Assembly (NCBI RefSeq): GCF_053078305.1
Contig: NZ_CP166879.1
Reading direction: 5' to 3' (one strand)
DNA length: 64,000 nt
Part shown: piece after piece, positions 1-64,000 of the stretch
How positions within the stretch are numbered: position 1 is the first letter of the stretch
Layout of the letters: every line of letters starts with the position of its first letter
Program-made: the position numbers and the translations under genes
Notes under the pieces: generated by a model
Seen by the model: the letters and a program-made list of their open reading frames with translations, nothing else
Databases searched by the model: none
What the model was told of the DNA's origin: nothing

Positions 1-9640: not shown

Positions 9641-12025
9641 TTAGAATGAAAGCCCTTCACCATCAGCCACAATCCTGTACCCCATCGCCTTATAACCCCG
9701 CTGGCGTTTATCCCACATTCTGAGCAGCACTGGATACGCGGTATCCACAAAATCAATGATCCTGACATCGCTTTTACCGGTATGCTCTCTGTGTAGACGT
9801 CCCGCATACTGCTGTAACGTCCCTTTCCATGACACAGGCATGGCAAGAATCAGCGTATCCAGCGGAGGGTGGTCAAATCCCTCACCAATAAGTCTGCCTG
9901 TTGACAACAAAATACGGGGAGAATCAGGAGGAAGAGCATTCAGCCCGGAAATCATCATAGTACGCTTTTTTTTCGATAATCGACTATGGAGAACAAAAGG
10001 CGACAATTTCAGTGTGTTCATCACTGAGGCTATATCATCCAGATGATCTGTACGTTCAGTCAGTACCAGAACTTTACGCCCCTGCCCAAAAGCTTTCATG
10101 GCTTCTTCAGCTATCGCCACCGTTCTGTCATGATCCAGAGCAATTTCTCTGAAAATATCCTGGATTCTCGCATCCGATGGTAAATGACCAGATGTAAAAC
10201 GGGAACGGGTCAGCACCTCCAGATTATGTGGGCTTTCCTTCGGGCGGGACGCTGTATGGCGAATGGCACCACAGTACATAAAAATAATGGGGTGCAGACC
10301 ATCCCGTCGGATTGGTGTTGCCGTCAGGCCAAGCAGATATCTGGCATTCGTTTCCTTCAGAATCGCAGAAAATGAAACCGCGCCAATATGATGGCACTCA
10401 TCCACAATGATTTGCCCATAATTCCTGACCAGAGGTTCAACTTCTCCGTGTCTGGATATGGACTGCACCACCGCAATATCAATATTGCCACAGGGTTTAT
10501 GTTTCCCTCCCCCGATAATACCAATACTGTCACCGGCCTGCAGAAACACCGCGAGACGCTCCTGCCACTGCTTCAGCAATTCAGTCCGGTGTACCAGTAT
10601 CAGTGTATTCACTTTCCGTCTGGCAATCACTGCCGCTGCGGTAACTGTCTTACCAAAAGCCGTTGGCGCACAAAGCACACCAGTGTCATAACGGAGTAAT
10701 GCCGAAACGGCCTCTTCCTGCTCCGCTCTGAGGTTTCCCATAAAAACGGCATTACATTCCGTCCCGGCAAATCGTTTATCGATTAATTCTGCAGCAATAT
10801 TGTTGTCCCTAAGGAAAGATAATACGCTGTCCAGACATCCCCGGGGCAACGCAATGTGTTGCGGGTAATTCTCCGCACAACCTATAACACGGGGCTTATT
10901 CCAGACTGACATACGCATTGCCTGAGCCTTATAAAACTCAGGGTTCGGAAATGCTGCCAGCCGAATAAGTCGGTTAATCAGCACCTGAGGTAATTGCGCT
11001 TTTTCGAAATAGATCTGATTTGCCAGCGTGATTTTCAGCGGTTCAGCAACAGCAAGATTCAGTCTGTTTCCTGATGATTTTTTCCCTTCCCATGGCGTAC
11101 CCAGGTCTTCTTCGTTGATAAAGTTCACATCCAGAGGATGGATACTTCCTGTAGCCCGTAATATCGTCGGTTCAATATCCTGCACATTCATCGGGAGCAC
11201 CGACGCAAGAAAAGCCCACTGATCAGGATGAGGCTGGAAATTCATATCAACAAAAACACTTCCCCCCGATGCACGCGGTCTTTTTTGCAGAGGTAACGCG
11301 ATAAGATTACCAAATCCTCCTTTTGGCATCGTATCCTGATTAGGAAATAATCGGTCATAAGAACTCAATTGCAGCTGTCGGGTCCGGCTGCACGTATAGC
11401 TAATAACAGCAGTCCCCAGACGGCGAGCTTCGCGGGCCGAAACTCGTGAAGCAAAAAATATCCAGACATGCGCTCCCTGACGTGAGCGGGATATTTCCAG
11501 CACAGCGGGTACACCCAGCTCATCACAGGCTCGCATGAACGCGGATGCATCCTTCTGCCATTCAGCTTCATCAAAATCAACAGCCAGAAAATAACAGGAA
11601 TCATCTTCCAGCAACGGATATAACCCGGCAGTATGCGTGCCTGCCAGATGCTGGTAGATGACAAGATCAGATACAGGAATCAACTGACGGTGAACGCAGT
11701 CCCCACATTTTATCCGGGGCTTACCGCATATTCCCAACTGCCATTCGTTAGCGCAGGCCGGCGAGTACCCTGATTTGCCGCTGGTTTTACTTTCCCATCT
11801 AAGTGCCCATACATCATCACGCCCACGAAACAACCGACGAAATAATGCAACCTTCTCGTCGGTGGATAATACAGAAACGCGCTGCACAGGAGTCTGCGGT
11901 TTACGTCTCCATTCAATCCCATGAGCTTCAAGTAATGAGACCAGACGGGCATTTTCTGCCCTCAATGCAGCTAATTCATCGCTGTCAGATTTATGAACCA
12001 TATTCGTTACCTGTATCCGATCCAC
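9641..12025 (-). CDS. Superfamily-2 DEAD/DEAH (ResIII-like) helicase with N-terminal Cys/His-rich, possibly primase-polymerase-like domain
   Basis: 794 aa; helicase motifs AFGKTV (Walker A), IIVDECHH (DExH), LGLTATP, GEGFD, QQYAGRLHR; N-terminal C-x-C...C-x2-C-x-H cluster and VDFD...GAHVWIFF pattern; stop lies 18 bp from the PRTase stop (convergent). Confidence 0.7.
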   Translation of the reverse strand: MDRIQVTNMVHKSDSDELAALRAENARLVSLLEAHGIEWRRKPQTPVQRVSVLSTDEKVALFRRLFRGRDDVWALRWESKTSGKSGYSPACANEWQLGICGKPRIKCGDCVHRQLIPVSDLVIYQHLAGTHTAGLYPLLEDDSCYFLAVDFDEAEWQKDASAFMRACDELGVPAVLEISRSRQGAHVWIFFASRVSAREARRLGTAVISYTCSRTRQLQLSSYDRLFPNQDTMPKGGFGNLIALPLQKRPRASGGSVFVDMNFQPHPDQWAFLASVLPMNVQDIEPTILRATGSIHPLDVNFINEEDLGTPWEGKKSSGNRLNLAVAEPLKITLANQIYFEKAQLPQVLINRLIRLAAFPNPEFYKAQAMRMSVWNKPRVIGCAENYPQHIALPRGCLDSVLSFLRDNNIAAELIDKRFAGTECNAVFMGNLRAEQEEAVSALLRYDTGVLCAPTAFGKTVTAAAVIARRKVNTLILVHRTELLKQWQERLAVFLQAGDSIGIIGGGKHKPCGNIDIAVVQSISRHGEVEPLVRNYGQIIVDECHHIGAVSFSAILKETNARYLLGLTATPIRRDGLHPIIFMYCGAIRHTASRPKESPHNLEVLTRSRFTSGHLPSDARIQDIFREIALDHDRTVAIAEEAMKAFGQGRKVLVLTERTDHLDDIASVMNTLKLSPFVLHSRLSKKKRTMMISGLNALPPDSPRILLSTGRLIGEGFDHPPLDTLILAMPVSWKGTLQQYAGRLHREHTGKSDVRIIDFVDTAYPVLLRMWDKRQRGYKAMGYRIVADGEGLSF

Positions 12026-12151
12026 TGAGGCACCACGGCAAAAATTCGGGTCCCCTACACTGATGACAAAGCCGCCCTCTGCTGCCTATTAACTCAAGCA
12101 CCTCCCAACAACTTACAGAAACTTAATTCTAATACCTAATACAGCTGTAAT

Positions 12152-12715
12152 TCAGTTGTGTCGTGGTCGGCCGCGGTTACTTTTTTCGGGAAGCCTGCTA
12201 CGGCCCAGAATAATACCGTGTTCTTTCTGATCTTGTTTAGCCAGGTAGCTGAGGGCGTAACGTAAGTCGTCTACCGCAGATTTATCACTATAGTGAATCA
12301 CGTGATCGATACGCACCGGGTATTTGTCTTTAGCCCGGCACAGATGAAAATAACCCTCCCCTTCCGTGATCCGCCTCCAGATATCCCCCAGTTGCCTGGA
12401 TGTCTGATAAGAGTTCTTGTGACGTTGTCCATCCAGATAGCCGATAAAATGAATATGAAGCCCTTTGTCTGGTGTATATTCCATTACCCAGTAATATCCC
12501 GCCAGCATCGTTTGGGTTTCACTAAGTAAACGGTATATTTCAATACACATACTGTGCTTACAGGAATGCCCGAAACTGGGCGTGTCTTTCCTGTAGGCAA
12601 AATCAATTCTGAAAGGTAACAGTTTAGAAAAACGTTGAAACAGACCTTCCATGTGTTCATTCACGTCTTTCAGAATCGTGAAATTCATTTCGTAATTGGG
12701 GTTAGCATTATACAT
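12152..12715 (-). CDS. YagK/YfjJ-family (inovirus Gp2-like) cryptic-prophage protein
   Basis: 187 aa; position downstream of a yfjI-like gene and alpA matches the CP4-57/CP4-6 arrangement; family call is from memory, not a search. Confidence 0.5.
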   Translation of the reverse strand: MYNANPNYEMNFTILKDVNEHMEGLFQRFSKLLPFRIDFAYRKDTPSFGHSCKHSMCIEIYRLLSETQTMLAGYYWVMEYTPDKGLHIHFIGYLDGQRHKNSYQTSRQLGDIWRRITEGEGYFHLCRAKDKYPVRIDHVIHYSDKSAVDDLRYALSYLAKQDQKEHGIILGRSRLPEKSNRGRPRHN

Positions 12716-13677
12716 TTTATAGTCCTTACTTTATAAAACTCACAGGAAGAGGAAATTACGTAAATGCTGAGGATACAGAAACGTCGTACCACGGCATTAA
12801 TAAACTGGGTAACCAGTATGCAGACAACCTGATAAAACTGTTTCGTATTACCTCATTACAGTAATGGGAGTAATACTTCAGAATACAGTGAGACTCTCTT
12901 AAACTGAGGACCAGTACGAATTACAATGGTAAAAACACACCTCATAGAATTAAGTTTAAGAAAGTACCATTCAATCACTTACAGGAAGTAATCTGATCTT
13001 CACAAAAGTCAGCTATCGAATAGCCACAGGCAACATCGCTATTAGTATTGCCGTACCATTAAGTAAAAACAGAGACTCTGCAGAGAGAGCCTACAGATAT
13101 TTAACCTCACAATAAGAAGATTATTTCATACAGAAAAGATTATATTTACCCATACTTATAAACTGTAACGGAGATATAACGTACGAACTAAAGACAATAT
13201 ACTCTAATAGTGTTCCGGTACGTAACTAGTGTTAAATACAAACCAGACATACATTTAGTGGATTAACTTTCTCAATATTACGCTATGAGTGTAGTAACAT
13301 AATTTACACATAACTAAACCCCATACACCACCACACTGTAGTATATGGGGATAGACGCATTACGCACATACAGAATACTCAGCATAAAGAGGAGTGACAT
13401 TACGATAAAAAGAGACAACATAACTCCCATTAATAATACTAATTAACCTAAATTATTTATTGAATACGAAAACAATGAGGGGGTCTCCTCATCCAAGACT
13501 AAAGCCAGCAATATCCTGAACAACACTCTATCCAATAGTAAACAATGGTTATACCAGTTATATTTGCTGACTGATCTGTACCAGAGTTCTGTAATACAAC
13601 AACGCTGACATGGTAAAAGCATTAGTCTCCTCCGCAAGTAGCAGAGGAGACTATATGTTACTCAACGATTAAGTCGT

Positions 13678-15132
13678 TCAGAGGTCAAAGTTAGGTGCGA
13701 CATACCACGTTTTGTCGTCAATAAACTGTACAACTCTGTTTTGCTCATACAGTAAATCCAGTAACCAGTTGAGTTTATCTTTTTTACGGAAACGGTTCGG
13801 ACCACGCTGTAAAATGTCATTTTTTCTCATACAGCGTATCCCCTTCTCAATGCAACAGCTTTTTATCCAGTTGAAAAGTTCAAGCTCCTCTGGAATGAGT
13901 CGCATAGGTACGGTCAGTGCAGAGTTTTCAAACGTTAACGGACTGGATAACCGAATATACTCATCGCCGTACCATATTGCTAATTCTCTCGCCATTTCAG
14001 CAGTGTAGGGGGAAATGTCACCTTCCTCACCGCTAAAATGGTGAATAAGCCCTGCCAGTCTTGCCATATACTCTGCATTTTTAGCAGCATATTCTCTGAA
14101 GTCTCTTAAAGGCCCCAGAACCGACATCTTCGATTCCACATTGTTGTAATAGTCCGTCCAGATTCTGGCTGCCTGAGGAGAAAAGTGAAGGCAACGCCGC
14201 TCTCCCCTCATAGCCAGGCTTTCATCAATGAGTTCATTTATCCTCTGTTCAAACAAATCCTGATACTGTGATGAATAATTATCTCCGGTTATTATTATCC
14301 TTGTCCCCTGCGTTGATGTTGGTTGACACATCAAAAACCTTGCATGATGTCCTGACGTTTTCACAAGTTCTTTTTTTCGTGTACAAAAACCTTTGTGGTA
14401 AACATCAGGCTGAACCATCACCGATATCGTCAGTCTTGGCTCCTTCAAAAAAATTCCGGGAGATGATTTCCTGTCGATGAAAAGAGAACCACCATCCCAC
14501 AAAGAGTTAAGTATTCCCAGTTTACTCATTGCCCGGCTGTCAAAAATTATCCCACCTTCACTGGATACAAGAGCAAAAGAGCGGTTGCTATCAGAATAAT
14601 ATTTTAACATTCCCTCTATCGTTGTATCATTAAAAATTGTTCGATGTATCTGTGGTGGAACAGGACACTTATTCAGATGTGTTTTAAGCTCTGATTCTGT
14701 TGTCTTATAATCTTTACCGGTACGAATCTCTTTATGAAGTTTTGACTCCAGTGCTTTTTGTTTTTGCGCCCATATTTCCTTTTCTGTACTGTAACTCTCA
14801 ACCAGTTTCGCGTATTCTTCCGCCAGGGCTTCATCCCTGAGATAAAATGCTTTCATAAACACTTTATCCACGGTCGTTTTCCTTTCACCAGAATCAGCCA
14901 GAATCATAGAGTAAATATTAGAGGACCCACGTAAATTTCCTGGTCTGCACACATCAACCTGATTCTGACAGGCAATTGACATCGCTGTTAATGCTGCAGT
15001 TATCGCCATAGCTATAGGTGTCTGTGTATTCTTTTGAGTTTCAATTATTGCATTTCTCGCCAGCGGTGGCATTGCATATATCGGACAAGGATTTTCTGGT
15101 GCAAGTAAGCACATAAATGCCTCTCTTTTCAT
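13678..15132 (-). CDS. YfjI-like (DUF3987-type) protein of P4-like integrative elements
   Basis: 484 aa, directly downstream of alpA-like gene; size and context match CP4-57 yfjI. Confidence 0.5.
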   Translation of the reverse strand: MKREAFMCLLAPENPCPIYAMPPLARNAIIETQKNTQTPIAMAITAALTAMSIACQNQVDVCRPGNLRGSSNIYSMILADSGERKTTVDKVFMKAFYLRDEALAEEYAKLVESYSTEKEIWAQKQKALESKLHKEIRTGKDYKTTESELKTHLNKCPVPPQIHRTIFNDTTIEGMLKYYSDSNRSFALVSSEGGIIFDSRAMSKLGILNSLWDGGSLFIDRKSSPGIFLKEPRLTISVMVQPDVYHKGFCTRKKELVKTSGHHARFLMCQPTSTQGTRIIITGDNYSSQYQDLFEQRINELIDESLAMRGERRCLHFSPQAARIWTDYYNNVESKMSVLGPLRDFREYAAKNAEYMARLAGLIHHFSGEEGDISPYTAEMARELAIWYGDEYIRLSSPLTFENSALTVPMRLIPEELELFNWIKSCCIEKGIRCMRKNDILQRGPNRFRKKDKLNWLLDLLYEQNRVVQFIDDKTWYVAPNFDL

Positions 15133-15362
15133 TAATGGGTTAGTAAAGTAGCAGCAACTCCCGCTATAATAGCGAAATAGCTGCTGTTCAGACCTAATGT
15201 TCTGAGAAATACAGAATATCTGTAGATCTGATGTTTAATAAACCGATAAGGTTAATTCAGTTCATACTGTGTTATTTACCACGAAATATCATTCATGTTT
15301 CTCATTCTTAACACCTCCTAAAATTATTTCACTAACACCTTCCCCCCGGTCTTTTTCCTTTC

Positions 15363-15590
15363 TCAGGAATCAGCCAGAACCATAGTGTAAATATTAACGG
15401 GCCCACGTAAATTTCCGGGGTTGCACACGTCAATCTGATTCTGACAGGCAATTGACATCGCTGTTAATAATGATGTTGTAGTCATAGCCAGAGATGCTTT
15501 TTCATTGTGTTGAGTTTCAATTATTGCATTTCCAGTCATTGATGGTTGCGCATATACTGGATACGGAGTATCCGGTTTGATGTAAGACAT
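15363..15590 (-). pseudogene. Truncated duplicate of the yfjI-like 5' end
   Basis: 75 aa ORF; DNA 15363-15480 is a diverged copy of 14883-15000 (shared ...ctgattctgacaggcaattgacatcgctgttaat...); the protein repeats the NAIIETQ...AMSIACQNQ.DVC.PGNLRG block. Confidence 0.5.
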
Positions 15591-15695
15591 AAATATTTCC
15601 TTTTTTCGTAATAACTTTCGGTTATAGCAGCTATTTCCGCTACAATAGCAACAATAGCTGCTATACAGACTGGATATACTGAAAATACAGACAGT

Positions 15696-15923
15696 TCATC
15701 TGGTCTGTATCCAGCAGAGAAGGTCACTTAACAACCATCCGCAAGATTTCTTTCCGATAGACTTACGTGGTGGAAATGTTCCCTCCCGTTCAAGTTTCCA
15801 CGCTTGTGTACGAGAAATTGACGTGATCTCATATCGTTCCTTTTCACGTACCAGTCTGTCGCATTCAATCCCATAAGCTTTCAAAATGACCAGACGCTGT
15901 TCATCTGTTAATGGAAGCCACAT
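15696..15923 (-). CDS. alpA: AlpA-family prophage transcriptional regulator
   Basis: C-terminal ...ITSISRTQAWKLEREGTFPPRKSIGKKSCGWLLSDLLCWIQ is AlpA-like; likely ATG at 15923-15921 (MWLPLTDEQ) preceded by AGGAGGG; the track ORF begins upstream at a TTG (15944). Confidence 0.75.
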   Translation of the reverse strand: MWLPLTDEQRLVILKAYGIECDRLVREKERYEITSISRTQAWKLEREGTFPPRKSIGKKSCGWLLSDLLCWIQTR

Positions 15924-16614
15924 ACTACCCTCCTGATATATCAATACTTTTTATTTCCGGCATGAGCATGAAATGACTAAGTTTCCCGGATAAACAATGA
16001 GTGAAAGTCACTATCATTCATCCAGTCAACACCTTGCAAATAAAATGTAATACCATGATTTTTATAGGTCAAAATACTGAATTACAATATTAAAATGGCT
16101 TTTAATAGAAAAAATAAAGACATATAGAGCCAAATAAAAACAAGCCGCGACCAATAAAAACAAAAAATTAATATTAAAAATCCATTATGACGATTTTTGT
16201 TGACTAAAATTAGGTTTGGATATATAAATAAATCCATGTAAAATTCAAACAAGGCATGGAGGAGTCGCAGGAAGGTGAAATATTTCCATCTAATTTGTGA
16301 TAATCATCACAAAAATAAGCTACAACAAGCGGAGGAAAAGACAATCTGTTGCTGAACAGACAGAAGCAGGCTACGAATGATCGGAAAATGAAGCAAATAC
16401 GCTTATACAGAAGACGCAGAGGTAACTGACGGAGACAATCACAATCAGGAGAAAATTATCGTAAATAATGTATAAAATCTCAGGATATAAACAAATGTAC
16501 ACAAGCTATCCACGTAATCAGCGGCTGGCTCAGGATTAACGTTTCATTTCAGTGGACAACATCGATTCTGTCTGACAGCGGACCAATATGTAGCAAGCAG
16601 AAACTTCTGACATC

Positions 16615-18252
16615 ATGGTAACTCGGACAATGCAACAAAAGTATCAGTATGATCGTGTTTTATCCGGCGAACTCCACCCATTCCCTGGCATATACGAGGC
16701 GGTTTCCGAACAAATCCTTTTGCTCATTTTTAAAGCACGTCAACTATATCAGGATCCAGAATATCGCCCCTGGTTTGAAGAACAGCACAGAGTACTCTCT
16801 GCATTACGTGCCAATACAGAGCTCCTGAGAATCTTTAGAGAACAAAGAAGCGCTGAAGAACCAAAGCTTACTATTGAAGAGTCTACCTCCCCCCAACCCA
16901 CTCCTTCTGCTCTTACAGATGCGCTTAATGTGATGTGCCATATATACAATGGTTTTGATGAAGGAAATATCAGTCTGAAAACCTGGGGGGCGATGCAAGA
17001 GGTACAGACAACATCAACCTTTATCAGCCCAGGACCGAGAACCTGGAAAACACCTGAACTGGCAAAGTTTGTAGGAGATGATTTATTTAATATTCTGACT
17101 GAATGTAAGGCCTGGAGTTCACCAATTCCAGCAGAAACCCGACAGGGGTATTGCCATCAGGATCTGTCTGTTGCACACTCCTGCACCTCAGAGTTACTGG
17201 CACACCTGAATCAATATCATGAAATTGATGAATCAGCAATACTTGCCAGAGTTATTGGTATAACAGTTAACGGATTCTACAAGAAAAATAATACAGACCT
17301 TCCAGAATGGCTATCCCCCTTTAAAGAGGAACATAAAATATTCAGAGATTGTCCGGAGCAAAATACCGGGGATGTAATCAGACGGAAAGAACAACTGTTG
17401 AAAACAGGACGTACAGAATTCGTGAATAATTTGTGTCGGGTCGCCAACTGGTATGAAATTGAGTCAATATACGATGAATACGTCCGTCTTTATGCCAATG
17501 AAATCATTGACTGGTTCAACAAAACCATGAAGTATTTTAAACCAACAGATTTTATCCGATATACATGGAAATTCGCAACAGTTACTCCGGATAAAGATAC
17601 AGAAACCGGGCATACAACTGCATGGGAAAAGGATTATTGCCAGATAACCATACAACGTGATGAACTTCTGAGGTTGATTCACACCAATACCCTTCAGGAT
17701 GCAGTAATTTATCTTTGTCATTGTCTGCAGAAGGAATACAAGAAATCATCCCAAAATGAGATAGAGTTCCCAGGAATAAAACCTCCGACATCAGAGAGTA
17801 AAATTAATATAACAAATAATATTAAATTTCATTCTCTCCTGGAGCTCAGTAAAGATAATGAGAAGCGTCTGGAAACATTTCAAAAATGGTATGAAAAAAA
17901 TAAAGTTTTGTTAGAAAGTCATAAACAAAAACGAACAGAGAAGATTGACGTTGCCGTACGACTTGTAGGGCTGAAAGCCTATGATCTGCATGAAGGGATT
18001 CCGGATAGTCCAAAACGAAAAGTTAAAGATGGCATAAATGAAGACATCAAAGCCGATACCAGTTTACGCCTGTCAAAGACAAATATAAGTGATACGTCGC
18101 TAAACCGTTATCGCCGCACTGTTAAGGAGATTATCAATAACGAAATTGACGCATTCCTGTTGGAACAGAAGAAAAAAAATAAAAGATTTCCCTACAGTGA
18201 AGATAGAGATGTGATTCGACCTTTATGGGGAAAATGCCTGACCGGGCAGTAG
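16615..18252 (+). CDS. Hypothetical protein (545 aa), AT-rich, no recognisable motif
   Basis: Long ATG-initiated ORF in a low-GC region between alpA and thrW; product unknown. Confidence 0.45.
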   Translation: MVTRTMQQKYQYDRVLSGELHPFPGIYEAVSEQILLLIFKARQLYQDPEYRPWFEEQHRVLSALRANTELLRIFREQRSAEEPKLTIEESTSPQPTPSALTDALNVMCHIYNGFDEGNISLKTWGAMQEVQTTSTFISPGPRTWKTPELAKFVGDDLFNILTECKAWSSPIPAETRQGYCHQDLSVAHSCTSELLAHLNQYHEIDESAILARVIGITVNGFYKKNNTDLPEWLSPFKEEHKIFRDCPEQNTGDVIRRKEQLLKTGRTEFVNNLCRVANWYEIESIYDEYVRLYANEIIDWFNKTMKYFKPTDFIRYTWKFATVTPDKDTETGHTTAWEKDYCQITIQRDELLRLIHTNTLQDAVIYLCHCLQKEYKKSSQNEIEFPGIKPPTSESKINITNNIKFHSLLELSKDNEKRLETFQKWYEKNKVLLESHKQKRTEKIDVAVRLVGLKAYDLHEGIPDSPKRKVKDGINEDIKADTSLRLSKTNISDTSLNRYRRTVKEIINNEIDAFLLEQKKKNKRFPYSEDRDVIRPLWGKCLTGQ

Positions 18253-18338
18253 ATCACAGATGGGATAACATCCCGGTTATCCCCTGTTTGTTCTGCTTCA
18301 GGTTGCCAGAGCTCCAGGAACACGAGGCAATCGGCAAA

Positions 18339-18935
18339 TTATGCGGCTTTTCCATTAACAGATTCGACCACAAGAACAACACCGTGTTTGTTTCGATCAG
18401 GATGTTCACTCCAGATTTCTGATTCAGGAATACTTTCCCCATCATAGCAGATCCGATCACCATCAAACGGATAATACCGTGCGGAATCTGTATCTAAGAT
18501 AAACACCTTAAGATTCGTTGAACGACGCGCTATATGCTGCCAGAGGGCTTTACCTCCTTCATATTGCTCGTTATCACTTAATAGTATAACGCCTGCTTTT
18601 GTGGCTATTGTTTCATAAACAAACGTAGCAAGGCTAACATCACGTACAGCGCCATCGACAACAATCCCTTCAATCTGAGCAACGTCCTGTTCTTCCCAGA
18701 ATTTCCGGACAACCCCCCCTTCAAGCTGTGAACGACGCTGAAGCTCCAGAGTGGCAACAACCTTATAGCGAATATCACCATCAATAACAGAAGGTGCAGC
18801 TTCGATTACCGCAGCGAACGGAGTCTTTGGATCCCAGATGATCTGGTAAAGCACACCCTGAATAGTTACTCCATCCAGTATCGAAAAACGACGAGCTACA
18901 GTAGCAGGGGAGTAAGACATTGGAATGACAGCCAT
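18339..18935 (-). CDS. Hypothetical protein (198 aa) next to the tRNA attachment site; not integrase-like
   Basis: ORF convergent with the 545-aa gene; occupies the position usually held by an integrase but is too short and shows no tyrosine-recombinase pattern. Confidence 0.4.
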   Translation of the reverse strand: MAVIPMSYSPATVARRFSILDGVTIQGVLYQIIWDPKTPFAAVIEAAPSVIDGDIRYKVVATLELQRRSQLEGGVVRKFWEEQDVAQIEGIVVDGAVRDVSLATFVYETIATKAGVILLSDNEQYEGGKALWQHIARRSTNLKVFILDTDSARYYPFDGDRICYDGESIPESEIWSEHPDRNKHGVVLVVESVNGKAA

Positions 18936-19245
18936 TTTATGGCCTAAAATTTGAAAACATCAGTATCAATACTGACCTCATCAGTCTGAGCATATATTGA
19001 TAAAGTTTTTATGTTTACACTCAATAAATACCTTGCTAAACAACTAATAGCGATGTCTACATTGCCATTCGACATGCTTACAATTTTTGTCAACAAGAAA
19101 GTGAATTTATATCAACGGTAAGAAGTAAACACGAGGACACCAAAACCAAATGTATACACTTTTGTGCTTTGTGTCCCCTGTGTGTACCCAAATGACAAAC
19201 TGCAAGAAAATCTAGGCACACACTTATCTAACTTATTGATTTAAA

Positions 19246-19321
19246 TGGTGCCGATAATAGGAGTCGAACCTACGACCTTCGCATTACGAATGCGCTGCTC
19301 TACCAACTGAGCTATATCGGC
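19246..19321 (-). tRNA. thrW: tRNA-Thr (anticodon CGT)
   Basis: Reverse complement reads GCCGATATAGCTCAGTTGGTAGAGCAGCGCATTCGTAATGCGAAGGTCGTAGGTTCGACTCCTATTATCGGCACCA, 76 nt with cloverleaf-compatible stems and CCA end. Confidence 0.9.
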
Positions 19322-19435
19322 CCTGAAAGGACATGTTCACGAACGTGAATCACGGTGGACAAGGTTAAAACTAACCGGGCGATGCGTCAATGGCCTTGTG
19401 AATCAAATGGCTACTTTTGCATCACCCGGTTTTAT

Positions 19436-32228: not shown

Positions 32229-32419
32229 TATCCGGCATCGGTGCACAACCGCCGGATGCGGCGTGAACGCCTTATCCGGCCTACCGATCCGGCACAGGTT
32301 TGTAGGCATGATAAGACGCGCCAGCGTCGCATCAGGCATCCGCGCACAATTGCCGGATGCGGCACAAGTTTGTAGGCATGATAAGACGCGCTAGCGTCGC
32401 ATCAGGCATCCGCGCACAA
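32229..32419. repeat. REP/BIME cluster
   Basis: Three REP-like units (gccggatgcggcgtgaacgccttatccggcctac and tgtaggcatgataagacgcg...cgtcgcatcaggcatc, the latter twice). Confidence 0.8.
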
Positions 32420-32917
32420 TTATGAAATGATACGCTCCCCGGCACTAAAATCCGTTATGTTACCCGCCCAATCAATGGGATATAACCCTCGCGCCACATC
32501 GCGATGGAACGTTGAGAATGGCCAATCACTCACTTGCTTTACCCAGCCATGTTTCACTGGATTTATATAAATATAATCAACATGATGCCGATAATCTTTT
32601 GTATTACGGATGGCATGCTCCCAAAAACGCGGTTGCCAGATATTTTTCAATCCGCAAGCATGGGTGAACTGCTTTTTAATCTCTCTCCAGCGCGAGGAAA
32701 AATCATCATCGCCTTCAGGTAATGTCCATATGCAATGCATATGCTCTGGCAAAACGACCCAAGCGTTGATTTCAAAAGGTCTGTCTCGCTTAACTTTAAT
32801 AATAGCGTTACGGAGCATCTGGAACTGAGCGGTCAGAAGGTGGCTTCGACGATTTCGTAGGTTAACCGTGAAAAACCAGCTTCCCCCTTTGATGTAATAA
32901 CGACGATATTCAGACAT
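32420..32917 (-). CDS. rayT: REP-associated tyrosine transposase
   Basis: 165 aa ORF flanked on both sides by REP clusters. Confidence 0.85.
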   Translation of the reverse strand: MSEYRRYYIKGGSWFFTVNLRNRRSHLLTAQFQMLRNAIIKVKRDRPFEINAWVVLPEHMHCIWTLPEGDDDFSSRWREIKKQFTHACGLKNIWQPRFWEHAIRNTKDYRHHVDYIYINPVKHGWVKQVSDWPFSTFHRDVARGLYPIDWAGNITDFSAGERIIS

Positions 32918-33004
32918 GGCGACTCCTTTTTCTCAACGGTAAGAAGAAAAGGAAAGGTCGGCAATGAGGTGATGGAATAACAGGAAAGCGGCTCGCAAAA
33001 ACGC

Positions 33005-33096
33005 ACAGATTTGTAGGCATGATAAGACGCGCCAGCGTCGCATCAGGCATCTGCGTACAACTGCCGGATGCGGCGTGAATGCCTTATCCGTCCTAC
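33005..33096. repeat. REP/BIME cluster
   Basis: tgtaggcatgataagacgcgccagcgtcgcatcaggcat...gccggatgcggcgtgaatgccttatccg. Confidence 0.8.
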
Positions 33097-33842
33097 AAAA
33101 TCGTCTCCTCCGTCAAAATCCGGCGCGCGCCTAAAAAATGATCCTGCCAGAAAGGTTCAGCTAACCGACTTACCCGAATGGTTTCCCCGGTGCGCGGTGA
33201 CTCAATAAACTGACCGTCGCCCAGATACACCCCCATATGGTCGGCAATCTCGCGGCTGTGGATATGGAAAAACAGCAAATCTCCCCGGCGCAGGTCGTTA
33301 TTCGCCACAATCGTTGCCCGATGGTAGTGATACATCTCATTAGCCGTACGCGGGAGCTTCGCCTCGAGGATCTTGTTGTAGGCATAAAAAACCAACCCGC
33401 TACAGTCGAAGCCTTTATCGGGCCGCGTGCCGCCCCAGACGTAAGGCTTGCCAAGCTGCTGCTCCAGGCGGTGAATCGCCACTTCGGTGATGTTATGCAG
33501 GTGATCGCTGCTTAAAAAGTGGTTGTTTTCCGCCAGCGCCTGCCAGCGTCTGTCACTCGCCTTGAGCGGCGCAGGAAACCATTCTGGATGCTGTTTTATC
33601 TGCTCCCGGTTGTGCTGGCGTAGCGCCCTTCTGCTTTCGGCATTGCCTTCCACAATATAGCTGGCCTGTTTTTTCAGATGGGTTTGGTACTGTTTTAATA
33701 AACGCGCACGGTTTTGCATCCGCTGGCGAGCGGCGTAGCTGAAAGAGATATGTGATGTGGTGGCGCTGGCAAATGAAGAAAACGGCAAACAAATCAACAG
33801 TAATCCCGACAATACAAAGGATGGAATCGACGGCAAGGACAT
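33093..33842 (-). CDS. yafL: NlpC/P60-family peptidase YafL
   Basis: Start taken at MSLPSIPSFVLSGLLLICLPF (signal peptide), 249 aa; contains CSGLVFY (NlpC/P60 Cys region). Confidence 0.85.
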   Translation of the reverse strand: MSLPSIPSFVLSGLLLICLPFSSFASATTSHISFSYAARQRMQNRARLLKQYQTHLKKQASYIVEGNAESRRALRQHNREQIKQHPEWFPAPLKASDRRWQALAENNHFLSSDHLHNITEVAIHRLEQQLGKPYVWGGTRPDKGFDCSGLVFYAYNKILEAKLPRTANEMYHYHRATIVANNDLRRGDLLFFHIHSREIADHMGVYLGDGQFIESPRTGETIRVSRLAEPFWQDHFLGARRILTEETIL

Positions 33843-34019
33843 ACTCAATAATGGCTGGTCATGCTTTAATGTTGCAGTGTATCCCGGATCGTTTCTGAAC
33901 AAACTTAATAAACCATTATTATAAAATTAACATATATATTTCAGTGAATTATGTAAATACATCAGTTTATTGAATTGCTCATAAATTGCCGCTGTTGCTC
34001 AATTGAGCTACAATTCAAG

Positions 34020-34035
34020 CTGAATATATATACAG
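34020..34035. promoter_or_regulatory. LexA (SOS) box upstream of dinJ
   Basis: ctgaatatatatacag, CTG-N10-CAG. Confidence 0.65.
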
Positions 34036-34051
34036 CACAGGAGATACCCCA

Positions 34052-34312
34052 ATGGCTGCAAATGCATTTGTTCGCGCCCGAATCGATGAAGATCTGAAGA
34101 ATCAGGCGGCGGACGTACTGGCCGGGATGGGGCTGACCATCTCTGACCTGGTTCGCATAACCCTCACAAAGGTCGCGCGTGAAAAGGCATTGCCGTTTGA
34201 TTTACGCGAGCCTAATCAATTAACCATTCAATCAATCAAAAACAGCGAAGCTGGCGTTGGTGTTCATAAGGCCAAAGACGCCGATGATTTATTTGATAAA
34301 TTAGGAATTTAA
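34052..34312 (+). CDS. dinJ: Antitoxin DinJ
   Basis: 86 aa, MAANAFVRARIDEDLKNQAADVLAGMGLTISDLVR... Confidence 0.95.
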   Translation: MAANAFVRARIDEDLKNQAADVLAGMGLTISDLVRITLTKVAREKALPFDLREPNQLTIQSIKNSEAGVGVHKAKDADDLFDKLGI

Positions 34313-34314
34313 AT

Positions 34315-34593
34315 ATGATTCAAAGGGATATTGAATACTCGGGACAATTTTCAAAGGATGTAAAACTTGCACAAAAGCGTCATAAGGATATGAATAAATT
34401 GAAATATCTTATGACGCTTCTTATCAATAATACTTTACCGCTTCCAGCTGTTTATAAAGACCACCCGCTGCAAGGTTCATGGAAAGGTTATCGCGATGCT
34501 CATGTCGAACCGGACTGGCTCCTGATTTACAAACTTACCGATAAACTTTTACGATTTGAGAGAACTGGAACTCACGCGGCGCTCTTTGGGTAA
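34315..34593 (+). CDS. yafQ: Toxin YafQ (RelE-fold mRNA interferase)
   Basis: 92 aa ORF immediately downstream of dinJ. Confidence 0.95.
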   Translation: MIQRDIEYSGQFSKDVKLAQKRHKDMNKLKYLMTLLINNTLPLPAVYKDHPLQGSWKGYRDAHVEPDWLLIYKLTDKLLRFERTGTHAALFG

Positions 34594-34748
34594 AGCCCGC
34601 TGCCGATGAAATTTGTAAACCCTGCGCCGACAGGCTTGCGTAAAACTCTTTTGGTGATAATGTGAGCCTTCCAAATCCAGACTATTCCGATTTGGGATCC
34701 ATTTTGCCGTCTTGGCGTGTGTAACCGTTTTATCAAGGAATAAGCAGT

Positions 34749-35489
34749 ATGCGTAAAATCGCATTAATTCTTGCGATGTTGTTGATCCCGTGCGTTTCGT
34801 TTGCCGGTTTGCTGGGCAGCAGTAGCTCGACCACGCCAGTGAGCAAAGAGTATAAGCAGCAGTTGATGGGATCCCCTGTCTACATCCAGATCTTCAAGGA
34901 AGAACGTACGCTCGATCTCTACGTCAAAATGGGTGAGCAATATCAACTGCTCGACAGCTATAAAATCTGTAAATATTCCGGCGGCTTAGGGCCAAAACAG
35001 CGTCAGGGCGATTTCAAAAGCCCGGAAGGGTTTTATAGCGTCCAGCGTAATCAGTTAAAACCAGACAGCCGTTACTACAAAGCGATTAATATTGGTTTCC
35101 CCAATGCCTATGACCGTGCGCATGGTTATGAAGGGAAATACCTGATGATCCACGGCGATTGTGTTTCCATCGGCTGCTACGCAATGACCAATCAGGGTAT
35201 TGATGAGATCTTCCAGTTCGTTACTGGTGCGCTGGTGTTTGGTCAGCCGAGCGTGCAAGTGAGTATTTACCCGTTCCGCATGACCGACGCTAATATGAAG
35301 CGCCACAAATATTCCAACTTTAAGGACTTCTGGGAGCAACTGAAGCCAGGCTACGACTACTTTGAGCAAACCCGTAAGCCACCGACCGTTTCTGTGGTCA
35401 ATGGCCGTTACGTGGTCAGCAAGCCGTTAAGCCACGAAGTTGTGCAACCACAACTGGCATCAAACTACACGCTCCCCGAGGCAAAATAA
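34749..35489 (+). CDS. yafK: L,D-transpeptidase-family periplasmic protein YafK
   Basis: 246 aa ORF with signal peptide. Confidence 0.9.
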
Positions 35490-36227
35490 GCGCCATTCGC
35501 CTGGCATAATCTTTTGCCAGGTTTCATTGCCCGTCAGCGGCTGTGTCGCAATCACCGTGACCACATCATTCGGTGTGGTCTGCGAGCTGAAGTCGATTTC
35601 TACATCCTGATCCAGCAACGTTGCCACGCCAAACGGCGCGCGGCGGGTGATCCAGTGTAAATTAGTCGAGCAATACGCCATTACATAGCGACCGTCCGAA
35701 AGCAGCATGTTGAAAACGCCCTTCGCCCGCAGTTCATCCGCCAGTGAGGCGATATATTTAAACACTGCCGCCATGTTGCCCGGCGTGCGCGGGTAACGCT
35801 GCGTTAATTTATGCAGGAGCCAGCAAAAGGCTTTTTCGCTGTCGGTTTCACCGACCGGGCGGAAGTTGCCGGTTTCCAGTGATTTGTAGCCCGTCAGTTG
35901 CCCGTTATGGGCATAAGTCCAGTTACGCCCCCATAACTCGCGGGTAAACGGGTGAGTATTTTCCAGCGCCACCTCGCCCCGATTAGCCTGGCGAATATGA
36001 GCCACCACCGAACAGGATTTTATCGGGTAGTCCTGGACCAGTTTGGCGATAGGTGAGTTAAAGCTGGGTTGCGGATCTTTAAATGTGCGACAGCCTTTAC
36101 CTTCGTAAAAGGTAATGCCCCAGCCATCTTTATGTGGCCCGGTTCCACCACCACGCTGCACCAGACCGGTGAAACTAAAGCAGATATCGGTAGGGACGTT
36201 GGCGCTCATCCCGAGCAATTCGCACAT
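35460..36227 (-). CDS. yafJ: Class II glutamine amidotransferase-like protein YafJ
   Basis: Start taken at [13 protein letters not shown] (255 aa); the track ORF starts 5 codons upstream. Confidence 0.85.
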
Positions 36228-36291
36228 GGGTAACCTCCACAACAGCGGGAGCGCATGGCCCCCGGCGAAGATTGATTTAAGAATTTTCAGG

Positions 36292-36428
36292 TCGGATGCG
36301 GCGTGAACGCATTATTCGGCCTACGGTTCGCGTACAGATTTGTAGGCATGATAAGACGCGTCAGCGTCGCATCAGGCATCGGTGCACAATTGCCGGATGC
36401 GGCGTAAACGTCTTATCCGGCCTACGCC
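36292..36428. repeat. REP/BIME cluster
   Basis: Same REP consensus units as at 32229-32419. Confidence 0.8.
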
Positions 36429-36432
36429 AGAC

Positions 36433-37011
36433 TTACTTAACCATCTCTTTTTCAATCAACTGGATCAGGATATGGATCACTTTAATGTGAATCTCCTGAA
36501 TGCGGTCGGCATAACCAAAGTGCGGTACGCGAATTTCGATATCCGCCGTGCCAGCCATTTTGCCGCCGTCTTTACCGGTCAGGGTGATCACTTTCATTCC
36601 CTTCTCACGCGCCGCTGCGATCGCTTTGATCACGTTTGCAGAGTTACCGGAGGTGGAGATCCCCAGCAGTACATCGCCTTCGCGACCTACCGCTTCAACG
36701 TAACGGGAGAAAATATCATTGAAACCGAAATCGTTACCGACGCAGGAAATATGACTAACGTCAGAAATAGCAATCGCCGGGTAGCCCGGACGGTTTTCAC
36801 GGTAGCGACCGGTCAACTCTTCGGCAAAGTGCATAGCGTCGCAATGGGAACCGCCGTTGCCGCAGGAAAGCACTTTGCCACCGGCTTTAAAGCTGTCTGC
36901 TAACAGGACCGCCGCGCGCTGAATGGCGTGAATATTGGCGTCATCTTTTAAAAAGTTAGCCAGCGTTTCCGCCGCTTCGTTCAGTTCGTTACGAATAAGA
37001 TCCTGGTACAT
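36433..37011 (-). CDS. gmhA: Phosphoheptose isomerase
   Basis: Start taken at [20 protein letters not shown] (192 aa); the track ORF extends 54 codons upstream. Confidence 0.95.
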
Positions 37012-37250
37012 GAGGATATCCTTCAGCATAAATGTAATAGACAAAATGCAGTGTACCGGATACCGCCAAAAGCGAGAAGTACGGGCAGGTGCTATGACCA
37101 GGACTTTTTGACCTGAAGTGCGGATAAAAACAGCAACAATGTGAGCTTTGTTGTAATTATATTGTAAACACATTGCTAAATGTTTTTACATCCACTACAA
37201 CCATATCATCACAAGTGGTCAGACCTCCTACAAGTAAGGGGCTTTTCGTT

Positions 37251-39695
37251 ATGATGATTTTGAGTATTCTCGCTACGGTTGTCCTGCTCGGCGCGTTGTT
37301 CTATCACCGCGTGAGCTTATTTATCAGCAGTCTGATTTTGCTCGCCTGGACAGCCGCCCTCGGCGTTGCTGGTCTGTGGTCGGCGTGGGTACTGGTGCCT
37401 CTGGCCATTATCCTCGTGCCATTTAACTTTGCGCCTATGCGTAAGTCGATGATTTCCGCGCCGGTATTTCGCGGTTTCCGTAAGGTGATGCCGCCGATGT
37501 CGCGCACTGAGAAAGAAGCGATTGATGCGGGCACCACCTGGTGGGAGGGCGACTTGTTCCAGGGCAAGCCGGACTGGAAAAAGCTGCATAACTATCCGCA
37601 GCCGCGCCTGACGGCTGAAGAGCAAGCGTTTCTCGACGGCCCGGTAGAAGAAGCCTGCCGGATGGCGAATGATTTCCAGATCACCCATGAGCTGGCTGAT
37701 TTGCCGCCGGAGTTGTGGGCGTACCTTAAAGAGCATCGCTTCTTCGCGATGATCATCAAAAAAGAGTACGGCGGGCTGGAGTTCTCGGCTTATGCCCAGT
37801 CTCGTGTGCTGCAAAAACTCTCCGGCGTGAGCGGGATCCTGGCGATTACCGTCGGCGTGCCGAACTCATTAGGCCCGGGCGAGCTGCTGCAACATTACGG
37901 CACTGACGAGCAGAAAGATCACTATCTGCCGCGTCTGGCGCGTGGTCAGGAAATCCCTTGCTTTGCACTAACCAGCCCGGAAGCGGGTTCCGATGCGGGC
38001 GCGATTCCGGATACCGGGATTGTCTGCATGGGTGAATGGCAGGGCCAGCAGGTGCTGGGCATGCGACTGACCTGGAACAAACGCTACATTACGCTGGCAC
38101 CGATTGCGACCGTGCTGGGTCTGGCATTTAAACTCTCCGACCCGGAAAAATTGCTGGGTGGCGCAGAAGATTTAGGTATTACCTGTGCGCTGATCCCGAC
38201 CACCACGCCGGGCGTGGAAATTGGTCGTCGCCACTTCCCGCTGAACGTACCGTTCCAGAACGGACCGACGCGCGGTAAAGATGTCTTCGTGCCGATCGAT
38301 TACATCATCGGCGGGCCGAAAATGGCCGGGCAAGGCTGGCGGATGCTGGTGGAGTGCCTCTCGGTAGGCCGCGGCATCACACTGCCTTCCAACTCAACCG
38401 GCGGCGTGAAATCGGTAGCGCTGGCAACCGGCGCGTATGCTCACATTCGCCGTCAGTTCAAAATCTCTATCGGTAAGATGGAAGGGATTGAAGAGCCGCT
38501 GGCGCGTATTGCCGGGAACGCTTATGTAATGGATGCTGCGGCATCGCTGATTACCTACGGCATTATGCTCGGCGAAAAACCTGCCGTGCTGTCGGCTATC
38601 GTTAAGTATCACTGTACCCACCGCGGGCAGCAGTCGATTATTGATGCGATGGATATTACCGGCGGTAAAGGCATTATGCTCGGGCAAAGCAACTTCCTGG
38701 CGCGTGCTTACCAGGGCGCACCGATTGCCATCACCGTTGAAGGGGCTAACATTCTGACCCGCAGCATGATGATCTTCGGACAAGGAGCGATTCGTTGCCA
38801 TCCGTACGTGCTGGAAGAGATGGAAGCGGCGAAGAACAATGACGTCAACGCGTTCGATAAACTGTTGTTCAAACATATCGGTCACGTCGGTAGCAACAAA
38901 GTTCGCAGCTTCTGGCTGGGCCTGACGCGCGGTTTAACCAGCAGCACGCCAACCGGCGATGCCACTAAACGCTACTATCAGCATCTTAACCGCCTGAGCG
39001 CCAACCTCGCCCTGCTTTCTGATGTCTCGATGGCAGTGCTGGGCGGCAGCCTGAAACGTCGTGAGCGTATCTCGGCACGTCTGGGGGATATTTTAAGCCA
39101 GCTTTACCTCGCCTCTGCCGTTCTGAAGCGTTATGACGACGAAGGCCGTAATGAAGCCGATCTGCCGCTGGTGCACTGGGGCGTACAGGATGCGCTGTAT
39201 CAGGCAGAACAGGCGATGGACGATTTACTGCAAAACTTCCCGAACCGCGTGGTTGCCGGGCTGCTGAATGTGGTGATCTTCCCGACCGGACGTCATTATC
39301 TGGCACCGTCTGACAAGCTGGATCATAAAGTGGCGAAGATTTTACAAGTGCCGAACGCCACTCGTTCACGTATTGGTCGCGGTCAGTACCTGACGCCAAG
39401 CGAGCATAACCCGGTTGGTTTACTGGAAGAGGCGTTGGTGGATGTGATTGCCGCCGACCCGATTCATCAGCGGATCTGTAAAGAGCTGGGTAAAAATCTG
39501 CCATTTACCCGTCTGGATGAACTGGCGCACAACGCGCTGGCGAAGGGGCTGATTGATAAAGATGAAGCCGCTATTCTGGTGAAAGCGGAAGAAAGCCGTC
39601 TGCGCAGTATTAACGTTGATGATTTTGATCCGGAAGAGCTGGCGACGAAGCCGGTAAAGTTGCCGGAGAAAGTGCGGAAAGTTGAAGCCGCGTAA
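37251..39695 (+). CDS. fadE: Acyl-CoA dehydrogenase FadE
   Basis: Start taken at [19 protein letters not shown] (814 aa). Confidence 0.95.
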
Positions 39696-39702
39696 TTGAA
39701 TA

Positions 39703-39728
39703 ACGGAGCCGAAAGGCTCCGTTTCTTT
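39703..39728. terminator. Bidirectional rho-independent terminator between fadE and ivy
   Basis: ggagcc/gaaa/ggctcc hairpin followed by gtttcttt. Confidence 0.65.
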
Positions 39729-39737
39729 ATCCGCTAA

Positions 39738-40211
39738 TTATTTAAAATTAAAGCCATCCGGATGGTTTTCCAGGCTGCCGGTCAACGCCGCGAACAGCAC
39801 CGTTTTACCATCAATCGAAAGCGCATCGTTCACATTCAACCAGGTGAGTTTCTCTTGCGACGTTTTCTCATCAATAGTCGAGAACAGCCCCGTCATCTGA
39901 TTAGATTTCTCGGACCACATCACAGCGATACGTTGCGAGCCACAGTCATGCGGTTTGCACGCGCTCATCACCTGATACGTCTCTTCTCCCAATGTCACGG
40001 TTTGTGCAGGGGTATAAGTACCGCCTTTCATCACCCAGGCAGGCAGCTTATGCCCTTGCACCATCTGATTAAATGCAGCTTTGGTGGTTTCGCCCTTTGC
40101 AAGGCTGCTAATGGTTAAATCATCCTGCGCCATTGCACTGGTGGCGATGACCAGTGCGGCGACTGTCGTTATTGCCTTAAACATCATTCCTCCCGAGCTT
40201 ATCCTGCCCAT
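39738..40211 (-). CDS. ivy: Inhibitor of vertebrate lysozyme
   Basis: 157 aa ORF with signal peptide, MGRISSGGMMFKAITTVAALVIATSAMAQ... Confidence 0.9.
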   Translation of the reverse strand: MGRISSGGMMFKAITTVAALVIATSAMAQDDLTISSLAKGETTKAAFNQMVQGHKLPAWVMKGGTYTPAQTVTLGEETYQVMSACKPHDCGSQRIAVMWSEKSNQMTGLFSTIDEKTSQEKLTWLNVNDALSIDGKTVLFAALTGSLENHPDGFNFK

Positions 40212-40364
40212 GTAATTAACCTCCTAAAGCCTGGCGATAACACGATAATTTGCAAATCAGATATTTCCAATATCAGCATTTGTTATCAATTTATTCTGCG
40301 CTAAGGCAACTGCCTGATAAGGTGTTAAAGTTATAAAACCCTTCGCATAAAGGAGTTGTACACC

Positions 40365-41135
40365 GTGCCTGGTTTGAAGATTACGCTTTTGCAGCAACCA
40401 CTGGTGTGGATGGATGGTCCTGCCAACCTGCGTCATTTTGATCGTCAACTGGAAGGTATTACCGGGCGCGATGTGATCGTTCTACCGGAGATGTTTACCA
40501 GCGGCTTTGCCATGGAAGCGGCAGCTTCGTCGCTAGCGCAAGATGACGTAGTGAACTGGATGACAGCTAAAGCGCAGCAGTGCAATGCGCTGATTGCAGG
40601 CAGTGTTGCATTACAAACGGAGTCTGGTTCGGTTAACCGCTTTTTGCTGGTTGAGCCGGGCGGCACGGTACATTTTTATGACAAGCGTCATCTGTTCCGA
40701 ATGGCAGATGAGCATCTGCATTATAAAGCGGGCAATGCGCGAGTGATTGTGGAATGGCGCGGCTGGCGTATTTTGCCGCTGGTGTGCTACGACTTACGTT
40801 TTCCGGTGTGGTCGCGCAATCTCAACGATTACGACCTCGCCCTGTACGTCGCCAACTGGCCTGCTCCGCGCTCTCTGCACTGGCAGGCATTGCTGACGGC
40901 CCGCGCGATTGAGAATCAGGCGTATGTGGCGGGATGTAATCGCGTCGGCAGCGATGGCAACGGCTGCCATTATCGCGGTGACAGCCGGGTGATTAATCCA
41001 CAGGGCGAGATTATCGCTACTGCCGACGCGCATCAGGCAACGCGCATTGATGCGGAGCTGTCGATGATGGCATTGCGGGAATATAGAGAAAAGTTTCCGG
41101 CATGGCAGGATGCGGATGAGTTTAGGTTACGGTGA
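40365..41135 (+). CDS. yafV: Nitrilase-family omega-amidase YafV
   Basis: GTG start at VPGLKITLLQQPLVWMDG (256 aa); carbon-nitrogen hydrolase fold. Confidence 0.88.
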   Translation: MPGLKITLLQQPLVWMDGPANLRHFDRQLEGITGRDVIVLPEMFTSGFAMEAAASSLAQDDVVNWMTAKAQQCNALIAGSVALQTESGSVNRFLLVEPGGTVHFYDKRHLFRMADEHLHYKAGNARVIVEWRGWRILPLVCYDLRFPVWSRNLNDYDLALYVANWPAPRSLHWQALLTARAIENQAYVAGCNRVGSDGNGCHYRGDSRVINPQGEIIATADAHQATRIDAELSMMALREYREKFPAWQDADEFRLR

Positions 41136-41244
41136 GTAGGTGCTGTGTTTAGGGCGGGGAATTCAGAAAGGGATGTTTAGTATGCTGAGCGAGAGTTAAA
41201 TAATAAAAAGCTGGGAAGATTTAATAATCATCCCGGTTTTTATT

Positions 41245-41508
41245 TTATGATTTTTTATTAATTTCACTTATCCATATTTTAAATTCCTTTACTAAATAAG
41301 GATTTTCATTCTTTGATAATATTTCTTGTAGATATCGACAAGTCTCTTTATTTCCCATATCAAGTACGTATAAAGCAATCGAATCAACGATATCATTCTC
41401 AAAAGAATCAATAGCAGCACAATATATGTTTATTAAATCTCGCAAACCATCATTAACATCTACTTCCAGCTTATTTAAAGCTTCATTATATTGATGTCGG
41501 ATACTCAT
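41245..41508 (-). CDS. Hypothetical small protein (87 aa)
   Basis: AT-rich ORF at the edge of the acquired T6SS-distal block. Confidence 0.35.
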   Translation of the reverse strand: MSIRHQYNEALNKLEVDVNDGLRDLINIYCAAIDSFENDIVDSIALYVLDMGNKETCRYLQEILSKNENPYLVKEFKIWISEINKKS

Positions 41509-41556
41509 AAAACCTCACATTAGTTATATAGGAGCCGCCCCGAAAACAGGGCAAGA

Positions 41557-42693
41557 TTACGAAAGCCCGCACCCCGCAAGGACTGACGCGAGGTAGTTTC
41601 TGTCCATGGCTGCTTTTCTCATCTTACGTCTTAGCCCTGCCTTGAATACCTTATCATTCGTCAAAATATTAATAGTGATATGCCTTATCCCTGAAAATAA
41701 TTCTGCTGCATTTCCTCTTCTTATTCTGCAGTCGTCTTCATTCATTATCACGTCCAGGCGCCAGTGCAGCTTATTTTCCACGTGCCAGTGATTCCGGATC
41801 GCTGTGGCGAACTTCTCTGCAGTTAAATCAGCAGAGCTGATATAATATCTGACCGTCATTTCGGGCTCTTTCTTTTGTTCTGCTATTATTGACCGAAAGG
41901 AGACTGCCATGCATAATTTTTTTAGTCCTTTCCATTCAAACGTGAAATCAATAAGTTCATCAGGGACATCGCAAACAATATGAAGACGGGTTTCTTCTCT
42001 GCCGTGACTCTTTTCACTTATTTCGTAACTGTCATGCTTTGGATTATTTAATTCTTTCAGCGGGAATTTTTCCTCAAAGGCTTTATTTAGTCGCCCCTGA
42101 TTTCCCTTTACAGCGAATAAATAATCACCTCCCTGTTTTTGTATCTTTTCTGCAATATCTTTCTGGCAACCCATCGCATCAGTTGTGATGATTTTTCCTT
42201 TAATATCCATCATGTTAAGAAGTTCAGGAATAGCTGTAATCTCATTGGATTTCTCATCCGTCTTGATCTGCCCGAGGACCAGACTGTGCATAGTTGAGAA
42301 CGCACTAATGACATGAATCGCTCCCCTGCAGCGACTCTTGTCATAAGAGTGCCGGAGCGTTGTTCCATCAATTGCAATAACGTCTTTATCATTTGAGGAA
42401 TGGCGGTCACGCATTCAGTTAATAAAGCACTCGTGAAATTTTGTAGGACTGATACAGGATACAACTCTGGCAATGGTATCGTGAACAGGAATACCATTTT
42501 CAAAATCACCATATTGCTTCAAAAAATCGAGATATGTTTCACCAAAATCCTCTATATCTTCCCAACCCTCTGCACCAGAAATGACGGCACAAATAGTCAA
42601 CAGTAGAATATCTGACAATTTATGTTCCACTTTCCAGGCTTGTCTGTAATCGGGGATAATAGAAATATGTTCCATCAACTTTTTAAGTTCCAT
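41557..42693 (-). pseudogene. ISAs1-family (H-repeat-associated) transposase with in-frame TGA
   Basis: ORFs 42415..42693 (92 aa) and 41557..42414 (285 aa) are in the same frame, separated only by TGA at 42417-42415 (...[16 protein letters not shown]...). Confidence 0.7.
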
Positions 42694-43031
42694 TTTGTTC
42701 TCCTTATTTATGCAAGGAGTATTTGATCATGTATAAGCAATAAAAAACAGCTTCAGGTAATGAGGAATATCTCAATTTTTAAACATAAAATGCTAATTAT
42801 TTAGTACAAAAAGTGTACTTCTGATGATCTTTCCCTGACCTGTAACCGCTTTGATTCCAAACGAATATCTTTTAATGACATAATAAATTTATATTCATTC
42901 AGTCTTCAGGTAAACAAAATAGACACTATAAATAATAGTTATCATGAAAATTCATAAACACCATCTATTCTATGAGATGATTATCAGTAATTATGGAAAC
43001 ATCAGCAACATGCTTATGAGATGGTATACAT

Positions 43032-43526
43032 TCACTGAGATATTTCCGTTTCTGTGATTAATACCGGATAAGCATTTAATTGCAAAAGCTGCATCAGATT
43101 ATCGCAGACAACAGGCACCAATAATAATCCATCAGCCTGCTTATTTAATAGTTCCATTCGGTCTGCTGATGCAACATTCACAACCAAACCGAGGGCATTT
43201 AGCGATTTAAACTTCTCCAGGTGTTCACTCATCCATCGCAGAGAAAAAGGATCATCGCCAATTATAAAAACAGGTCCCCAGCCAGTTAATAACTGACGTT
43301 TCGTTACAGTACCGGGATGAAGTTGAGTACATATTACAGGAAATACCCCCTGTCGTGATGGCTCCGATGACGAATGTAATTCAGAAACATTTCCTGTTGT
43401 CAACGAAAGATTAATACCCATGAGTAATCGCGAAACGCTCTCACTTTCCTGGTTAGTTCGCCAAACAAGGGTTGCACTAGTCTGAAAAGAAAAAAATATT
43501 ATTATATATAAACATAGTTTTAACAT
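43032..43526 (-). CDS. Hypothetical secreted protein (164 aa)
   Basis: ORF with N-terminal hydrophobic signal-like segment. Confidence 0.35.
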   Translation of the reverse strand: MLKLCLYIIIFFSFQTSATLVWRTNQESESVSRLLMGINLSLTTGNVSELHSSSEPSRQGVFPVICTQLHPGTVTKRQLLTGWGPVFIIGDDPFSLRWMSEHLEKFKSLNALGLVVNVASADRMELLNKQADGLLLVPVVCDNLMQLLQLNAYPVLITETEISQ

Positions 43527-43564
43527 AATACAATCAGTCCATTTAATTCATGCTATAAAACAAC

Positions 43565-44116
43565 TCATTGATTAATTGGCAAGGTACCATCCCGGTTAAA
43601 ATCATCAAATATTTTATCAATTTCCTTTGCGGTTTCTATATATATAATCTCCTTTGTCCTTGCATTAAATATAGCCCAAGCCTCGGGGTTGGACGTCCCA
43701 CCAAATCTTACAAAAAAATTTGACTTCATGTTTTTATATAAATTAATTTCTGGAAAAGGATCTTCTCCAATATTAGAAATATTAGGGGGTGTAAATTTAT
43801 GTCTTTCAGAAAACTCTTTTGGTAAGATAGTTTCACTGCCATTTATGGTATTTATCCAGAAACTACTACCATTATATTCCAGCATTAAGCGCAGTTTTAA
43901 CGGTATTTTATCTTGTTCTTTAACGACAACTAATACCTTTTTAACAACCTGCTGTGCCGACGGTCCTATTGTATTCCAAAGAGATAGTAAACCACTTTTA
44001 CTATACACAACTTCCTGAATAAAATAAATATTCGTTTTATCACCTTCGATAACATCTTCCATTAATCCCTCCAGACACAACCAAATTACATGGCAAGAGT
44101 ATAATTCTAATGCCAC
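43565..44116 (-). CDS. Hypothetical protein (183 aa), possible orphan immunity protein
   Basis: ORF only; location in the effector/immunity tail. Confidence 0.35.
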   Translation of the reverse strand: MALELYSCHVIWLCLEGLMEDVIEGDKTNIYFIQEVVYSKSGLLSLWNTIGPSAQQVVKKVLVVVKEQDKIPLKLRLMLEYNGSSFWINTINGSETILPKEFSERHKFTPPNISNIGEDPFPEINLYKNMKSNFFVRFGGTSNPEAWAIFNARTKEIIYIETAKEIDKIFDDFNRDGTLPINQ

Positions 44117-44486
44117 TCACCAGATTGAATACTTGACTTAATATTATCACTTGATCAAACAATCATAATGAATTTCATCTTTATTGTCTTTTTAAAAGTG
44201 ATAGCTAAGCTCGTTTTATTCATTAAACCAGATGATGCAATACTTTGGATCAAATAAATATTCCCACTAAGATGAATGTTCATTTTGCTTTCATAAGCCA
44301 TACGCTTGCCCTGCTGCAAGGACTAATCGAAAGTGGAACATTATTTCACGCAGTCATTTACATACGATGGCAAACCGTTTTTATTTGATTGCATCTCCCT
44401 AATCAAATACATATTTATTTCTCTACTACTAACTAGTTCAGCCAGTTATCACATCACATTTGAGCATTATAATTCCCCAAAAACAT

Positions 44487-44900
44487 TCATCTATTAATGG
44501 CGAATGAAATAGATAATGAATTAAAATAATCATCTAGTAAAAATTGTTTGATACCGGGATCATAAGCCCGCATAACAGAGTGTTTTGTTTCCAATAATGG
44601 GATAATAGTATTCACTCGAGGAACTACAGCACCTAAAAATATAATATCATTATTTTTTTGGACTAATAAAACAGGAAGAGTATCAAGATCTACCTCTGAA
44701 ACCATATCAGAATGCCGTTCAATATCCATCCAGATAAAGAAATCGTTTGGATATTTTTCCGATAATGCAATTAATGGATTTTTCCAGTCATTACAATTAT
44801 TGCACCAATCCGCACACAAACAAACAACTAGTTTATTATCATTATTAGCGGAAATAAACTCCCCAATCTGCTGGATATTATCCTCAGGGTAATATATCAT
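44487..44900 (-). CDS. Thioredoxin-like protein with C-x2-C-x-C motif
   Basis: 137 aa; CADWCNNCNDWK motif. Confidence 0.45.
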   Translation of the reverse strand: MIYYPEDNIQQIGEFISANNDNKLVVCLCADWCNNCNDWKNPLIALSEKYPNDFFIWMDIERHSDMVSEVDLDTLPVLLVQKNNDIIFLGAVVPRVNTIIPLLETKHSVMRAYDPGIKQFLLDDYFNSLSISFAINR

Positions 44901-44911
44901 TTCTTTTCCTT

Positions 44912-46147
44912 TTAATAATTAAGCAAATTATCCTTTGGTGAGGTATTCTTGTCCAAATGGAAAAGATGCCATGAAGCAATCCAGCGAACGAGTTGGCTTC
45001 CGTCAGAAAAATTAGTATTACACCAAGATGCAGTCACTGATTTCCCCAGGAACAGTCTTTCCTCATTACGATACTGTTGACACATCGATGTAACTTTATG
45101 AATATCAGGCATTCCTATGCCGGTTCCAAACACATTTAACCGAGAGGTAATCTCAGGCAACTTTTCATCCTTTGCCGGTAATAAATATTCCTTATCATCT
45201 ATATCAATGCCAGTTATCAGACTTACAGCAACAAACGCAATACGAGAAAGCTCTTCTTTTTCCATTAATGAAAGTAATAGAGGTAGAGTTTTTGTATTTG
45301 CATAATGGGCATAAAAAATGATTTGTAAATACTCAGGTAAACCAGAAATAAATGCAAAAGGGTAAGTCAGTTCAGAACAACATTGCCCAAGAAGTCGAAC
45401 TAACATCTCAGTTTGCTGGTTTTTCCTGATACCTTCAATGCCTCTAAGAGGCGGCAGGGTTAAATAATCATCAATCAACAGACATAATGGATTAATCATC
45501 ATTGACTTATCTGATGAAAGCCAACATGCAGCACTAACTGCTGAAAATCTGACTGATAATTCATTGCTACCAAAATATACCGTTAACGCAGGAAGATAGC
45601 TCTGTAATCCAAGTTTGCGAATATAATCCAGCACAGCTACCTTTTCTTGTATATTTCCGTTATCTAGTTTTTTTATCAAAAAATCTTCTGATAAGTGTAA
45701 TTTGCTCTGAGAACAAATATTTAATGCTATCTGAACCTCGGAAGGTATAGAGGAAAGTAAGAATTCATTAACAGTACCATAAACATGTTCTTTAGCTGAA
45801 TGTGATAACGCAGAGACATACCCATTCAACGTTGTATCTGCATATTTAGATACATACGACCAGGTTGCTTTCATCCAGGCAGGATTCTGACACTGATTCG
45901 CCAGAAAACCGCAAACAAACGCTTCTCCCTGAGAGTGCCAGCGTCTCAGTGCCGCATAGCTCTCCTCCCATCCATCATCACCAGCAACATGTAATCCCTC
46001 CAGATTAGCATCAATATATTGATTAAATTGCCTGAGATCGGCGCTTTTAACTAATGGCGAAAATCTGCTTTCTTCTTTCTGAAGCCAGTAAAATGCCGCA
46101 TTCGCGGCATGCTGACGAATAATCGGTTGTATTACCTGATGATTCAT
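44912..46147 (-). CDS. Hypothetical protein (about 411 aa from an internal start; track ORF extends to 46246)
   Basis: Long ORF downstream of the GHH effector; start at MNHQVIQP would abut the upstream stop. Confidence 0.4.
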   Translation of the reverse strand: MNHQVIQPIIRQHAANAAFYWLQKEESRFSPLVKSADLRQFNQYIDANLEGLHVAGDDGWEESYAALRRWHSQGEAFVCGFLANQCQNPAWMKATWSYVSKYADTTLNGYVSALSHSAKEHVYGTVNEFLLSSIPSEVQIALNICSQSKLHLSEDFLIKKLDNGNIQEKVAVLDYIRKLGLQSYLPALTVYFGSNELSVRFSAVSAACWLSSDKSMMINPLCLLIDDYLTLPPLRGIEGIRKNQQTEMLVRLLGQCCSELTYPFAFISGLPEYLQIIFYAHYANTKTLPLLLSLMEKEELSRIAFVAVSLITGIDIDDKEYLLPAKDEKLPEITSRLNVFGTGIGMPDIHKVTSMCQQYRNEERLFLGKSVTASWCNTNFSDGSQLVRWIASWHLFHLDKNTSPKDNLLNY

Positions 46148-46148
46148 A

Positions 46149-47177
46149 CTAGTCTTCTGCCTCATCATCAGTCTCATCATCTGACTGCCATTCAACAGAA
46201 TTAATGAGTAAATGCCATTCCTGTCCGTCGTGCCATGCTGCACCATACATTCCGGCCATTAGCATCACACCATCACCCACTGATAAATGCCCTACCGCTA
46301 CAGCTATTTCAGAAGGAAGATCCACAGGAATTAATGTATCACCATCCAGACACCATAGACCGTAATCAGATGTACACCACACTTTTCCGGCATGCCAGAC
46401 TATATCTTCGAAGGGAAGACTATAACCACCCGCAGAGACTTTTTCCCATTTATTCCCACGGCCTTTAAATAATATACCAGATTGACCACCAATGTAGACA
46501 TAACCATCCCCTGCACAACACACTGTTTCTAGATAGATGTTTGAGGGAAAATTAATTTGCTCCCATTCTGCTCCAGAAAAATGCCAGACATTTCCCTTAC
46601 CGCCGACTACATACAAATCATCATAGGAAAAACCATCTATATCTCTTAGTTTAAATTCATCGCCAAATCTACCTTTTTCTTTTGAGTAATCAAAAACCGG
46701 GAGATTCAAACAGAGTGACTGCCAGTCATTAACTCCGTCTCTGTATCCCACAGAGTTATTGTACCCAACAATATACAGTCTTCCTGAAATATTTTTAATT
46801 TTCGTTATTATATTTCTTAGAGGACCGTCAATTCCGAAAGGAATTTTTTTCTCTCTGCTATCATATTTACAACTACGGGAATAAACATATCCCTCATCAT
46901 CAACACAAACAACTTCGTCATAGCTATTATATGATGCACTACCTATATATAACTGCCCCATGTTTTTAAGTGGCTGAAGTGATATACAATCGTCTGGGCT
47001 ACCATCTAAATAGATCCCGACTTCACCTTTAGTTACTGTATTTTCATCAATAACACTTGCTTTTCGACTCTCTTTAATATTACGAACAGAAAAATGGAAA
47101 AAATCCTTATTTCTTACAGTACAATCCTTAATATACCATTTTTTAAAAATTGCAATGTTCTTATCAGTAATTTTCAT
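46149..47177 (-). CDS. Candidate immunity protein with repeated G/W-rich beta-propeller-like units
   Basis: Directly downstream of the GHH-nuclease effector; repeated ...G.....W... units; start taken at MKITDKNIAIFKKW. Confidence 0.4.
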   Translation of the reverse strand: MKITDKNIAIFKKWYIKDCTVRNKDFFHFSVRNIKESRKASVIDENTVTKGEVGIYLDGSPDDCISLQPLKNMGQLYIGSASYNSYDEVVCVDDEGYVYSRSCKYDSREKKIPFGIDGPLRNIITKIKNISGRLYIVGYNNSVGYRDGVNDWQSLCLNLPVFDYSKEKGRFGDEFKLRDIDGFSYDDLYVVGGKGNVWHFSGAEWEQINFPSNIYLETVCCAGDGYVYIGGQSGILFKGRGNKWEKVSAGGYSLPFEDIVWHAGKVWCTSDYGLWCLDGDTLIPVDLPSEIAVAVGHLSVGDGVMLMAGMYGAAWHDGQEWHLLINSVEWQSDDETDDEAED

Positions 47178-47184
47178 ATAAATA

Positions 47185-48828
47185 TTACCTCTTATTACCT
47201 GTAGGTGTTTCAGTATTCTGAGAATCAACTTCATCTTCAGTAAATGCTTTTCCAGCTACCGCTGGCATATCATCATCGCAATTCTTATAATAATTATCCA
47301 GTTGTTTTCTAAGGCAGGCTCTGCTGCATCTTGATTCCGGGAATGTTCGTTCAAATCCATCCAGGGCAATTTCTTTGGCATCTTCGTAATCAATTTTATC
47401 TTTATCGCTGAACCAGCCACTTTTCTTATAAGCTTTGATATCTTTGATCATCTCATCATGCATTTTGCCATGCGTTCCGTTTCCATTATTTGTGCCCTCT
47501 ACACAAACTGTCGGTGCCCCGCCTTTCGAATAACCACTGCAATGTCCTTTAGCCATTTCATCAGGAATAAGATGGTGGCCTGTCTGTCCGGGACAGCACC
47601 CTTTTCCAGTTTCGATACTCTTTTTGGCTCCGGTCTTATTATAATCAACGAGAAGGCATCGTCTTGCACGCGTACAGGGATTTATTCTCGCCAGCGCCCC
47701 CATTCCTGTTGCCATCATTTGAGATGGCGTCATATTTTTTAGCGTATTTTCCAGTTCAGCTTTGGCCTGTTTGACTAAAGATAAAATATCTTTTATCTCA
47801 TCTAATTTTTTATACGCTTCAATACCTAACTTGGCTGTATCATAAGCTGTACCAATTGCATCACAGACGTTCCATATTGTTGCAATTGTCTCGGTTACAA
47901 CTGCTCCAACGCCAGCAGCCGTAGCACCTATCGTACCCACGGCCCACCTTCCAGCCGCGTGTGCTGCTAGTTTTTCTGCTTTATGCAGAGCAGCAGTTTG
48001 TGCTTTATCAATAATTTCTTGTTTTAGTTGCTCAAGCATTGGCTCTATTAGTGAAGCCACTTTTTTATTAAAATCCTCCGTCAGTTCTTTCAATAATTTG
48101 TTATACTCCTCCAGGCCAAAACGTGGCTTAATCCACAAACCAGTACAATGAGAAAAAATCCATTCATTCTCCGGAGTTTTTAGTTTAGCGTATGTATTTC
48201 TGACTTTATCATCCAGCGTTTCCAGTTTCCCACCAATTTCTTTACCCATTAATTTCATGAAGTTTTTATTTTTTACATGATTCCTTCTGTTTTCCTCTTT
48301 CTTTTTTTCATCTTCATCATCATTTTTGTTATCTTCATCCGGTTTACATGCCTTCCTTATCCGATCTTCTTCCTTTTTACACTGTACAGGCATATCAAGA
48401 GTATCCTTATATGTGCCTGTAATAGTATTTCCTGGCTCCGAACCATGATTGTGCGTCATTAAATCTTCATGGCGTGCCACACACTTCCCTTCGAATTTTA
48501 CATTTGGCGACCATGATTTAAAGTAGGCTTTTCCTTTAATGACGCCGGTAATTACACCTTTGGGTTGGGATTGTGTAGCGGGTTCATCTCCGGTACTGGT
48601 TGAAAAAAAGGAAATATCTTCTTTAGCCACCATCGAATTGCATATGAATACGGTTATGGTTCCGTCCTTCATCGTTGAGGCATATGCAGTATTTGGATAA
48701 GGTACCACTATCGGGCCAGCCGGAGGAGAAGGCGGTGTCCAGCACGGATCGGGAAACACCGCTTTTGACACGCCGTCCGATGCCTTGGAGCTTGCCTCCC
48801 GGCTATTGATATAAACTTGAGTTTCCAT
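47185..48828 (-). CDS. T6SS effector: N-terminal DUF4150 (PAAR-like) domain, C-terminal HNH/EndoVII-fold GHH nuclease toxin domain
   Basis: 547 aa; N-terminal ...DPCWTPPSPPAGPIVVPYPNTAYAS...; Lys/Glu/Asp-rich linker; C-terminal CCPGQTGHHLIPDE. Confidence 0.7.
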   Translation of the reverse strand: METQVYINSREASSKASDGVSKAVFPDPCWTPPSPPAGPIVVPYPNTAYASTMKDGTITVFICNSMVAKEDISFFSTSTGDEPATQSQPKGVITGVIKGKAYFKSWSPNVKFEGKCVARHEDLMTHNHGSEPGNTITGTYKDTLDMPVQCKKEEDRIRKACKPDEDNKNDDEDEKKKEENRRNHVKNKNFMKLMGKEIGGKLETLDDKVRNTYAKLKTPENEWIFSHCTGLWIKPRFGLEEYNKLLKELTEDFNKKVASLIEPMLEQLKQEIIDKAQTAALHKAEKLAAHAAGRWAVGTIGATAAGVGAVVTETIATIWNVCDAIGTAYDTAKLGIEAYKKLDEIKDILSLVKQAKAELENTLKNMTPSQMMATGMGALARINPCTRARRCLLVDYNKTGAKKSIETGKGCCPGQTGHHLIPDEMAKGHCSGYSKGGAPTVCVEGTNNGNGTHGKMHDEMIKDIKAYKKSGWFSDKDKIDYEDAKEIALDGFERTFPESRCSRACLRKQLDNYYKNCDDDMPAVAGKAFTEDEVDSQNTETPTGNKR

Positions 48829-48995
48829 ATTAGATATTCATCTTTCTTATCGTAATTTCCCGTGGATACGGCAATCAGTATATTTATGAATTATTTATTA
48901 CCGGCATAGTTATAAATAAAATACTTAAATCAATACACAACACAAAACAACAAACCAATCTTTATGTACTTTCTTAATGAAGAAAGAAATGACTA

Positions 48996-49445
48996 TCACC
49001 TTTCTATTATGGGGAAGGTTAATCCCTTTGAAAATTTATTTCCAACATCAGACTCTTTGGTATAAATATTAGTAATCACACTTAATTTTGCACTAATTTT
49101 TATTTTTTCATTGTCTTTTCTAAAACTTTCAATCTCACTGCTTAATATAACCCAATCAAACATAACACTTTCCCCTGAATGTATTACAGTTAAGTGAGAC
49201 AATAATTCCTTGCTTGTAAGATTCGGACGGAGGTAAAATCCGTCACTCCCATTAAAATTCATTAATTTTATTGCTGGACCTGTTTTTCTTAAATACTCAA
49301 AGGGGACATAAATATCACGGCCACTATCATTCCGAAAATTAATATCAATCAACAAGTTATTTTTTTTAGTATACAAGCATTCAGAAGTTTTCGAGTTATC
49401 ACACTCAACCCAAATGGCAAAATCGTTTACACTAAGATCACTCAT
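48996..49445 (-). CDS. Candidate immunity protein for the upstream metallopeptidase effector
   Basis: 149 aa ORF immediately downstream of the effector. Confidence 0.4.
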   Translation of the reverse strand: MSDLSVNDFAIWVECDNSKTSECLYTKKNNLLIDINFRNDSGRDIYVPFEYLRKTGPAIKLMNFNGSDGFYLRPNLTSKELLSHLTVIHSGESVMFDWVILSSEIESFRKDNEKIKISAKLSVITNIYTKESDVGNKFSKGLTFPIIER

Positions 49446-49505
49446 TGTATTCCCCTAATTTCCATTCGATTTCGTATTATTAGTACAACAAATCACTCGT
49501 CGTAA

Positions 49506-50699
49506 CTACAGCATAACTTCACATTTCGTTGTTATATTGCGTTTAGAATTTTTCATTATATCATTAGCTTCTATAGCAATAGGCCAGCAATGTCTTTCCA
49601 GAACAATCGTGTTGTCCACTGCCGACATTATTGTTGATGAAGGGTCATTAGTAATTCCACCATCATATGGGACATTTATCTTATTATCCATTGTTCCATC
49701 TGGTTTATAGTATGCAACTGTTTCTCCACCTGCTGGATCATAAGCATATTCATCAGGTAAACCAAAGCAATGCCCGAACTCATGGGCATATATCCAATCA
49801 CGAGTTGAACCAGATACATTCATCTCGAATCCAGTAACACCTTCTCTTGGAAATTTTTTGTGAATATTCATTAAATAATGTTCGTTTGATTTTACCCATA
49901 AAATCTTAAATCGAACAGGTAGCTCAATATCTCCACAAATAGCATCTTTTAGTTTCAATTTGAATTTATTATTCCAGTATTTACTTACCCCTTTGAGCAT
50001 TTTCGCTTTTGCATTTTTTATGTTTTTTTTACTCACACCTGCACCACCCACAGTTTTAAATCTTACCGTCACTATAACTTTTCTATCTTTTATTATATTA
50101 ATATTTAATTTAAATCTTCTTTCAATGAGATAATTATGAGAAAGCCCATTAGAATCAAAGGCATCCGCATAACGCTTTGTAATGTTAACACTAACTTCTT
50201 TTTCGTAATTATCTTGCCAGCATAGCATTTTCAAGACGTTATCCCATATTCTATTCCCAACAGATATAGGCTCTGATAAATAATAGAATAAATCTGTATT
50301 TCCTGGCTGAGAACCGTGGTTGTGTGACATTAAATCTTCATGACGTGCAACGCATTTCCCTTCAAACTTTACATTTGGCGACCATGTCCTGAAGTAAGCT
50401 TTTCCTTTAATTACCCCGGTTATTACGCCTTTTGGCTGTGACTGCGTGGCTGGCTCATCTCCTGTACTGGTTGAAAAACAGGAAACATCTTCCTTTGCCA
50501 CCATCGAGTTACAAACAAATACGGTCGTTGTACCGTCTTTCAACGTTGAGGCATAGGCTGTGTTAGGATAAGGAACCACGATGGGACCCGCAGGAGGAGA
50601 TGGTGGCGTCCAGCAAGGATCAGGAAATGCAGCTTTAGATACACCATCAGATGCCTTTGAACAAGCCTCCCGGTTGTTGATATAAACACGCGTATCCAT
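49506..50699 (-). CDS. T6SS effector: N-terminal DUF4150 (PAAR-like) domain, C-terminal HExxH zinc-metallopeptidase-like toxin domain
   Basis: Start taken at MDTRVYINNRE; first about 130 aa nearly identical to the 47185..48828 effector; C-terminal YAHEFGHCFGLPDEY. Confidence 0.7.
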   Translation of the reverse strand: MDTRVYINNREACSKASDGVSKAAFPDPCWTPPSPPAGPIVVPYPNTAYASTLKDGTTTVFVCNSMVAKEDVSCFSTSTGDEPATQSQPKGVITGVIKGKAYFRTWSPNVKFEGKCVARHEDLMSHNHGSQPGNTDLFYYLSEPISVGNRIWDNVLKMLCWQDNYEKEVSVNITKRYADAFDSNGLSHNYLIERRFKLNINIIKDRKVIVTVRFKTVGGAGVSKKNIKNAKAKMLKGVSKYWNNKFKLKLKDAICGDIELPVRFKILWVKSNEHYLMNIHKKFPREGVTGFEMNVSGSTRDWIYAHEFGHCFGLPDEYAYDPAGGETVAYYKPDGTMDNKINVPYDGGITNDPSSTIMSAVDNTIVLERHCWPIAIEANDIMKNSKRNITTKCEVML

Positions 50700-50703
50700 A
50701 TTT

Positions 50704-51717
50704 TTATCCTCTGTAATACTCTGCAACCAGCGCAACCCGAAGTCCACTGTCACCACTGAAATGAACCAGTGCTCTTTCTCCCGTATCAGGGAATCGACAC
50801 ATCATTTCATTCAGATAGGCCAGTGTCAGTGGCCCGGATGCCGCCCCGGTTTCTCCCAGATTGCTGGCAAGCTGGTAATGAGGGTATTGTTTTTTTTTCT
50901 TTTCCAGACACCGGGTGATTGCCAGAGCAGTTTCACGGAAATACCATGACTCACCAGTGACACCACTAATATGAAAGTCTGTTTCTGCTAATAAAACCCC
51001 TGCATCCTGAATTGCTTTCCGGATTGCAACAGATAATCCTTTAGCCATATTAGCTTTATCATTTTGTAGGATATGAGCATCTTCGTTGCTGACACCGACA
51101 CCGGTAATACAAATGCCCTGAATACAACTATCTGGTTTACAAAACACAATAGCCCCGGCACCTTCCCCCGGAATAAAACCATCCCTGTTGCTGGTGCATA
51201 ATACGCGTTCATGAGTAAGAAGATAATTTATTCTTGCTGGTGAAAAATAACTATCCACACCGACCACAAGAGCATATGAAGCAAGTCCGGAGTATAGAAT
51301 ACGCTGAGCTTCTGTAATCGCAGAACCAATCCCTGTCTTCCCTCCCTGTATACATATAGAAGATTCATGCCAGGTTGTTTTTACTCTACTAAAAAGAAAC
51401 TCATTTCCTGATGAGCCATAACATTGCTCTGCACATTCTGATAAAAGAAAAATCAGACATGTATTTTCTTTTGTCATTCCAGGTGTTTTTAAAATACACT
51501 CAGCCACTACATTTTCAAACATCCAGAGTAGCCGCTCATCACCCCAGGTATCATTCTTATATAATTGAGCACCAATAAGTGGTTTTCCATTTAAGTCATA
51601 AAAAGTTGTTTCAGCAAAATGATCCAGACCCGAGCGAATGGCCGCTGATGCAGAAGGAACTGAATATCCTATACTGCAACACATTCCGGCTGCCGCAATA
51701 AATAATGGTGATGCCAT
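50704..51717 (-). CDS. Beta-ketoacyl synthase-like (thiolase-fold) protein with degenerate active site
   Basis: 337 aa; N-terminal PLFIAAAGMCCSIGYS and RDGFIPGEGAGAIVF resemble KAS I/II blocks; positions aligned by eye to the catalytic Cys and His are Gly/Lys and Glu. Confidence 0.5.
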   Translation of the reverse strand: MASPLFIAAAGMCCSIGYSVPSASAAIRSGLDHFAETTFYDLNGKPLIGAQLYKNDTWGDERLLWMFENVVAECILKTPGMTKENTCLIFLLSECAEQCYGSSGNEFLFSRVKTTWHESSICIQGGKTGIGSAITEAQRILYSGLASYALVVGVDSYFSPARINYLLTHERVLCTSNRDGFIPGEGAGAIVFCKPDSCIQGICITGVGVSNEDAHILQNDKANMAKGLSVAIRKAIQDAGVLLAETDFHISGVTGESWYFRETALAITRCLEKKKKQYPHYQLASNLGETGAASGPLTLAYLNEMMCRFPDTGERALVHFSGDSGLRVALVAEYYRG

Positions 51718-51722
51718 AATAA

Positions 51723-52865
51723 CTATGCTCCTGTTTCTGTTACAGGTTTATTCGTTAATTCTGGATTATTGTTTTTTTCTCCGCATCCACCGCAGGTTTC
51801 CCCTCCCCCCGCAGCTCGTTGCTGCCACCAGGTTTTACCCACAGGCCCTATAGCAACAGTGTGAATTTCCTGAATCCGTCGCTTAAGAGGTATACTTGTA
51901 CGCCAGACTACACTAAAACGCTCCTCATTGGGTTCAAAATAAAGCGTATCAACAACCGGCATTAATTCATGAGCTTCATAATCCATCGTTAAAATTCTAA
52001 CGGGCATTTGGTTTATATGAGGTAGCTGAAATTCAATGACTGAGCGTTCTTTATGCATATTTATCAACATAACTTTTTCACCACCCTGCGGATATGCGGT
52101 CTGTTGATCAGGTGGTGCGCTCTGAAAATAACGCTCATCAAAATCCTCCGGAAGAAAGGGGGAGACTTCTGCACGCCATCGTTCGTCATATGTTCCGGCA
52201 TACTGTAAACGTAACGGATGGTTTCTTGGCCGGGCGGAAAATGCTCCCGGCTCCGGATGTGATTCTGGACGTGTCACGCTATCTTGTGGTAGTTCAACCA
52301 ATGGCAGACGTGAGTTAATGAATACGGTTTCATCCCGATGATTGCCATAACCGATTCCAACAATATTGCTGGAAAATATTTCCCGATTCTCATTTCCCTG
52401 TACATCTTTCCAGACATACTCTCCACCAAAGGCATTACCATAATGTAATGAGACTGACTGTATGAACTCTGTATCAGATATAATCCAGTCTGACGTCTTT
52501 TTCTGCCAGTAGCGCGGACCAAATACCTTTAGACTCTTATCGACTTGACCTACAATTGCTCTTGATTCTGTCTGATAATTATTCCCCTCGCTTACAAAAT
52601 AAGTTGTTGCGTTAAATAAAACATCACATTTCTCTTTATACCTGACATAATCGGCCTCATATAATACAGCAGAGAATCCAGGTTCACCCACATATATGTC
52701 ACTTTCTACCAATGGCTGAGGTGGTAATAGTGGGCGAGGGCGTCGATTGTTTACGGGGATCTGATAAGTTGCTTTAATTACAACTACAAGATAATCTTTC
52801 CCATTTTTATCTGTTGCAGTGAAAACATCAGCTATCGTGTGTTTTGCAGCATTAAAAATTTCCAT
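51723..52865 (-). CDS. Putative DUF2169-family T6SS adaptor
   Basis: 380 aa ORF between vgrG and the DUF4150 effectors, the canonical position of DUF2169 adaptors; assignment is positional. Confidence 0.45.
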   Translation of the reverse strand: MEIFNAAKHTIADVFTATDKNGKDYLVVVIKATYQIPVNNRRPRPLLPPQPLVESDIYVGEPGFSAVLYEADYVRYKEKCDVLFNATTYFVSEGNNYQTESRAIVGQVDKSLKVFGPRYWQKKTSDWIISDTEFIQSVSLHYGNAFGGEYVWKDVQGNENREIFSSNIVGIGYGNHRDETVFINSRLPLVELPQDSVTRPESHPEPGAFSARPRNHPLRLQYAGTYDERWRAEVSPFLPEDFDERYFQSAPPDQQTAYPQGGEKVMLINMHKERSVIEFQLPHINQMPVRILTMDYEAHELMPVVDTLYFEPNEERFSVVWRTSIPLKRRIQEIHTVAIGPVGKTWWQQRAAGGGETCGGCGEKNNNPELTNKPVTETGA

Positions 52866-52877
52866 TTTAATATAACC

Positions 52878-53420
52878 TCAGTTTACCTGCACAGACCCAC
52901 CTTTTAACCTGTGTGTTGCCTGCGCCTGACTGTCAATATAAAGCGCGCGTATCTGAAGCAGTCCATCCGCCGATAAAACAATTTTTGACTCGCCGCACTG
53001 GAGCACTAATTCTTGTTTCGCTGTCAAAACAACTCGCTCTGTATTTAGTTCGTCTTCAGTACATTTTTTCGTCTCTGAATGATATCTTTCTGTTAAATTC
53101 TCCGGAAGTATTCCGGTCACTACCGGATGAGAATAATTGCCAGAGAGAAACTGCACAGTGCATAATCGTCCGTTATACTCCGTAGTTACAGTTCCCAGAC
53201 CCAAAGCTGCAACAGGTTTATCTTCATGAGGACACTGAATCAATATTTCTCCAGAGTCTTTGACACTGACAATTCTGCCGACAACCAACACAGGGATATC
53301 ACTGACATGCGCCTGGGATTTACTAGCCTGATGAGATAAAATATTTTCCAGCAAATGTGTTGTACTGGTCAGTTCCTCTTCTGGCTGTGGGACGTATATA
53401 TCATGCAGTTCCTTTATCAT
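52878..53420 (-). CDS. Hypothetical protein (180 aa) translationally coupled to vgrG
   Basis: Start overlaps the vgrG stop at 53420. Confidence 0.4.
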   Translation of the reverse strand: MIKELHDIYVPQPEEELTSTTHLLENILSHQASKSQAHVSDIPVLVVGRIVSVKDSGEILIQCPHEDKPVAALGLGTVTTEYNGRLCTVQFLSGNYSHPVVTGILPENLTERYHSETKKCTEDELNTERVVLTAKQELVLQCGESKIVLSADGLLQIRALYIDSQAQATHRLKGGSVQVN

Positions 53421-55408
53421 TAGTTCTCCAGAATTTTCTTCCCTTTCATATTCATATCACCATCAGCTTTATAAAACTGATCACCTGTTGTTCCCAACGA
53501 CAATTCATGTCCATTTATAGTGATGTAGCCATCTTTATCCATGCGCAAAGTACTCTTACCACATACAAACTCGATGGAATCGCCTACTGTCACTGTAAGA
53601 GTTTCCCCTACAGTAACAGACTGAGATTTATCCACAGCCTCGGTATCATTCCCTGTTACCTTACTATCCTGATCATTACCTACGCTCTTGCTACGATTGT
53701 TCGTGACAGTCAGAGATTGATCATTTCCTACGCTTACATTTTGATCGTGAGTTACAGTGACGGTCTGATCATGTCCCCCGGCATTCTCCTTACCCACCGT
53801 CACCGTCTGGCCCAGCCCAACGGTAATACTCTGGTTGTTACCGATGGTTTCGGTATGGTCCACTTTCACATCAGTAGTGCGGTTGTTCAGCACTTCCGTA
53901 TCCATGTTCTTCTGTGCATGGATATAGACCTGTTCACCGCCCGTGGCGTCTTCAAACCGCAGCTCGTTAAATCCGCTTCCTTTATAGGTCTTCGACCGTA
54001 TCGTCATCTGCGTCTTCGTCCCCGGCAGACTCCCCGGCGAACGGTTGTCCTCATGGTAGGTCCGCCCCATGATTATCGGCTGGTCCGGGTCGCCGTTCAG
54101 GAAGTCTACAATCACTTCCTGGCCGATGCGCGGTATCGCCAGGTTACCGAACCCCGGCCCCGCCCACGCCTGCGACACCCTCACCCAGCATGAACTCGCC
54201 TCCGTCATCCCGTGATAACGGTCCCAGTGAAACTTCACCCGTACCCGGCCATGTTCATCGCAGAAGATTTCCTCTCCCGCAGGCCCGGTGACAATGGCAC
54301 TCTGCGGGCCGTCCACCTTCGGTTTGCTTTGCACCCGTGGACGCCACGTCCGGTCCGCCGGTATCACCTCTAACTGATTGCCCAGCGTGGTTCCTCTCCC
54401 CTGGCTGCCGTGCAGCGCCTGCGGCTGGCTTCCTGACAGTATGCTCTGTACCACCTGCCATTCACGGTTCAGCATCTTCTGCGGATGCCCCGTCAGCGTA
54501 AACCGCGTTCCCGGCCACAGCCGCGGCGAATTACTCTGCCCTGTGGCCTTTTCCGCATCACTGCGCAGGCTGTCCATCTGGTACAACGTGAAATCCTTGC
54601 CGTGCTGTTCATCCTTGAACCTTCCCGGATAATCAAATATTTCATACTGCGCCAGCTGTCCGTTCAGGTTCTCACCCTGCTGCTCATACATCCCCGGCCA
54701 GTCCGGCACCTTAAACGTGTAATCCTGGCTCTGCACCGACGACGGGCGGACATGCGCCTCATAACGGAACATACTGACACACTCTGTCTCCGCTCCTGCC
54801 GATGTGTCCGGGTTAAACGGAAGCTCTCCCGCCTGTGACAGCCCCGCCACATCGTCGCACAGCGTCAGCTTCTGCTCCGGACTGTCCGCCGCAAACCGCT
54901 CAAAGAAGAAAATCCCCTCCTCCGCCCACAGCCGCGCCAGAAACGCCAGGTCGCTTTCCCCGTACTGCACACAGAACTCCCGCGCCGGATGGTCCTCATA
55001 AAACAGCGGCGTCCACTCCGTGACGCCGTTCTCGTTCAGTAACGTGGCCGATATCGTCCGGATATCCTGCTGCTGGAAGATACGGAAGTTCTGCCGCAGC
55101 CCACACCGCCATAACGGCGGCTGGATACACAGGTGATAACGCATCTGCCAGCCGTTATTCTCCTGCATCCCAAACCCCGCCACCACGCCGGTGACATAAC
55201 GCAGCGGGATGACGCCCTGCCAGATGGTCAGCGTCGCCTTCTTCTCCAGCAGCATCTCCGCCGTCTGCATAAAAGAGTCGCTGGCAACATCCACACTCAT
55301 CACAAACGGATATGACCCGCCCTGGATTAACCGGAAGCTCACCACTGCAAAGGTGTCCGGCTCCTGGCCGTCAACCTCCAGCGTAAAGCGCAGACCTTTT
55401 AAGGACAT
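53420..55408 (-). CDS. vgrG: T6SS spike protein VgrG (paralog 2)
   Basis: 662 aa, MSLKGLRFTLEVDGQEPDTFAVVSFRL...; gp27/gp5-like body and C-terminal beta-helix repeats (TVGxxQSxTV). Confidence 0.9.
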   Translation of the reverse strand: MSLKGLRFTLEVDGQEPDTFAVVSFRLIQGGSYPFVMSVDVASDSFMQTAEMLLEKKATLTIWQGVIPLRYVTGVVAGFGMQENNGWQMRYHLCIQPPLWRCGLRQNFRIFQQQDIRTISATLLNENGVTEWTPLFYEDHPAREFCVQYGESDLAFLARLWAEEGIFFFERFAADSPEQKLTLCDDVAGLSQAGELPFNPDTSAGAETECVSMFRYEAHVRPSSVQSQDYTFKVPDWPGMYEQQGENLNGQLAQYEIFDYPGRFKDEQHGKDFTLYQMDSLRSDAEKATGQSNSPRLWPGTRFTLTGHPQKMLNREWQVVQSILSGSQPQALHGSQGRGTTLGNQLEVIPADRTWRPRVQSKPKVDGPQSAIVTGPAGEEIFCDEHGRVRVKFHWDRYHGMTEASSCWVRVSQAWAGPGFGNLAIPRIGQEVIVDFLNGDPDQPIIMGRTYHEDNRSPGSLPGTKTQMTIRSKTYKGSGFNELRFEDATGGEQVYIHAQKNMDTEVLNNRTTDVKVDHTETIGNNQSITVGLGQTVTVGKENAGGHDQTVTVTHDQNVSVGNDQSLTVTNNRSKSVGNDQDSKVTGNDTEAVDKSQSVTVGETLTVTVGDSIEFVCGKSTLRMDKDGYITINGHELSLGTTGDQFYKADGDMNMKGKKILEN

Positions 55409-55425
55409 AATGACCTCCCTGAAAA
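53910..55425. repeat. About 1.5 kb direct repeat (vgrG 5' region plus leader), copy 2; partner at 61392-62899
   Basis: Near-identical DNA across the two vgrG 5' regions; antisense track ORFs 54485..54838 and 61959..62312 are almost identical as a result. Confidence 0.8.
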
Positions 55426-55450
55426 AATCATAAGTTTATTTTTGTATCAG

Positions 55451-55717
55451 TTAGTTATGACGTACAATAAAATGACTGGCTATCAACGTTGCTCCGCAGG
55501 TTGTTTTATCACCATCATGTGCAGCCTGTTTTCCATTAACAGAAAAACCCTGTCCAGATGCTATAATATTCGTCGTTCCATGCCCCTCTATCGGGCAGAT
55601 TACTTGGTCACCATCACAAGCTACAGGCTGACCTTCATGCAAAAAATCCGCACTGGCACTAATAACAATGCCTCCATGAGATGTTTTATCACCGAGAGTG
55701 ATTAATGATTTCATCAC
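55451..55717 (-). CDS. PAAR-domain protein
   Basis: 88 aa; ...GQPVACDGDQVICPIEGHGTT... Confidence 0.75.
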   Translation of the reverse strand: MMKSLITLGDKTSHGGIVISASADFLHEGQPVACDGDQVICPIEGHGTTNIIASGQGFSVNGKQAAHDGDKTTCGATLIASHFIVRHN

Positions 55718-55769
55718 CTTACCCTTTAATATAATGTATTATGTACGATTTTATTTTTCTGTGCATTTT

Positions 55770-56600
55770 TTAAGGTGTTAATTGCCCAGAGTTATCACCC
55801 TCATAAGATTCTTTTGGTACTGAATGTAACTGCACTTTCCCATATCGACAAACAATCCACCAGATAAAAGATGATATAATGGAGAACGGAAATATAAAAA
55901 CCACATAAAGAGGCCATAGATATACTTTCATCGTTCTTTCACCTTCATCACAAGGCCAGGAACAAAATGGCCATGGCTTATAATGCTCTATGATCTCGGC
56001 AGGCGTCAGGTAAATTTTTTTTTGGCGGAAGTCGTCCCAGTCATACTTTTCAGGTATTCGTAGGTTATCCGAACCTTTATGTATAAAATCTTTTATATAC
56101 TCAACAATAGGCATAAAATTATAATGTCCGTCAAATTCAATTTTATGCTCAACTTTCTGACCAAATCGATCATGCGAATAGAGTAATAAATAAGTTGTTT
56201 TAAGACCTCCGAGGAAATCCAAATCATTTATATTACAAATATATTCTTCATCATTCAAATAAAAATATATTCTTTTTGTTTTTCTATTTAAAACGATATC
56301 AGAATTTCGTTTTATGTTATGTATAAAGCCACGAGTCAAAAACATAAAAAACATTGGGAGTAACATCATCAGCAAGCTATCTATAAGCTTCCTAAAGATG
56401 CTAACTGAATCGGTTGTAGAAAACATATGATATATAATTATTATTGCTGCAACAGACCATGTGAATGAAAAAAAAAGCGTCATAACTCCATATGTCACGC
56501 TATCATTTACAGTAGCTGTTCTTAACGTAAGGCAATGTCGACTTAATGAAATAAACTGCAATCTCATGTCATAACAATTTACTGTTTTTTTGTTCATCAC
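55770..56600 (-). CDS. Putative membrane immunity protein for the upstream effector
   Basis: 276 aa with hydrophobic helices (VMTLFFSFTWSVAAIIIIYHMF, LLMMLLPMFFMFLT); directly downstream of the large effector. Confidence 0.4.
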   Translation of the reverse strand: MMNKKTVNCYDMRLQFISLSRHCLTLRTATVNDSVTYGVMTLFFSFTWSVAAIIIIYHMFSTTDSVSIFRKLIDSLLMMLLPMFFMFLTRGFIHNIKRNSDIVLNRKTKRIYFYLNDEEYICNINDLDFLGGLKTTYLLLYSHDRFGQKVEHKIEFDGHYNFMPIVEYIKDFIHKGSDNLRIPEKYDWDDFRQKKIYLTPAEIIEHYKPWPFCSWPCDEGERTMKVYLWPLYVVFIFPFSIISSFIWWIVCRYGKVQLHSVPKESYEGDNSGQLTP

Positions 56601-56621
56601 ATTCTCGCCATTCTTAATTAT

Positions 56622-59576
56622 TCAAAATGATGGTGGCATACTTTTATTAACCACACCCATATATTGATTAAAATCAAATTCCAGTTTATACTCACAAAGA
56701 ATAGATACATCGTTCATAAAGCCCGTGTTTGGCCTGTATCTAAAACTAAGAGCAACGTCTTCAACATGATGTTTATCCACCTGCTTGCTAAAACGAAGTA
56801 AAACCCCCCCGTTTTCTGGAAACATTCTTTCAATAGTAAAGCCACTAGTTATTTCTCTGATATCACTAACATCAGGTACAAAATCTGGAAGATAAAGAAC
56901 AAACTGTGCCGGCCCGATATAGCAAGTAGAAATGGTATCTCCAACTAATTTCCATTGAGTATAAACATCTGGATGTGTGAGATAACTTGCGAGAGTAGAG
57001 TCAACTAATATAGGTTTATAGCGAACCTTAAAATAATCAACAATAGCTTCATTAATATTTTGAAATTGTTTCATATCTTCGTCAGTGCTGTTTTCATCCC
57101 TGATAAACGCACCAAAAATAGTATGATTCACCCAACGTTCAAATGAGGTATGATTATCTTCATCAGCTTCCAGTCCTAACCATATACCAACAAGAATTAG
57201 CACTAATCCGACGACAACTATCCATCCCACAATAGGTATAGCTCCTGCTGAAAGCGCCCCAGTAACAGCACTGGGTAAAAAACTCGCAGTGACAGAAGGA
57301 AATGCAACCATTAAAGACCCCATTGCACCTGCAATTGCTGATTCAAAACGTAAACCTTTACCATCCGTATCTGATACCCACCATTTAGACAAATCAGAAA
57401 ATAAAGAAAAACCGATTGCAGCAATCCCCAAATACTTACCGAACGCTGCTGACGCAATTTTTTTTAAAATCCATCTTTTGTAATATTCACCAGCCCATAC
57501 AACTCCTTTATCAATCGAATTTCTTTTCATGAAATTTTCAACAGATACTAACAAAGCATTACACCCAGCCAAAGCGCCTGAAAGTGCAGCAATGAAATTT
57601 AATACTTTTCCACATGATATTTTATCATCTGTTATTTCTTTTTTTAGATCAACATATGCAGAAAATAAATAAATCATACCAAATAGTAATAAGCCAGCGG
57701 ATGCGGCAGTTACGCTGACAGAAGTAGATAATTTACCAGAAACTAATTTTTCGGTTGCTCTTGCACTCTGTAAATCTTGCTCCACTACTACAATCAAATC
57801 TCTTTTCCCTCGCCCACTAAAATAAGTAATTTTAGCTTTATCCAGTTCTACCATACCGCTTTCAACCAAAATCTTAAACTGACTGGTAACAGGATTACGT
57901 TCAAATAAATCATTGGTAATAGTATATCGTGCCCTTAATATACCCAATAATTGTCTAATATCCCCACCATCTGCAGCGGCATTTATCTTAGCCAATGCAG
58001 AACCTTTTAATTCAGGGCGACCTTTTATATTTTTACTTTTTAACAAATAAGCAACAATATTAGTCGTAAGAAGGTCAGTTCCAGCGGTAGCTCGCATAAA
58101 AACATCTTTCTTTGATATTTCCTGAATCACGTTATCAGCAGCCCCAAGCCATCCACCTACAGAATTTGCATCTTTTCCAAAAGGGCTATAGGCCAATAAT
58201 GCCTTATAGACAGGACTGTTTGTATCATTAAGCCAAACGTTTAATAATGCTGTTCGAGTATCTTTATCCTCGCGTCCTGGAATAGGATTACCAACACCAT
58301 TAATCATCATAGCAATAGACATTTCCAAACTATATGCTGAAATTTTTACATTTCGGTCATAAAGCATTAATGCACTGGCTACTGATAGACGGTTATTTTG
58401 ACAAGTTTCCTCTGCACTGCTTAGCCAAGCACAATGATCGATTGTAGCTAACTCTGCCTGTCGCAGCACGATTTCTGCATTCTCTTGAATGATTTTCTTT
58501 TCTTCTAAAAAAGCTAAGAATTTCTCCTGATTTATACGTTTAGCAAACCTAGCACCGCTAGCTGAACGAGCTTCATCTATTAACTCATAGAAATGACAGA
58601 CATCGCGATCGCCATCAACTAATGAAGTATCCCCTTTACTTGCACTGAGACTAATTAACGTATTGAATATGAGCTGGCATATAATATCTTCTTCATAAAA
58701 TCTCTTACTTTTAATGTGTAGTTTACTAACATCTAATCGCATAGCTTTAGGTAATATGTAATCCTCTGATTCAGATTTTATATCATTTATCTGATGTCTA
58801 TATAATTCTGCTATTGCAGATACATCAATAGCAATCCCTTCGGCATCTAGCAGGGCAATTACAGCTGGAACTTTAGGTTGATAATTTGGAAAATATGATT
58901 TTAATGATTTCAATTCATTGACATTCGAAACAAAAGGCTCTTCCTCGCTCCATCGCATATCCATTTTTTTTTCTTCAGGTTTATACTCCTCTACCCACTG
59001 TTCCAGAGCATCTATCGGAAGAATATTTTTTTGTATAGAATAATCATGGTTGCAATTAACTAACTCTGCTACATCCACAGCCTGCATAAACCGTTGGCGA
59101 GATGCCAGGTTAGATAAGAGATCATTTACCCTTGTTTGAGTCCACAGATGGGAACTATAACCAATCCATACCTCTGTTGCATCTGTTTCAATCCAGACGT
59201 TTGGCATCTGCTTACCACTTGCATAGGCATCACGCGAGTTATATTGCTCAAGATATTGAATTTGCAACTCCTGAAACAATCCATTCCCTTGATGTTCGTG
59301 TATAATTAACTTTGTATATTTTGGTGATGACAGATAAGTATAAACATATCCTACACGAAGAGCACGCAGTGTATATTTAGAGCAATTCAGCGTAGCAACA
59401 CAGGTAAACCCTTCTTCAAGATTATATTCACAACCTTCCCATGAAAATTTTTGTGAATCATCAAGACATTTAGGAATAATGCCATAGCGTATCGGAAGTA
59501 GAGGAATACGTCCTATCTCTTGTGTGCATGGTTTTGCGGATATAATATTTTCATTCGCCATAAATACACTCTCCAA
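56622..59576 (-). CDS. Large putative T6SS membrane-targeting (pore-forming, VasX-like architecture) effector
   Basis: 984 aa; C-terminal third has several long hydrophobic helices (e.g. GWIVVVGLVLILVGIWLGL); sits between an adaptor-like gene and a membrane immunity candidate. Confidence 0.45.
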   Translation of the reverse strand: MESVFMANENIISAKPCTQEIGRIPLLPIRYGIIPKCLDDSQKFSWEGCEYNLEEGFTCVATLNCSKYTLRALRVGYVYTYLSSPKYTKLIIHEHQGNGLFQELQIQYLEQYNSRDAYASGKQMPNVWIETDATEVWIGYSSHLWTQTRVNDLLSNLASRQRFMQAVDVAELVNCNHDYSIQKNILPIDALEQWVEEYKPEEKKMDMRWSEEEPFVSNVNELKSLKSYFPNYQPKVPAVIALLDAEGIAIDVSAIAELYRHQINDIKSESEDYILPKAMRLDVSKLHIKSKRFYEEDIICQLIFNTLISLSASKGDTSLVDGDRDVCHFYELIDEARSASGARFAKRINQEKFLAFLEEKKIIQENAEIVLRQAELATIDHCAWLSSAEETCQNNRLSVASALMLYDRNVKISAYSLEMSIAMMINGVGNPIPGREDKDTRTALLNVWLNDTNSPVYKALLAYSPFGKDANSVGGWLGAADNVIQEISKKDVFMRATAGTDLLTTNIVAYLLKSKNIKGRPELKGSALAKINAAADGGDIRQLLGILRARYTITNDLFERNPVTSQFKILVESGMVELDKAKITYFSGRGKRDLIVVVEQDLQSARATEKLVSGKLSTSVSVTAASAGLLLFGMIYLFSAYVDLKKEITDDKISCGKVLNFIAALSGALAGCNALLVSVENFMKRNSIDKGVVWAGEYYKRWILKKIASAAFGKYLGIAAIGFSLFSDLSKWWVSDTDGKGLRFESAIAGAMGSLMVAFPSVTASFLPSAVTGALSAGAIPIVGWIVVVGLVLILVGIWLGLEADEDNHTSFERWVNHTIFGAFIRDENSTDEDMKQFQNINEAIVDYFKVRYKPILVDSTLASYLTHPDVYTQWKLVGDTISTCYIGPAQFVLYLPDFVPDVSDIREITSGFTIERMFPENGGVLLRFSKQVDKHHVEDVALSFRYRPNTGFMNDVSILCEYKLEFDFNQYMGVVNKSMPPSF

Positions 59577-60765
59577 TCACCACCCCAACTTGCTTTTTTA
59601 TCATAGGCGAGGGGGAATTTAATTCTAATACTTCCCATGCTTGTTCCGGTGAGCTTTGACAAACCAGTAGAAAATGCTCTCGGATGTGGTACAAAGAGAG
59701 GTTGTCTTTCATAGAGGGAATAAAATTTAATACTACATCCACTGCATCACCAAAATTCTTCCCTTGGTGTTTTTGTAATGTTAGCCAATCTCTCACTAGT
59801 AACTCATTAAAATAATTGCTATTAAGAAAACTTTTTTTGGAGGTTCTTATTTTCATTATTGCATCAAGACGATTTTCTGGTGAAATAGTAACTTCAGCTA
59901 GGATTGAGCAATATAATTCTATCTGCTCATCAGATTCAGATGAATCATCCAAAAAAACACTAACTATTGTTGTTATCATGTTGTATTTATAAATACCCAG
60001 CAACCTAAATATATCATGTATTTTTTGACATTGTTCCGTTCGTCGAGTTAAAGTTTTTTTTGCATGATTTATTAACTCTTCCAATGACAACTGAAATCTA
60101 TATTCTTCCAGAATTGAAATATATTTAAGTTCTCTGTGTGTTAGTTTGAAAAACGACAAATCCTTTAAACTAGGCTTATCCACAACTTGATTATATAAGT
60201 ACCAAGAAACCTTGTTATATAAATTTTCGCACCAGATAATTGAGTTTATACTACCAAGTAAACGCTGTCTTTTACTTGCGATCAGACATCCAATAATAAG
60301 ACTTAAATTATTCGGATACCAGTTTAAATGTATGACATTTGACTTGTGAGTATAGAGTGTTGAGAATTTCGAAAGATGCCAGCAAATTTCCTTTAATGAT
60401 GAAGAACTTATAATTATCAATCCACCGTTACACTTCGCCCATTGTGAAACAAAATGCCTTACAATATCATGACTATGGCTTACATTTATTAATAGCGGTC
60501 CTTTCTCTCGTTTGTAATCATATTTGGTATCTTCCCATAACCATTGATAATAAATAAATGGCTCTATTTCTTTTAGCTGTGTCAGTAATCCGAGATTTGG
60601 TGGTATTGTATTATCATCAGGTTGTATTACCTTCCTAGTACAGCGCTCAATGTTTATAGGATGTAATAATAAGTAAATAGCATCATCATCATTTTGGATT
60701 GATTGAAGGTCAAAATCATCCGTACTTACTTTTATATTATGTCGGGCCAAAAGCGTGGCAAACAT
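59551..60765 (-). CDS. Putative T6SS adaptor/chaperone (DUF4123-like by position)
   Basis: 404 aa ORF; start overlaps the vgrG stop; vgrG-adaptor-effector-immunity order. Confidence 0.4.
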   Translation of the reverse strand: MFATLLARHNIKVSTDDFDLQSIQNDDDAIYLLLHPINIERCTRKVIQPDDNTIPPNLGLLTQLKEIEPFIYYQWLWEDTKYDYKREKGPLLINVSHSHDIVRHFVSQWAKCNGGLIIISSSSLKEICWHLSKFSTLYTHKSNVIHLNWYPNNLSLIIGCLIASKRQRLLGSINSIIWCENLYNKVSWYLYNQVVDKPSLKDLSFFKLTHRELKYISILEEYRFQLSLEELINHAKKTLTRRTEQCQKIHDIFRLLGIYKYNMITTIVSVFLDDSSESDEQIELYCSILAEVTISPENRLDAIMKIRTSKKSFLNSNYFNELLVRDWLTLQKHQGKNFGDAVDVVLNFIPSMKDNLSLYHIREHFLLVCQSSPEQAWEVLELNSPSPMIKKQVGVVIGECIYGE

Positions 60766-62882
60766 TATGATTTACCTTTATCACATGGACAATCTTCTAG
60801 TGGACAACTTCCATCCGGTTTCATAGCACACAAATCATCAAAAGGTTTACCTTCATCGGGATCAACAACAGATTGACTGATTGCAGGAGAGTCGCCAGTA
60901 CTGGCAGAGACATTACCTTTCAGGTAAATATTTCCTGCTTCAATAGTTACCCCCCCACCGTCAATGGTTATTTTCCCTCCAGGACCACGTAACACCATCC
61001 TCTGTCCAGCATCCAGCAATATTTCCGCACTCTGCTGTTTTATTCTTTCCCCCGCATCAAGAAATGATTCTCCTTTCACCTGATGATCATAACTTCCGCC
61101 AGTTTGCTGACTGTAATTTGCCGCAATTTGTTCCTTGCGGTGATTACCGACGGTTTCGATATGATCTTTACCAATCTCCACTTTATGATCTCGGGTGATA
61201 ACCAGATAGTCGTCCTGCGTGATTGCTGTACGGCGATCATGACCAATAAGCCAAGTTTCGTCATGCCCAGTAGTATGTTTTTTATCATTTGTAATTTTAA
61301 TAACTTCATCGTGACCAACCACTTCACTACGATCATTGCCTATAGTGGTTGCTTCATTGTGATTGATAACATTGATTTGATCTCTTTCGGCATGGATATA
61401 CACCTGCTCTTTGCCGGTCGCATCGTCAAATCGCAACTCGTTAAATCCGCTCCCCTTATAGGTCTTCGACCGTATCGTCATCTGCGTCTTCGTCCCCGGC
61501 AGACTCCCCGGCGAACGGTTGTCCTCATGGTATGTCCGGCCCATGATTATCGGCTGGTCCGGGTCTCCGTTCAGGAAGTCAACAATCACCTCCTGACCCA
61601 CCCGCGGTATCGCCAGGTTACCAAACCCCGGCCCCGCCCACGCCTGCGACACCCTTACCCAGCATGAACTCGCCTCCGTTGCCGGGTTATACCTGTCCCA
61701 GTGGAACTTCACCCGTACCCGGCCATGCTCGTCGCAGAAAATCTCTTCTCCCGCAGGCCCGGTGACAATGGCGCTCTGTGGCCCGTCCACCTTCGGTTTG
61801 CTTTGCACCCGTGGACGCCACGTCCGGTCCGCCGGTATCACCTCTAACTGATTTCCCAGCGTGGTTCCCTTTCCCTGGCTGCCGTGCAGCGCCTGCGGCT
61901 GGCTTCCTGACAGTATGCTCTGTACCACCTGCCATTCACGGTTCAGCATCTTCTGCGGATGCCTCGTCAGCGTAAACCGCGTTCCCGGCCACAGCCTCGG
62001 CGAATTACTCTGCCCTGTGGCCTTTTCCGCATCACTGCGCAGGCTGTCCATCTGGTACAGCGTGAAATCCTTGCCGTGCTGCTCGTCCTTGAACCTTCCC
62101 GGATAATCAAATATCTCATACTGCTCCAGCTGTCCGTTCAGGTTCTCACCCTGCTGCTCATACATCCCCGGCCAGTCCGGCACCTTAAACGTGTAATCCT
62201 GGCTCTGTACCGACGACGGGCGGACATACGCCTCATAACGGAACATACTGACACACTCTGTCTCCGCTCCTGCCGATGTGTCCGGGTTAAACGGAAGCTC
62301 TCCCGCCTGTGACAGCCCCGCCACATCGTCGCACAGCGTCAGCTTCTGCTCCGGACTGTCCGCCGCAAACCGCTCAAAGAAGAAAATTCCCTCCTCCGCC
62401 CACAGCCGCGCCAGAAACGCCAGGTCCGACTCCCCGTACTGCACACAGAACTCCCGCGCCGGATGGTCCTCATAAAACAGCGGCGTCCACTCCGTGACGC
62501 CGTTCTCGTTCAGTAACGTGGCCGATATCGTCCGGATATCCTGCTGCTGGAAGATACGGAAGTTCTGCCGCAGCCCGCACCGCCATAACGGCGGCTCAAT
62601 ACGCAGGTGATAACGCATCTGCCAGCCATTGTTCTCCTGCATGCCAAAACCCGCCACCACGCCGGTGACATAACGCAGCGGGATGACGCCCTGCCAGATG
62701 GCCAGCGTCGCCTTCTTCTCCAGCAGCATCTCCGCCGTCTGCATAAAAGAGTCGCTGGCAACATCCACACTCATCACAAACGGATATGACTGGCTCTGGA
62801 TTAACCGGAAGCTCACCACTGCAAAGGTGTCCGGCTCCTGGCCGTCAACCTCCAGCGTAAAGCGAAGACCTTTTAAGGACAT
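60765..62882 (-). CDS. vgrG: T6SS spike protein VgrG (paralog 1) with distinct C-terminal extension
   Basis: 705 aa; first about 497 aa nearly identical to the 53420..55408 paralog, then a different Cys-rich C-terminus. Confidence 0.9.
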   Translation of the reverse strand: MSLKGLRFTLEVDGQEPDTFAVVSFRLIQSQSYPFVMSVDVASDSFMQTAEMLLEKKATLAIWQGVIPLRYVTGVVAGFGMQENNGWQMRYHLRIEPPLWRCGLRQNFRIFQQQDIRTISATLLNENGVTEWTPLFYEDHPAREFCVQYGESDLAFLARLWAEEGIFFFERFAADSPEQKLTLCDDVAGLSQAGELPFNPDTSAGAETECVSMFRYEAYVRPSSVQSQDYTFKVPDWPGMYEQQGENLNGQLEQYEIFDYPGRFKDEQHGKDFTLYQMDSLRSDAEKATGQSNSPRLWPGTRFTLTRHPQKMLNREWQVVQSILSGSQPQALHGSQGKGTTLGNQLEVIPADRTWRPRVQSKPKVDGPQSAIVTGPAGEEIFCDEHGRVRVKFHWDRYNPATEASSCWVRVSQAWAGPGFGNLAIPRVGQEVIVDFLNGDPDQPIIMGRTYHEDNRSPGSLPGTKTQMTIRSKTYKGSGFNELRFDDATGKEQVYIHAERDQINVINHNEATTIGNDRSEVVGHDEVIKITNDKKHTTGHDETWLIGHDRRTAITQDDYLVITRDHKVEIGKDHIETVGNHRKEQIAANYSQQTGGSYDHQVKGESFLDAGERIKQQSAEILLDAGQRMVLRGPGGKITIDGGGVTIEAGNIYLKGNVSASTGDSPAISQSVVDPDEGKPFDDLCAMKPDGSCPLEDCPCDKGKS

Positions 62883-63062
62883 AATGACCTCCCTGATTTA
62901 TTCACGGACCAAATGATTCTCACCATGCAGCAAAGGGTGCCAGTGCAGCGTTACACTCATCTTTACATTTTCAGGTACGCTACCGCCCGGGTTTCCGGCA
63001 TCCGCCATCTCCCTCATGAAAGCGTAACTCCTTACTGACACTCATTTTTTACACGTACAAAA

Positions 63063-63095
63063 ACAACATCCTGCACGAAGGCAGGATGTTGTTGA
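63063..63095 (-). terminator. Hairpin (attenuator/terminator) downstream of hcp
   Basis: caacatcctgc/acgaagg/caggatgttgttg, followed on the transcribed strand by a T-rich run. Confidence 0.45.
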
Positions 63096-63102
63096 CTCAG
63101 AT

Positions 63103-63621
63103 TTATGCTTCCAGCGGTGCACGCCAGTCATCGGCACCAGAAGTACCGGATTTGATGTGCTCCCACTCAACCTTACGGTATGCCAGTGATACTGCGAGCA
63201 ATTGCGTAAACTCACGCTGTGCAGGGTCCTGGCAGTGCGGCATGTGCAGGTTCATGTCCACAATCGTCGCGTCAGTAAGACGTGTGGTGAAGTAGTGCTC
63301 CTGCTTGCCTTCAACTGAAGTACGCCACCAGTGCAGCTCCACTTTCGGCAGCATTTCACCGGAGGCCAGCGCGTTGTACAGCAGCGGAACGGCTTTGTTC
63401 AGCGCCACGGTGAAAATGAACGGTTTGTGCGCGCGCTGCCCGGAAGGTTGACCAGACTGTGGATCGGTTGGAACAGTAACGTTATGCAGAAACTCCTGCA
63501 CCAGCATTTCATCTTCGTGTCCCTGCACGTAGATATTGCCGACAGAATCTGCGGTGAAAGCACCGGCAGTGATGTTCCCCTGGGTCTGACCTGTAATTGA
63601 AATGTAACATGGGGTTGGCAT
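63103..63621 (-). CDS. hcp: T6SS tube protein Hcp
   Basis: 172 aa, MPTPCYISITGQTQGNITAGAFTADS... Confidence 0.9.
   Translation of the reverse strand: MPTPCYISITGQTQGNITAGAFTADSVGNIYVQGHEDEMLVQEFLHNVTVPTDPQSGQPSGQRAHKPFIFTVALNKAVPLLYNALASGEMLPKVELHWWRTSVEGKQEHYFTTRLTDATIVDMNLHMPHCQDPAQREFTQLLAVSLAYRKVEWEHIKSGTSGADDWRAPLEA

Positions 63622-64000: not shown

Follow-up and report, generated by a model that had tools for sequence, protein, structure and literature searches.

A primase-polymerase fused to an SF2 ATPase beside a ShosTA-type pair in an Escherichia coli island: very probable identity with IEE

Tail to tail with a DprA-like/toxin gene pair, a 64,000-nucleotide stretch of DNA (contig NZ_CP166879.1 of assembly GCF_053078305.1; hereafter the window) carries a gene for a helicase-like protein. 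A preliminary description of the locus proposed that this protein might be the third component of a DprA/PRTase defence module, and the question is whether the two neighbours form one system or two. The window is E. coli DNA, and strains SI-NP020 and STEC17-190 match its positions 8000-12800 with 100% identity. The reading frame in the ORF list spans 9641..12025 on the minus strand, with 794 codons counted from a GTG, and its translation contains every motif that had been quoted for it. RefSeq and the literature place the start at the ATG at 12001, which yields 786 aa. We adopt this coding sequence (9641..12001, minus strand), supported by the ORF list, the RefSeq protein WP_028131445 of a 100% identical strain, the alignment to strain EDL933 and the published residue numbering. 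RefSeq names the product 'TOTE conflict system archaeo-eukaryotic primase domain-containing protein'.

Domain architecture of the fusion protein

The N-terminal part of the protein is an AEP primase-polymerase domain, delimited by Pfam, PDB sequence search, Foldseek and alignments to residues 57-285 (11147..11833, minus strand). This region matches the Pfam family PF22548 (AEP-TOTE) with an E-value of 1.4e-97, and Pfam DNA_primase_S also matches the protein (E 9e-8). The motifs of a PrimPol-type AEP are all in place: hDhD (motif A) as D142-x-D144 in VDFD, sxH (motif B) as S171..G176-x-H178 in GAHVWIFF, and hD (motif C) at D216. In alignments of 37 and 51 sequences, D142/D144, S171, S173, G176, H178 and D216 are invariant or nearly so. 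A PDB sequence search with the AEP part retrieves the Marinitoga Prim-Pol structures 7nqd/7nqf (E 1.8e-8). The predicted model of residues 1-320 (pLDDT 85) finds the CAPP Prim-Pol 7nqe as its best PDB match in Foldseek, with an E-value of 6.4e-16 and a TM-score of 0.80 on the target; Prim-PolC and LigD polymerase domains (PolDom) rank next. The primase-polymerase-like fold that had been suggested for the N-terminal region is thus confirmed by domain family, by sequence and by predicted structure.

With about 23% identity, the Marinitoga CAPP (7nqd/7nqe/7nqf) is the closest solved AEP fold. It is named a TPR_REGION domain-containing protein in the PDB entries, whereas the AEP domain of the window protein is fused to an SF2 ATPase. 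The PADLOC model for Cas-associated PrimPol matches the window protein with an E-value of 8e-141, and NCBIfam reports CRISPR-associated PrimPol, RadD and XPB families, all under their curated cut-offs. CAPP is CRISPR-associated by name, unlike the surroundings of the window gene: the features annotated up to 12 kb from it include no CRISPR or cas gene.

Inside the AEP domain lies a Cys4 cluster, C83-x8-C92-x6-C99-x2-C102 (11696..11755, minus strand), identified from the alignments. The cysteine cluster noticed earlier in the N-terminal part holds up well: each of the four residues is at least 90% conserved in the alignments of 37 and 51 homologues, which cover many phyla. Judging from this conservation, the cluster probably binds a structural metal, with zinc as the candidate. 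A word search finds no 'cysteine' in the main text of the biochemistry paper on the protein discussed below (PMC9943667).

Between the two catalytic parts, the predicted model has a beta-rich connector at residues of about 320-420 (10742..11044, minus strand), preceding the first RecA-like lobe. Its strands (322-333, 350-352, 372-385 and 404-408) have pLDDT values above 90 in the AlphaFold2 model; the full-length model, built from 51 homologues, reaches a pLDDT of 91.3 and a pTM of 0.87. The top fold alignments to XPB/TFIIH run over 670-718 columns, far past the helicase core and at high rmsd, while the match to phrog_16, a 'DNA helicase' family, covers residues 372-754.

The SF2 DExH ATPase core occupies residues 423-754 (9740..10735, minus strand; Pfam, PDB and Foldseek). 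Pfam places ResIII at 431-573 (E 5.7e-24) and Helicase_C at 647-746. Two RecA-like lobes carry the motifs of the XPB/UvsW/RadD-like SF2 group: APTAFGKTV (I, with K451), IIVDECHH (II, DECH at 534-537), LTATP (III), GEGFD (V) and QQYAGRLHR (VI, with R735). A PDB sequence search with the ATPase part returns archaeal XPBII (6p4f, E 1e-20) and RadD, and Foldseek returns T4 UvsW (2oca, E 1.6e-20) and XPB. Archaeal XPB, T4 UvsW and E. coli RadD are the best matches in both sequence and fold over residues of about 320-780; unlike the window protein, none of the three is fused to a polymerase. The C-terminal two thirds of the protein are therefore an XPB/RadD/UvsW-like SF2 DExH ATPase. No RecQ family occurs among its NCBIfam, Pfam, PDB or Foldseek matches, and the likeness to RecQ-type helicases drawn in the preliminary description gives way to XPB, RadD, ResIII and UvsW as the best families.

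Identity with IEE and its reported activities

[quoted passage not shown] IEE of EHEC O157:H7 (ECs1305; AAG55274; UniProt A0A0H3JF09) has 786 aa; Calvo et al. 2023 (PMC9943667) describe residues 1-290 as an AEP of the 'Z1568-like family' and residues 291-786 as the SF2 domain to which it is fused. Strain EDL933 has a single copy of iee, and the window protein is identical to its 786-aa product at 749 of 782 positions (96%), with 33 substitutions. In the survey made by the same study, 98.8% of IEE proteins from E. coli are more than 95% identical to the O157:H7 protein (Calvo et al., PMC9943667). Y128, D142, D144, S171, Q175, G176, H178, D216, K451 and R735 carry the same numbers in the EDL933 alignment. 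Among them, the catalytic D142, D144, D216 and H178, the steric-gate position Y128, the Walker lysine K451 and the arginine finger R735 are all present and are invariant or nearly so in homologues.

The genomic setting agrees as well. The window and EDL933 share a backbone in the order HTH/AlpA, DUF3987/YfjI, Gp2-type (YagK/YfjJ), iee. The YagK/YfjJ gene (inovirus Gp2-type; 12152..12715, minus strand, RefSeq annotation) lies upstream of iee on the same strand and keeps this order in EDL933 and strain 190693. No homologue of it was found in 80 loci of IEE homologues from other species; it is island backbone and not a conserved partner of iee. The O157:H7 and window copies thus agree in length, architecture, catalytic residues and neighbouring backbone genes. 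They differ in that the window copy sits in a thrW island with an intact ShosTA downstream, whereas O157 retains only a 453-nt shosT stub beside an IS30 fragment. The only Rfam matches are to tRNA-Thr. Because of the 96% identity, the named residues at the same numbers and the same flanking backbone, we identify the gene as iee, the orthologue of the O157:H7 gene, and hold with high confidence that it stands alone, in an integrative island located at tRNA-Thr (thrW) beside proA, and that the convergent ShosTA pair is an independent module. IEE is already known, from a description of 2011 and a biochemical study of 2023. The preliminary description had missed that the protein is a named and biochemically characterised one.

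The activities of the O157 allele have been reported in some detail. [quoted passage not shown] ATP hydrolysis by the C-terminal domain (K451) is DNA-dependent; the domain did not unwind the test duplexes, yet strand displacement requires it, as does the synapsis of two 3' ends. Given 3' overhangs with a common microhomology of 4 nt or more, the full-length protein joins them, and recombinant IEE works alone (PMC9943667). We found no mention of 'primase activity' in the same paper. The mechanism in vivo is still debated between two models: end joining after transposase-made double-strand breaks (PMC9943667), and strand switching during copy-out, which aborts transposition (10.1101/2023.06.07.543989).

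As every catalytic residue is kept and identity is 96%, the IEE of the window should be active like the O157 protein. It would act alone, since homologues elsewhere have no conserved partner gene. In the mechanism that we propose, the AEP and SF2 domains together would join 3' overhangs sharing microhomology, and the protein would raise transposase-dependent IS excision and IS-adjacent deletions; the adjoining ShosTA would be a defence module of its own, a two-gene toxin-antitoxin pair in the same cargo region of the island. Pol theta and the AgaPP/AgaPH module offer a parallel, as both combine a polymerase with a helicase-like ATPase in microhomology-mediated end joining, as IEE does. Pol theta has a family A polymerase, unlike the AEP of IEE; the AgaPP/AgaPH module serves replication and, unlike the fused IEE, consists of two proteins, AgaPP and a DUF3987 helicase.

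The ShosTA pair and the history of the junction

The two genes that converge on iee match the ShosTA models of PADLOC. shosA, encoding the DprA-like antitoxin (8101..9000, plus strand), matches PADLOC ShosA PDLC03961 (E 4e-103), NCBIfam dprA (E 8e-49) and the PDB structure of ShosA, 9vzo (E 4.7e-21). shosT, the toxin gene (8997..9623, plus strand), overlaps shosA by 4 nt and matches PADLOC ShosT PDLC03962 (E 2e-50). The two PADLOC matches lead us to regard the pair as a toxin-antitoxin defence cassette of the ShosTA type. Its order, with a DprA-like gene overlapping a toxin gene, is that of ShosTA from E. coli APEC O1, whose two genes protect in BL21 and whose ShosA reportedly promotes recombination at repeats of 6-8 bp. 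The 208-aa ShosT of the window has no Pfam or PDB match, so that its assignment as a PRTase derives from the PADLOC model, and the ShosA of the window is only distantly related to the solved protein (E 4.7e-21). We therefore take the pair for a divergent subtype of ShosTA. The helicase encoded by iee is no part of this system.

The stops of shosT (9623) and iee (9641) leave 17 nt between them (9624..9640), and not the 18 bp first given. A terminator scan reveals no hairpin terminator in this gap, and promoter-like sites are no commoner than in shuffled sequence. Since the genes are convergent, iee and shosTA do not form an operon.

Does the pairing recur elsewhere? A word-indexed protein search returned near-identical E. 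coli clusters only, and diversity was instead sampled by a search of cluster representatives and a genome scan. The scan, with one genome per species, yielded 80 loci with IEE homologues 45-71% identical to the query, from Proteobacteria, Acidobacteria, Planctomycetes, Verrucomicrobia, Firmicutes, Cyanobacteria and other groups; at least 2 kb of downstream sequence was available in 64 of them. By tblastn, ShosT is found at none of the 80 loci and a DprA-like match, a weak one, at a single locus. The reciprocal view is the same. In Salmonella, Serratia, Klebsiella and Tolumonas, each ShosT homologue (55-76% identical) is preceded by a DprA-like gene, in most cases with the 4-nt overlap, and in none of these four genera is an AEP-helicase present within 6 kb. 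The Serratia gene lies in a P2-like prophage between a replication gene and a portal gene, and the Tolumonas gene lies inside a lambdoid prophage. Outside E. coli, the helicase and DprA-like/PRTase pairs thus fail to co-occur in these samples; this is the outcome that the preliminary description had itself named as refuting the linkage, and the helicase as a third component of the module is refuted on this count.

Within E. coli the two neighbours have a common history. Near-full-length iee (at least 80% of the query) is present in 683 of 5426 complete genomes, compared with 37 for near-full-length ShosTA at the same threshold, and ShosTA is truncated in about 95% of the iee-positive genomes. 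The same junction, with 218 nt or more of the end of shosT, is found in 684 genomes. Since almost every iee-positive genome has such a remnant of shosT, iee and ShosTA already adjoined each other in the ancestral E. coli element, so that some interplay between them is conceivable. Truncation patterns were read from an evenly spaced sample of E. coli records, in every one of which iee is annotated as a CDS. In most of the other sampled records, O157:H7 included, shosT has shrunk to its final 453 nt, beside an IS30 fragment, and in a smaller group to its final 218 nt; in O157:H7, iee is annotated as an intact CDS next to the stub. The loss of shosTA beside an IS30 fragment is the kind of IS-adjacent deletion that IEE reportedly promotes. 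Like the nearly invariant Cys4 cluster, the fused forms of the family and the 5' stubs described below, the ancestral iee-shosT junction may be of interest to specialists. Many E. coli genomes have lost all of iee but a 5' stub, with the island backbone otherwise retained, and in Nissle 1917 and strain 190693 the genes beyond this stub are unrelated to ShosTA. In the related K-12 prophage CP4-57, we take yfjK/yfjL (AbpAB) to occupy the equivalent slot after yfjJ.

These observations bear directly on the proposal that the helicase belongs with the pair in a three-gene DprA/PRTase/helicase defence system resembling RqlHI. The physical adjacency of iee and shosT across 17 nt, a junction common to essentially all iee-positive E. 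coli genomes, and an overlap in theme, with ShosA acting at 6-8 bp repeats and IEE at microhomologies of at least 4 nt, would all fit such a system. Yet the genes are convergent and are not co-transcribed, neither module accompanies the other in the species and genera sampled above, apart from the one weak DprA-like match, and iee remains near full length in E. coli where ShosTA is mostly truncated. Each of the two has also been reported to work without the other, ShosTA in BL21 and IEE in the studies cited above (PMC9943667; 10.1101/2023.06.07.543989). The analogy to RqlHI fails as well, because the helicase is XPB/RadD/UvsW-like and matches no RecQ family. We consider a three-gene system highly improbable; the adjacency of iee and ShosTA looks like co-residence in island cargo and not like a functional link.

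The wider family and its possible roles

Fusions of AEP and SF2 domains are very common: the representative search returned 3276 cluster representatives at E<=1e-30, the best 150 of which are mostly full length. With the Pfam matches, this count shows that the reading frame is real and no product of chance. Some variants of the IEE family carry a C-terminal PLD nuclease, an N-terminal PNP_UDP_1 domain or an FMN_red-like (flavodoxin-like) domain, and relatives of IEE are often found among toxin-antitoxin genes. Clustering of neighbouring ORFs in the 80 loci returned mostly shadow ORFs of the helicase gene, and only three kinds of neighbour recur: directly upstream, a gene encoding some 185 aa (12 loci), then RhuM-like genes (8) and AbiEi-like genes (5). 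As none of the three occurs in the window, they are not universal partners of IEE.

The name given by RefSeq invokes another class of systems. TOTE conflict systems were reportedly described by Aravind, Iyer and Burroughs in 2022. The acronym stands for TPR, OB, TBP and Effector (PMC12458937). IEE shares with these systems the AEP-TOTE domain family (PF22548), and hence the effector, but the neighbours of iee in the window include no TPR-OB or TBP partner. Such a partner is likewise absent from the Pfam tables of five homologue loci, and a CspA probe, which has low sensitivity, detects no cold-shock domain in the 80 loci. The literature searched yielded no mention of AEP-TOTE or PF22548. Because only the domain family is shared, the RefSeq name is no evidence of a TOTE system at this locus.

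The same data allow other roles for IEE to be weighed. Its native role could be that of an effector of conflict or defence that acts by itself on phages, plasmids or transposons, with IS excision as a by-product. The 'TOTE conflict system' label of its AEP domain in Pfam and RefSeq points in this direction, as do the strong match to the PADLOC Cas-associated PrimPol model, the relatives fused to nuclease, PNP_UDP_1 or FMN_red domains among toxin-antitoxin genes, and the position of iee at the variable cargo end of the island, beside ShosTA, where other strains have other cargo in its place. A preprint by Chandler further proposes that IEE aborts copy-out-paste-in transposition. Against this stand the absence of TOTE partners and of cold-shock matches in the loci listed above, the lack of any anti-phage phenotype of IEE in the literature searched, and an E. 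coli protein without a nuclease or other effector domain; we regard such a native role as unlikely. A bolder version, in which the family consists of immune effectors that sense replication or transposition intermediates and abort them by template switching or end joining, and in which iee and ShosTA lie together because they work in synergy, both acting for instance on ssDNA intermediates of phages or transposons, appears decidedly unlikely to us. Finally, IEE might be the replication primase-helicase of its integrative island, comparable to modules of a PrimPol with a DUF3987 helicase: many mobile elements are replicated by AEP primase-polymerases with helicases, and a DUF3987/YfjI helicase-like gene lies 1.6 kb upstream of iee. 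Purified IEE, however, extends with dNTPs and not NTPs and does not unwind (10.1101/2023.06.07.543989; PMC9943667), and the biochemistry paper, when searched, gave no mention of 'primase activity'. In addition, many E. coli islands with an otherwise retained backbone have no more of iee than its 5' stub, and some homologues lie in chromosomal contexts without other mobile-element genes. We reject the island replication primase, and assign it a very low probability, because IEE reportedly neither unwinds duplexes nor uses NTPs and because related islands dispense with iee. The reading of the gene as a stand-alone iee beside an independent ShosTA remains the one that we prefer.

Because the protein is the already known IEE, the locus is of low interest and carries little weight as a discovery; its analysis removes the false lead of a three-gene variant of ShosTA and allows the RefSeq label of the gene to be replaced by the correct annotation, iee. 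For the family as a whole, the variants keep a broader conflict role open and give no support to a linkage with ShosTA: the fusions to PLD nuclease, nucleoside-phosphorylase-like and flavodoxin-like domains hint at roles of the family in biological conflict.

A putative metal site and domain fusions in the IEE family

Four cysteines (C83, C92, C99 and C102) form a cluster within the AEP primase-polymerase domain of the IS-excision enhancer IEE and are nearly invariant across the family; residues 83-102 are encoded at window positions 11696-11755. The cluster is likely to be a metal site; the main text of the paper on IEE biochemistry (PMC9943667) nowhere uses the word "cysteine". Family variants also carry additional domains: a PLD nuclease domain fused at the C-terminus, and a nucleoside phosphorylase-like PNP_UDP_1 domain or an FMN_red-like domain fused at the N-terminus (L086 8001-10898; L099 2090-5305; L101 7001-10234). 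Among 80 loci with IEE homologues from other species, 12 have an uncharacterized gene of ~185 aa directly upstream (L007 9331-9888, L009 4686-5315, L015 5540-6085 and nine other loci), which is co-directional with the IEE homologue, separated from it by a gap of ~45 nt, and preceded by a RhuM-like gene in 8 loci. This gene is not present in E. coli.

The island backbone and its flanks

Within the island backbone, the 545-aa ORF at 16615-18252 (plus strand) has no match in Pfam, NCBIfam, PADLOC or PHROGs; the equivalent position in EDL933, between the integrase and AlpA, holds a 605-aa hypothetical protein. The island ends at a tRNA-Thr gene with anticodon CGT (19246-19321), adjoining proA. Only short ORFs are found at 18300-19321, where an integrase would be expected; strain SI-NP020 has an IS66 copy in this region, which is absent from the window. 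The Gp2-type and YfjI/DUF3987 genes are separated by ~960 bp poor in ORFs (12716-13677), in a section of the window that has ~40% G+C. The minus strand of this interval carries several hairpin-plus-T-run sites, and Rfam gave no match there. A contact-dependent inhibition locus (1-7513, minus strand) occupies the sequence left of the ShosTA cassette. Of its cdiA gene, the 5' part is present and extends beyond the start of the window; a frameshift divides cdiB into ORFs 5746-7230 and 7214-7513.

A divergent ShosTA cassette

Judged by its sequence, the DprA-like/toxin pair at 8101-9623 represents a divergent subtype of ShosTA. In a PDB sequence search, its ShosA matches the solved ShosA at an E-value of only 4.7e-21, and the 208-aa ShosT has no match in Pfam or PDB. 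The same cassette is carried by prophages in two genera, P2-like in Serratia and lambdoid in Tolumonas, and occupies chromosomal sites in Salmonella and Klebsiella (loci L088-L098).

Gene loss and possible gene exchange around iee in E. coli

In ~1000 further E. coli genomes, only the start of iee is matched, over 250-370 nt and with 84-87% identity. Both such genomes examined, Nissle 1917 (L003 8023-8233) and strain 190693 (L004 7997-8332), retain iee as a 5' pseudogene stub with other genes behind it; those in strain 190693 encode an AAA protein of 1652 aa and a hypothetical protein of 478 aa. The stubs suggest cargo exchange with a breakpoint within iee. In most of the sampled iee-positive E. 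coli genomes, a deletion has removed shosA and truncated shosT from the 5' side. The shosT stub that remains measures 453 nt or 218 nt and in most cases adjoins an IS30 transposase fragment (in EDL933, L002 6267-6823). IEE is reported to promote IS-adjacent deletions (PMC9943667; preprint 10.1101/2023.06.07.543989). The partial loss of shosTA is a deletion of this reported kind, directly beside iee itself.

Follow-up and report, generated by a model that had tools for sequence, protein, structure and literature searches.

A probable tRNA-proximal end of a large genomic island in thrW of Escherichia coli, with a CP4-57-like backbone and an old yfjI scar

Introduction

Within a 64,000-nucleotide stretch of contig NZ_CP166879.1 (RefSeq assembly GCF_053078305.1; hereafter the window), the tRNA gene thrW adjoins a set of regulatory and replication-type genes that has no integrase beside the tRNA and contains a partial second copy of the start of yfjI. 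The arrangement raises the question of whether the locus is the remnant of an element that has lost its means of movement, or one end of an element whose recombinase resides elsewhere. A first-pass annotation, made from the letters of the window alone, proposed a decayed, probably immobile P4/CP4-57-like element that had been remodelled by internal duplication. Here we suggest instead that the locus is likely to represent the tRNA-proximal (attL) end of a large island, integrated site-specifically in the 3' end of thrW, which combines a CP4-57-like backbone with a recombinase at its far end and an old scar of a truncated yfjI copy.

Results

Gene organisation of the thrW-proximal region

The integration target thrW, a tRNA-Thr(CGT) gene on the minus strand (19246–19321; ARAGORN, and Rfam tRNA with 71.8 bits), overlaps the attL site (19229–19290, minus strand), which comprises the 45 3'-terminal nucleotides of thrW and ~17 nucleotides downstream and is repeated at the far island end in a twin island of strain STEC17-190. 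A non-coding arm (18936–19228, minus strand) that carries the motif TTTGGGTACACAcaGGGGACACA extends from thrW to a 198-aa ORF (18339–18935, minus strand). This conserved backbone gene matches PHROG 7522 (unknown function, E 5e-124), with no match in Pfam, PADLOC or NCBIfam, and shares 95.5% nucleotide identity with the relative 99E2750, at a dN/dS of 0.10. From the thrW end inward, the minus strand then carries alpA, a 75-codon stub of yfjI, full-length yfjI and a YagK/Gp2-like gene, and a 545-aa ORF (16615–18252) is placed on the plus strand, opposite to the backbone. The latter has no family match in four profile libraries, is 79.6% identical in nucleotide sequence to its counterpart in 99E2750 (dS 0.45) and corresponds by position to the yfjH slot of CP4-57 and to the slot of a 605-aa ORF in UTI89.

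The alpA gene (15696–15923, minus strand) encodes a 75-aa helix-turn-helix protein of the AlpA family, with matches to Pfam PF05930 (Phage_AlpA, E 2e-13, above the curated cut-off) and to PHROG 2790, 'excisionase and transcriptional regulator' (E 6e-23). It is followed by leader copy 1 with the conserved palindrome AGCAGCTATTGTTGCTATTGTAGCGGAAATAGCTGCT (15591–15695), the 5' stub of yfjI/DUF3987, a pseudogene (15319–15590, containing the 75-codon ORF at 15363–15590), a 94-bp spacer (15225–15318) and leader copy 2 (15115–15224), all on the minus strand, the last of which bears the same palindrome directly upstream of full-length yfjI (13678–15114, minus strand). The 478-aa YfjI is a predicted helicase-like replication protein (Pfam DUF3987, E 7e-84; PHROG 2373 'DNA helicase', E 3e-59) and is 42.6% identical to K-12 YfjI over 455 aa. 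An AT-rich non-coding gap of 962 bp (12716–13677, ~36% GC) with two hairpins of 13-bp stem, in which a search for iterons found none, separates yfjI from the YagK/YfjJ-like ('inovirus-type Gp2') gene, so named in RefSeq (12152–12715, minus strand); the position of the gap is kept in relatives, where it measures 821–1013 bp. The 187-aa product of this gene gives sub-threshold Pfam scores (REP_ORF2-G2P, E 0.0013; YagK_YfjJ_C, E 0.008) and no BLASTP match to K-12 YfjJ or YagK. An Rfam scan matched only the tRNA, and the number of sites in a promoter scan was no higher than in shuffled sequence.

Defence cargo lies directly after the alpA-yfjI-Gp2-like backbone. It consists of a TOTE archaeo-eukaryotic primase and SF2 helicase protein (9641–12025, minus strand; Pfam AEP-TOTE, E 1e-97, and ResIII/Helicase_C; PADLOC PrimPol, E 8e-141) and of a Shosta defence pair (8101–9623, plus strand), in which the ORFs of DprA-like ShosA (8101–9000; PADLOC, E 4e-103; Pfam DNA_processg_A) and ShosT (8997–9623; PADLOC, E 2e-50) are adjacent and overlap by 4 nt. 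The island also carries a contact-dependent inhibition locus, inside the cdiA gene of which the window ends. The GC content is mosaic, with 57% in the cdi genes and 36–49% in the backbone.

Attachment sites and a far-end recombinase

Searches of positions 1–20000 of the window by tblastn with five integrases (the cognate integrase of the closest relatives, IntA, IntF, the UTI89 integrase and the far-end integrase described below) gave a best E value of 0.2, and no integrase or integrase remnant is present between thrW and alpA. Thus, the first-pass annotation was right that an integrase is missing from the tRNA-proximal side, as it was in recognising the order alpA, yfjI and YagK/Gp2-like gene as that of CP4-57 (intA-yfjH-alpA-yfjI-yfjJ). 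The absence of an integrase from thrW to alpA and elsewhere in positions 1–20000, the pseudogene nature of the stub and the integrase that closely precedes the 198-aa ORF in the closest relatives would all be in line with a decayed, immobile P4/CP4-57-like remnant, from which the tRNA-proximal integrase was deleted before the yfjI 5' end was duplicated locally. However, the twin island of STEC17-190, which is 99.8–99.9% identical over 19 kb and spans ~48 kb, encodes at its far end a tyrosine recombinase of 439 aa, which is intact and beside which the 3' end of thrW recurs as a 54-nt direct repeat. This distal repeat matches attL at 54 of 55 nt (record positions 13825–13878); it contains a 1-nt deletion, to which an exact-pattern search is blind, and was found by blastn-short. 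For the first-pass annotation, an intact integrase and an att repeat just outside the window, in an excisable element, would have refuted its reading; integrase and repeat were both found, at 35 kb beyond the limit of the window rather than next to it and in STEC17-190 rather than in the source genome. By its 99.8–99.9% identity to the twin over 19 kb, the source genome, for which the window ends in cdiA, probably possesses the same integrase and distal repeat.

The thrW site is empty in strain ET350, the 6-kb flank of which is 100% identical to that of the window. When the two are aligned, the island sequence departs directly after ...AAATCAATAAGTTA, and the ET350 sequence downstream of thrW is that found in STEC17-190 beyond the distal repeat, such that the island constitutes a precise insertion. 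The combination of a direct thrW repeat with a precise empty site, observed for the twin and not for the window's own genome, points to a tRNA-linked island that integrated site-specifically, and the empty site in an identical background shows either a very recent gain of the island or its precise loss. In addition, the divergence from STEC17-190 rises about tenfold at thrW, from 0.13% to 1.5%: there are 25 mismatches in 19.3 kb of island, the first mismatch on the other side occurs 166 bp past thrW, and 9–22 mismatches per kb are seen from proA onward. The intact recombinase and repeat, the precise insertion boundaries and the step in divergence all argue against decay and immobility, leaving the remnant reading largely refuted and improbable.

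The far-end integrase adjoins a CbtA/DUF4942 arm, not alpA, and may belong to a second, tandem-fused element instead of to the alpA backbone. It is neither an orthologue of IntF, to which it is only 25% identical, nor a relocated form of the ileX-type integrase of the relatives, with which it shares only 22% identity. The same integrase is found in E. coli 536 in the absence of the thrW arm, and another, SfX-like integrase lies right beside thrW in that strain. The excision of PAI III536 has been published (PMC3202238), but is not assignable to the far-end integrase, given the SfX-like enzyme that is also present beside thrW in 536.

The thrW arm and the ileX-integrated relatives

In the closest relatives (431 genomes), the 198-aa ORF is immediately preceded by a 438-aa ileX-type integrase, which adjoins a 47-nt perfect repeat of ileX. 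Homology to these integrase-bearing relatives ends sharply at 18938, the start of the 198-aa ORF, and the slot of their integrase is occupied here by the thrW arm. The ileX islands of STEC346 and 99E2750, which lie near nfeF, share 9 kb of the int-198-545-alpA-yfjI-Gp2-TOTE backbone at 95% and 80–93% identity, respectively; the same stub is present in STEC346, whereas 99E2750 has none. The ileX islands have their integrase end towards the distal repeat and away from the tRNA gene, and a simple deletion of the integrase from a native copy would therefore not yield the layout seen here.

The thrW arm goes with the far-end integrase. In all of the 278 genomes in which it was found, the arm lies at thrW, and it is carried by ~190 of the ~200 genomes with the far-end integrase; moreover, a motif of the arm recurs in the spacer that separates this integrase from the distal repeat, with 22 of 24 nt shared and 12 nt exact.

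A possible, though distinctly less probable, history is that the 198-545-alpA-yfjI-Gp2-TOTE block of an ileX-type island was captured without its integrase by recombination into an unrelated thrW island; the far-end recombinase would then be that of the recipient island, and the alpA backbone would be passive cargo that plays no part in its mobility. Such a capture would fit the low identity between the far-end and ileX-type integrases, the CbtA/DUF4942 arm that adjoins the former, the sharp breakpoint at the 198-aa ORF, the mosaic GC content and the per-gene dS, which spans 0.08–0.53. On the other hand, the thrW arm, which directly adjoins the 198-aa ORF and accompanies the far-end integrase, fits an exchange of the integration module equally well; the two scenarios differ mainly in history and not in present structure.

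The truncated yfjI copy

The two copies of the yfjI 5' region are real repeats, as 14843–15136 and 15319–15612 align ungapped over 294 nt with 76% identity, well beyond chance, and a second block of similarity is found upstream (15176–15208 versus 15653–15685). The diverged partial copy that the first-pass annotation had noticed is therefore confirmed, but the repeated unit is ~382 bp (15319–15700 versus 14843–15224) rather than ~230 bp, and its register is 476 nt rather than 480 nt. The unit begins at the alpA stop codon, takes in the ~105-nt leader and ends ~45 nt beyond the stop codon of the stub. The 75-codon ORF matches positions 2–45 of DUF3987 in Pfam (E 1.5e-8), and in the RefSeq annotation of a 99.9%-identical genome it appears as 'DUF3987 domain-containing protein, incomplete, missing C-terminus'. 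A clean 476-bp tandem duplication is ruled out by the spacer that separates the copies, which resembles alpA neither when compared in register nor in a local alignment (as high a score was reached by 190 of 500 shuffles) and is unrelated to yfjI as well.

Among 5426 complete E. coli genomes, ~1337, or about a quarter, contain the stub along with the spacer and the full gene, and the spacer was found only alongside the stub, in 1337 genomes. The stub lies behind three different integrase/alpA modules, including islands with an intact adjacent integrase (UTI89, O111 and STEC346), and must therefore predate the present arrangement. This distribution and the unrelated spacer argue against the claim that internal duplication formed part of the decay of this element, and they weigh against the remnant reading as a whole. 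Rather, the stub is a scar without function, of single origin and far older than the present form of the island.

Genomes of the window type (~270, identity at least 95%) retain an unbroken 75-codon ORF that has a start codon and, ahead of it, a purine-rich stretch. The leader palindrome, GCTATT..AATAGC, is conserved across genera, being found upstream of yfjI in 99E2750, K-12 CP4-57, Yersinia rohdei and a Citrobacter species, and spacer plus leader 2 are better kept between island types (90–92%) than the stub itself (85%). These features could suggest that stub and duplicated leader are retained as functional parts, as a 75-aa peptide that modulates YfjI or as an additional operator- or origin-like palindrome site. 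However, the commonest type (UTI89, O111 and O157; ~1070 genomes) has the reading frame interrupted at codon 15, which is TGA in UTI89 and O111; dN/dS among stub lineages is 1.2–1.8; the same backbone exists without the stub in a relative; and Rfam gave no match. We consider such a function very unlikely. Equally faint is the prospect that the palindrome, conserved from Escherichia to Yersinia, acts as a cis site (operator, replication-protein site or RNA hairpin) of which the scar adds a second copy, with the window-type peptide tuning replication or induction.

As for its origin, the most likely source of the stub would be unequal recombination of two diverged members of the island family, which we weakly favour over an old internal duplication. 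One island would have contributed alpA, leader and yfjI 5' end, and the other the spacer, leader and full yfjI onward. Indeed, the segment that runs from alpA through the leader into the stub lines up with the corresponding segment, from alpA to the yfjI 5' end, of the stub-less 99E2750 at 80.6% identity, whereas the sequence from leader 2 onward is 93% identical. Relative to 99E2750, alpA has a dS of 0.53, the 545-aa ORF one of 0.45 and the stub one of 0.34, compared with ~0.2 for yfjI and the Gp2-like gene. That the spacer is unrelated to alpA also agrees with recombination. The substitution rates also fit an old internal duplication of the yfjI 5' end, and 99E2750 might have lost the stub secondarily, through a deletion from one leader to the other. 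For stub versus full gene dN/dS is 0.6–0.7, compared with ~0.5 for the same N-terminus in intact pairs, but dN/dS is not decisive between duplication and inter-island recombination for 75 codons of an N-terminus that evolves fast even in intact genes.

A full-length parent gene of the stub was not found among proteins, plasmids, phages or genome contigs: a set of 5.8 billion proteins yielded only short ORFs, plasmids gave copies of the stub itself and otherwise nothing above 44%, phages gave no match, and among genome contigs the only matches were YfjI genes of Yersinia and Citrobacter with 34% identity. A partial match in H65 that stops 29 nt into the stub reflects an IS-mediated deletion and not a parent.

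Discussion

The locus is an ordinary E. coli genomic island in thrW and does not challenge current understanding. The interpretation that we favour is a site-specifically integrated island with a far-end recombinase. Its regulatory and replication backbone consists of alpA, yfjI and the YagK/Gp2-like gene, as is typical for islands of the CP4-57 kind. In the version at thrW, the place of the ileX-type integrase is taken by an att arm of 307 bp, and a different tyrosine recombinase lies at the opposite end, by the distal repeat. Excision would generate a circle in which the far-end integrase is brought next to the backbone, with attP in between.

A tRNA-linked island that lacks an integrase beside the tRNA in a sequence window need not be immobile, since a recombinase on the other side of the attachment site comes to lie, after integration, ~48 kb away. 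The island carries Shosta and TOTE defence genes as well as a contact-dependent inhibition locus, and its mobility thus bears on the spread of such cargo. As a feature of roughly one in four complete E. coli genomes, the pseudogene scar offers a handy marker for tracing the lineage of one island family.

With P4, P4-like satellites and PICI, the island shares its linkage to a tRNA gene, a tyrosine integrase, an AlpA-family regulator with a replication gene of primase/helicase type after it, and defence cargo; P4-like satellites and PICI commonly carry defence systems. At ~48 kb, however, it is far larger, PICI being compact elements of ~10–15 kb, and no psu, sid, delta, epsilon or other gene for the redirection of capsid size or packaging was detected among the ORFs of at least 120 aa in 7231–19245 (Pfam, PHROGs) or in the STEC17-190 annotation. 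By this size and gene content it fits neither a P4-like satellite nor a PICI.

The resemblance to CP4-6 of K-12 concerns the integration module: both target thrW and have, at the tRNA-distal end, an inward-transcribed integrase beside a direct repeat of the thrW 3' end; this repeat is perfect over 60 nt in K-12 and spans 54 nt in the twin. They differ in that the far-end integrase is only 25% identical to IntF, in gene content and order, and in the CbtA-type toxin arm, which in K-12 adjoins thrW.

A K-12 element with a parallel backbone is CP4-57, integrated at ssrA. It differs from the island here, where a tyrosine integrase adjoining the backbone at the att end is absent from positions 1–20000, where a 198-aa ORF, the yfjI stub, the spacer and a second leader are additional, and where the gap from yfjI to the next gene is 962 bp instead of 153 bp. 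At the protein level, the Gp2-like product has no BLASTP similarity to YfjJ, and AlpA is weakly similar (34% over 29 aa). Nevertheless, both encode an AlpA-family regulator with a YfjI-type DUF3987 protein downstream of it, preceded here by stub and second leader; the two YfjI proteins are related, and a related palindrome lies in the alpA-yfjI leader. As in CP4-57, an opposite-strand ORF, alpA, the DUF3987 gene and a gene in the YfjJ/YagK position follow one another in the same order and orientation.

Layout of the thrW-linked island

The island lies in an E. coli genome to the left of thrW (tRNA-Thr CGT, 19246-19321, minus strand), which adjoins proA, and has a GC content of 36-49% compared with 55% in the flank. 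Leftwards from thrW, 307 bp of non-coding DNA (the thrW arm) lead to a 198-aa ORF (18339-18935, minus strand), a 545-aa ORF on the opposite strand to the rest of the backbone (16615-18252), alpA (15696-15923, minus), a 75-codon stub of the yfjI 5' end (15363-15590, minus), full-length YfjI (13678-15114, minus), an AT-rich non-coding gap of 962 bp (12716-13677) and a 187-aa YagK/Gp2-like ORF (12152-12715, minus). Directly downstream of this backbone are a gene for a TOTE archaeo-eukaryotic primase and SF2 helicase (9641-12025, minus) and a complete Shosta pair, ShosT (8997-9623, plus) and the DprA-like ShosA (8101-9000, plus); the trio (8101-12025) also accompanies the backbone in relatives of the ileX type. 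Beyond Shosta lie cdiB and cdiA, with 57% GC. AlpA, YfjI, TOTE and the Shosta proteins were assigned with Pfam, PADLOC and PHROGs, and the gene identities agree with those given by RefSeq for E. coli STEC17-190, whose copy of the island is 99.9% identical and has the stub annotated as an incomplete DUF3987 pseudogene.

The 198-aa and 545-aa proteins matched no named family in Pfam, NCBIfam, PADLOC or PHROGs. The former is highly conserved (dN/dS 0.10) and sits directly 3' of the integrase in all ileX-type islands; the latter is fast-evolving (dN/dS 0.43 against the ileX-type relative E. coli 99E2750, L007). Within the gap between yfjI and the Gp2-like gene we observe two hairpins with 13-bp stems (13623-13653 and 13319-13350) and found no iterons. 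The equivalent gap spans 821-1013 bp in relatives versus only 153 bp in CP4-57.

The yfjI stub is an old and widespread scar

Positions 14843-15136 align with 15319-15612 at 76% identity without gaps, with an additional block upstream of both start codons. The diverged copy of the yfjI 5' end described in the first-pass annotation is thus real, but larger than the ~230 bp proposed: the homologous unit begins at the alpA stop codon, takes in a leader of ~105 nt and ~270 nt of coding sequence, and ends ~45 nt beyond the stub stop codon (~382 bp, register 476 nt). The end of copy 1 is separated from the start of copy 2 by a 94-bp spacer (15225-15318) that shows no resemblance to alpA or yfjI, an equal alignment being obtained in 190 of 500 shuffles. 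Both leaders (15591-15695 and 15115-15224) carry the palindrome GCTATT(T)NCGC-TATTRWTA-GCGGRAATAGC, which is also observed in 99E2750 (L007 6010-6088), in CP4-57 of K-12 (L008 4400-4440) and in Yersinia rohdei and a Citrobacter species (L010/L011, ~3920-3960). As RNA, the two leaders have folding z-scores between -3.1 and -3.6, and the palindrome has no match in Rfam.

Of 5426 complete E. coli genomes, 1336 contain the interval between the alpA stop and the full gene (15140-15700), with identities of at least 95% in 271 and of 80-90% in 1071. The spacer as sole query recovered the same set (1337 genomes), each time at full length and accompanied by the stub. In UTI89 and O111 the order is integrase, 605-aa ORF, IS1 remnant, a different 98-aa HTH gene, stub, YfjI and Gp2, with TOTE additionally present in the O111 island, while the ileX-type relative STEC346, 95% identical to the window, has integrase, 198-aa ORF, 545-aa ORF, alpA, stub, YfjI, Gp2, TOTE and Shosta. 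Since the scar is found behind three different integration modules, it is older than the thrW arrangement. The stub itself is a dead fragment; its codon 15 is TGA in UTI89 and O111, and dN/dS between the window and UTI89 types is 1.2-1.8. Against the full gene its dN/dS is 0.6-0.7, not clearly different from the ~0.5 between intact genes over the same N-terminal stretch, which evolves fast. In E. coli Z1323CEC0002 (L012, 7001-8455), ISVsa5 is inserted 29 nt into the stub and all sequence up to ecpR is missing, the pao genes included; this IS-mediated deletion removed most of the thrW island together with some adjoining chromosome.

The frequency of the stub, its three integration modules and the foreign spacer speak against a local remodelling of this island by internal duplication, as had been suggested. 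In 99E2750 the same backbone has YfjI directly after alpA, without the stub. Relative to it, identity is 80.6% across a colinear block of alpA, leader and stub, and 93% across another made up of the second leader, yfjI, Gp2 and TOTE. The dS values are 0.53 for alpA, 0.45 for the 545-aa ORF and 0.34 for the stub (against the 99E2750 yfjI 5' end), compared with 0.21-0.23 for yfjI, 0.20 for Gp2 and 0.08 for TOTE. The two identity blocks, the gene-by-gene dS and the foreign spacer slightly favour, as the origin of the scar, an unequal recombination event that joined two diverged islands, rather than tandem duplication. An intact parent gene of the stub was not found in any collection searched, and 99E2750 could represent a later deletion between the two leaders.

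In a near-identical island the recombinase and a second thrW repeat lie at the far end

As stated in the first-pass annotation, no integrase is located on the tRNA-proximal side: five integrase queries, among them the one native to the closest relatives, gave no tblastn match better than E 0.2 within window positions 1-20000. Homology to ileX-type relatives ends where the 198-aa ORF starts (18938); in 431 genomes this ORF is directly preceded by a 438-aa integrase. In 99E2750 a perfect 47-nt repeat of the ileX 3' end, adjoining nfeF, flanks this integrase, and because no complete tRNA is present at that site, the integrase occupies the tRNA-distal end of the island. The thrW arm occurs in 278 genomes, at the thrW junction every time.

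In STEC17-190 the island extends left for 48 kb through cdiBAI, a methyltransferase-helicase pair, a GTPase, Ag43 and a CbtA/CbeA arm. Its terminal gene encodes an intact tyrosine recombinase of 439 aa, and after a spacer of 166 bp the thrW 3' end recurs over 54 nt with a single mismatch and a single deletion; in this near-identical copy the proposed search beyond the window for an integrase and thrW repeat thus recovered both. The motif TTTGGGTACACA..GGGG(T)ACACA occurs both in the thrW arm and, with unchanged orientation, in the 166-bp spacer, and we suggest that the two copies are arm-type integrase sites flanking an attP. The arm is also present in ~190 of the ~200 genomes with the far-end recombinase, as estimated from 478 places in 288 records versus 278 (arm) and ~200 (recombinase) singly. 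The window stops inside cdiA, and from near-identical genomes we infer that the source genome also carries the recombinase and repeat; the latter would read TTCGTAATGCGAAGGTCGTAGGTTCGACTCCTATTATCG(G)CACCATT, beside yagP/paoD. The recombinase may be a property of a host island that received the alpA backbone by recombination, rather than of the backbone.

Recent gain or loss of the island

To the left of thrW, the window and STEC17-190 differ at 25 positions over 19.3 kb, compared with 9-22 mismatches per kb from proA onward, the first of these 166 bp past thrW. Of the 25 differences, 13 cluster within 1 kb of cdiA (4001-5000), suggesting that a patch of the toxin gene has recombined locally. 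In strain ET350, the proA-frsA flank is 100% identical to that of the window, and the yagP-pao region follows thrW directly, with no island. The ET350 sequence after thrW aligns with the STEC17-190 sequence after the distal repeat, and the window diverges from both immediately past ...AAATCAATAAGTTA. Thus, the island represents a precise insertion into ~62 nt of thrW and downstream flank (19229-19290), and these alignments indicate that it was gained, or lost via precise excision, very recently in this background. Together with the 99.9% identical twin bearing an intact recombinase and thrW repeat, this insertion speaks against the view of a decayed, probably immobile element. The features noted at first pass were seen correctly, but the conclusions drawn from them (decay, immobility, local duplication) are not borne out.

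Comparison with known islands

The alpA, yfjI-like, yagK/yfjJ-like order is indeed that of CP4-57, and the similarity extends to AlpA and YfjI homology. By contrast, no integrase adjoins the window backbone, and its YagK/Gp2-like ORF is only weakly assigned to YfjJ/YagK. A P4-like satellite or PICI is ruled out, as the Pfam/PHROGs scan and the annotation of the STEC17-190 copy contain no capsid- or packaging-redirecting genes.

In E. coli 536 (L013/L014), the same far-end recombinase (99% identical DNA) adjoins a DUF4942-CbtA arm at the distal end of the thrW island. The same strain has an SfX-like integrase at a distance of 15 bp from thrW, with a vat island beyond; the locus appears to comprise tandem elements at one tRNA gene. 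Excision of the 536 thrW island has been published (PMC3202238) but is not assignable to the far-end recombinase, because the SfX-like integrase also lies beside thrW. K-12 CP4-6 has the same far-end geometry as STEC17-190, with intF and a perfect 60-nt repeat, although IntF is only 25% identical to the STEC17-190 recombinase. The window island is an ordinary member of the class of tRNA-linked islands.

Follow-up and report, generated by a model that had tools for sequence, protein, structure and literature searches.

A non-coding, AT-rich gap upstream of yagK in an Escherichia coli genomic island carries a short element conserved across genera

Introduction

In the rolling-circle double-strand origins of the pMV158 family and of phiX174, a nic locus and a bind locus lie beside the rep gene, and in small rolling-circle plasmids and mob genes the origin often overlaps a promoter. 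Genes of the YagK/YfjJ type ("inovirus Gp2-like"), together with alpA and an integrase gene, are listed among the core genes that recur in genomic islands with virulence and anti-phage cargo. Regulation of a different kind is described in Pseudomonas aeruginosa, where AlpA binds at a site flanked by the -35 and -10 elements and RNA polymerase then bypasses intrinsic terminators in the leader (PMC7969949, PMC9371919). This AlpA contacts DNA with residues up to 142 and has an N-terminal part that forms a ring (PMC9371919). In E. coli K-12, the DNA upstream of the yagK gene of the cryptic prophage CP4-6 contains a sequence, TTTAGA-16-TATAAT, reported as a promoter from SELEX with RpoD holoenzyme, and H-NS is listed for the same spacer (PMC3946193).

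Here we analyze the DNA between a yagK-like and a yfjI-like gene in an E. coli genomic island (NCBI RefSeq assembly GCF_053078305.1, contig NZ_CP166879.1). The window refers to the whole 64,000-nt stretch analyzed. A sequence-only reading of it had pointed out this gap, and we compare the locus with the systems above.

Results

The gap spans 962 bp (12716-13677) and is bounded by the start codon of yagK (ATG at 12715-12713, minus strand) and the stop codon of yfjI (13678-13680). At 0.357, its G+C content is below that of yfjI (0.414), yagK (0.445) and the window as a whole (0.469), which bears out its earlier description as AT-rich. The composition is not extreme, with 9% of 962-nt segments in the 64 kb being equally AT-rich. 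On the plus strand A makes up 38% and T 26% (AT skew of about +0.2), so that the gene (minus) strand is T-rich, in contrast to the flanking genes.

The gap is genuine non-coding DNA. Its longest open reading frame in six frames is 64 aa, the level of dinucleotide shuffles (59 ± 15 aa), 31% of which reach that length. Conservation of the small open reading frames (59/64, 38 and 40 aa) was sought among island variants and not found: the three longest on the minus strand are shortened or missing in variants, and none of the small frames matched a family in PHROGs or NCBIfam. The 59-aa frame (ATG at 13622), of which roughly half of the variants retain only 41-42 aa, shows many non-synonymous changes and is probably not a gene. 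Neither a protein-coding gene nor a pseudogene is present, and the sequence-only reading was correct in seeing no plausible gene here. Among the RefSeq records listed, no feature is annotated in the gap DNA; a few name the neighboring YfjI gene, solely because the annotation of that gene reaches several bases into the match. The "many short runs" reported earlier do not amount to repeats, as there are no tandem repeats and the short two-copy direct repeats are compatible with chance. The k-mers CGTAAT (4 versus 0.3 expected) and CTGTA (7 versus 2.4) are non-significant after multiple testing. A small RNA had also been proposed and is not supported. A covariance-model scan of 11500-15500 with Rfam 15 (E <= 10) returned seven chance-like matches, and none reached the family gathering threshold that defines membership; the best, to a eukaryotic snoRNA model, scored 22.6 bits against a threshold of 55.

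Of 5426 complete E. coli genomes, 1584 (~29%) contain DNA homologous to the gap. In a DNA-level search for homologues outside E. coli, a plasmid collection gave E. coli records only and phages gave none. In scans of genomes, relatives were found with a YagK alignment as the query and none with the YfjI protein. Within E. coli, the mean pairwise identity is 0.856 for the whole gap and 0.875-0.878 at third codon positions. This divergence, similar to that of synonymous sites, indicates that most of the gap shows no constraint and is probably spacer. Identity is unevenly spread, with a mean of 0.917 in the yfjI-proximal block (13476-13677) and 0.78, below that of synonymous sites, in the middle (13111-13410).

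The gap is modular, and it is linked to yagK rather than to yfjI. Islands with another upstream gene (L009, L010) keep 12716-13106 and 13405-13475 and lack 13476-13677. In K-12, the yfjI-yfjJ spacing is only 152 bp. IS2 is inserted within the gap in variant L011, and IS elements lie in the gap of several strains. A 98-nt gap fragment in strain PEC41 adjoins a truncated IS3 and was set aside as a rearrangement scar. This modularity, with the gap travelling with yagK, was missed in the earlier reading, as was the nature of yagK as an HUH Rep-like gene. Fold searches were needed to place the protein there, and comparison of its sequence with solved structures gave nothing meaningful. An HUH endonuclease gene adjacent to the site, as looked for in a rolling-circle origin, is present in the form of yagK, and it is from this assignment that a reading as an origin of replication arises.

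Table 1 Features of the gap and of the adjoining yagK gene, with window coordinates.
Feature	Position	Strand	Remarks
yagK	12152..12715	minus	187 aa, HUH Rep-like, C-terminal RGRPR (AT-hook-like) tail
yagK-proximal leader	12716..12770	minus	box, CT-rich anti-SD stretch, SD
Leader hairpin GTATTAC(C)TCCCAT..ATGAGGTAATAC	12835..12866	minus	conserved; 8-14 bp by variant
Leader hairpin CTGTAGG..CTGCAG, then GTCTCTGTTTTTAC	13061..13097 (hairpin 13097-13077)	minus	conserved; terminator- or attenuator-like
Variable middle segment	13176..13409	minus	dispensable in some lineages
12-nt unit GTTATGTTGTCT	13413..13424	minus	directly after core; one copy here (alignment)
Family-wide core AATTTAGGTTAATTAGTATTATTAA	13454-13430	minus	~23 nt, conserved across genera
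Second terminator-like hairpin ATGAGG-AGACCC-CCTCAT, then TGTTTTCGT	13464..13493 (hairpin 13493-13474)	minus	directly upstream of core
yfjI-linked block between both hairpins	13494..13622	minus	best-conserved gap part within E. coli
yfjI intrinsic terminator	13613..13653	minus	13-bp stem-loop 13653-13623, then tail ATGCTTTTAC

The core (Table 1) occurs in exactly one copy in the window and is conserved across genera. At 20 loci a single core was found per locus, invariably upstream of yagK and co-oriented with it, and it accompanies yagK homologues in at least ten genera. It was found in Escherichia, Edaphovirga, Budvicia, Citrobacter, Buttiauxella, Kluyvera, Cedecea and Erwinia, beside YagK homologues that are 33-97% identical. 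A more distant group, comprising Klebsiella, Enterobacter, Citrobacter, Hafnia and Pectobacterium, has a variant core, GGGTTTTTAGTATAATTAA, in which TATAAT is perfect. The flanks of the core are unalignable between genera, and its information profile shows ~23 conserved positions as one continuous block, with a -35 element that is not conserved. Core and start codon lie 118 to 1018 nt apart across the family, and ~730 nt apart here. Such a range of lengths is unusual for a 5' leader, an observation that speaks against reading this DNA as one long leader.

The core contains two -10 candidates, TAGTAT (13441-13436) and TATTAT (13438-13433), with A2 and T6 invariant across genera. A weak -35-like TTCAAT at 13464-13459 matches three of six consensus positions at a 17-nt spacer, giving TTCAAT-17-TAGTAT (7/12 consensus matches) as the best sigma-70 candidate. 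A strict sigma-70 scan of 12500-13900 found no promoter in the gap versus 5.0 ± 2.2 expected, and the gap lacks a consensus -35/-10 pair at 16-18 nt spacing. The sequence-only reading is partly supported as a whole, and the promoter that it suggested is supported indirectly: a conserved core with a -10-like hexamer and an RpoD-bound, similar-looking site at the K-12 paralogue favor it, while the strict scan does not. By eye, the core matched neither the dif/XerCD nor the sigma-54 promoter consensus. A scan of 2.9 million viral contigs with the core motif gave 26 matches, about the estimated chance number, of which 25 have no YagK and one has YagK downstream and is an E. coli-type island. No paper containing the motif sequence was found in the literature. 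Directly after the core, the 12-nt unit is present in two or three copies in other E. coli islands. At the same position, L049 and L042 carry about eight 13-nt iterons, TGTAAnTnnAnCn.

On the yfjI side of the core, the stem-loop 13653-13623 (TAGTCTCCTCTGC-TACTT-GCGGAGGAGACTA; 13 pairs, 7 of them G-C) is an intrinsic terminator. Its stem begins 24 nt past the yfjI stop codon, it matched in the terminator scan and its folding z is -6.9 on the gene strand. Every yfjI-linked variant retains it, and the L007 copy shows a compensatory change. In total, the terminator scan found seven terminator-like sites on the gene strand versus 0.7 expected. The block that follows shows no folding signal (z = -0.8) and is missing where the upstream gene is not yfjI (L009, L015). 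In the second hairpin, L007 and L012 keep the stem, with changes to wobble pairs or in the loop, and the L002 type has a weaker one; in E. albertii a different, strong terminator lies at its position.

Between the core and yagK, two hairpins are maintained through compensatory changes. The arms of hairpin 13097-13077 are swapped for other complementary pairs, GTGAGG/CCTCAC in L009 and CTGTAGAG/CTCTGCAG in L012/L014, with the T-run kept. Hairpin 12866-12835 shows compensatory changes in its upper stem across variants (-11 to -20 kcal/mol). The middle segment behaves differently. It holds a 13-bp hairpin (13350-13319) and most of a hydrophobic 38-aa open reading frame (13430..13314), and is partly or wholly lost in E. 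albertii L015 and in L012/L014. The hairpin decays in L004, L005 and L007, and the frame is disrupted in L005, L007 and L013, with 13-17 aa left.

Close to the gene, a box, CATTTACGTAAT (12766-12755), is the counterpart of a family motif, AAAAATTACA, and is followed by the CT-rich stretch (12755-12744) and the Shine-Dalgarno sequence AAGGA (12727-12723), 7 nt before the ATG. The family motif and a hairpin that occludes the Shine-Dalgarno sequence are present in the upstream sequences of all genera, and the hairpin arms covary between genera. The folding of this hairpin reaches z <= -2.3 in 9 of 15 representatives, with the window copy being weak (z = -0.06). Terminator-like hairpins show no enrichment in the long leaders that other lineages have (one in L049, none in L048). 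Pooled over 15 leaders, CTGTA occurs 25 times versus 7.8 expected (z = 6.3), for a motif that was picked post hoc and whose excess lies partly in hairpin arms. LexA boxes at these sites were considered and rejected, as no CTGT-N8-ACAG was seen by eye.

Like this locus, the K-12 yagK region has an AT-rich spacer before a gene of the YagK/YfjJ family, with an AGGT...-10-like...GG element lying 100-200 nt upstream and with leader hairpins and CCTGTA motifs. The similar-looking sequence, GGATAGGTATTATATAATGG, lies 170 nt upstream of this distant paralogue. The K-12 spacer is, however, 271 bp rather than 962 bp, the element has no base-for-base alignment and the proteins are barely alignable. As K-12 YagK is only ~21-26% identical to that of the window, in short stretches, homology of its promoter with the core is not established. 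Silencing of the gap by a nucleoid protein, H-NS, as was also suggested earlier, is plausible and rests on the AT-richness and on the K-12 paralogue. Like H-NS-silenced island DNA, the gap is 64% A+T, lies within an island and has received IS insertions, and H-NS is listed for the paralogous K-12 spacer. Unlike such DNA, it is not enriched in the high-affinity motif TCGATAAATT, which at up to two mismatches occurs once in the gap and 80 times in the window versus 83 expected, and its promoter-like sites are below the chance number.

Discussion

Our combined findings are best explained by a terminator, followed by a promoter/operator core and then by a long 5' leader that controls yagK, an arrangement that we consider probable by a modest measure. 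Transcription of yfjI would stop at the strong terminator 13653-13623, with hairpin 13493-13474 as a backup. The core, ~20 nt beyond, would supply the -10 element and a spacer region with an embedded operator for the yagK unit, and a transcript starting there would cross ~700 nt of T-rich, hairpin-bearing leader before reaching yagK. The hairpins 13097-13077 and 12866-12835, each followed by a T-rich tract, may attenuate read-through, and the CT-rich stretch by the start codon can pair with the Shine-Dalgarno sequence. Short terminated leader transcripts are possible. The rest of the gap would be mostly neutral spacer, free to grow, shrink or accept IS insertions, and H-NS probably binds the AT-rich tract as well. 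We infer the role of the core as promoter/operator, the transcription of the leader, its attenuation and the binding of H-NS from these sequence features. Since the conserved part falls mostly in what would be the "spacer", a protein-binding or nick site fits it at least as well as a promoter does.

The main competitor, which we regard as unlikely, is that the core together with the adjacent repeats is an origin on which YagK acts. This origin, of the rolling-circle type (an oriT or a double-strand origin), would have its nick or recognition site in the core and its binding locus in the short repeats downstream, with the excised island being replicated or mobilized from the core; the site may also overlap the yagK promoter. 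A single continuous block without a conserved -35 is what a protein site would look like, and its distance from the gene is free. As in rolling-circle origins, a short conserved site lies beside an HUH Rep-like gene in AT-rich, easily melted DNA, and lineage-specific direct repeats directly follow the core in some relatives, whether as 8 iterons of 13 nt (L049, L042) or as 1-3 units of 12 nt (E. coli islands). The invariant RGRPR tail of YagK would suit AT-rich DNA. A small hairpin, TTAAT-[TAGTATT]-ATTAA, can form in the core of about half of the lineages, and TAGTATTAT resembles the circovirus nonanucleotide, TAGTATTAC, a likeness that serves as a lead only. This small AT hairpin is, however, unconserved, being missing in L020, L018, L042 and the whole distant group. 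Nick sites of such origins usually lie in a hairpin loop; here no conserved hairpin presents the site, and the window copy has no iteron array. The core is chromosomal and single-copy, with no second copy in the 64 kb, and the motif was not found with Rep genes in phage contigs. Nicking by YagK and rolling-circle replication of the island are putative, and our literature search found no experimental report of activity, nicking or replication for any YagK/YfjJ protein. A promoter is also the simpler account of the K-12 sequence, which looks similar and binds RNA polymerase holoenzyme in vitro. Antitermination of the Q/AlpA type is more doubtful still. Here AlpA would load at the core, between -35 and -10, and allow read-through of the leader hairpins into yagK and the downstream cargo. 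The precedent in P. aeruginosa (PMC7969949, PMC9371919) shares with this locus a conserved block at the spacer/-10 position, several terminator-like leader hairpins downstream on the same strand and a linked AlpA-family gene. Almost all loci compared have a gene of this family (PF05930) no more than 3 kb from yagK; in those outside E. coli, it is on the yagK strand, ~100 nt downstream of that gene. Yet the AlpA proteins of the islands are only 68-82 aa long and consist of the HTH alone, so that they are not antiterminators with a ring domain plus HTH. An identical core is found beside two AlpA types, mutually undetected by tblastn, in different E. coli islands, and the core is unrelated in sequence to the Pseudomonas element GGGACG-N5-GGTA (PMC7969949). 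The lack of enrichment of terminator-like hairpins in the leaders of other lineages argues in the same direction.

An account without function, in which the DNA beyond the yfjI terminator consists of remnants of decayed genes and insertions, kept because the island is young and horizontally spread, is likewise improbable for the gap as a whole. It agrees with a divergence close to that of synonymous sites and faster in the middle, with large deletions in some lineages and IS elements in several strains, with lengths that are very unequal between lineages and with broken hydrophobic frames. Nonetheless, the core persists where the YagK proteins of different genera share only 33-58% identity and everything around the core is scrambled, the two leader hairpins keep their pairing through changes on both arms, and the proximal motif and Shine-Dalgarno hairpin are family-wide. 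Filler can thus account for the bulk of the gap and not for these parts. Least probable of all, in our estimation with a very slight chance, is that the gap encodes a small RNA acting in trans or a toxin-antitoxin pair of type I, with the 38-aa frame, which ends at hairpin 13350-13319, as the candidate toxin. Folding of 13300-13430 is good on the gene strand (z = -4.25), the frame's product (MGVMLSLFIVMSLLFMLSILYV...) is like a membrane peptide, and insertions of the 12-nt repeat are in frame. However, hydrophobic frames are the expectation for any T-rich strand, neither Rfam nor protein families gave a match, and the hairpin decays in several variants. The frame is truncated or deleted in most divergent variants, being cut in L005, L007 and L013 and lost with most of its segment in L012, L014 and E. 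albertii, so that the conserved small hydrophobic frame expected of a type I toxin-antitoxin locus is lacking.

Apart from the 23-nt core, the gap that a terminator, promoter/operator core and leader would make up appears to be an ordinary regulatory intergenic region, mostly neutral spacer by length. For annotation, the lesson is that the 1-kb "hole" present in 1584 complete E. coli genomes does not hide an overlooked gene. As a cis element of 23 nt that is found with yagK in different genera, the core provides an experimental handle, since it can be mutated and used as bait for a binding protein; GGTTAATTAG is a part of the core, and CCAATTAATC is an example of a mutant form of it. The element could help to tell whether YagK acts as an autoregulated regulator or as a functional initiator of replication or mobilization. 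If the core were an origin, the tRNA-integrated islands of this kind in Enterobacteriaceae, a large class, would carry a rolling-circle replication or mobilization module of their own. This class would cover pathogenicity, defence and CP4-type islands that start with alpA-yfjI-yagK, and the cis site of their module would lie unannotated in ~29% of complete E. coli genomes.

Composition and coding potential of the gap

The 962-bp gap between yfjI and yagK had been described from the sequence alone as AT-rich and gene-free, and its composition, open reading frames (ORFs), repeat content and an Rfam scan show that it is truly so. Its G+C content is 0.357, compared with 0.469 for the window (yagK, 0.445; yfjI, 0.414), and 9% of 962-nt windows are as AT-rich or more so. 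The plus strand is 38% A and 26% T, making the gene (minus) strand T-rich, in which the flanking genes differ. The longest ORF, of 64 aa, is at the level of dinucleotide shuffles (59 ± 15 aa, with 31% reaching 64). The short runs also pointed out do not amount to repeat structure, as repeat searches of the gap returned neither tandem repeats nor a convincing family of direct repeats. The sequence-only reading had further suggested that the gap may hold a promoter, a nucleoid-protein silencing region or a small RNA, and this is partly supported. Every Rfam family fell well short of threshold in a covariance-model scan of the gap.

Three small ORFs were considered as genes and rejected. A 59-aa ORF (ATG at 13622, with GGAGGAG just before it, inside the terminator stem) has many amino-acid changes, and half of the variants retain only 41-42 aa of it. 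Of a hydrophobic 38-aa ORF that starts in the conserved core, three variants keep 13-17 aa and others have lost most, and a 40-aa ORF is as unstable among variants as the other small ORFs. None of the three gave a family match.

Island setting, distribution and modular make-up

The gap-bearing island adjoins tRNA-Thr, proA, proB and phoE, and E. coli STEC17-190 (NZ_CP075649.1) matches the window at 100% identity. The minus-strand gene order is an AlpA-family HTH gene, a DUF3987 fragment, yfjI, the gap, yagK and a gene for a TOTE-type archaeo-eukaryotic primase domain fused to an SF2 helicase (Pfam AEP-TOTE, E = 1e-97), which comes after yagK in many islands, not all. From alpA to tRNA-Thr (window ~16600-19320), the RefSeq annotation is limited to two hypothetical proteins and lacks an integrase; the window's island copy may be incapable of excision.

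Gap DNA was present in 1584 of 5426 complete E. coli genomes, including Nissle 1917, ABU 83972, ATCC 25922 and O157:H7, and covered at least 80% of the gap length in 635 of them. Matches were mostly of 80-95% identity, usually in single copy per genome, with no annotation within them, and always lay between a YfjI-family gene and a YagK/"inovirus-type Gp2" gene. The cargo past yagK differs among islands (TOTE primase, Zorya, enterotoxin or IS elements). In K-12 CP4-57 only 152 bp separate yfjI from yfjJ, and this spacer has no similarity to the gap. In two loci (L009 and L010) the upstream gene encodes an unrelated 607-aa protein, and the 1.2-kb intergenic region, of the same base composition as the gap, is collinear with window 12716-13106 (82% identity), 13201-13279 (68%) and 13405-13475 (83%) and not with 13476-13677. 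This pattern indicates that the last 200 bp of the gap belong to yfjI and the remaining ~760 bp to yagK. When twelve variants from E. coli and E. albertii were aligned in full, the segments so marked in the table emerged.

Features of the gap and its surroundings (window positions; cells left empty where no value applies).
Feature	Position	Strand	Description
TOTE-type primase-helicase gene	9641-12025	minus	Downstream of yagK
yagK	12152-12715	minus	Directly downstream of gap
Gap	12716-13677		AT-rich, intergenic
yagK-adjoining stretch			~400 nt, better conserved; twelve-variant alignment
Hairpin	12866-12835		Upper-stem changes, -11 to -20 kcal/mol; then ACAGTTTTAT
Hairpin	13097-13077		Arms CTGTAGG/CTGCAG, GTGAGG/CCTCAC, CTGTAGAG/CTCTGCAG; then CTGTTTTTAC
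Variable middle			Partly deleted in E. albertii and L012/L014; twelve-variant alignment
12-nt unit GTTATGTTRTCT			1-3 copies among variants; twelve-variant alignment
Stretch GGTTAATTAGTATTATTA			Perfectly conserved; twelve-variant alignment
Second hairpin			Twelve-variant alignment
130-nt block			Well conserved; twelve-variant alignment
yfjI terminator			Twelve-variant alignment
yfjI	13678-15132	minus	DUF3987
75-aa ORF	15363-15590	minus	Duplicate of YfjI N-terminus, between alpA and intact yfjI; incomplete DUF3987 pseudogene in RefSeq; in several island variants
tRNA-Thr	~19243-19318		

In several strains an IS element interrupts the gap or its margin. An IS2 lies within the gap in strain Esc3 (L011, 3518-4746) and an IS3-family element between the gap and yagK in O157:H7 SS17 (L006, 1213-2425), marking the gap as a recurrent IS target. 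E. coli PEC41 carries an isolated 96-nt gap fragment (L081, 2501-2596; window 12990-13087, 91% identity), flanked by truncated terminase and IS3 transposase genes, which looks like a rearrangement scar.

A conserved core upstream of yagK

A YagK alignment scan with one genome per species recovered 30 loci, and when their upstream regions were searched by BLAST with the gap, one short piece alone matched, window 13454-13421. On the gene strand this core reads AATTTAGGTTAATTAGTATTATTAATGG. Its 17-mer AGGTTAATTARTRTTAT has exactly one copy, co-oriented with and upstream of yagK, in 20 loci, and one copy in the 64-kb window (0.03 expected); the core is also present at loci fetched via individual YagK proteins. 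A distant group (Klebsiella, Enterobacter, Citrobacter, Hafnia, Pectobacterium and others) has GAACATTTGGGTTTTTAGTATAATTAAGG at the equivalent relative position. The joint profile, A..T..GG.T..TTAgTAT.ATTAA, has ~23 informative positions and no conservation at the expected -35 position, and between genera its flanks could not be aligned on either side. The core lies 118-266 nt from the start codon in most genera, 368, 583 or ~1000 nt in others, and ~730 nt in the window (705 nt from the end of the 34-nt element). Across 2.9 million viral contigs the motif had 26 hits, near the roughly estimated chance number; YagK was downstream of one, itself an E. coli island. A literature search for the motif sequence found no paper. 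In one locus (L049, 1539-1640) about eight 13-nt direct repeats, TGTAAnTnnAnCn, form an array that starts ~25 nt past the core.

Terminators and leader hairpins

A terminator scan returned seven sites on the gene strand (0.7 expected). That of yfjI is conserved and strong (folding z = -6.9). The hairpin at 13350-13319 is strong in the window and decayed or deleted in other variants, and those at 13097-13077 and 12866-12835 maintain pairing despite changes in both arms. The long leaders (core to start codon) of other lineages showed no enrichment of terminator-like hairpins. Near the start codon, all genera have the motif (T/C)AAAAATTAC(A/G) followed by a hairpin with the Shine-Dalgarno sequence as its 3' arm. 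The arms vary by genus with complementarity kept (CTTCCT.../...AGGAAG, TTTCCTCTGA/TCAGAGGAAA, ATCCTTTG/CAAAGGAT, ATCTATC/GATAGAT). The hairpin reaches significance in 9 of 15 representatives; its version in the window (CATTTACGTAAT...TCCT...AAGGA, z = -0.06) is weak.

CTGTA (often CCTGTA), a motif chosen after inspecting the data and whose excess is partly owed to hairpin arms, occurs on the gene strand 25 times in the pooled leaders of 15 loci (7.8 expected) and seven times in that of the window (2.0 expected; minus strand 13373, 13133, 13096, 12984, 12888, 12861 and 12778). The K-12 yagK leader also shows it.

YagK and its linkage to AlpA

YagK homologues share RIDFAY, an HUH motif (G-L-H-I-H-F), RY-x-L-S-Y-L-A-K and a Y-x3-Y motif. 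Pfam gives REP_ORF2-G2P and YagK_YfjJ_C, both sub-threshold, and the best, weak, Foldseek match of the AlphaFold model (pLDDT 90) is to parvovirus NS1/AAV Rep nuclease domains (E = 8e-4, TM 0.35). By these motifs, Pfam hits and predicted fold, YagK is an HUH-type, Rep-like protein. All full-length homologues end in an invariant R-G-R-P-R tail that looks like an AT-hook. The family is annotated merely as "inovirus-type Gp2" or "YagK/YfjJ domain", and the only functional remarks found in the literature count "inovirus Gp2-like" genes among the recurring core genes of intY/alpA islands.

Nearly all loci have an AlpA-family gene (PF05930) no more than 3 kb from yagK. Outside E. coli it follows yagK by ~100 nt on the same strand (L017-L044; e.g., L027, 4660-4884), so yagK-alpA appears to be the ancestral operon. 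In E. coli islands alpA is instead upstream of yfjI and comes in two types, mutually undetected by tblastn, with an identical core in both.

Interpretation of the gap

We lean towards a gap composed of a terminator, a promoter/operator and a long leader. The core offers candidate -10 hexamers (TAGTAT, or TATTAT/TATAAT) with an invariant A at position 2 and T at position 6, and it sits right behind the terminators of the upstream gene. Similar-looking sequence occurs 170 nt upstream of K-12 yagK, where an RpoD-holoenzyme-bound promoter, TTTAGA-16-TATAAT, has been reported and H-NS is listed for the spacer (PMC3946193). A plain promoter, however, is at odds with a -35 that is neither conserved nor good, and with a strict sigma-70 scan of window 12500-13900 that found no sites (5.0 ± 2.2 in dinucleotide shuffles). 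Such depletion is unusual in AT-rich horizontally acquired DNA. Most conserved positions of the core fall in the "spacer", and this points to a protein site. As YagK, encoded by the adjacent gene, is an HUH protein, the site might serve as an origin or be nicked, a reading that could coexist with an overlapping promoter. We consider this doubtful: it is in line with the 13-nt direct repeats, eight in number, that lie just past the core in some lineages (L049 and, at the same relative position, L042), yet the window has no such array or other iterons, no conserved hairpin surrounds the core and no activity is reported for YagK. AlpA/Q-type antitermination fits the geometry of site and leader but is unlikely, as the local AlpA proteins are without the ring-forming part and one core is common to two different AlpA types.

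Mean pairwise identity among six E. coli variants was 0.856 over the whole gap (proximal leader 12716-13110, 0.879; middle 13111-13410, 0.781; yfjI-proximal block 13476-13677, 0.917), and 0.875 and 0.878 at third codon positions of yagK and yfjI. At within-E. coli depth the gap thus looks mostly neutral, and constraint is visible only across genera (core and proximal leader) and in compensatory hairpin changes. That the whole gap is pure filler has little probability, and a small RNA or toxin is highly improbable. Taken together, the gap is real and, as an intergenic control region, for the most part ordinary. Its one new point is the core, an undescribed cis element with deep conservation that accompanies the YagK/YfjJ family of island genes.

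Follow-up and report, generated by a model that had tools for sequence, protein, structure and literature searches.

What are the three small open reading frames that lie between yafV and the T6SS effector tail, around an ISAs1-family element at the yafV end of the E. coli T6SS-1 island? The original prediction described them, from the DNA letters alone, as unannotatable frames of 87, 164 and 183 aa around an ISAs1 pseudogene, and proposed that they could be orphan immunity genes left by earlier effector cassettes. The three frames, called here ORFs A, B and C, are indeed present around the pseudogene, in a window (the whole stretch of DNA analysed, 64 kb long) that is identical to strain ET350, whose PGAP annotation was compared. 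The single explanation is replaced here by a composite one, which is somewhat more probable than its negation: the stretch is a mosaic, in which ORF A is an Rhs immunity gene left without its toxin gene, and ORFs C and B form an intact candidate effector-immunity unit. The features are listed in Table 1.

Table 1. Features at the yafV end of the T6SS-1 island, as nucleotide positions in the window
Feature	Position	Strand
yafV	40356-41135	+
ORF A, 87 aa, predicted orphan immunity gene of an Rhs C-terminal toxin	41245..41508	-
Putative stump of the cognate Rhs-CT toxin gene, last 27 nt (8 codons and stop)	41520..41546	-
ISAs1-family (ISEc1-like, H-repeat) element, 1294 bp	41547..42840	-
ISAs1 transposase gene, inactivated	41557-42693	
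ORF B, 164 aa, DUF2859 / PFL_4695 family, signal peptide	43032..43526	-
ORF C, 165 aa (an upstream GTG at 44116 gives 183 aa)	43565..44062	-
PAAR-like/Tox-GHH2 gene of the T6SS effector tail	47185-48828	
vgrG of the T6SS effector tail	53420-55408	

The GC content of the ORF region is 29-41%, a composition in which long ORFs arise easily, and two of the three frames have no family match. Open frames that arose by chance in the AT-rich DNA of the island could leave such a picture, and the original prediction would have been abandoned had the ORFs lacked conservation and coding signal. The probability of a chance origin is negligible. In comparisons with other genomes, where the ORFs are conserved, dN/dS is well below 1 for all three at dS up to 1.5 (0.15-0.59 overall; 0.15-0.28 for ORF A, 0.27-0.59 for ORF B and 0.16-0.31 for ORF C), homologues occur in several genera, and the AF2 models are confident. 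ORFs A, B and C are under purifying selection. A scan for promoters and terminators returned sites no more numerous than in shuffled sequence, and an Rfam scan gave no match.

ORF A encodes an acidic protein (pI 4.7) and has a ribosome-binding site of its own, GAGG. Members of its family are 73-97% identical across Enterobacterales. In nine out of nine other loci, from Providencia, E. coli and other Enterobacteriaceae, tblastn placed one and the same Rhs-CT toxin directly 5' of the homologue of ORF A, which begins about 12 bp past the toxin. This toxin is about 145 aa long and comes after the Rhs core end motif DPxGL, as recognized with an Rhs core HMM; at locus L010, where the Rhs-CT is encoded at 5555-5989, the homologue lies 12 bp 3' of a co-oriented 303-aa ORF comprising Rhs core and CT. 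The homologues are part of arrays of orphan Rhs toxin/immunity modules, in which they come directly after this toxin. When the window was aligned as DNA with loci of Providencia, E. coli A25 and another enterobacterium, the end of the same toxin gene became visible in it, reading FSGRLLYN before its stop codon, where intact copies read MSPGRFPYN. The stump abuts the end of the ISAs1 element at 41547, homology to the E. coli A25 locus ends at the same IS end (41548 in the L002 alignment), and no remainder of the toxin was found by tblastn in the 64-kb window. Since the homologues follow the same Rhs-CT toxin and its 27-nt stump remains, ORF A is predicted from sequence and gene order to be the orphan cognate immunity gene (RhsI-type) of one Rhs C-terminal toxin. 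For this ORF, with the toxin stump still attached, the proposal of orphan immunity holds.

Profile searches did not assign ORF A to a curated family. The search with immunity-family HMMs that the original prediction had recommended gave no match for ORF A or ORF C, and ORF A had no match in Pfam, NCBIfam, PADLOC or PDB. Fifteen members of its family had, like ORF A, no relevant Pfam or NCBIfam match at E<=0.1, and the Rhs-CT toxin has no Pfam domain. One source gives the name "MafI family immunity" to family member P0017, which was not reproduced by HMM search. The arrangement resembles the known Rhs-CT/RhsI orphan modules, in which homologues of ORF A likewise come after the Rhs core end motif and a variable C-terminal toxin, and classical rhs loci also have an ISAs1/H-repeat element alongside, as is found beside ORF A. 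Unlike those modules, the one in the window has lost all but 27 nt of its toxin gene and retains the immunity gene, ORF A is located at the junction of T6SS-1 and yafV rather than in an rhs locus, and neither ORF A nor its toxin belongs to a curated family. An IS-mediated rearrangement may have taken away the toxin gene, leaving the 27 nt, the immunity gene and its ribosome-binding site, and ORF A could provide continued protection against neighbours delivering that Rhs toxin. ORF A would be an ordinary yet clean example of an IS (H-repeat) that strips the toxin and leaves the protection.

The boundaries of the ISAs1 element were set by BLAST against other copies; ISEc1 copies match it at 94-95% identity from 41547 to 42840 exactly. 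Its transposase frame is broken by a stop at 42415-42417 (TGG-to-TGA) into parts of 92 and 285 aa; the window reads CFIN-stop-MRD where intact copies read CFINWMRD, and PGAP flags the transposase of ET350 with an internal stop. A target-site duplication is absent, the flanks being TTTTCGGGGC and AGCGGTTACA (- strand). The stretch is read as a mosaic of two unrelated modules, ORF A and the C-B pair, joined by this element.

On the other side of the element, the label "unannotatable" proved wrong for the 164-aa ORF. ORF B matches Pfam DUF2859 (E 8e-29, 100.7 bits vs a cut-off of 25) and NCBIfam TIGR03765 PFL_4695 (E 4e-34, 116.6 bits vs a cut-off of 59.75). It begins with an N-terminal Sec signal peptide, MLKLCLYIIIFFSFQTSA, with a single signal-like segment at residues 4-22, and the 129-aa version given by PGAP in ET350 omits this signal peptide, which is conserved in homologues. 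In the model, about 45 residues of low confidence, which are probably disordered, follow the signal peptide and precede an alpha/beta domain of about 105 residues. A PDB sequence search with the ORF B profile gave no match. Two cysteines are conserved in the DUF2859 proteins of the Escherichia clade, and the ICE proteins lack them; a role as thioredoxin-like oxidoreductase was considered and rejected, as a thioredoxin fold with a CxxC active site was not found. ORF B is a candidate periplasmic immunity protein.

The length of 183 aa first given for ORF C is probably too long, as all homologues and PGAP begin at the ATG at 44062, which corresponds to M19 of the longer frame. The protein has a mass of 19.0 kDa and a pI of 5.3, and it lacks cysteine and any signal peptide or hydrophobic N-terminus. 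Its AF2 model (pLDDT 86, pTM 0.81) consists mainly of beta-strands with one C-terminal helix and no predicted transmembrane helices, and it had no fold match in the PDB or in a viral library. Pfam and NCBIfam had no relevant match at E<=0.1, PADLOC and a PDB sequence search with the profile gave no match either, and no toxin, enzyme or T6SS-marker domain or motif was found. The few residues conserved in the family are mostly Gly, Pro and aromatic, together with E17 and D101. From these comparisons, ORF C appears to found an unnamed protein family. A Tae-type amidase was rejected for want of a Cys-His catalytic pair: the protein has no cysteine and its one histidine is not conserved, so it cannot be a papain-like amidase. 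Similarity to lysozyme or SLT was not found either.

The product names in the databases suggest a different origin for ORF B. RefSeq-type annotation always names the pair "hypothetical protein" and "integrating conjugative element protein", which would make ORF B, with ORF C, a remnant of such an element. The family matches above curated cut-offs agree with that name, and DUF2859 proteins are standard in MPF_G conjugation modules of the ICEclc / PAPI-1 type. ORF B shares with those proteins the signal peptide, the C-terminal alpha/beta domain and the motifs [G]-[DA]-D-x-x-S...YP[VA]LIT. The MPF_G genes have the order TIGR03759 - SLT transglycosylase - DUF2859 - traD in six of six plasmid/ICE loci examined (SLT being annotated in five and replaced by an unnamed 193-aa protein in the sixth, with a transposase interposed in one). 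This order was not found in the window or in other Escherichia loci. Both the SLT and the traD neighbours are missing from the window, which shows no ICE; the upstream partner of ORF B is instead ORF C, which is unlike the ICE lytic transglycosylase (hhalign probability 0.7%). The ICE homologues of ORF B are only about 27-44% identical to it, and the pair is fixed at the end of the T6SS island in hundreds of genomes. Descent from a conjugative element at this site is thus very improbable.

At least 550 complete E. coli genomes, ST131-type strains among them, carry ORFs C and B adjacent, co-oriented and beside yafV. The common variant occurs in 542 of 5,426 complete genomes and the variant of the window in 11; strain 135 carries both genes at 68% and 75% aa identity, and the pair is also present in E. 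whittamii. A metagenome contig (L005) contains the pair after vgrG-DUF4123-effector-PAAR. The DUF2859 gene is always 3' of ORF C in Escherichia and in L005 and L006. The comparison with equivalent loci that had been proposed as a check showed that the C-B pair stays beside yafV and that the module upstream of it varies. This module is PAAR-like/GHH2 in the window; in other strains, it is Tle1 plus DUF3304, DUF4123 plus a 523-aa protein, or Cpe1-Cpi1, the last recognized because its immunity protein has the same accession and its PAAR-like effector a near-identical one. L004 and L005 have a vgrG remnant upstream of ORF C; none was found in the window, where homology to L004 begins only at 44255. 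Publications on DUF2859, PFL_4695, the RefSeq accessions and yafV plus T6SS were searched and no functional study was found, nor do the supplements of a T6SS effector-immunity catalogue contain a DUF2859 entry (PMC11148199). The pair, which is present in roughly one tenth of complete E. coli genomes, is the sole module that stays constant where this end of the T6SS-1 island varies.

These data bear directly on the proposal that all three ORFs are orphan immunity genes, ORF C being cytoplasmic and ORF B periplasmic, each directed against a lost toxin. The ORFs are found beside an IS at the distal end of an effector tail, a kind of site at which orphan immunity genes build up; an example is provided by the V. 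cholerae immunity arrays (PMC5361080). Many immunity proteins carry a signal peptide, as ORF B does, ORF C has no recognizable toxin domain, and the proposal is demonstrably true of ORF A. The pair behaves differently. C and B have been inherited together in four divergent lineages despite cassette turnover, and in no lineage is either gene found beside a candidate cognate toxin. As the unit stays while the upstream effector cassettes change, C and B are not independent relics; they look like a conserved and previously undescribed gene pair rather than leftovers. ORF B is immunity-like in its Sec signal peptide and predicted periplasmic location, but it is not orphaned, and the position and context of ORF C are those of an effector and not of an immunity protein.

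Distant relatives of ORF C point in the same direction. A word-indexed homology search with ORFs C and B reached only relatives at the level of Escherichia, and an exhaustive profile search was needed to reach proteins of 190 aa with about 21-38% identity to ORF C in several genera; a profile search of genome contigs with a six-sequence ORF C alignment gave eight loci. One relative lies 15 bp 3' of hcp, which is the position of an effector. Another is directly 3' of tssBC and heads a row of effector/immunity-like genes, and the remaining ones are the first genes of stand-alone pairs, whose second gene always encodes a small membrane protein with about four hydrophobic (TM-like) segments. HMM scans of ten distant relatives and two membrane partners gave only spurious matches, on two long repeat-like proteins. 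As the stand-alone modules have no toxin nearby, every copy would have to be an orphan if ORF C were an immunity gene. Orphan immunity for all three ORFs is therefore unlikely.

The C-B pair is linked to T6SS genes, and the predicted localizations of its two products are asymmetric, ORF B carrying the export signal that ORF C lacks. It could still be an envelope-related module with no relation to the T6SS (toxin-antitoxin-like, phage-defence or stress-related) that is merely sited in the island. At most of the ORF C-family loci examined, T6SS genes are absent within 6-9 kb, several loci have a third membrane gene, DUF805, and the absence of a T6SS marker motif in ORF C also fits such a module. 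When ORF C and mature ORF B were modelled by AF2 as one linker-joined chain, the pTM was only 0.52, from only four paired alignment rows; each domain was confident, but no confident placement of one against the other was indicated, and the model does not support binding. Three independent linkages weigh on the other side, namely the tail of the vgrG island in Escherichia, the hcp-adjacent gene and the gene inside a T6SS core cluster. PADLOC gave no match. In ATCC 25922, the 14.5 kb examined around yafV carry no annotated T6SS genes, and in this strain the pair has decayed. A scattered distribution is also compatible with T6SS cargo. Ssp4 of Serratia marcescens is a proven Hcp-dependent, pore-forming cargo effector, and the genes for Ssp4 and its four-TM inner-membrane immunity protein Sip4 are mostly far from T6SS loci and only occasionally adjoin T6SS genes (PMC12669606). 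ORF C relatives are similarly distributed, and both systems consist of a small effector or candidate effector without a signal followed by a small envelope partner. Homology of ORF C to Ssp4 was rejected, as Ssp4 is described as a 13-helix protein (PMC12669606) and the ORF C model is rich in beta-strands, without predicted transmembrane helices. A role for the pair outside the T6SS is rather unlikely.

The genomic context thus makes C-B a candidate pair of Hcp-type cargo effector and periplasmic immunity protein. Hcp-carried effectors such as Tse1-4 and Tae are in a size range that includes 19 kDa. ORF C, cytoplasmic and of this size, could travel as a cargo effector, for which the inside of the Hcp tube is the most likely place; after delivery it might act on the envelope of the recipient, in the periplasm or at the inner membrane, and the Sec-exported ORF B would act in the periplasm to neutralize ORF C that comes in from outside or is self-delivered. 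Secretion, toxicity, target and Hcp dependence of ORF C, and immunity conferred by ORF B, are what we infer from this arrangement. The Tae/Tai, Tse1-Tsi1 and Tge/Tgi pairs likewise combine an effector of about 150-170 aa without a signal peptide and an immunity protein with one, and their genes are adjacent and co-oriented, as are those of C and B; in contrast to Tae, Tse1 and Tge, ORF C has neither Cys or conserved His nor lysozyme or SLT similarity. If C-B is an effector-immunity pair, it would represent a widespread antibacterial effector family in E. coli, Morganella, Pantoea, Erwinia, Yersinia and others, the misleading RefSeq product name would be corrected, and a first functional handle would be provided on DUF2859, an uncharacterized component of ICEclc/PAPI-1-type conjugation.

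A more specific version of this proposal is quite unlikely: that the ORF C family is an undescribed one of small Hcp-loaded T6SS effectors attacking the envelope, with a fold absent from solved structures, and that in Escherichia ORF B was recruited from conjugation machinery to serve as the immunity protein. In MPF_G elements, the DUF2859 gene always comes next after that of the transfer-associated lytic transglycosylase. If the proposal is true, DUF2859 proteins in general would be periplasmic binders or inhibitors of a partner acting on the cell wall, and ORF C, in which E17 and D101 are conserved, would be a new kind of toxin targeting the cell wall.

The partners of the ORF C family differ among clades, which weighs against the reading of C-B as an effector-immunity pair. 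In contrast to the four-TM Sip4, the Escherichia partner ORF B is a predicted soluble periplasmic protein of the DUF2859 family, and in all other clades the partners are roughly 4-TM proteins. Among the distant relatives, an envelope partner is always present and is usually of this roughly 4-TM type. A switch of partner within one effector family would be unusual, though precedented.

The window is Escherichia coli chromosome. Its segment 40000-46000 is 100% identical to strain ET350, and of 5,426 complete genomes only 11 contain it. In the annotated ET350 copy, fadE, ivy and yafV are followed by the tail of the T6SS-1 island on the minus strand. GC content drops from about 56% in yafV to 29-41% over the three ORFs, which are distributed over two modules separated by an insertion element.

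Features at the yafV end of the T6SS-1 island
Feature	Position	Strand	Remarks
yafV core	ends about 41159		BLAST against related loci
ORF A module	41172-41548		BLAST against related loci
ORF A	41245-41508	-	87 aa
ISAs1-family element	41547-42840		1294 bp, between ORF A and ORF B; 94-95% identity to ISEc1
C-B module (ORF C plus ORF B)	43032-44103		BLAST against related loci
ORF B	43032-43526	-	164 aa
183-aa frame	43565-44116	-	GTG start
PAAR-toxin block	from 44255		96% identity to an rhsE-locus block in another strain (BLAST)
Two PAAR-like toxins after DUF2169	second at 47185-48828		second bears Tox-GHH2
DUF4123 / VasX_N-like toxin module, DUF6484, DUF2169			T6SS-1 island tail
vgrG	53420-55408		T6SS-1 island tail
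Hcp	63103-63621		T6SS-1 island

Two further gene groups lie in this tail. Behind the PAAR-like/Tox-GHH2 protein, a putative nuclease toxin, a three-gene block (44487-47234, minus strand) encodes a 361-aa protein without Pfam match, a 444-aa protein weakly matching TIGR02270 and a redox-active thioredoxin-like protein of 137 aa that carries a WCNNC motif. The block moves as a unit: the rhsE locus of strain 2017-02-2CC has it at 96% identity, and E. whittamii has a diverged version. Upstream, a second vgrG-type module (55770-62882, minus strand) comprises a 705-aa ORF that is probably VgrG, a weak DUF4123 match, a 984-aa toxin with a VasX_N domain, and a 276-aa protein without family match, probably the immunity protein of that toxin.

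The original prediction placed three unannotatable ORFs of 87, 164 and 183 aa around an ISAs1 pseudogene, and the ORF list contains them exactly so, all on the minus strand. The two shorter lengths stand, but the third does not: Met19 of the 183-aa frame is the start in all homologues and in PGAP, so the ORF C gene is most likely 43565-44062, encoding 165 aa. Nor are the frames unconserved or non-coding, since homologues exist and dN/dS against divergent homologues (Nei-Gojobori) is 0.15-0.28 for ORF A, 0.27-0.59 for ORF B and 0.16-0.31 for ORF C, with dS up to about 1.5 in the last, which shows that each of the three is being maintained as a protein. ORF A and ORF C are indeed without Pfam or NCBIfam match, and ORF C matches nothing in PADLOC or PDB sequences either, but ORF B belongs to DUF2859 (E 8e-29) and TIGR03765, "PFL_4695 family ICE protein" (E 4e-34). 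ORF B is conserved over its full frame including the signal peptide; the 129-aa PGAP call in ET350 (15033-15422 of that locus), which omits the signal peptide, is too short. Its RefSeq/PGAP product name there is "integrating conjugative element protein", yet no ICE is present. The short call and the ICE name may each lead automated surveys for ICEs or T6SS astray.

ORF A homologues share 73-97% identity across Escherichia, Providencia, Brenneria, Citrobacter, Pantoea and other Enterobacteriaceae. In E. coli A25, the homologue sits at the rhsE locus right behind a degenerate Rhs fragment. In Providencia stuartii it begins 12 bp downstream of an orphan ORF of 303 aa, in which an Rhs core end (TIGR03696, "...DPLGL") is followed by a C-terminal domain of some 145 aa. 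Other loci consist of several orphan toxin/immunity modules in array, AHH-Imm43, ribonuclease-barstar and TNT among them. By tblastn, this C-terminal domain lies directly upstream of the homologue in all nine other loci, at full length in five and as its C-terminal half in four, and has no match within the 64-kb window. DNA alignment reveals what is left of the toxin gene there: its last eight codons and stop (41520-41546), abutting the IS terminus, and the spacer with a GAGG ribosome-binding site. The constant toxin adjacency elsewhere, the stump and the absence of the toxin from the window make ORF A very probably an orphan Rhs immunity gene, a routine find. Searches with immunity-family HMMs gave nothing for ORF A or ORF C, and neither ORF A nor its Rhs toxin domain matches any curated family. 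The proposal that all three ORFs are orphan immunity genes is borne out for ORF A by the stump and is unlikely for ORF B and ORF C, which form an intact conserved pair. At a coverage of at least 80%, the ORF A region is found in 30 complete E. coli genomes. In E. coli, Providencia and other Enterobacteriaceae, ORF A homologues and further orphan Rhs modules repeatedly have a SymE-family toxin gene beside them on the opposite strand (7828-8028 in the A25 locus L002, about 7286-7544 in loci L007-L010, and in L012-L014).

The ends of the ISAs1-family element were set by comparison with other copies, and its transposase is broken by a stop codon at 42415-42417. Because no target-site duplication flanks this ISEc1-like element, the junction is ascribed to IS-mediated rearrangement, not simple insertion. 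In other strains (loci L003, L020 and L031), ISAs1 copies or fragments border the C-B pair on one or both sides. Modules at this island end seem to be shuffled with H-repeat elements as the recombination substrates.

Close relatives of ORF C (19.0 kDa, acidic, without cysteine) are found only in Escherichia and one metagenome lineage, and the next gene is DUF2859 at every such locus. Conserved positions are mainly glycine, proline and aromatic residues, together with E17 and D101. The common variant of the pair occurs in 542 complete genomes (at least 80% coverage); strain 135 has the pair at 68% (ORF C) and 75% (ORF B) amino acid identity, E. whittamii also has a pair, and in contigs L005 and L006 the pair follows a vgrG-DUF4123-effector-immunity-PAAR row. 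The site beside yafV is constant, and the upstream vgrG-linked module varies by strain: Cpe1-Cpi1 in one strain (and in PA45B the same immunity protein accession with a near-identical PAAR-like effector accession), Tle1 with DUF3304 in other Escherichia, DUF4123 with a 523-aa protein in strain 135, and PAAR-like/GHH2 in the window. In ATCC 25922, ORF C is lost and DUF2859 is cut by an IS630-family element, and the 14.5 kb inspected around yafV carry no annotated T6SS gene; one further strain has the pair interrupted by IS1 and a large insertion. C-B is very probably a functional conserved unit.

An exhaustive profile search with ORF C returned 43 relatives, all named "hypothetical protein" and without family annotation; many measure about 190 aa, at some 21-38% identity, and share a conserved insert of about 33 residues. 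One lies directly behind hcp, with a 145-aa membrane protein encoded convergently; another, directly behind tssB-tssC, is the first in a series of genes for small exported proteins and a Tae-like amidase. Stand-alone modules occur in Morganella, Erwinia, Yersinia, Pantoea and metagenomes, where the translated partners have 95-157 aa and about four hydrophobic segments, with a DUF805 membrane protein added in some. A metagenomic T6SS cluster (L016, 8001-13100) has what looks like a densely packed effector/immunity islet between tssC and impE. Its genes encode an ORF C-like protein, a 4-TM protein, three small proteins with signal peptides, a 126-aa Tae-like amidase accompanied by an exported partner, and a 275-aa protein whose hydrophobic tail is rich in glycine. 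In Pantoea agglomerans, hcp forms an islet (L043, 4663-5906) with a Tlde1-domain gene and a gene for 86 aa; this islet, 3.5 kb away from the ORF C-like module, is confined to one strain.

By the standard signature, a T6SS cargo effector acting in the periplasm or membrane is a cytoplasmic protein whose size suits the Hcp lumen, and its immunity protein is an envelope-located neighbour. ORF C has that size and no signal peptide, its obligatory neighbour is predicted to sit in the envelope, and adjacency to hcp, vgrG or tss genes is repeated, not universal. Genes for Ssp4, a proven Hcp-dependent effector, lie mostly far from T6SS loci and sometimes adjoin them, each with a small downstream partner; Sip4 is a four-TM immunity protein (PMC12669606). 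The ORF C family is distributed likewise, but ORF C is no Ssp4 homologue, Ssp4 being all-helical and ORF C not. Because of these signature features and this distribution, ORF C would be the effector and ORF B its immunity protein, a complete pair and not leftovers. This reading, based on context and held with middling confidence, is weakened because the partner family switches from proteins with about four TM segments to DUF2859. A linker-fused AF2 model of the two proteins (pTM 0.52, paired alignment of four rows) gave no interface support. C-B is a candidate new T6SS effector-immunity pair, a well-known kind of system, comprising one family named by no source and one DUF whose product name misleads. 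The literature search turned up no paper on either family, and DUF2859 has no entry in the supplements examined of a structural-bioinformatics T6SS effector-immunity catalogue (PMC11148199).

The only hydrophobic segment of ORF B is N-terminal, ends in TSA and is predicted to be a Sec signal. In its AF2 model, the C-terminal 105 or so residues are alpha/beta (pLDDT >90), and the 45 residues behind the signal peptide (pLDDT <50) are probably disordered. Plasmid homologues, 27-44% identical, sit in MPF_G conjugation modules, where the DUF2859 gene directly follows a lytic transglycosylase and precedes traD (6/6 plasmid and ICE loci: L028, L029, L032-L035); the transglycosylase is annotated SLT in five, and the sixth has an unnamed 193-aa protein there. 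The two genes frequently overlap, and at one locus a transposase is inserted between them. This fixed pairing, of which no study was found in the literature, suggests that the two proteins work together. It also hints at a cell-wall link for C-B, which stays speculation because ORF C shows no similarity to the ICE lytic transglycosylase; neither transglycosylase nor traD surrounds ORF B in the window. The Escherichia and T6SS-linked DUF2859 clade has conserved C66 and C141 (precursor numbering), missing in the ICE homologues (L028-L035), which may form a periplasmic disulfide.

Follow-up and report, generated by a model that had tools for sequence, protein, structure and literature searches.

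A structurally complete ISEc1 copy with a nonsense codon in its transposase gene at the yafV end of an Escherichia coli T6SS island

The window analysed here is a stretch of 64,000 nucleotides from contig NZ_CP166879.1 (assembly GCF_053078305.1). Its positions 41547–42837, on the minus strand, hold what we read, with a probability of about 0.93, as a structurally complete ISEc1 insertion sequence whose sole transposase gene has been turned into a pseudogene by a nonsense mutation, W93*. The feature is an ordinary one and already known as an annotated IS pseudogene: at a 100%-identical locus (E. coli ES5, NZ_CP133871.1, and others), RefSeq carries a 1137-nt feature named "ISAs1 family transposase", which is marked as pseudo with the remark "internal stop". 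Translation from the native start would stop after the 92-residue N-terminal domain and leave the DDE catalytic domain (codons 94–378) unlinked, so that the element would make no full-length transposase of its own and would be non-autonomous. With its terminal repeats intact, it might in principle still be mobilised in trans by an intact ISEc1 elsewhere in the genome. Originally, the element would have interrupted a gene for an Rhs toxin on the yafV side of the aspV–yafV T6SS island, and a later deletion or IS–IS recombination may then have removed the toxin body together with one copy of the target duplication. The outcome would be the present arrangement, with an orphan immunity gene on one side of the element and T6SS cargo genes on the other (Table 1).

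Table 1. Features in and around the ISEc1 copy, in window coordinates
Feature	Position	Strand	Evidence
Complete ISEc1 (H-repeat) insertion sequence, ISAs1 family, 1291 bp	41547..42837	-	End-to-end BLAST against other copies
Left terminal inverted repeat (IRL), CAGGGAAAGATCA	42825..42837	-	Sequence; no difference from the IRL of the 7 other copies
Right terminal inverted repeat (IRR), reverse complement CAGGGCAAGATTA	41547..41559	-	Sequence; identical in 6/7 other copies, L011 one base off
Shine–Dalgarno-like AAGGAG, 6 nt upstream of the transposase ATG (42693–42691)	42700..42705	-	Sequence; putative function
Transposase codons 1–92, N-terminal domain DDE_Tnp_1_assoc	42418..42693	-	Pfam PF13808, E 2e-32, residues 8–92; NF033564 positions 1–63
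Premature stop TGA = W93*, TGG>TGA, single G>A transition	42415..42417	-	TGG in 7/7 other ISEc1 copies; Trp in 10/10 ISAs1 transposases
Transposase codons 94–378 and natural stop, DDE_Tnp_1 catalytic domain	41557..42414	-	Pfam PF01609, E 3.8e-30, residues 9–250 of the second half; NF033564 positions 67–314
D109	42369–42367	-	Invariant column in alignment A1
Codon 111, ACA = K111T, in the D109-G110-K111 motif	42361..42363	-	Lineage-private among 8 ISEc1 copies; Lys in 10/10 homologs
D172	42180–42178	-	Invariant column in alignment A1
E306	41778–41776	-	Invariant column in alignment A1
Remnant 3' end of an Rhs C-terminal toxin ORF and spacer to the immunity gene	41509..41546	-	Alignment with Rhs 3' ends
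87-aa orphan ORF in transposase orientation, probably an Rhs immunity gene	41245..41508	-	Homolog position in other strains
Non-coding left flank, 194 nt, between the DUF2859 ORF and the left end of the IS	42838–43031		Sensitive blastn
T6SS cargo block upstream of the IS: PAAR-like, WD40/BNR-like, thioredoxin-domain and DUF2859 proteins, and 444-aa and 183-aa proteins without a Pfam match	43032–48828	-	

Anatomy of the element and its transposase gene

BLAST comparison with other ISEc1 copies aligned positions 1–1291 of the element at 94.2–94.5% identity, and the homology ended sharply at both termini. Its length of 1291 bp is that of the copies at L003 and L009–L013 (our labels for the loci compared). 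The two terminal inverted repeats agree with each other at 11 of 13 positions and sit exactly where the homology to the other copies stops, while a repeat search for longer terminal repeats or target-site duplications returned chance-level matches only. Under the usual ISfinder rule, sequences that share more than about 90% nucleotide or 95% amino acid identity are counted as one IS. The window copy has the 1291-bp length and 94.2–95.6% nucleotide identity to copies listed in RefSeq as "ISAs1-like element ISEc1 family transposase", among them ydcC. It also shows the marks of the ISAs1 family, namely the equivalog score, the order of DDE_Tnp_1_assoc followed by DDE_Tnp_1, the acidic residues and the imperfect terminal repeats. 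What it lacks is an uninterrupted transposase ORF across nearly the whole element. Since this ORF is broken by the TGA at codon 93, we classify the element as a pseudogene copy rather than as a functional ISAs1 member.

The initial annotation of this DNA, made from the sequence without database searches, had described two adjacent ORFs in the same frame, separated by nothing other than a TGA at 42417–42415. The ORF list and a one-frame translation bear out these coordinates exactly: a 92-aa ORF (42415..42693) and a 285-aa ORF (41557..42414), both on the minus strand, lie in one frame, and the ATG at 42414–42412 abuts the TGA with a gap of 0. Translated as a single frame, positions 41557–42693 (minus strand) comprise 378 codons with the terminal stop present, without a frameshift, and with an internal stop at codon 93 alone. 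The proposed identity of the product, an ISAs1/H-repeat transposase, was likewise upheld by the Pfam domains and by the NCBIfam equivalog NF033564 ("ISAs1 family transposase"), which the N-terminal half matches with 78.9 bits and the C-terminal half with 306.5 bits. When W93 is restored, the match runs over model positions 1–314 and scores 408 bits, against a cutoff of 70. Because the two ORFs give consecutive matches to one equivalog model, they are pieces of one gene, and their juxtaposition is not a matter of chance. At the gathering threshold, Rfam yielded no structured RNA or recoding signal by the TGA (positions 40000–44500). Recoding of the TGA as selenocysteine was considered and rejected, since homologs carry Trp at this position and neither Cys nor Sec.

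A sense codon, possibly TGG, had been predicted at the site of the stop in intact homologs, and this is what the comparison revealed. The seven other ISEc1 copies aligned (L002, L003, L009–L013) all have TGG at codon 93, six of them in an uninterrupted ORF, and the nucleotide alignment at the lesion reads AAC TGA ATG in the window against AAC TGG ATG in the other copies. Trp also occupies this column in ten of ten distant ISAs1 transposases, which are 32–96% identical and every one of them a single fused protein. These ten homologs, some plasmid-borne and some chromosomal, represent Citrobacter, Leclercia, Klebsiella, Vibrio, Pseudomonas, Rhizobium, Ralstonia, a cyanobacterium and E. coli; the alignment, A1, contains 11 sequences. 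The initial annotation had also named what would speak against it, namely homologs in which the upstream ORF is a separate natural protein. The plasmid records point the other way: in a tblastn search with the fused 378-aa query, at least 80% of the query was covered in one place in 782 of 937 matching records.

In the catalytic half, D109, D172 and E306 fall in invariant columns of A1 and are kept in the window copy. Judging from the Pfam domain, these residues would form the DDE triad, with D109 as a presumed catalytic residue. Two residues after this first invariant Asp, the window copy carries K111T, a change found in all five copies of its lineage that were read; the remaining 11 private missense changes all lie at variable columns. 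K111T is probably a second loss-of-function change, and a copy in which the stop alone had reverted would probably still be impaired. The view that a single nonsense codon inactivated the transposase is therefore correct for lesions that break the ORF, but it is incomplete, since K111T also hits a family-invariant Lys. Moreover, to call the copy "inactivated" takes for granted that intact copies are active, since transposition of ISEc1 (H-rpt) has reportedly never been observed so far (PMC3032704).

Distribution and age of the W93* allele

Of 5426 complete E. coli genomes, 5342 (98%) contain ISEc1-like matches, at a median of five places per genome, and a near-full-length ISEc1 element is found in 4935 E. 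coli genomes. Copies at least 99% identical to the window copy occur in 11 of the 5426 complete genomes, in every case beside yafV; these carriers hold three to six ISEc1 matches each. The next closest copy in any of the 5426 genomes is 95.6% identical. Among the five carrier copies that were read, at most five alignment columns differ across the element (at least 99.8% identity), and all five have the same TGA (the window, which is identical to ES5, and L005–L008). All 11 carriers match an 81-mer with the TGG restored at exactly one mismatch, as expected for TGA, and W93* is fixed in this small E. coli lineage. The restored 81-mer itself has zero exact matches in the 5426 complete genomes.

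Protein records give a similar picture. A search among about 15 billion proteins found the exact half-proteins on 129 contigs each, and the W-restored 378-aa protein was absent by exact search of the same collection. An intact sibling of the window lineage was thus not found by exact 81-mer and exact-protein search, from which one-residue variants would escape. The deposited 285-aa and 92-aa "proteins" are gene-calling artefacts over the nonsense codon, and the correct record is one pseudogene rather than two genes. The W93* allele could also serve to identify the lineage formed by the few carrier strains.

Compared with the seven other copies, the ORF of the window lineage has 33 private substitutions, which comprise 20 synonymous changes, 12 missense changes and the nonsense change. 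The omega of this lineage is about 0.16, while the other seven copies, compared in pairs, give 0.02–0.11; under neutral decay, about 3.8 nonsynonymous changes would be expected per synonymous one. Measured against this neutral expectation, an omega of about 0.16 argues that most of the 4–6% divergence arose under purifying selection, before inactivation. W93* would then be late relative to the divergence of the lineage, yet older than the split of the carrier strains.

Selection can also be viewed across the ISEc1 ORFs as a group (the window, L002, L003 and L009–L013), for which dS ranges from 0.03 to 0.22, with one pair lacking any synonymous difference, and dN/dS from 0.02 to 0.13. Such low dN/dS values mean strong purifying selection on the multi-copy ISEc1, compatible with either continued activity or a host-beneficial role at Rhs loci.

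Flanks of the element and the aspV–yafV island

Perfect 10-bp target duplications flank the ISEc1 copies at five of the seven other loci, L002, L003, L010, L012 and L013 (GCGTTAAACA, GGGGAAATCC, GTCAGTTGAC, GCCCGACATG and GGCAGGTAAC). Found at five distinct sites, they are indirect evidence of past transposition by other ISEc1 copies. Direct inspection of the window copy revealed no target-site duplication; its flanks read GGTTACAGGT and TTTTCGGGGC. A duplication is also missing at L009 and L011. The search for terminal inverted repeats and target duplications that the initial annotation had suggested was thus answered in part: both inverted repeats were found, but the duplication was absent. 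We read this absence as the result of a rearrangement after insertion and not as a case against ISAs1 membership.

On its right flank, the element borders sequence that matches the final ~27 nt both of a full-length Rhs CDS in JNE151685 and of an Rhs-CT fragment in 06-00048, and in both cases the homology starts at the end of the IS. Directly beyond it lies the co-oriented 87-aa ORF. In JNE151685, a homolog of this ORF follows 11 nt downstream of a 4731-nt Rhs CDS, and at L003 a homolog comes after an Rhs-CT fragment; elsewhere, the ORF is thus represented by a co-oriented small ORF directly downstream of an Rhs-CT region. The 87-aa ORF has no Pfam match, and its position suggests that it is probably an Rhs immunity gene. 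Since the right flank consists of an Rhs 3' end and a downstream small ORF, the IS appears to replace the body of an Rhs toxin gene and to leave the orphan gene beside yafV. The missing toxin body and the missing duplication together point to a deletion or IS–IS recombination after the insertion.

In other strains, homologs of the 87-aa ORF sit either immediately behind full-length Rhs genes or behind Rhs-CT fragments that adjoin symE genes. A scan of positions 41100–43100 of the window detected fewer promoter-like sites than shuffled sequences did; from the end of the transposase ORF to the 87-aa ORF, the minus strand has no terminator-like site. Neither result is informative about expression.

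On the other side of the element, the non-coding left flank gave matches by sensitive blastn in the 11 carriers only. With no relatives in E. coli beyond these carriers by the same search, an "empty site" for the left flank could not be reconstructed. Upstream of this flank is an ORF for a DUF2859 "integrating conjugative element protein", which closes the T6SS cargo block and lies downstream of tssB–K, hcp and vgrG. The genes of the cargo block look like effector and accessory candidates. The element had been described as marking the outer edge of the T6SS effector block, and it does lie near that edge; the Rhs toxin 3' end and the orphan gene (41245–41546), however, intervene before the core gene yafV and form the true edge. 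In the E. coli W genome paper, the b0215–b0221 region (aspV–fadE) is listed as an Rhs locus (PMC3032704).

Further changes at this site are seen in other genomes. In two horse isolates (L014, NZ_CP091839.1, 1369–4411), IS1A cuts this ISEc1 copy short at the counterpart of window position 42215. Little is left in these isolates between tRNA-Asp (aspV) and the IS remnant, and the whole T6SS cluster is deleted, apparently in an IS1-mediated event. The yafV end of the island also gathers decayed ISAs1-family elements in other phylogroups (L002, 4247–6622; L015, 1925–2689 and 4029–4223). For example, Z1323PEC0008 has an ISEc1 copy with a Q18* change and a second, frameshifted copy (~66% identical), and in ATCC 11775 one copy has lost an internal part and another is reduced to a remnant of 195 nt (~81% identical).

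Alternative readings and related elements

UGA is the leakiest stop codon in E. coli, and the near-cognate tRNA-Trp inserts Trp, which here is the ancestral residue. The copy might therefore be attenuated rather than dead, with low UGA readthrough by tRNA-Trp providing a little full-length transposase that carries the native residue. The rest of the ORF, which has neither a frameshift nor a second stop, and the two intact inverted repeats would fit such a state. We nevertheless regard it as very unlikely: readthrough is expected to reach the percent level at most, K111T alters a family-invariant Lys two residues past D109, and there is no trace of new copies, as the lineage occupies one locus and its next closest copy is 95.6% identical.

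We give just as little credence to the idea that W93* has been kept for an effect of its own. In one form, the free 92-residue domain would act as a trans repressor of ISEc1 copies; in the other, read-through transcription would express the promoter-less orphan immunity gene 48 nt downstream. If this second form, in which the element serves as an expression cassette, were true, the pseudogene would be retained as protection against a neighbour's Rhs toxin.

A shade less probable again is a functional split, in which the 92-aa and 285-aa products work as a two-protein system through termination–reinitiation at TGAATG, or in which the short protein serves as a trans-inhibitor or regulator. The ATG right after the TGA could indeed allow some re-initiation, the break falls between two Pfam domains so that each half is a complete domain, and the 11 carrier genomes, which come from several hosts and more than one continent, all have the allele unchanged. 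However, this ATG is the native Met94 of every intact copy, and no Shine–Dalgarno sequence precedes it. Each of the 17 intact or diverse homologs in the comparison is a fused protein with Trp at codon 93. With at least 99.8% identity among the carriers, the apparent conservation reflects recent common descent and not selection, and K111T suggests relaxed constraint on the catalytic half. Finally, an error of sequencing or assembly could have put the stop into a gene that is otherwise intact. Nothing more specific than a single-base difference favours this reading, and its probability is practically negligible: the identical TGA appears in complete genomes that different laboratories assembled independently and from different hosts, and both half-proteins have exact matches on 129 contigs each.

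The reading that we prefer, a complete ISEc1 with a transposase gene broken by W93*, makes the locus an example of H-repeat elements wearing down arrays of Rhs toxin and immunity genes at the border of the aspV–yafV T6SS island of E. coli; beyond correct annotation, its importance is little. Its closest known relatives are the ISEc1, or H-repeat (H-rpt), copies of the E. coli Rhs elements (ydcC, yhhI and ybfL), with which it shares the 1291-bp length, the terminal repeats and the association with Rhs and T6SS genes. Relative to these, the window copy is 94–95.6% identical at the nucleotide level and its 378-codon ORF about 95–96% identical at the amino acid level, with 15–19 nonsynonymous differences over the 378 codons. 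Unlike the ISEc1 copies compared, it has both W93* and K111T and is without a 10-bp duplication. Its lineage is divergent and confined to a single locus, with no sibling above 95.6% identity elsewhere in the 5426 genomes.

The decayed yafV-side copies in Z1323PEC0008 and ATCC 11775 share the chromosomal neighbourhood of the window copy and are likewise annotated as pseudogenes in RefSeq, but they arose in independent events. The copy in Z1323PEC0008 is interrupted by a different stop (CAA>TAA at codon 18), retains a perfect 10-bp duplication (GCGTTAAACA) and has a different junction. The remnant in ATCC 11775, only about 81% identical, derives from another ISAs1 member. The yafF gene of K-12 is presumably another decayed ISAs1-family copy beside yafV.

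In E. coli W, H-repeats lie among Rhs C-terminal tips (PMC3032704). Like such orphan Rhs toxin/immunity modules, the 87-aa ORF and the ~27 nt upstream of it consist of an Rhs gene end and a small ORF. Unlike the orphan modules found elsewhere, here the last few toxin codons alone survive, and the end of the IS replaces the rest.

Follow-up and report, generated by a model that had tools for sequence, protein, structure and literature searches.

The operon closest to the genes considered here is the pef (primary effector) operon of Proteus mirabilis HI4320, PMI0750-0758, which comprises hcp, vgrG and pefA-G and is co-transcribed, as demonstrated by RT-PCR (Alteri et al. 2013, 2017; PMC3764213, PMC5714391). 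Immunity to PefD requires the PMI0756 gene, pefE, and this gene suffices for it. At the same time, PefE is reported to be needed for killing (PMC3764213, PMC5714391), and thus it may be too simple to describe this protein as one of immunity alone. The pefF and pefG mutants retain immunity and lose killing (PMC3764213). The pefG::kan mutant was complemented with pefG alone, whereas complementation of the pefF transposon mutant took both pefF and pefG (PMC3764213, PMC5714391); thus the independent requirement for pefF is less cleanly shown than that for pefG.

The vgrG1b cluster of Pseudomonas aeruginosa, PA0095-PA0101, encoding the DNase Tse7 and the immunity protein Tsi7 (Pissaridou et al. 2018), is similar. 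By the published descriptions (PMC7970981, PMC11872809, PMC11883445), it is of 'synteny type A', with a DUF4150+Tox-GHH2 effector and a terminal HEAT-repeat gene, PA0101. Tsi7 (PA0100) is described as a protein of about 340 aa with structural similarity to GH74 (propeller-like) proteins (PMC11872809). The cluster as described in PMC7970981 has the HEAT gene and lacks a thioredoxin-like gene, in which it differs from the genes considered here.

Two further groups of proteins are relevant. The T6SS toxin TreX needs TrxA of the prey cell (Dumont et al. 2024; PMC11606950), and thus is another interbacterial T6SS toxin dependent on a thioredoxin-fold protein; for the E. coli genes described below such dependence is suggested by P. 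mirabilis pefG. However, TreX exploits the housekeeping TrxA of its target as a redox-independent chaperone of a cysteine-free ADP-ribosyltransferase, whereas here a dedicated thioredoxin-like gene lies in the effector operon of the attacker, beside a cysteine-rich nuclease. Secondly, the known T6SS adaptor and chaperone families (DUF2169, DUF4123/Tap, DUF1795/Eag and PRK06147 thiolase-like) are operon-encoded, non-secreted helpers of effector loading, and HEAT proteins occur fused to a candidate adaptor of the thiolase-like type. However, genes for the known adaptors precede those for their effectors, whereas the HEAT and thioredoxin-like genes usually lie downstream of the immunity gene, and a role in loading is putative.

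Structure of the effector operon

The window, that is, the whole 64,000-nucleotide stretch of E. coli DNA that was analysed, contains a gene for a PefD-like T6SS effector of 547 aa (47185..48828, minus strand). [quoted passage not shown] Along its whole length it shares 39% identity with PefD (E 2e-116), and 12 cysteines are kept in the alignment of the two proteins. No relative was found by a sequence search of the PDB. Directly downstream there are three co-directional ORFs on the minus strand, as the earlier note had reported. They encode a PefE-like beta-propeller (46149..47177, 342 aa), a PefF-like HEAT/ARM alpha-solenoid protein (44912..46147, 411 aa) and a PefG-like, cytoplasmic thioredoxin-fold protein (44487..44900, 137 aa).

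All three ORFs are genuine genes. Each has many conserved homologues and is preceded by a plausible ribosome-binding site, and two AlphaFold2 models in this region are of high confidence, with pLDDT 92.9 (the propeller) and 92.4. The propeller gene starts at ATG 47177: this start is used by RefSeq in the identical strain A16, the homologues align from the residue encoded there, and the Shine-Dalgarno box AAGAGG lies 10 nt upstream. Thus the protein has 342 aa rather than 361 aa, the length given previously along with an end coordinate, 47177, that already fits the shorter form; the 361-aa version is merely the longest ORF, and its start, 47234, falls within the effector gene. Two of the three products carry the annotation 'hypothetical', and the other is labelled as a repeat protein of a generic kind.

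The gaps are 7 nt between the effector and propeller genes, 1 nt between the propeller and HEAT genes and 11 nt between the HEAT and thioredoxin-like genes, so that the genes abut without overlapping, where overlapping or abutting starts had been suggested. Given the gaps of 1 to 11 nt and the RT-PCR results in P. mirabilis, it is plausible that the three genes share a single transcript. Scans with promoter and terminator consensus sequences yielded no more sites than shuffled sequences and were uninformative; on the minus strand there was no terminator-like site inside the three-gene region. Downstream of it lies decayed mobile DNA, with an ISAs1 pseudogene and a fragment of an ICE protein.

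Upstream of the effector are VgrG, DUF6484 and DUF2169 genes, as annotated by RefSeq in the identical strain A16. The DUF2169 adaptor (51723-52865, minus strand) is 47% identical to PefB, and the thiolase-like protein of the PRK06147 type (50704-51717, minus strand) is 41% identical to PefC; these two homologues set the type of the cluster. Blastp comparison of the three downstream proteins with PefE, PefF and PefG gave matches in the same order, with over 90% of each partner aligned in every match, and the folds are those of the pef-type genes, namely a seven-bladed beta-propeller, an ARM/HEAT solenoid and a thioredoxin fold with CxxC. As in the pef operon, these genes stand behind a DUF4150 (PAAR-like)+toxin effector in a vgrG-DUF6484-DUF2169-thiolase-like cluster. 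The order of genes, and the sizes of the last three products (approximately 320-340, 410-420 and 130 aa), thus agree in the two species; all pairs are full-length homologues, and the toxin cysteines are conserved. However, between the thiolase-like and GHH2 effector genes the E. coli cluster has a PAAR-like metalloprotease effector and a 149-aa gene, its thioredoxin-like protein has two additional cysteines, C27 and C29, and the identity of the last three proteins to those of P. mirabilis is just 30-45%, and thus the roles may have shifted in E. coli.

Since the three genes correspond to the final three of the pef operon, their arrangement is a known conserved cassette and not an oddity. Such an arrangement was first published in 2013, and the E. 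coli cluster is a further case. Probably, these genes represent pefE-pefF-pefG in E. coli and end a DUF2169 T6SS operon of synteny type A, with the propeller acting as the cognate immunity protein and the HEAT and thioredoxin-like proteins as accessory factors on the attacker side. The operon would then read vgrG, DUF6484, DUF2169, thiolase-like, PAAR-like/GHH2 toxin, propeller, HEAT, thioredoxin. What the present analysis shows is homology, synteny, folds and conserved motifs; the immunity function of PefE and the requirement for PefF and PefG in killing were shown in P. mirabilis only; and for the HEAT and thioredoxin-like proteins the biochemical roles are those that we infer. This places three E. 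coli genes in an experimentally studied type of effector operon and points to the antidote gene.

The propeller protein and immunity

Along its whole length the propeller protein shares 30% identity with PefE (blastp, E 1e-46). Its AlphaFold2 model is all-beta, and the Foldseek matches of the model are seven-bladed propellers of the WD40 type, e.g. RACK1, Bub3 and dynein IC. A sequence search of the PDB found no relative. Close homologues are present in Pseudomonas spp.

In order to read the following counts it should be kept in mind that the 49 related loci were collected via a motif in the HEAT protein, and thus all co-occurrence figures are conditional on the presence of HEAT. A gene of the propeller family directly follows the toxin gene for all 43 GHH2 toxins (43/43) in these loci. 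Each of three GHH2 toxin variants of E. coli is accompanied by a diverged propeller of its own (identities of 57% and 29%), and the divergence of the propellers parallels that of the toxins. As judged by the homology to PefE, the one-to-one pairing with toxins and this parallel divergence, the propeller is the only one of the three downstream genes that belongs to an immunity family. It would be the cognate immunity protein, which binds the DNase (GHH2) domain and neutralizes it both in the producer and in its siblings.

The earlier note had offered a choice between immunity plus orphan immunity genes and accessory factors. The data support a mixture, with one immunity gene and an accessory pair, and the orphan immunity part is not retained. 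The idea that the HEAT protein, the thioredoxin-like protein or both are extra or orphan immunity proteins, forming a poly-immunity array against this or other toxins, has some grounds: Imm-HEAT immunity proteins of polymorphic toxin systems are known for Ntox34 and Tox-REase-7, Tox-GHH2 has no assigned immunity family in the survey of such systems (PMC3482391), and orphan immunity arrays do exist in related loci. However, these arrays are made of propeller paralogues (17 behind another propeller and 18 elsewhere), never of HEAT or thioredoxin-like genes. The latter two are single-copy and are not paired one-to-one with toxins: in E. coli, where each toxin variant has a propeller, both occur once, at the end of the array. 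Moreover, the pefF and pefG mutants of P. mirabilis are immune and yet do not kill, and immunity is restored by pefE alone (PMC3764213). This makes additional immunity genes very improbable. As specific candidates, an orphan or poly-immunity array of the HEAT and thioredoxin-like genes was rejected, as both are single-copy and unrelated to the propeller, true orphan copies being propeller paralogues; and assignment of the HEAT gene to Imm-HEAT immunity proteins was rejected in view of copy number, the absence of toxin pairing and the P. mirabilis phenotypes.

The HEAT gene and its linkage to the thioredoxin-like gene

The HEAT protein is 30% identical to PefF over the full length (blastp, E 3e-57), and no relative was found by a sequence search of the PDB. 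It matches the TIGR02270 model chiefly with its N-terminal half (87 bits, E 1.5e-24), below the curated cutoff of 206.8 bits. All 40 aligned relatives match this model (best E 4.9e-119), and thus the E. coli protein is a diverged relative of TIGR02270 and not a cutoff-passing member. A word-based search for homologues retrieved seven clusters, only enterobacterial, whereas an exhaustive profile search yielded a family of 1019 clusters.

The order of genes in the cassette is kept in the 49 loci, whose hosts are Enterobacterales, Burkholderiales, Rhodocyclales and Pseudomonas, among others; the P. mirabilis pef operon itself was also retrieved. A thioredoxin-like gene lies directly downstream of 37 of the 45 full-length HEAT genes of beta- and gammaproteobacteria, and at the junction the stop and start codons frequently overlap; in Salmonella and Klebsiella the two genes adjoin with consecutive locus tags. 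The view of the earlier note that a thiol-disulfide protein is unusual in this position is thus not supported for this class of effector, and such a protein was already present in the 2013 description of the pef operon. In beta- and gammaproteobacteria, the two genes together are a conserved component of T6SS cassettes with a GHH2 nuclease. On the other hand, the thioredoxin-like gene is absent from 7 of the 45 HEAT loci, and the GHH2 toxins have the same cysteines in all sampled loci irrespective of its presence. Given these seven loci and the P. aeruginosa vgrG1b cluster as described, not every GHH2 effector requires the thioredoxin-like protein.

The two distal genes might also be hitch-hiking island genes with no role for the effector, placed here by chance or by the history of mobile elements. 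The decayed mobile DNA downstream and the uninformative promoter and terminator scans would agree with that. However, the HEAT-thioredoxin pair stays linked to GHH2/propeller modules in dozens of genera, despite rearrangements, and P. mirabilis genetics assigns pefF and pefG a role in killing (PMC3764213), so that such an origin is extremely unlikely. We favour attacker-side accessory factors: the HEAT and thioredoxin-like proteins would be common to whichever GHH2 effectors the cluster carries and would be required for deployment of the toxin.

As for the HEAT protein, predicted to be an accessory factor for effector function, it would most likely serve as a scaffold or a co-chaperone together with the thiolase-like adaptor. 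Natural fusions of a thiolase-like protein with HEAT, followed by a thioredoxin-like gene, were observed, in agreement with the 3.8% of PRK06147 proteins fused to TIGR02270 (PMC7714669).

The thioredoxin-like protein and the effector cysteines

The thioredoxin-like protein is 45% identical to PefG (blastp, E 7e-37). The earlier note correctly called it thioredoxin-like, but its motif is not C-x2-C-x-C. The cysteines are arranged as C27-x-C29-x3-C33-x2-C36 (VVCLCADWCNNC), that is, the canonical W-C-x-x-C site of thioredoxins, here W32-C33-N-N-C36 (WCNNC), with two extra cysteines upstream; the cis-Pro motif is T-L-P. WCxxC and LP (cis-Pro) are invariant in 35 members of the family. The score against Pfam Thioredoxin PF00085 is 29.1 bits (E 1e-6; gathering score 23.5), whereas that against TIGR01068, the TrxA equivalog, is 26.4 bits with the cutoff 96.8. 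Its fold and motif are those of thioredoxins, but it is apparently no orthologue of TrxA or TrxC.

It is predicted to be an accessory thiol-disulfide oxidoreductase for effector function. The toxin domain contains nine near-invariant cysteines (46 sequences compared). The WCxxC protein would most likely act on the conserved cysteines of the effector and set or edit the redox or disulfide state of these residues, and this would make the effector stable, loadable and exportable. One possibility, which we advance tentatively, is that it is a dedicated cytoplasmic maturation enzyme of a cysteine-rich secreted nuclease, acting on the scaffold of HEAT and the thiolase-like protein, possibly together with the propeller. 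It might install or proof-read disulfides involving the 12 conserved cysteines, or keep the cysteines reduced or metal-free, so that the effector would be export-competent and become active only once reduced in the prey cytoplasm. If this is true, the effector operon contains a redox 'safety catch'. Formation of disulfides in the reducing cytoplasm of the producer would be a biochemically unusual role.

Alternatively, the thioredoxin-like protein, possibly together with HEAT, may be co-delivered with the effector and act in the prey, e.g. refolding or protecting the cysteine-rich toxin on its way across the oxidizing periplasm. Co-delivery was the original suggestion of Alteri et al. (PMC3764213); the invariant redox motif and the cysteine-rich toxin suit redox handling outside the producer cytoplasm, and TreX sets a precedent for the need of a prey-cell thioredoxin (PMC11606950). 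However, neither protein is fused to PAAR, VgrG or Hcp or has a known cargo marker, and the thiolase-like::HEAT fusions link HEAT to an adaptor-type protein of the producer. Thus we consider co-delivery unlikely and prefer action of both proteins on the attacker side.

E. coli would be a tractable host for asking why a DNase that acts in the cytoplasm and has many invariant cysteines is accompanied by a WCxxC protein of its own. The E. coli cassette is present in 12 of 5426 complete genomes.

Genes downstream of the GHH2 effector

The GHH2 effector (547 aa, 47185-48828, minus strand; Pfam Tox-PAAR-like and Tox-GHH2) is followed on the same strand by three genes, the gaps between effector, propeller, HEAT and thioredoxin-like genes being 7, 1 and 11 nt. 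The first (46149-47177) encodes 342 aa, not 361 aa as proposed in the earlier note: the RefSeq start, homologue alignments and an AAGAGG Shine-Dalgarno box 10 nt upstream all indicate the ATG at 47177. The sizes proposed for the second (411 aa, 44912-46147) and third (137 aa, 44487-44900) genes hold.

The first protein has no match in Pfam or NCBIfam. AlphaFold2 models it as an all-beta propeller (pLDDT 92.9), and the top PDB matches are 7-bladed WD40 proteins. The family has more than 300 clusters from beta- and gammaproteobacteria and myxobacteria, and a single contig often holds several paralogues. Its alignment contains a near-invariant N-terminal D-C-x-V-R (D18 and V21 near-invariant, C19 in the consensus) and a conserved CCAGDG motif (C220 and C221).

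The third protein matches Pfam Thioredoxin above the gathering threshold and contains VVC27LC29ADW-C33NNC36 and a TLP cis-proline motif. W-C-x-x-C and the cis-proline are invariant in 35 of 35 aligned proteins, with a variable x-x dipeptide, a pattern that points to a chemically active thiol-disulfide site. The four aligned Enterobacterales-type proteins have an extra cysteine upstream of WCNNC (C-A-x-W-C-N-N-C); betaproteobacterial homologues have G-A at this site. A second extra cysteine (C27-x-C29, codons 27-29, window 44820-44811) is carried by the window and Enterobacillus proteins, and C27 occupies the position of the buried Asp26 of E. coli TrxA. No close homologues were found outside E. 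coli/Shigella, Salmonella, Klebsiella and Citrobacter; those of Salmonella and Klebsiella have locus tags consecutive with that of the HEAT homologue. On visual inspection, no signal peptide is recognisable at any of the three N-termini, which is consistent with cytoplasmic action.

Similarity to the pef operon

A relative of the HEAT protein, P0135 (E 2.7e-61), stands for a Proteus cluster, and its locus is the P. mirabilis pef operon: Hcp, VgrG, DUF6484, DUF2169, a 341-aa protein, a 524-aa PAAR-like and GHH2 protein, proteins of 320 and 423 aa, and a 130-aa thioredoxin. The 524-aa and 320-aa proteins match the published sizes of PefD and PefE. The window proteins align over their full length with PefD (GHH2 effector, 39% identity, E 2e-116), PefE (propeller, 30%, E 1e-46), PefF (HEAT, 30%, E 3e-57) and PefG (thioredoxin-like, 45%, E 7e-37); DUF2169 is similar to PefB (47%, E 3e-100) and the thiolase-like protein to PefC (41%, E 1e-78).

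In P. mirabilis the nine genes of the pef operon are co-transcribed, and PMI0756 (pefE), PMI0757 (pefF) and PMI0758 (pefG) are predicted to be a 7-bladed propeller, an ARM-repeat-like protein and a thioredoxin, respectively. Immunity requires PMI0756, which is also sufficient for it; mutants in PMI0757 or PMI0758 retain immunity and lose killing, and PMI0758 alone rescues PMI0758::kan (Alteri et al. 2013, PMC3764213). The GHH2 toxin PefD is neutralised by PefE, and pefDE on their own give no killing in a pef-less strain (Alteri et al. 2017, PMC5714391). This arrangement has been classed as DUF2169 'synteny type A' (JBC 2025, PMC11883445). A further example is the P. aeruginosa vgrG1b/Tse7 cluster, whose last gene, PA0101, encodes a HEAT-repeat protein (PMC7970981).

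The GHH2 domain alignment has nine near-invariant cysteines beside the GHH and HxxxH catalytic/metal-binding motifs; these and three in the linker make twelve cysteines of the window effector that align with PefD. The AlphaFold model of PefD has six disulfides, and it has been suggested that the effector is held by PefE and PefF while PefG catalyses the formation of disulfides, which may promote export (2023 preprint, 10.1101/2023.03.28.534661). The conserved propeller motifs could matter if the immunity protein joins this proposed redox handling.

Conserved gene order and candidate roles

Scanning one genome per species with a motif from the HEAT N-terminus yielded 49 loci. Gene order within the cassette shows strong conservation, running DUF2169, thiolase-like, PAAR-like (fused or split), GHH2 toxin, one or more propellers, HEAT, thioredoxin. 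Since the loci were found via the HEAT gene, co-occurrence is conditional on its presence: a propeller gene directly follows the GHH2 toxin ORF in 43/43 (another 35 propeller genes are extra copies), and a thioredoxin-like gene directly follows the full-length HEAT gene in 37/45, where the stop codon of one frequently overlaps the start codon of the next.

The HEAT-thioredoxin pair is intact in variant arrangements. One has PAAR-like, HEAT and thioredoxin genes, then a detached GHH2 toxin. Comparison locus L058 (1209-4761) consists of thiolase-like, stand-alone PAAR-like (129 aa), HEAT, thioredoxin and detached toxin (436 aa) genes; the pair stays together though the toxin has split off the PAAR-like domain. 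The other has a propeller, a thiolase::HEAT fusion and a thioredoxin. In L062 (411-2996, a metagenome contig) the fusion protein P0185 joins a PefC-like thiolase domain, 37% identical to window 50704-51717, to a PefF-like HEAT domain; the fusion gene lies between a propeller gene and, downstream, a WCDKC thioredoxin-like gene. Such a fusion links the HEAT protein to the candidate adaptor PRK06147 (PMC7714669).

Other E. coli strains carry two more variants of the GHH2 toxin, with 64% and 34% identity to that of the window, each with its own propeller (57% and 29%), and the window-type propeller, HEAT and thioredoxin genes stand at the array end behind a transposase remnant. As every toxin variant has its own propeller and the window type is at the array end, the propeller behaves as a cognate, sometimes orphan, immunity gene. 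The HEAT and thioredoxin genes behave as one-per-cluster accessory genes. The earlier suggestion of immunity plus orphan immunity genes, or accessory factors, is thus narrowed: the tail is one predicted immunity gene and two conserved accessory genes, homologues of pefE, pefF and pefG. The E. coli instance is new, and its arrangement is largely explained by known pef-type operons. What remains of interest is how the HEAT and thioredoxin-like proteins work biochemically, for which the proposed mechanisms are suggestions.

Genomic setting in E. coli

The window is part of the E. coli chromosome. Housekeeping genes (gmhA/lpcA, fadE, ivy, yafV) extend to about 41.1 kb; beyond lies a T6SS-bearing island with a low GC content of 33-42% (about 52% in the flanks). 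Strain A16 is 100% identical to the window in this region. Its RefSeq minus-strand order is hcp, vgrG, DUF6484, DUF2169, hypothetical thiolase-like, DUF4150 protein, hypothetical, PAAR-like, 'WD40/YVTN/BNR-like repeat protein', hypothetical, 'thioredoxin domain protein', then decayed mobile DNA. In the window the latter lies between yafV and the three genes (41245-44116), and contains an ISAs1 transposase pseudogene with split ORFs (41557-42693), a PFL_4695-family ICE protein fragment (43032-43526) and two ORFs without family (41245-41508, 43565-44116).

Of 5426 complete E. coli genomes, only 12 have the HEAT-thioredoxin pair. In strains PS10-3 (locus L002, 9488-18692) and 2017-02-2CC (L003, 9233-19636) the window-type effector is absent. 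Two other GHH2 toxin/propeller pairs are present, and downstream of these, behind a transposase fragment, the window-type propeller, HEAT and thioredoxin genes remain. The entire array of 2017-02-2CC occupies another position in the chromosome, near nhoA/yddH, and carries IS and group II intron insertions.

A second PAAR-like effector (49506-50756, minus strand) is encoded after the thiolase-like gene and before the GHH2 effector. Over the N-terminal 135 aa the two effectors share about 90% identity; this near-identical stretch looks like a substrate on which recombination could swap effectors. The C-terminus of the second effector has an HEFGH metalloprotease motif and weak matches to Peptidase_M6 and TIGR03296. 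The 149-aa ORF without family downstream of it (48996-49445, minus strand) may be its immunity gene.

Follow-up and report, generated by a model that had tools for sequence, protein, structure and literature searches.

The DNA analyzed here is a stretch of 64,000 nucleotides (contig NZ_CP166879.1, assembly GCF_053078305.1; called the window), which carries two open reading frames on the minus strand at positions 49506..50699 (E1, 397 amino acids) and 47185..48828 (E2, 547 amino acids). Both coincide with RefSeq coding sequences of a 99.5%-identical E. coli genome, in which the corresponding names are 'DUF4150 domain-containing protein' (WP_023307617.1) and 'PAAR-like domain-containing protein' (WP_044189047.1). 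When we compared the two proteins by BLASTP, we found that 121 of the first 135 residues were identical (90%, E = 5e-88), and no significant similarity was detected beyond residue 135. The preliminary description of this locus had called the first 130 residues almost identical. The sharing itself holds, but this wording was slightly generous. The two copies differ at 14 positions, and their DNA is about 80% identical. The similarity extends from the ATG to codon 135, and 66 of the 79 nucleotide differences (405 nucleotides compared) fall on third codon positions. A longer reading frame of E1 initiated by a GTG (to 50756) was rejected as its true start, since it is at the ATG at 50699 that similarity to E2 and to all homologues sets in, and the RefSeq annotation uses this start as well.

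The shared part (50295..50699 in E1, 48424..48828 in E2) is a DUF4150 domain, as had been proposed. The profile PF13665 (Tox-PAAR-like, formerly DUF4150 and now "PIPY") matched the N-terminus of E1 at 3e-27 and that of E2 at 2.4e-26, and in both proteins residues 23-132 were aligned to model positions 4-107 of 108. Instead of PAAR motifs, PIPY domains have P(I/V)P(Y/F) as their conserved motif (PMC11883445). Here, the motif region of both effectors reads G-P-I-V-V-P-Y-P-N and that of relatives at the aligned position P-V-P-I-P-Y, so that the motif is V-V-P-Y with its first proline replaced. A PAAR motif is absent from both N-terminal domains. Pairwise comparison of the two copies gave a dN of 0.05, a dS of 1.1-1.8 and a dN/dS ratio of 0.03-0.05; both copies are old and under purifying selection. 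A recent duplication was rejected as source of the shared N-terminus, since the synonymous sites are saturated.

Behind the common module the two proteins carry different C-terminal domains (warheads). Codons 136-397 of E1 (49509..50294) encode a metzincin-like zinc peptidase domain, the motif of which (HEFGHCFGLPDEY, residues 306-318) begins with H306-E307-x-x-H310-x-x-G313-x-x-D316 (about 49746..49784, minus strand). The extended form HExxHxxGxx(H/D), which reads H306-E-F-G-H310-C-F-G313-L-P-D316 in E1, was invariant across 26 sequences, and an invariant T-I-M located 42 residues after D316 provides a candidate Met-turn (M358). Similarly, HExxHxxGxPDEY and T-I-M were invariant in 54 homologues of the warhead that share 40-49% identity. 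Four cysteines are near-invariant in this family and suggest disulfides. An AF2 model of the warhead (pLDDT 91.2) has the predicted fold of a metzincin catalytic domain, and its structural neighbors are extracellular metzincins (astacin, ADAMTS, MMPs, fragilysin). Sequence identity to every solved structure was 5-21%, and a search of all PDB chains yielded no useful sequence match. Taken together, motif and predicted fold support the view that the C-terminus of E1 is an HExxH zinc peptidase, in line with what had been read from the motif before.

The E1 warhead did not match Tox-MPTase or any other Pfam toxin family. Assignment to peptidase M6 (immune inhibitor A) was not supported, since the profile PF05547 matched only the zinc motif (0.0012 over 28 residues) and TIGR03296 scored 27.9 bits at a cut-off of 110.8. 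The profile matches to metzincins and M6 are confined to about 29 residues, with scores far short of the family cut-offs. The domain searches that the preliminary description had proposed recovered DUF4150 and Tox-GHH2 (see below) and no metallopeptidase toxin family for E1. With 53 clusters at E <= 1e-30 in a set of 1.84 billion representatives, this warhead family is small, and the same warhead occurs on PIPY, PAAR and VgrG carriers: its homologues are fused to canonical PAAR proteins or to VgrG C-termini, or they stand alone beside DUF4123, and one of them bears an OmpA-like peptidoglycan-binding domain. Searches of the literature for a T6SS toxin from this family, either metzincin-type or with HExxH, returned only the unrelated VgrG2b, Tox-MPTase4, M91, gluzincin VgrG and Tox-HopH1. 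The C-terminus of P. aeruginosa VgrG2b is an HExxH metallopeptidase delivered by the T6SS (PMC6899460), and some homologues of the E1 warhead are likewise fused to VgrG.

Each effector gene is followed on the same strand by an ORF for a candidate immunity protein (149 aa at 48996..49445, 342 aa at 46149..47177). In other genomes, too, each of these ORFs accompanies its toxin domain as a conserved partner, and this part of the earlier description was borne out. In the 149-residue protein encoded downstream of E1 no recognizable domain was found. Its homologues are located directly 3' of E1-warhead homologues in Raoultella (37% identity, 2e-27), in Xanthomonadaceae (29% identity, 2e-19), in Enterobacter wuhouensis and in one further genome. 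In all contexts examined (PIPY, PAAR and VgrG fusions, DUF4123-linked cargo) a small ORF directly follows the toxin domain. The hints to the compartment in which E1 may act are conflicting, because five of the six homologues of the 149-residue protein lack a signal peptide, whereas that of E. marmotae bears an extension resembling a signal peptide, and an OmpA-like peptidoglycan-binding domain is present in one homologue of the toxin. Since most partner proteins are devoid of export signals, cytoplasmic action is conceivable, and E1 could be a rare example of an interbacterial zinc endopeptidase acting in the cytoplasm.

E2 consists of the PIPY domain, a helical middle domain (about 47614..48423) and a C-terminal Tox-GHH2 domain (Pfam residues 414-513, 47290..47589). 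PF15635 (Tox-GHH2) matched this C-terminus at 3.6e-9 over model positions 16-121 of 122. Tox-GHH2 toxins of the HNH/EndoVII type are characterized by s[AGP]HH and HxxxH motifs (PMC3482391), and these correspond in E2 to T-G-H-H-L-I-P and H-G-K-M-H; the sequence CCPGQTGHHLIPDE, on which the first reading as a GHH nuclease-like domain was based, is present in E2. The residues G282, H283, H284, H318 and H322 were invariant in 30 homologues. These data support the classification of the E2 warhead as a predicted HNH/EndoVII DNase of the Tox-GHH2 family. For residues 136-547 the AF2 model was of moderate confidence (pLDDT 76.7) with a disordered, Gly/Ala-rich hydrophobic stretch, and no useful match for the warhead was obtained among all PDB chains. 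DNase activity and a toxicity that is neutralized by the adjacent immunity protein have been shown for PefD/PefE (PMC5714391) and reported for Tse7/Tsi7 (PMC9846239).

The three genes downstream of E2 lie on the same strand and have counterparts in Citrobacter. The 342-residue candidate immunity protein, which lacks a Pfam match and is annotated in RefSeq as WD40/YVTN/BNR-like repeat protein, is 79% identical to the product of the gene following the Citrobacter E2 orthologue and 29% identical (3e-40) to that following another GHH2 toxin in strain AHM8C212RI. Next comes a conserved accessory gene for a TIGR02270-family, HEAT- or armadillo-like repeat protein (44912..46147), whose TIGR02270 match at 1.5e-24 does not reach the curated cut-off. 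In Citrobacter this position is taken by an equally large gene, and the C. koseri orthologue gave a faint HEAT_2 match. No direct match to an armadillo profile was obtained; an armadillo-like gene has been reported for DUF2169 synteny type A (PMC11883445). The conserved part of the operon ends with a gene (44487..44900) for a thioredoxin-domain protein, as judged from weak NCBIfam thioredoxin matches and the RefSeq annotation, and a PF00085 protein is found at its position in Citrobacter.

Upstream of E1, and on the same strand, we identified four genes. VgrG-B (53420..55408; TIGR03361 at 6e-179, tssI in RefSeq) is the spike protein heading the effector module. Up to residue ~490 it shares about 98% identity with the second VgrG (60765..62882), and the remainder is unrelated. 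It is followed by a DUF6484 protein (52878..53420; PF20093 at 1.2e-6), the putative role of which is that of a TvpC-type short VgrG mimic (PMC13373197), and by a DUF2169 protein (51723..52865; PF09937 at 1.4e-74), which may act as TvpA, a chaperone of PIPY/DUF4150 domains (PMC11883445, PMC13373197). The fourth gene (50704..51717) encodes a PRK06147/beta-ketoacyl-synthase-like ('thiolase-like') protein of the TvpD type. Its match to NF004798 (PRK06147; 6.8e-63) covers residues 2-335 and, with 213 bits, does not reach the equivalog cut-off of 342 bits. A gene with a PRK06147 domain has been described before in this position, after the DUF2169 gene and ahead of a PAAR-like effector (PMC13373197). 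Thus, a DUF6484-type TvpC downstream of vgrG and a PRK06147-like gene between the DUF2169 gene and the effector are both present, as in class II Tvp loci, and the PIPY domains of E1 and E2 are linked to the DUF2169 gene and vgrG on the same strand and in the same operon. In a promoter/terminator scan the counts did not differ from those of shuffled sequences, and no terminator was found in the intergenic gaps, which is compatible with one operon and not evidence for one. Neither this shared accessory set nor the pef-like operon context described below had been part of the preliminary description.

Evidence for exchange of warheads came from other E. coli genomes. In blastn alignments with strain AHM8C212RI, the flanks were 96.5% identical over 55410..50294 and 99.8% identical over 48829..43000, with unrelated sequence between them. 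In AHM8C212RI, exactly positions 48830..50293 of the window (minus strand) are replaced by the sequence of a GHH2 toxin, and the gene after it differs as well. The replaced segment, which has PIPY-coding sequence on both sides, comprises the E1 warhead, its immunity gene and a 167-nucleotide spacer, and the breakpoints lie at codon 135 of E1 and one nucleotide before the ATG of E2. It can be seen that the warhead swap is directly visible at the DNA level, and the earlier suggestion of toxin-domain swapping on a constant module is thereby confirmed by an exact replacement. The immunity gene co-varies with the warhead, and in terms of sequence the locus has the defining arrangement of polymorphic toxins (Zhang et al. 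2012), in which the N-terminal trafficking domain is constant and alternative C-terminal toxins change along with the immunity gene. Because the PIPY segments mark the exact cassette boundaries, the constant delivery module probably also serves as recombination arm for this exchange. This PIPY type was present in full in 12 of 5426 complete E. coli genomes, each of which carried two copies, and six carried the E1 warhead. The same operon occurs in C. freundii, where E2 directly follows the PRK06147-like gene. E2 and the three downstream genes form a conserved 'pef-like' operon, and E1 with its immunity gene looks like a cassette put before an ancestral single-effector operon, the arrangement of which is still retained in Citrobacter freundii.

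Among the closest known systems is PefD of Proteus mirabilis, which combines a PAAR-like domain, a helical middle ('Phasin2') domain and Tox-GHH2, with the immunity gene PefE directly downstream; the pef operon begins with hcp/vgrG, includes DUF2169 and requires the downstream genes pefF and pefG (PMC5714391). E2 shares with PefD this architecture, the position of the immunity gene and the presence of further downstream genes, and the window differs from the pef operon by the additional PIPY effector and immunity cassette (E1) in front. In P. mirabilis ATCC 29906 we found the same order (genes of 176, 351 and 341 aa and then a PIPY effector), and across its PIPY and middle domains the effector shared 42% identity with E2 (3e-79). 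ATCC 29906 is a strain other than the pef source and its effector ORF ends at 330 aa, so that this comparison is confined to the part before the GHH2 domain and to the genes preceding the effector. The Tse7-Tsi7 pair of P. aeruginosa (VgrG1b, PA0096-PA0098) has in common with E2 DUF4150 (aa 1-135) and Tox-GHH2 (PMC9846239, PMC13373197), and its upstream DUF6484, DUF2169 and PRK06147 genes define, as in the window, Tvp class II (PMC13373197). In some P. aeruginosa isolates the Tse7 warhead is replaced by a deaminase at the same aa-135 junction (PMC9846239, PMC13373197). In contrast to E2, Tse7 (315 aa) lacks the ~270-aa helical middle domain and there is a single effector per locus. The likeness to Tse7/Tsi7 and PefE/F/G rests on literature and synteny, and the 79 related loci that were fetched include no P. 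aeruginosa.

A precedent for tandem PIPY effectors is TseV1/TseV2 of Salmonella bongori, two DUF4150 effectors that have their own immunity genes and share a vgrG island and its single DUF2169 gene (PMC9635880). However, both TseV warheads belong to the same family (VRR-Nuc), whereas those of E1 and E2 are unrelated. Other E. coli strains carry Cpe1-Cpi1 in the chromosomal position that the locus occupies here, with yafV on one side and the T6SS core genes on the other; there, vgrG and a DUF2169 gene precede effector and immunity gene as in the window (PMC12136450). In contrast, that locus is of class I without DUF6484 or PRK06147 genes and has a single effector with a cysteine-protease warhead.

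When the gene set is considered as a whole, we regard the locus as a T6SS 'vgrG island' of class II Tvp/synteny type A with two alternative spike-tip toxins, and we assign to this reading a probability of about 80%. Both effectors presumably depend on the single upstream VgrG/DUF6484/DUF2169/PRK06147 set. By analogy to homologous systems (P. aeruginosa Tse7, P. mirabilis PefD, V. parahaemolyticus, S. marcescens; PMC11883445, PMC13373197, PMC5714391, PMC9846239), TvpA together with TvpC and TvpD would keep the PIPY domain in a pre-complex and place it on the tip of the trimeric VgrG-B. Because such a trimer would accept one cone only, each fired spike would bear either E1 or E2, and a population with one accessory set would thus release protease and DNase as a mixture. 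Protection of the producer and of its kin would come from the downstream genes. A more far-reaching proposal is that the E1 warhead and its 149-aa partner represent a so far undescribed T6SS family of metzincin toxins, directed at a bacterial substrate, and of their inhibitors and, at the same time, that PIPY stacking is a selected 'alternating warhead' design with the PIPY segments as homology arms; we consider this combination rather doubtful.

Alternatively, only one of the two effectors might be deployed and the other be a decaying relic, with either E2 alone in use (its downstream accessory genes are kept) or E1 alone (it occupies the canonical slot after the PRK06147-like gene). One or two frameshifts interrupt the effector of the first slot in AHM8C212RI and 2017-02-2CC and only a fragment is left in C. 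koseri, and the frameshifted slot in other E. coli strains implies that tandem occupancy is not always kept and that one gene could be dispensable. Moreover, the DUF2169:DUF4150 ratio is 1:1 in more than 80% of genomes (PMC11883445), and two PIPY ORFs were present in only 5 of the 79 related loci. However, E1 and E2 are both intact in the window with all catalytic motifs present, each retains its own partner gene, six genomes of different host origin share the segment of E1 warhead and immunity gene at 99.7-99.8% identity, and the dN/dS values given above show purifying selection on both PIPY copies. We consider the relic explanation unlikely.

Even less probable, in our view, is that E1 is a host-directed or extracellular-matrix protease delivered via the T6SS, for which the 149-aa ORF would provide a chaperone or adaptor instead of an immunity protein. 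The extracellular metzincins among its structural neighbors, the near-invariant cysteines and the lack of a recognizable domain in the 149-aa protein would fit such a function. On the other hand, toxin-immunity pairs are typically recognized by such an arrangement, with the small ORF directly downstream of the toxin domain in all contexts studied. Two of those loci already have a DUF4123 adaptor of their own, and the neighboring E2 belongs to a family that is antibacterial in experiments (PMC9846239, PMC5714391).

For the reading with two alternative spike-tip toxins, the principle (PAAR-like spike-tip toxins, swappable warheads, loading by DUF2169-type chaperones) is already established and the locus mainly adds a clean natural example. 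Its exact DNA breakpoints provide a worked case of warhead-cassette exchange in E. coli. The protease warhead family has no Pfam family of its own, no study of it was found, and it carries a dedicated partner on PIPY, PAAR and VgrG carriers. Two intact PIPY effectors on one VgrG/TvpA/TvpC/TvpD set constitute a simple genetic system for the choice of the spike between competing tips, and the same pair bears on the tolerance of the chaperones for the 14 substitutions by which the cones differ. The high identity of these two cones could reflect shared ancestry instead of co-adaptation to one VgrG; the PIPY domain of C. freundii is 87% identical to that of E1.

The products of 49506..50699 (E1, 397 aa) and 47185..48828 (E2, 547 aa) share their N-terminal part. 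When the two proteins were aligned, we found 121 identities over residues 1-135 (90%, E = 5e-88) and no alignment elsewhere. DNA similarity extends from the start codon to codon 135, and the flanking sequences on both sides are unrelated. The shared 405 nucleotides differ at 79 positions, 66 of them third codon positions, which corresponds to a dN of about 0.05, a dS of 1.1-1.8 and a dN/dS of 0.03-0.05. The shared module is thus real, far beyond chance. It did not arise by recent duplication; both copies are old and have been kept by purifying selection. The Pfam family Tox-PAAR-like (PF13665, former DUF4150) matched both N-termini (3e-27 for E1, 2.4e-26 for E2), as the preliminary description had proposed for this common module. 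The domain has been renamed PIPY, and it makes a spike tip with VgrG only when helped by its cognate DUF2169 chaperone (PMC11883445). Where the published motif P(I/V)P(Y/F) (PMC11883445) aligns, both proteins carry V-V-P-Y.

The C-terminus of E2 matched Tox-GHH2 (3.6e-9), and the GHH and HxxxH motifs of this family are present in E2 and invariant across 30 homologues, which bears out the nuclease-like domain suggested before. The 412-aa region behind the PIPY domain consists of a helical middle part and the GHH2 domain. Conservation of this whole region extends to more than 250 proteins of Proteobacteria, Myxococcota and Planctomycetota, most of which are PIPY fusions of 530-550 aa. In an AF2 model of residues 136-547, the nuclease part was confident and the middle part was helical, and a hydrophobic stretch rich in Gly/Ala was disordered; fold comparison was uninformative. 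Many homologues of the middle-plus-GHH2 region (P0060-P0065 and others) are about 400 aa long and lack any PIPY domain. Therefore, the E2-type warhead unit can also be a protein of its own, which its helical middle domain might link non-covalently to a carrier. E2 is built like the published Proteus mirabilis PefD, in which PAAR-like, 'Phasin2' and Tox-GHH2 domains follow in this order; there, the next gene downstream is pefE, which encodes the immunity protein, and the system needs pefF and pefG as well (PMC5714391). The P. mirabilis locus we retrieved has the three accessory genes in the window's order, and the effector encoded there shares 42% identity with E2 across the PIPY and middle domains. 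A Citrobacter freundii operon encodes, in order, VgrG, DUF6484, DUF2169, a 337-aa protein, a PIPY-GHH2 effector (83% identical to E2 past the PIPY domain), a 330/341-aa protein (79% identical to the 342-aa protein downstream of E2), a 415-aa protein and a thioredoxin protein. Thus, E2 and the three genes downstream of it form the conserved core of this operon type.

For E1, no Pfam toxin family was found beyond residue 135. The sole matches of this part were to M6 'immune inhibitor A' profiles; they were short, below threshold and centred on HEFGHCFGLPDEY. The domain does not qualify as a member of family M6 itself. The metallopeptidase-like domain proposed in the preliminary description is retained here as a predicted, metzincin-like zinc endopeptidase. 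Its family is small: a search of 5.8 billion proteins yielded 54 warhead homologues at 40-49% identity, and a profile search among 1.84 billion cluster representatives yielded only 53 clusters at E <= 1e-30. The family members occur as free-standing proteins of about 265 aa adjoining a DUF4123 adaptor (with VgrG, plus VgrG-derived DUF2345 fragments or a PAAR gene, in the neighbourhood), as C-terminal domains on canonical PAAR proteins, as C-terminal domains on VgrG and, in E. coli only, as PIPY fusions. Among 84 PIPY ORFs from 79 related loci of other species, none carried the E1-type domain and 55 carried GHH2.

Comparison with E. coli strain AHM8C212RI located the borders of the exchange. 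Identity between the two sequences is 96.5% over the stretch that runs from 55410 to 50294, where E1 codon 135 ends, and 99.8% over the stretch that runs from 48829, the base just ahead of the E2 ATG, to 43000. In place of the window's intervening 1.46 kb, AHM8C212RI carries 2.3 kb that code for a GHH2 toxin and another partner protein. Thus, the exchangeable unit has PIPY-coding sequence at both edges, and the toxin-domain swapping on a constant module that had been proposed is seen as an actual replacement; observation and interpretation of the preliminary description both stand. Among 5426 complete E. coli genomes, this PIPY type was found in full in 12, each with two copies; the E2-type warhead is present in 12 genomes and the E1 warhead in six (at least 99.7% identity). 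Elsewhere tandem PIPY ORFs are uncommon (5/79 loci), and in the four comparable pairs the cones (PIPY spike-tip domains) are 84-100% identical in protein, the fifth locus having a mere fragment of one copy. S. bongori TseV1/TseV2 are a published precedent for tandem PIPY effectors (PMC9635880). In two strains examined, the effector of the first slot (the E1 position) is disrupted: the PIPY-GHH2 ORF is split by one frameshift in AHM8C212RI (L002:8400-10060) and by two in 2017-02-2CC (L003:7780-9400), which could be genuine decay or assembly error. In C. koseri, a 117-aa GHH2 fragment and an immunity gene are all that is left of this slot.

The preliminary description had also placed one or more candidate immunity genes behind each effector, and the partner genes vary with the warheads. 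Homologues of the 149-aa ORF (48996..49445) lie directly 3' of E1-type warheads in four other contexts irrespective of the carrier type: Raoultella (37% identity, 2e-27), a Xanthomonadaceae MAG (29%, 2e-19), Enterobacter wuhouensis and one further genome. The 342-aa protein (46149..47177) has a 79%-identical orthologue in Citrobacter, and a 29%-identical paralogue (3e-40) follows the other GHH2 toxin of AHM8C212RI. Such co-variation is the signature expected of immunity proteins, and we infer this function for both candidates. The analysis shows the architecture, the domain identities, the conserved pairings and the exchange boundaries.

By analogy with homologous, experimentally studied systems, the PIPY cone would be presented to VgrG-B by TvpA, TvpC and TvpD. 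Each VgrG trimer is expected to fit one cone, so E1 and E2 would be alternative tips. After firing, the recipient would be intoxicated by protease or DNase, and kin would be protected by the downstream proteins. As to where E1 may act, five immunity homologues of the 149-aa type lack an export signal, which points to the cytoplasm. Action in the periplasm is pointed to by other sequence features. Outside E. coli, the 149-aa protein has a single close homologue, P0056 of Escherichia marmotae, whose N-terminus is longer by 41 aa that resemble a Sec signal peptide; no upstream extension is possible for the E. coli ORF. In P0177 (569 aa, metagenomic), an OmpA/Pal-like peptidoglycan-binding domain precedes the E1-type peptidase, without a signal peptide, which hints that the warhead family may act at the cell wall. 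E1-type toxins also have four near-invariant cysteines.

The system belongs to well-described kinds, polymorphic T6SS PAAR-like effectors in a class II Tvp island. New are the rare PIPY-metzincin fusion, which comes from a toxin/immunity family that is unstudied, a pair of particularly clean recombination breakpoints and the natural arrangement of two effectors on one chaperone set. The window is E. coli chromosome. Its part at 41-64 kb forms the variable end of a T6SS island, bounded by yafV (40356..41135) and hcp (63103..63621), with 33-44% G+C vs about 52-58% in flanking core genes. The genes of interest all lie on the minus strand. Read in the direction of transcription, hcp is followed by VgrG-A (60765..62882), a 404-aa Tla1/DUF4123-like protein, a 984-aa BTH_I2691-family effector, a hydrophobic 276-aa ORF, a canonical 88-aa PAAR protein and VgrG-B (53420..55408). 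The three genes separating VgrG-B from E1 encode a DUF6484 protein (52878..53420; short VgrG mimic, TvpC), a DUF2169 protein (51723..52865; TvpA) and a PRK06147/ketoacyl-synthase-like protein (50704..51717; TvpD). These are exactly the accessory genes by which 'synteny type A' (PMC11883445) and 'Tvp class II' (PMC13373197) are defined. E1, the 149-aa ORF, E2 and the 342-aa repeat protein are followed by a TIGR02270-family protein (44912..46147), a thioredoxin-domain protein (44487..44900), two small ORFs and an ISAs1 pseudogene.

The adaptor, effector, 276-aa ORF (likely the immunity protein) and PAAR gene form with VgrG-A a second, independent effector module directly upstream (55451..62882). 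In strain A16 this module is missing entirely and VgrG-B adjoins hcp. VgrG-A and VgrG-B are about 98% identical at residues 1-490 and then unrelated, which mirrors the 'constant carrier, variable end' logic of E1 and E2; the G+C of the vgrG 5' parts (0.61) is much above that of the cargo genes. Their shared part is a direct repeat of 1.5 kb, through which the intervening module could be deleted or duplicated. At the island end (41557..44116), the product of 43032..43526 matched the PFL_4695 family of 'integrating conjugative element' proteins with a score above the curated cut-off (4e-34). A 183-aa ORF without annotation and the ISAs1 transposase pseudogene, split into two ORFs, also lie there; in strains with Cpe1, that effector is flanked by the same ICE-type gene and ISAs1 remnants. 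In 2017-02-2CC (L003), the same PAAR-VgrG-DUF6484-DUF2169-PRK06147-tandem-PIPY module, interrupted by IS3, lies near yncG/ansP, a wholly different chromosomal site with no T6SS core genes nearby, and therefore the whole module is mobile within E. coli. Another low-G+C stretch (0.38-0.44) at 12000..19000, far from E1 and E2, suggests another horizontally acquired segment.

Follow-up and report, generated by a model that had tools for sequence, protein, structure and literature searches.

Gene Organization of the Locus

The 64-kb window under study (the whole stretch of DNA analysed) carries on its minus strand a tight operon with the gene order vgrG-DUF6484-DUF2169-tvpD-effector, as follows from the Pfam and NCBIfam calls. 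The fourth gene, designated here tvpD, is a 337-aa open reading frame with an ATG start (50704..51717), confirmed in the list of open reading frames of the window. Its product was recognized as a TvpD/PefC-like pseudo-ketosynthase by the match to NF004798, the AF2 model and the structural match to FabF. Upstream of tvpD lie the genes for a VgrG spike protein of 662 aa (53420..55408; TIGR03361, E = 6e-179), for a 180-aa DUF6484 protein, i.e., a short TvpC-like VgrG mimic (52878..53420; Pfam PF20093, E = 1.2e-6), and for a DUF2169 chaperone of 380 aa, TvpA (51723..52865; Pfam PF09937, E = 1.4e-74 over aa 22-322). In the E. coli A16 chromosome, which is 99.4% identical over 44400-55422, the two latter proteins are named by RefSeq "DUF6484 domain-containing protein" and "DUF2169 family type VI secretion system accessory protein". 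The operon spacers are 0-12 nt long: the ATG of the DUF6484 gene overlaps the vgrG stop codon (ATGA), 5 nt separate the DUF2169 stop from the tvpD ATG, and 4 nt lie between the tvpD stop and the ATG of the first effector gene at 50699. This ATG is most likely the true start of effector 1, since RefSeq starts the gene at the same codon in E. coli A16, and the GTG at 50756 in the list of open reading frames most likely represents an over-extension.

The genes downstream of tvpD are also encoded on the minus strand. Effector 1 (49506..50699, 397 aa) comprises a PAAR-like (DUF4150/PIPY) N-domain (PF13665, E = 3e-27) and an HExxH metallopeptidase-like C-domain, which gives a weak Peptidase_M6 match (E = 0.0012, aa 303-330) and is found again on PAAR and VgrG carriers. 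Thus, the PF09937 and PF13665 matches bear out the earlier note, which had placed the 337-aa protein between a DUF2169 adaptor and a DUF4150 effector. The next gene codes for a 149-aa protein (48996..49445), presumed from its position alone to confer immunity to effector 1; it had neither a family match nor a homolog among 80 related loci. Effector 2 (47185..48828, 547 aa), which is Tse7/PefD-like, joins a PAAR-like N-domain (PF13665, E = 2.4e-26) to a Tox-GHH2 nuclease domain (PF15635, E = 3.6e-9). The PAAR-like domains of the two effectors are 90% identical (121 of the first 135 residues), after which the sequences diverge completely; this suggests that a single TvpA-TvpD pair probably serves both. 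The cassette continues with a beta-propeller protein in the PefE/Tsi7 immunity position (46149..47177; "WD40/YVTN/BNR-like repeat-containing protein" in RefSeq), a PefF/PA0101-like protein of the TIGR02270 family (HEAT/armadillo-like; 44912..46147, E = 1.5e-24) and a thioredoxin-like protein in the PefG position (44487..44900; TIGR01068, E = 5.8e-6; "thioredoxin domain-containing protein" in RefSeq). Most of this tvp cassette is rare in E. coli, being present in 8 of 5,426 complete genomes.

Family Membership and Gene Context

The best NCBIfam match of the 337-aa protein was NF004798/PRK06147 (E = 6.8e-63), with aa 2-335 aligned to profile positions 3-344 of 349. The score of 213 bits falls under the curated equivalog cut-off of 342 bits, which explains why RefSeq names the protein "hypothetical protein"; source annotations reading "3-oxoacyl-ACP synthase" also occur for the family. 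The P. mirabilis homolog likewise fails the cut-off (202 bits), whereas that of P. aeruginosa PA7 passes it (506 bits), so that the cut-off leaves out the Enterobacterales branch and a score below it is no sign of non-membership. The BLASTP comparisons clearly showed homology to both PA0098 and PMI0754. The PA7 ortholog of PA0098, whose gene sits between the DUF2169 and PAAR-like effector genes, is 32% identical over the full length (E = 7e-49), and the P. mirabilis ATCC 29906 homolog of PMI0754 is 41% identical (E = 2e-79). Judging from these sequence comparisons, the E. coli gene can be assigned as a divergent, unannotated member of the known TvpD/PA0098/PefC-PMI0754/PRK06147 "thiolase-like" family, where PMI0754 is presumably pefC according to the gene order in PMC3764213 and PMC5714391.

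To describe the gene context, relatives were collected from one genome per GTDB species (360 in total), and the best 80 loci were examined. With whole stop-to-stop ORFs as input, the iterated HMMs of VgrG/DUF6484 and of the effector C-terminus drifted together, and length-resolved labels with first-round matches were used for these families instead. The best 80 of the 360 loci come from Gamma-, Beta-, Alpha- and Deltaproteobacteria, Planctomycetota and others, and they share an invariant neighbourhood. In 78 of these 80 loci the gene directly upstream, on the same strand, codes for a DUF2169 protein, and in 77 the next gene downstream is of the DUF4150 kind (the three downstream exceptions are contig ends), so that the co-occurrence with both partners considered in the earlier note holds across species. 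VgrG/DUF6484 was found in 77 of the best 80 loci, and the module was always linked to one VgrG; the beta-propeller gene follows the effector in 67, the TIGR02270 protein is encoded in 65 and the thioredoxin-like protein in 18. Even metagenome members with 26-27% identity are encoded beside DUF2169 and Tox-PAAR-like genes, one of these loci having DUF6484, VgrG, TssG and ClpV as well. Two orphan modules consist of TvpD and an effector without DUF2169 (locus L054 and the first copy in locus L014), which suggests that TvpD is an effector-proximal partner. The conserved neighbourhood of tvpD contains no genes of fatty-acid metabolism, whether for ACP, acyltransferase or others, and the genuine E. 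coli fabF lies elsewhere, in the fabH-fabD-fabG-acpP-fabF cluster. A housekeeping role in fatty-acid synthesis was rejected on the grounds of the T6SS gene context and the missing catalytic triad (see below).

Ketosynthase Fold of TvpD

In Pfam searches, E. coli TvpD gave only a marginal ketoacyl-synt match (PF00109, E = 0.002, aa 132-192) and no match to Ketoacyl-synt_C (PF02801); true FabF proteins carry both. A single-sequence phmmer search against FabF in the PDB yielded E of about 1e-4, a profile built from 65 family sequences reached E = 2.8e-13, and hhalign of the family alignment with E. coli FabF gave a probability of 95.9%. In the profile comparisons, the N-terminal strand of TvpD aligns with FabF RVVVTGLGM..., and the RDGFIPGEGAGAIVF block (aa 178-192) with FabF RDGFVLGDGAGMLVL, just as the earlier note had recognized by eye when it compared these two regions with KAS I/II enzymes. 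The AF2 model, for which the same 65-sequence alignment served as input, has a mean pLDDT of 94.3 and a pTM of 0.93. When it was compared with the PDB by Foldseek, the best matches (E of about 5e-21) were all to FabF/KAS II or to ketosynthases of type II PKS, with a query-normalised TM of 0.80-0.83 at an identity of 13-16% (14% for the top ones, all FabF/KAS II). The kinship of E. coli TvpD to KAS enzymes is therefore genuine yet remote. FabF is longer than TvpD by about 75 residues, and in TvpD the substrate tunnel may thus not exist.

The hydrophobic N-terminus of TvpD forms the first beta-strand of the modelled fold (E5-14, pLDDT 91), and it is therefore not a signal peptide. The periplasmic acylase with a signal peptide, proposed for the P. 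mirabilis protein (PMC3764213), was rejected on this ground and on the alignment of the same segment with the N-terminal strand of FabF.

The Former Active Site

In every alignment that covers the region, the nucleophile of FabF, C163, stands opposite K127 of E. coli TvpD within G126-K127-T128-G129. The position of FabF H340 is taken by E289, both in the hmmsearch alignment to H. pylori FabF and by a constant offset from the D-A-G anchor: the offset is 52 at both ends when FabF D-A-G 290-292 and G-H 340-341 (numbering that counts Met1) are compared with TvpD D238-A239-G240 and G288-E289. At the same offset, FabF K335 corresponds to A284. A shift of the register by one residue, which aligns the G-A-A motifs, puts FabF H340 on the invariant G288. 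The equivalent of H303 varies with the register, being G252 in the ungapped comparison, G255 by hhalign and H249 by hmmsearch. H249, the sole His among the candidates, lacks conservation (33 of 180 family sequences). No alignment register of E. coli TvpD against FabF restores an intact Cys-His-His triad. This agrees with the earlier note, which had seen Gly/Lys and Glu at the places of the catalytic Cys and His residues: G126-K127 stand at C163 and E289 (or G288) at H340.

Some of the comparisons had to be treated with caution. When the family profile was run by hmmsearch against only the E. coli FabF sequence, the alignment was visibly mis-registered over positions 124-175 and was discarded, and the C-terminal half of the extended and global hhalign runs is of low confidence; for these reasons, the H303 and H340 equivalents are given as register-dependent, and the loss of the triad was called by relying only on the absence of His from any plausible column. 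The FabF homologs among the matches listed were at least 88% identical, too uniform for a FabF profile, and were left unused.

An alignment of 180 family sequences (the query, 97 database matches and the homologs from 80 genomic loci) clearly showed that the loss of the catalytic residues is common to the family. The nucleophile column contains R in 87, H in 45 and K in 38 sequences (R/H/K in 170), and Cys in none of the 180. Column 289, at the position of H340, is occupied by E in 107 and D in 57 sequences (E/D in 164 of the 180), and His is absent from columns 286-290 in the whole set. Column 252 is D in 130 of the 180 sequences, and G255-E256 is near-invariant. The whole TvpD family therefore represents a degenerate ketosynthase whose triad has been swapped for a conserved basic-acidic set; together with the hhalign probability and the TM values given above, this upholds the description of TvpD as a thiolase-fold protein that lacks the Cys-His-His triad. 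Text searches of PMC3764213, PMC5714391, PMC7714669, PMC11883445 and PMC13373197 found no mention of such a replacement. As a separate observation, four distant family members have a Cys two residues before the nucleophile column and retain the G-H motif.

Discussion

The family to which E. coli TvpD belongs has been met in several studies of T6SS. Alteri et al. (2013) showed that the disruption of PMI0754 in the P. mirabilis pef operon abolishes pef-dependent killing, and that the mutant is rescued only by the gene supplied along with all downstream genes, which leaves room for polar effects; the same authors speculated that PMI0754 is a periplasmic acylating enzyme with a predicted signal peptide (PMC3764213). 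Later, the pefDE effector-immunity pair was found insufficient alone, the whole operon being sufficient (Alteri et al., 2017; PMC5714391). From genomic context, Liu et al. (2020) proposed PRK06147 as a fourth class of T6SS adaptors, with 74.4% of 407 homologs adjoining DUF2169, and also saw PRK06147 with an effector in the absence of an adjoining DUF2169 gene (PMC7714669). Sachar et al. (2025) used the "thiolase-like" gene as a marker of DUF2169 synteny type A, giving it no role; their deletion of DUF2169 in P. aeruginosa failed to be complemented (PMC11883445). Finally, Monlezun et al. (2026) gave PA0098 the name TvpD and proposed from models that it assists the PAAR-like domain as a co-chaperone, Class II Tvp systems being defined by a DUF6484-type TvpC, TvpA and TvpD. 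In their AlphaFold pre-complex PA0096-PA0097-PA0098-Tse7(PAAR), with an ipTM of 0.753, PA0097 and PA0098 make a groove around the PAAR domain, and it is structure prediction that provides the published support for the binding of TvpD to the PAAR-like domain or to TvpA (PMC13373197).

The earlier note had taken the 337-aa protein for an undescribed T6SS accessory component. This part of its reading did not hold, since the family, PRK06147/NF004798, already figures in PMC3764213, PMC7714669, PMC11883445 and PMC13373197. Its view of the protein as a degenerate ketosynthase stood, and its guess of a non-catalytic co-chaperone as the probable role agrees with the published model, itself a structural prediction (PMC13373197). 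The evidence spoke neither for nor against its other suggestion, a lipid- or acyl-binding partner. E. coli TvpD thus adds an unannotated family member and is no new kind of T6SS component.

Taken together, the data make it likely that TvpD is a non-enzymatic, cytoplasmic co-chaperone derived from a KAS II-type ketosynthase, in which the thiolase fold has been kept and the Cys-His-His triad lost. TvpD and TvpA would jointly bind the PAAR-like (DUF4150/PIPY) N-domain of each effector encoded downstream and shield it. A trimer of the short DUF6484 protein (TvpC), which mimics VgrG, would be the initial site of this binding, and the tip of the cognate VgrG the next one; the accessory proteins would come off prior to firing. 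In the E. coli locus, one TvpA-TvpD set might plausibly serve both the metallopeptidase-like effector 1 and the Tox-GHH2 nuclease effector 2. Published AlphaFold models and the phenotypes of polar mutants, all from other species, suggest that TvpD may physically bind the PAAR-like domain, and the same lines of evidence point to a need for TvpD in effector delivery.

One feature fits a simple shield poorly: the residues that replaced the triad (127, 252, G255-E256 and 289) are strongly conserved, and a purely passive shield has no obvious need for them. They might be thought to serve catalysis, TvpD being an active enzyme that transfers or condenses acyl groups and thereby lipidates or modifies the effector or the immunity protein. 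With the thiolase/KAS fold, polar residues preserved at the former active site, the "3-oxoacyl-ACP synthase" source annotations and the 2013 suggestion for PMI0754 (PMC3764213), such an activity has some appeal. It is nonetheless highly improbable when the 180 sequences offer neither a Cys in the nucleophile column nor a His at the H340 position, the hydrophobic N-terminus is a modelled beta-strand with no signal peptide, and the conserved neighbourhood is devoid of fatty-acid genes, those for ACP and acyltransferase included. Alternatively, TvpD may be a ligand-binding pseudoenzyme in which the remodelled pocket (K/R/H127, D252, E256, E/D289) accommodates an effector peptide or a small molecule, with an acyl chain, pantetheine and CoA as candidates; TvpD would then act as a specificity-determining or regulated adaptor and not as a passive shield. 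We regard this as unlikely: a buried basic-acidic cluster could merely fill and stabilise the vacated active site, the published models seat the PAAR domain in the TvpA/TvpD groove, outside the former pocket (PMC13373197), and a protein so much shorter than FabF possibly has no substrate tunnel. The proposal keeps some weight because the replacement residues are conserved, and across phyla at that, position 127 being basic and positions 252, 256 and 289 acidic; the orphan TvpD-effector modules (L054, the first copy in L014, and those of PMC7714669) also speak in its favour.

A different role was raised by Monlezun et al., according to whom the baseplate cavity may be taken up by Tvp proteins, the smaller TvpA/TvpD being enough where the PAAR protein bears a toxin domain (PMC13373197). 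TvpD would be in this case bulk or a structural filler of the cavity, or else a checkpoint in the assembly of the VgrG-PAAR-like spike, effector chaperoning being secondary. The link of every module to one VgrG accords with such a role, but the idea is speculative in PMC13373197 itself and does not account for Class I systems, which do without TvpD; we consider it quite improbable. A non-enzymatic co-chaperone of the PAAR-like domain is hence the reading we prefer.

Among the known systems, the P. aeruginosa VgrG1b cluster, a Class II Tvp system with PA0098 as its TvpD, belongs to the same NF004798/PRK06147 family and has in common with the E. coli locus the order vgrG, DUF6484, DUF2169, tvpD, PAAR-like Tox-GHH2 effector, beta-propeller and TIGR02270 genes. 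Compared to PA0098, E. coli TvpD is divergent (213 bits vs. the 342-bit cut-off); in addition, the E. coli locus has an extra PAAR-like effector of the metallopeptidase type and a small presumed immunity gene right after tvpD, and its VgrG is 662 aa long vs. the 700-800 aa typical of Tvp-linked VgrGs. The closest characterised relative is PefC (PMI0754) of P. mirabilis (41% identity for the ATCC 29906 homolog, which also lies below the NF004798 cut-off with its 202 bits). The layout of the pef operon is shared as well, with a PefD-like GHH2-nuclease PAAR-like effector followed by PefE-like, TIGR02270 and thioredoxin-like genes, but it has one effector where the E. coli locus has two. The sequence gives no support to the view of its authors that PMI0754 is a periplasmic acylating enzyme.

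With FabF/FabB, TvpD shares the thiolase fold, the N-terminal strand, the DGFxxGEGAG loop and the G-x-x-GAA-G region. It differs from them in its low identity (14%), in the replacement of C163 by K127, K335 by A284 and H340 by E289, in the absence of a conserved H303 equivalent, and in its T6SS context, which contrasts with a fab or PKS context. The chain-length factor (CLF, KS-beta) of type II PKS also has a ketosynthase fold without the nucleophilic Cys and is a non-catalytic partner; the actinorhodin CLF (1tqy_B) was among both the sequence and the fold matches of TvpD. However, the partner of CLF is an active KS-alpha, and CLF shapes the polyketide tunnel, whereas TvpD has no KS partner gene and is encoded in a secretion cassette. 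As to the other T6SS adaptors, DUF4123 (Tap/Tec), DUF1795 (Eag) and DUF2169 (TvpA) are, like TvpD, encoded directly 5′ of the cognate effector; the adaptors are unsecreted and have been proposed to load effectors onto VgrG/PAAR (PMC7714669, PMC11883445). The folds of these three are unrelated to that of TvpD, which is the only one to come from a metabolic enzyme fold, and, unlike them, TvpD nearly always accompanies DUF2169 and is seldom found alone.

Conclusions

In this work, we identified TvpD in E. coli, which completes the Class II Tvp cassette in this species. Naming the Enterobacterales branch of the family TvpD/PefC flags the adjoining genes as T6SS effectors. The new detail is that throughout the family the Cys-His-His triad has given way to a conserved basic-acidic set, which provides specific residues for mutation; the conservation of this remodelled site is where the value of the finding now lies. 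If the site did bind a ligand or an effector peptide, TvpD would be a functional pseudoenzyme acting as a specificity-determining or regulated adaptor. In its proposed role as a co-chaperone, TvpD would plainly illustrate how the fold of a metabolic enzyme can be recruited for chaperoning in secretion.

Tandem effectors and the HExxH toxin module

In the Tvp cassette, a single pair of genes for the DUF2169 protein TvpA and the ketosynthase-like TvpD is followed by two PAAR-like effectors in tandem, effector 1 (49506–50699) and effector 2 (47185–48828), both on the minus strand. Their first 135 amino acids are 90% identical and the remainders are unrelated, the C-terminal part being an HExxH domain in effector 1 and Tox-GHH2 in effector 2. 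Such an arrangement has the look of a polymorphic toxin that was inserted or duplicated.

The HExxH domain (aa 136–397 of effector 1; 49509–50294, minus strand) was not assigned to any Pfam family in the Pfam comparison, where the match to Peptidase_M6 was weak. Relatives with 40–50% identity were found in many bacteria, both as separate proteins some 265 aa long and as fusions with canonical PAAR (PF05488) or with the C-terminus of VgrG. The domain is a metallopeptidase-type toxin module of the T6SS that has been shuffled between carriers, and it appears to be uncurated. The adjoining gene (48996–49445), encoding 149 aa, gave no family match.

Distribution and genomic setting of the cassette

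Few E. coli strains carry the cassette: at least 80% of 44400–55500 is present in only 8 of the 5,426 complete genomes searched, and the hosts of these eight isolates were otter, pig, human, baboon and chicken. VgrG fragments were matched in 1,721 genomes. The GC content is 35–43% across most of 42–60 kb, the T6SS effector region, vs. 52–59% at the window start (1–8000); the 54–56 kb bin containing VgrG has 53.5% GC, and GC skew is negative throughout 42–64 kb. This strong composition contrast and the skew are consistent with horizontally acquired cargo.

Upstream of the cassette lies another spike module (55451–63621, minus strand), comprising the genes for Hcp (63103–63621), VgrG (60765–62882), a 404-aa protein (59551–60765; weak Tla1-like match), a BTH_I2691-family effector (56622–59576), a hydrophobic protein of 276 aa (55770–56600) and a small PAAR protein (55451–55717), all on the minus strand. 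E. coli A16 lacks this module, and its Hcp gene immediately precedes the Tvp-linked VgrG.

Annotation and possible mobility of TvpD

The curated cut-off of NF004798 (NCBIfam) is 342 bits; Pseudomonas TvpD scores 506 bits, while E. coli (213) and Proteus (202) fall below it, and therefore PGAP labels the Enterobacterales branch "hypothetical protein". The genes concerned lie at 50704–51717 of the window and in the related loci L006 (2273–3277) and L055 (6425–7447). One database match, P0028 (256 aa), covers 38% of the TvpD query at 83% identity and contains PF13665. Apparently it was called as a gene on a short contig and extends from the C-terminal end of TvpD into the PAAR-like domain, which might reflect a frameshift, a fusion or an artefact.

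Orphan modules of TvpD plus a PAAR-like effector occur in L054 (6908–8035) and as the first KS-like copy of L014, with no DUF2169 or VgrG gene found nearby. The genomes bearing them hold a complete cassette as well, e.g., L017 in the L054 genome. The orphan modules thus suggest that TvpD travels with the effector.
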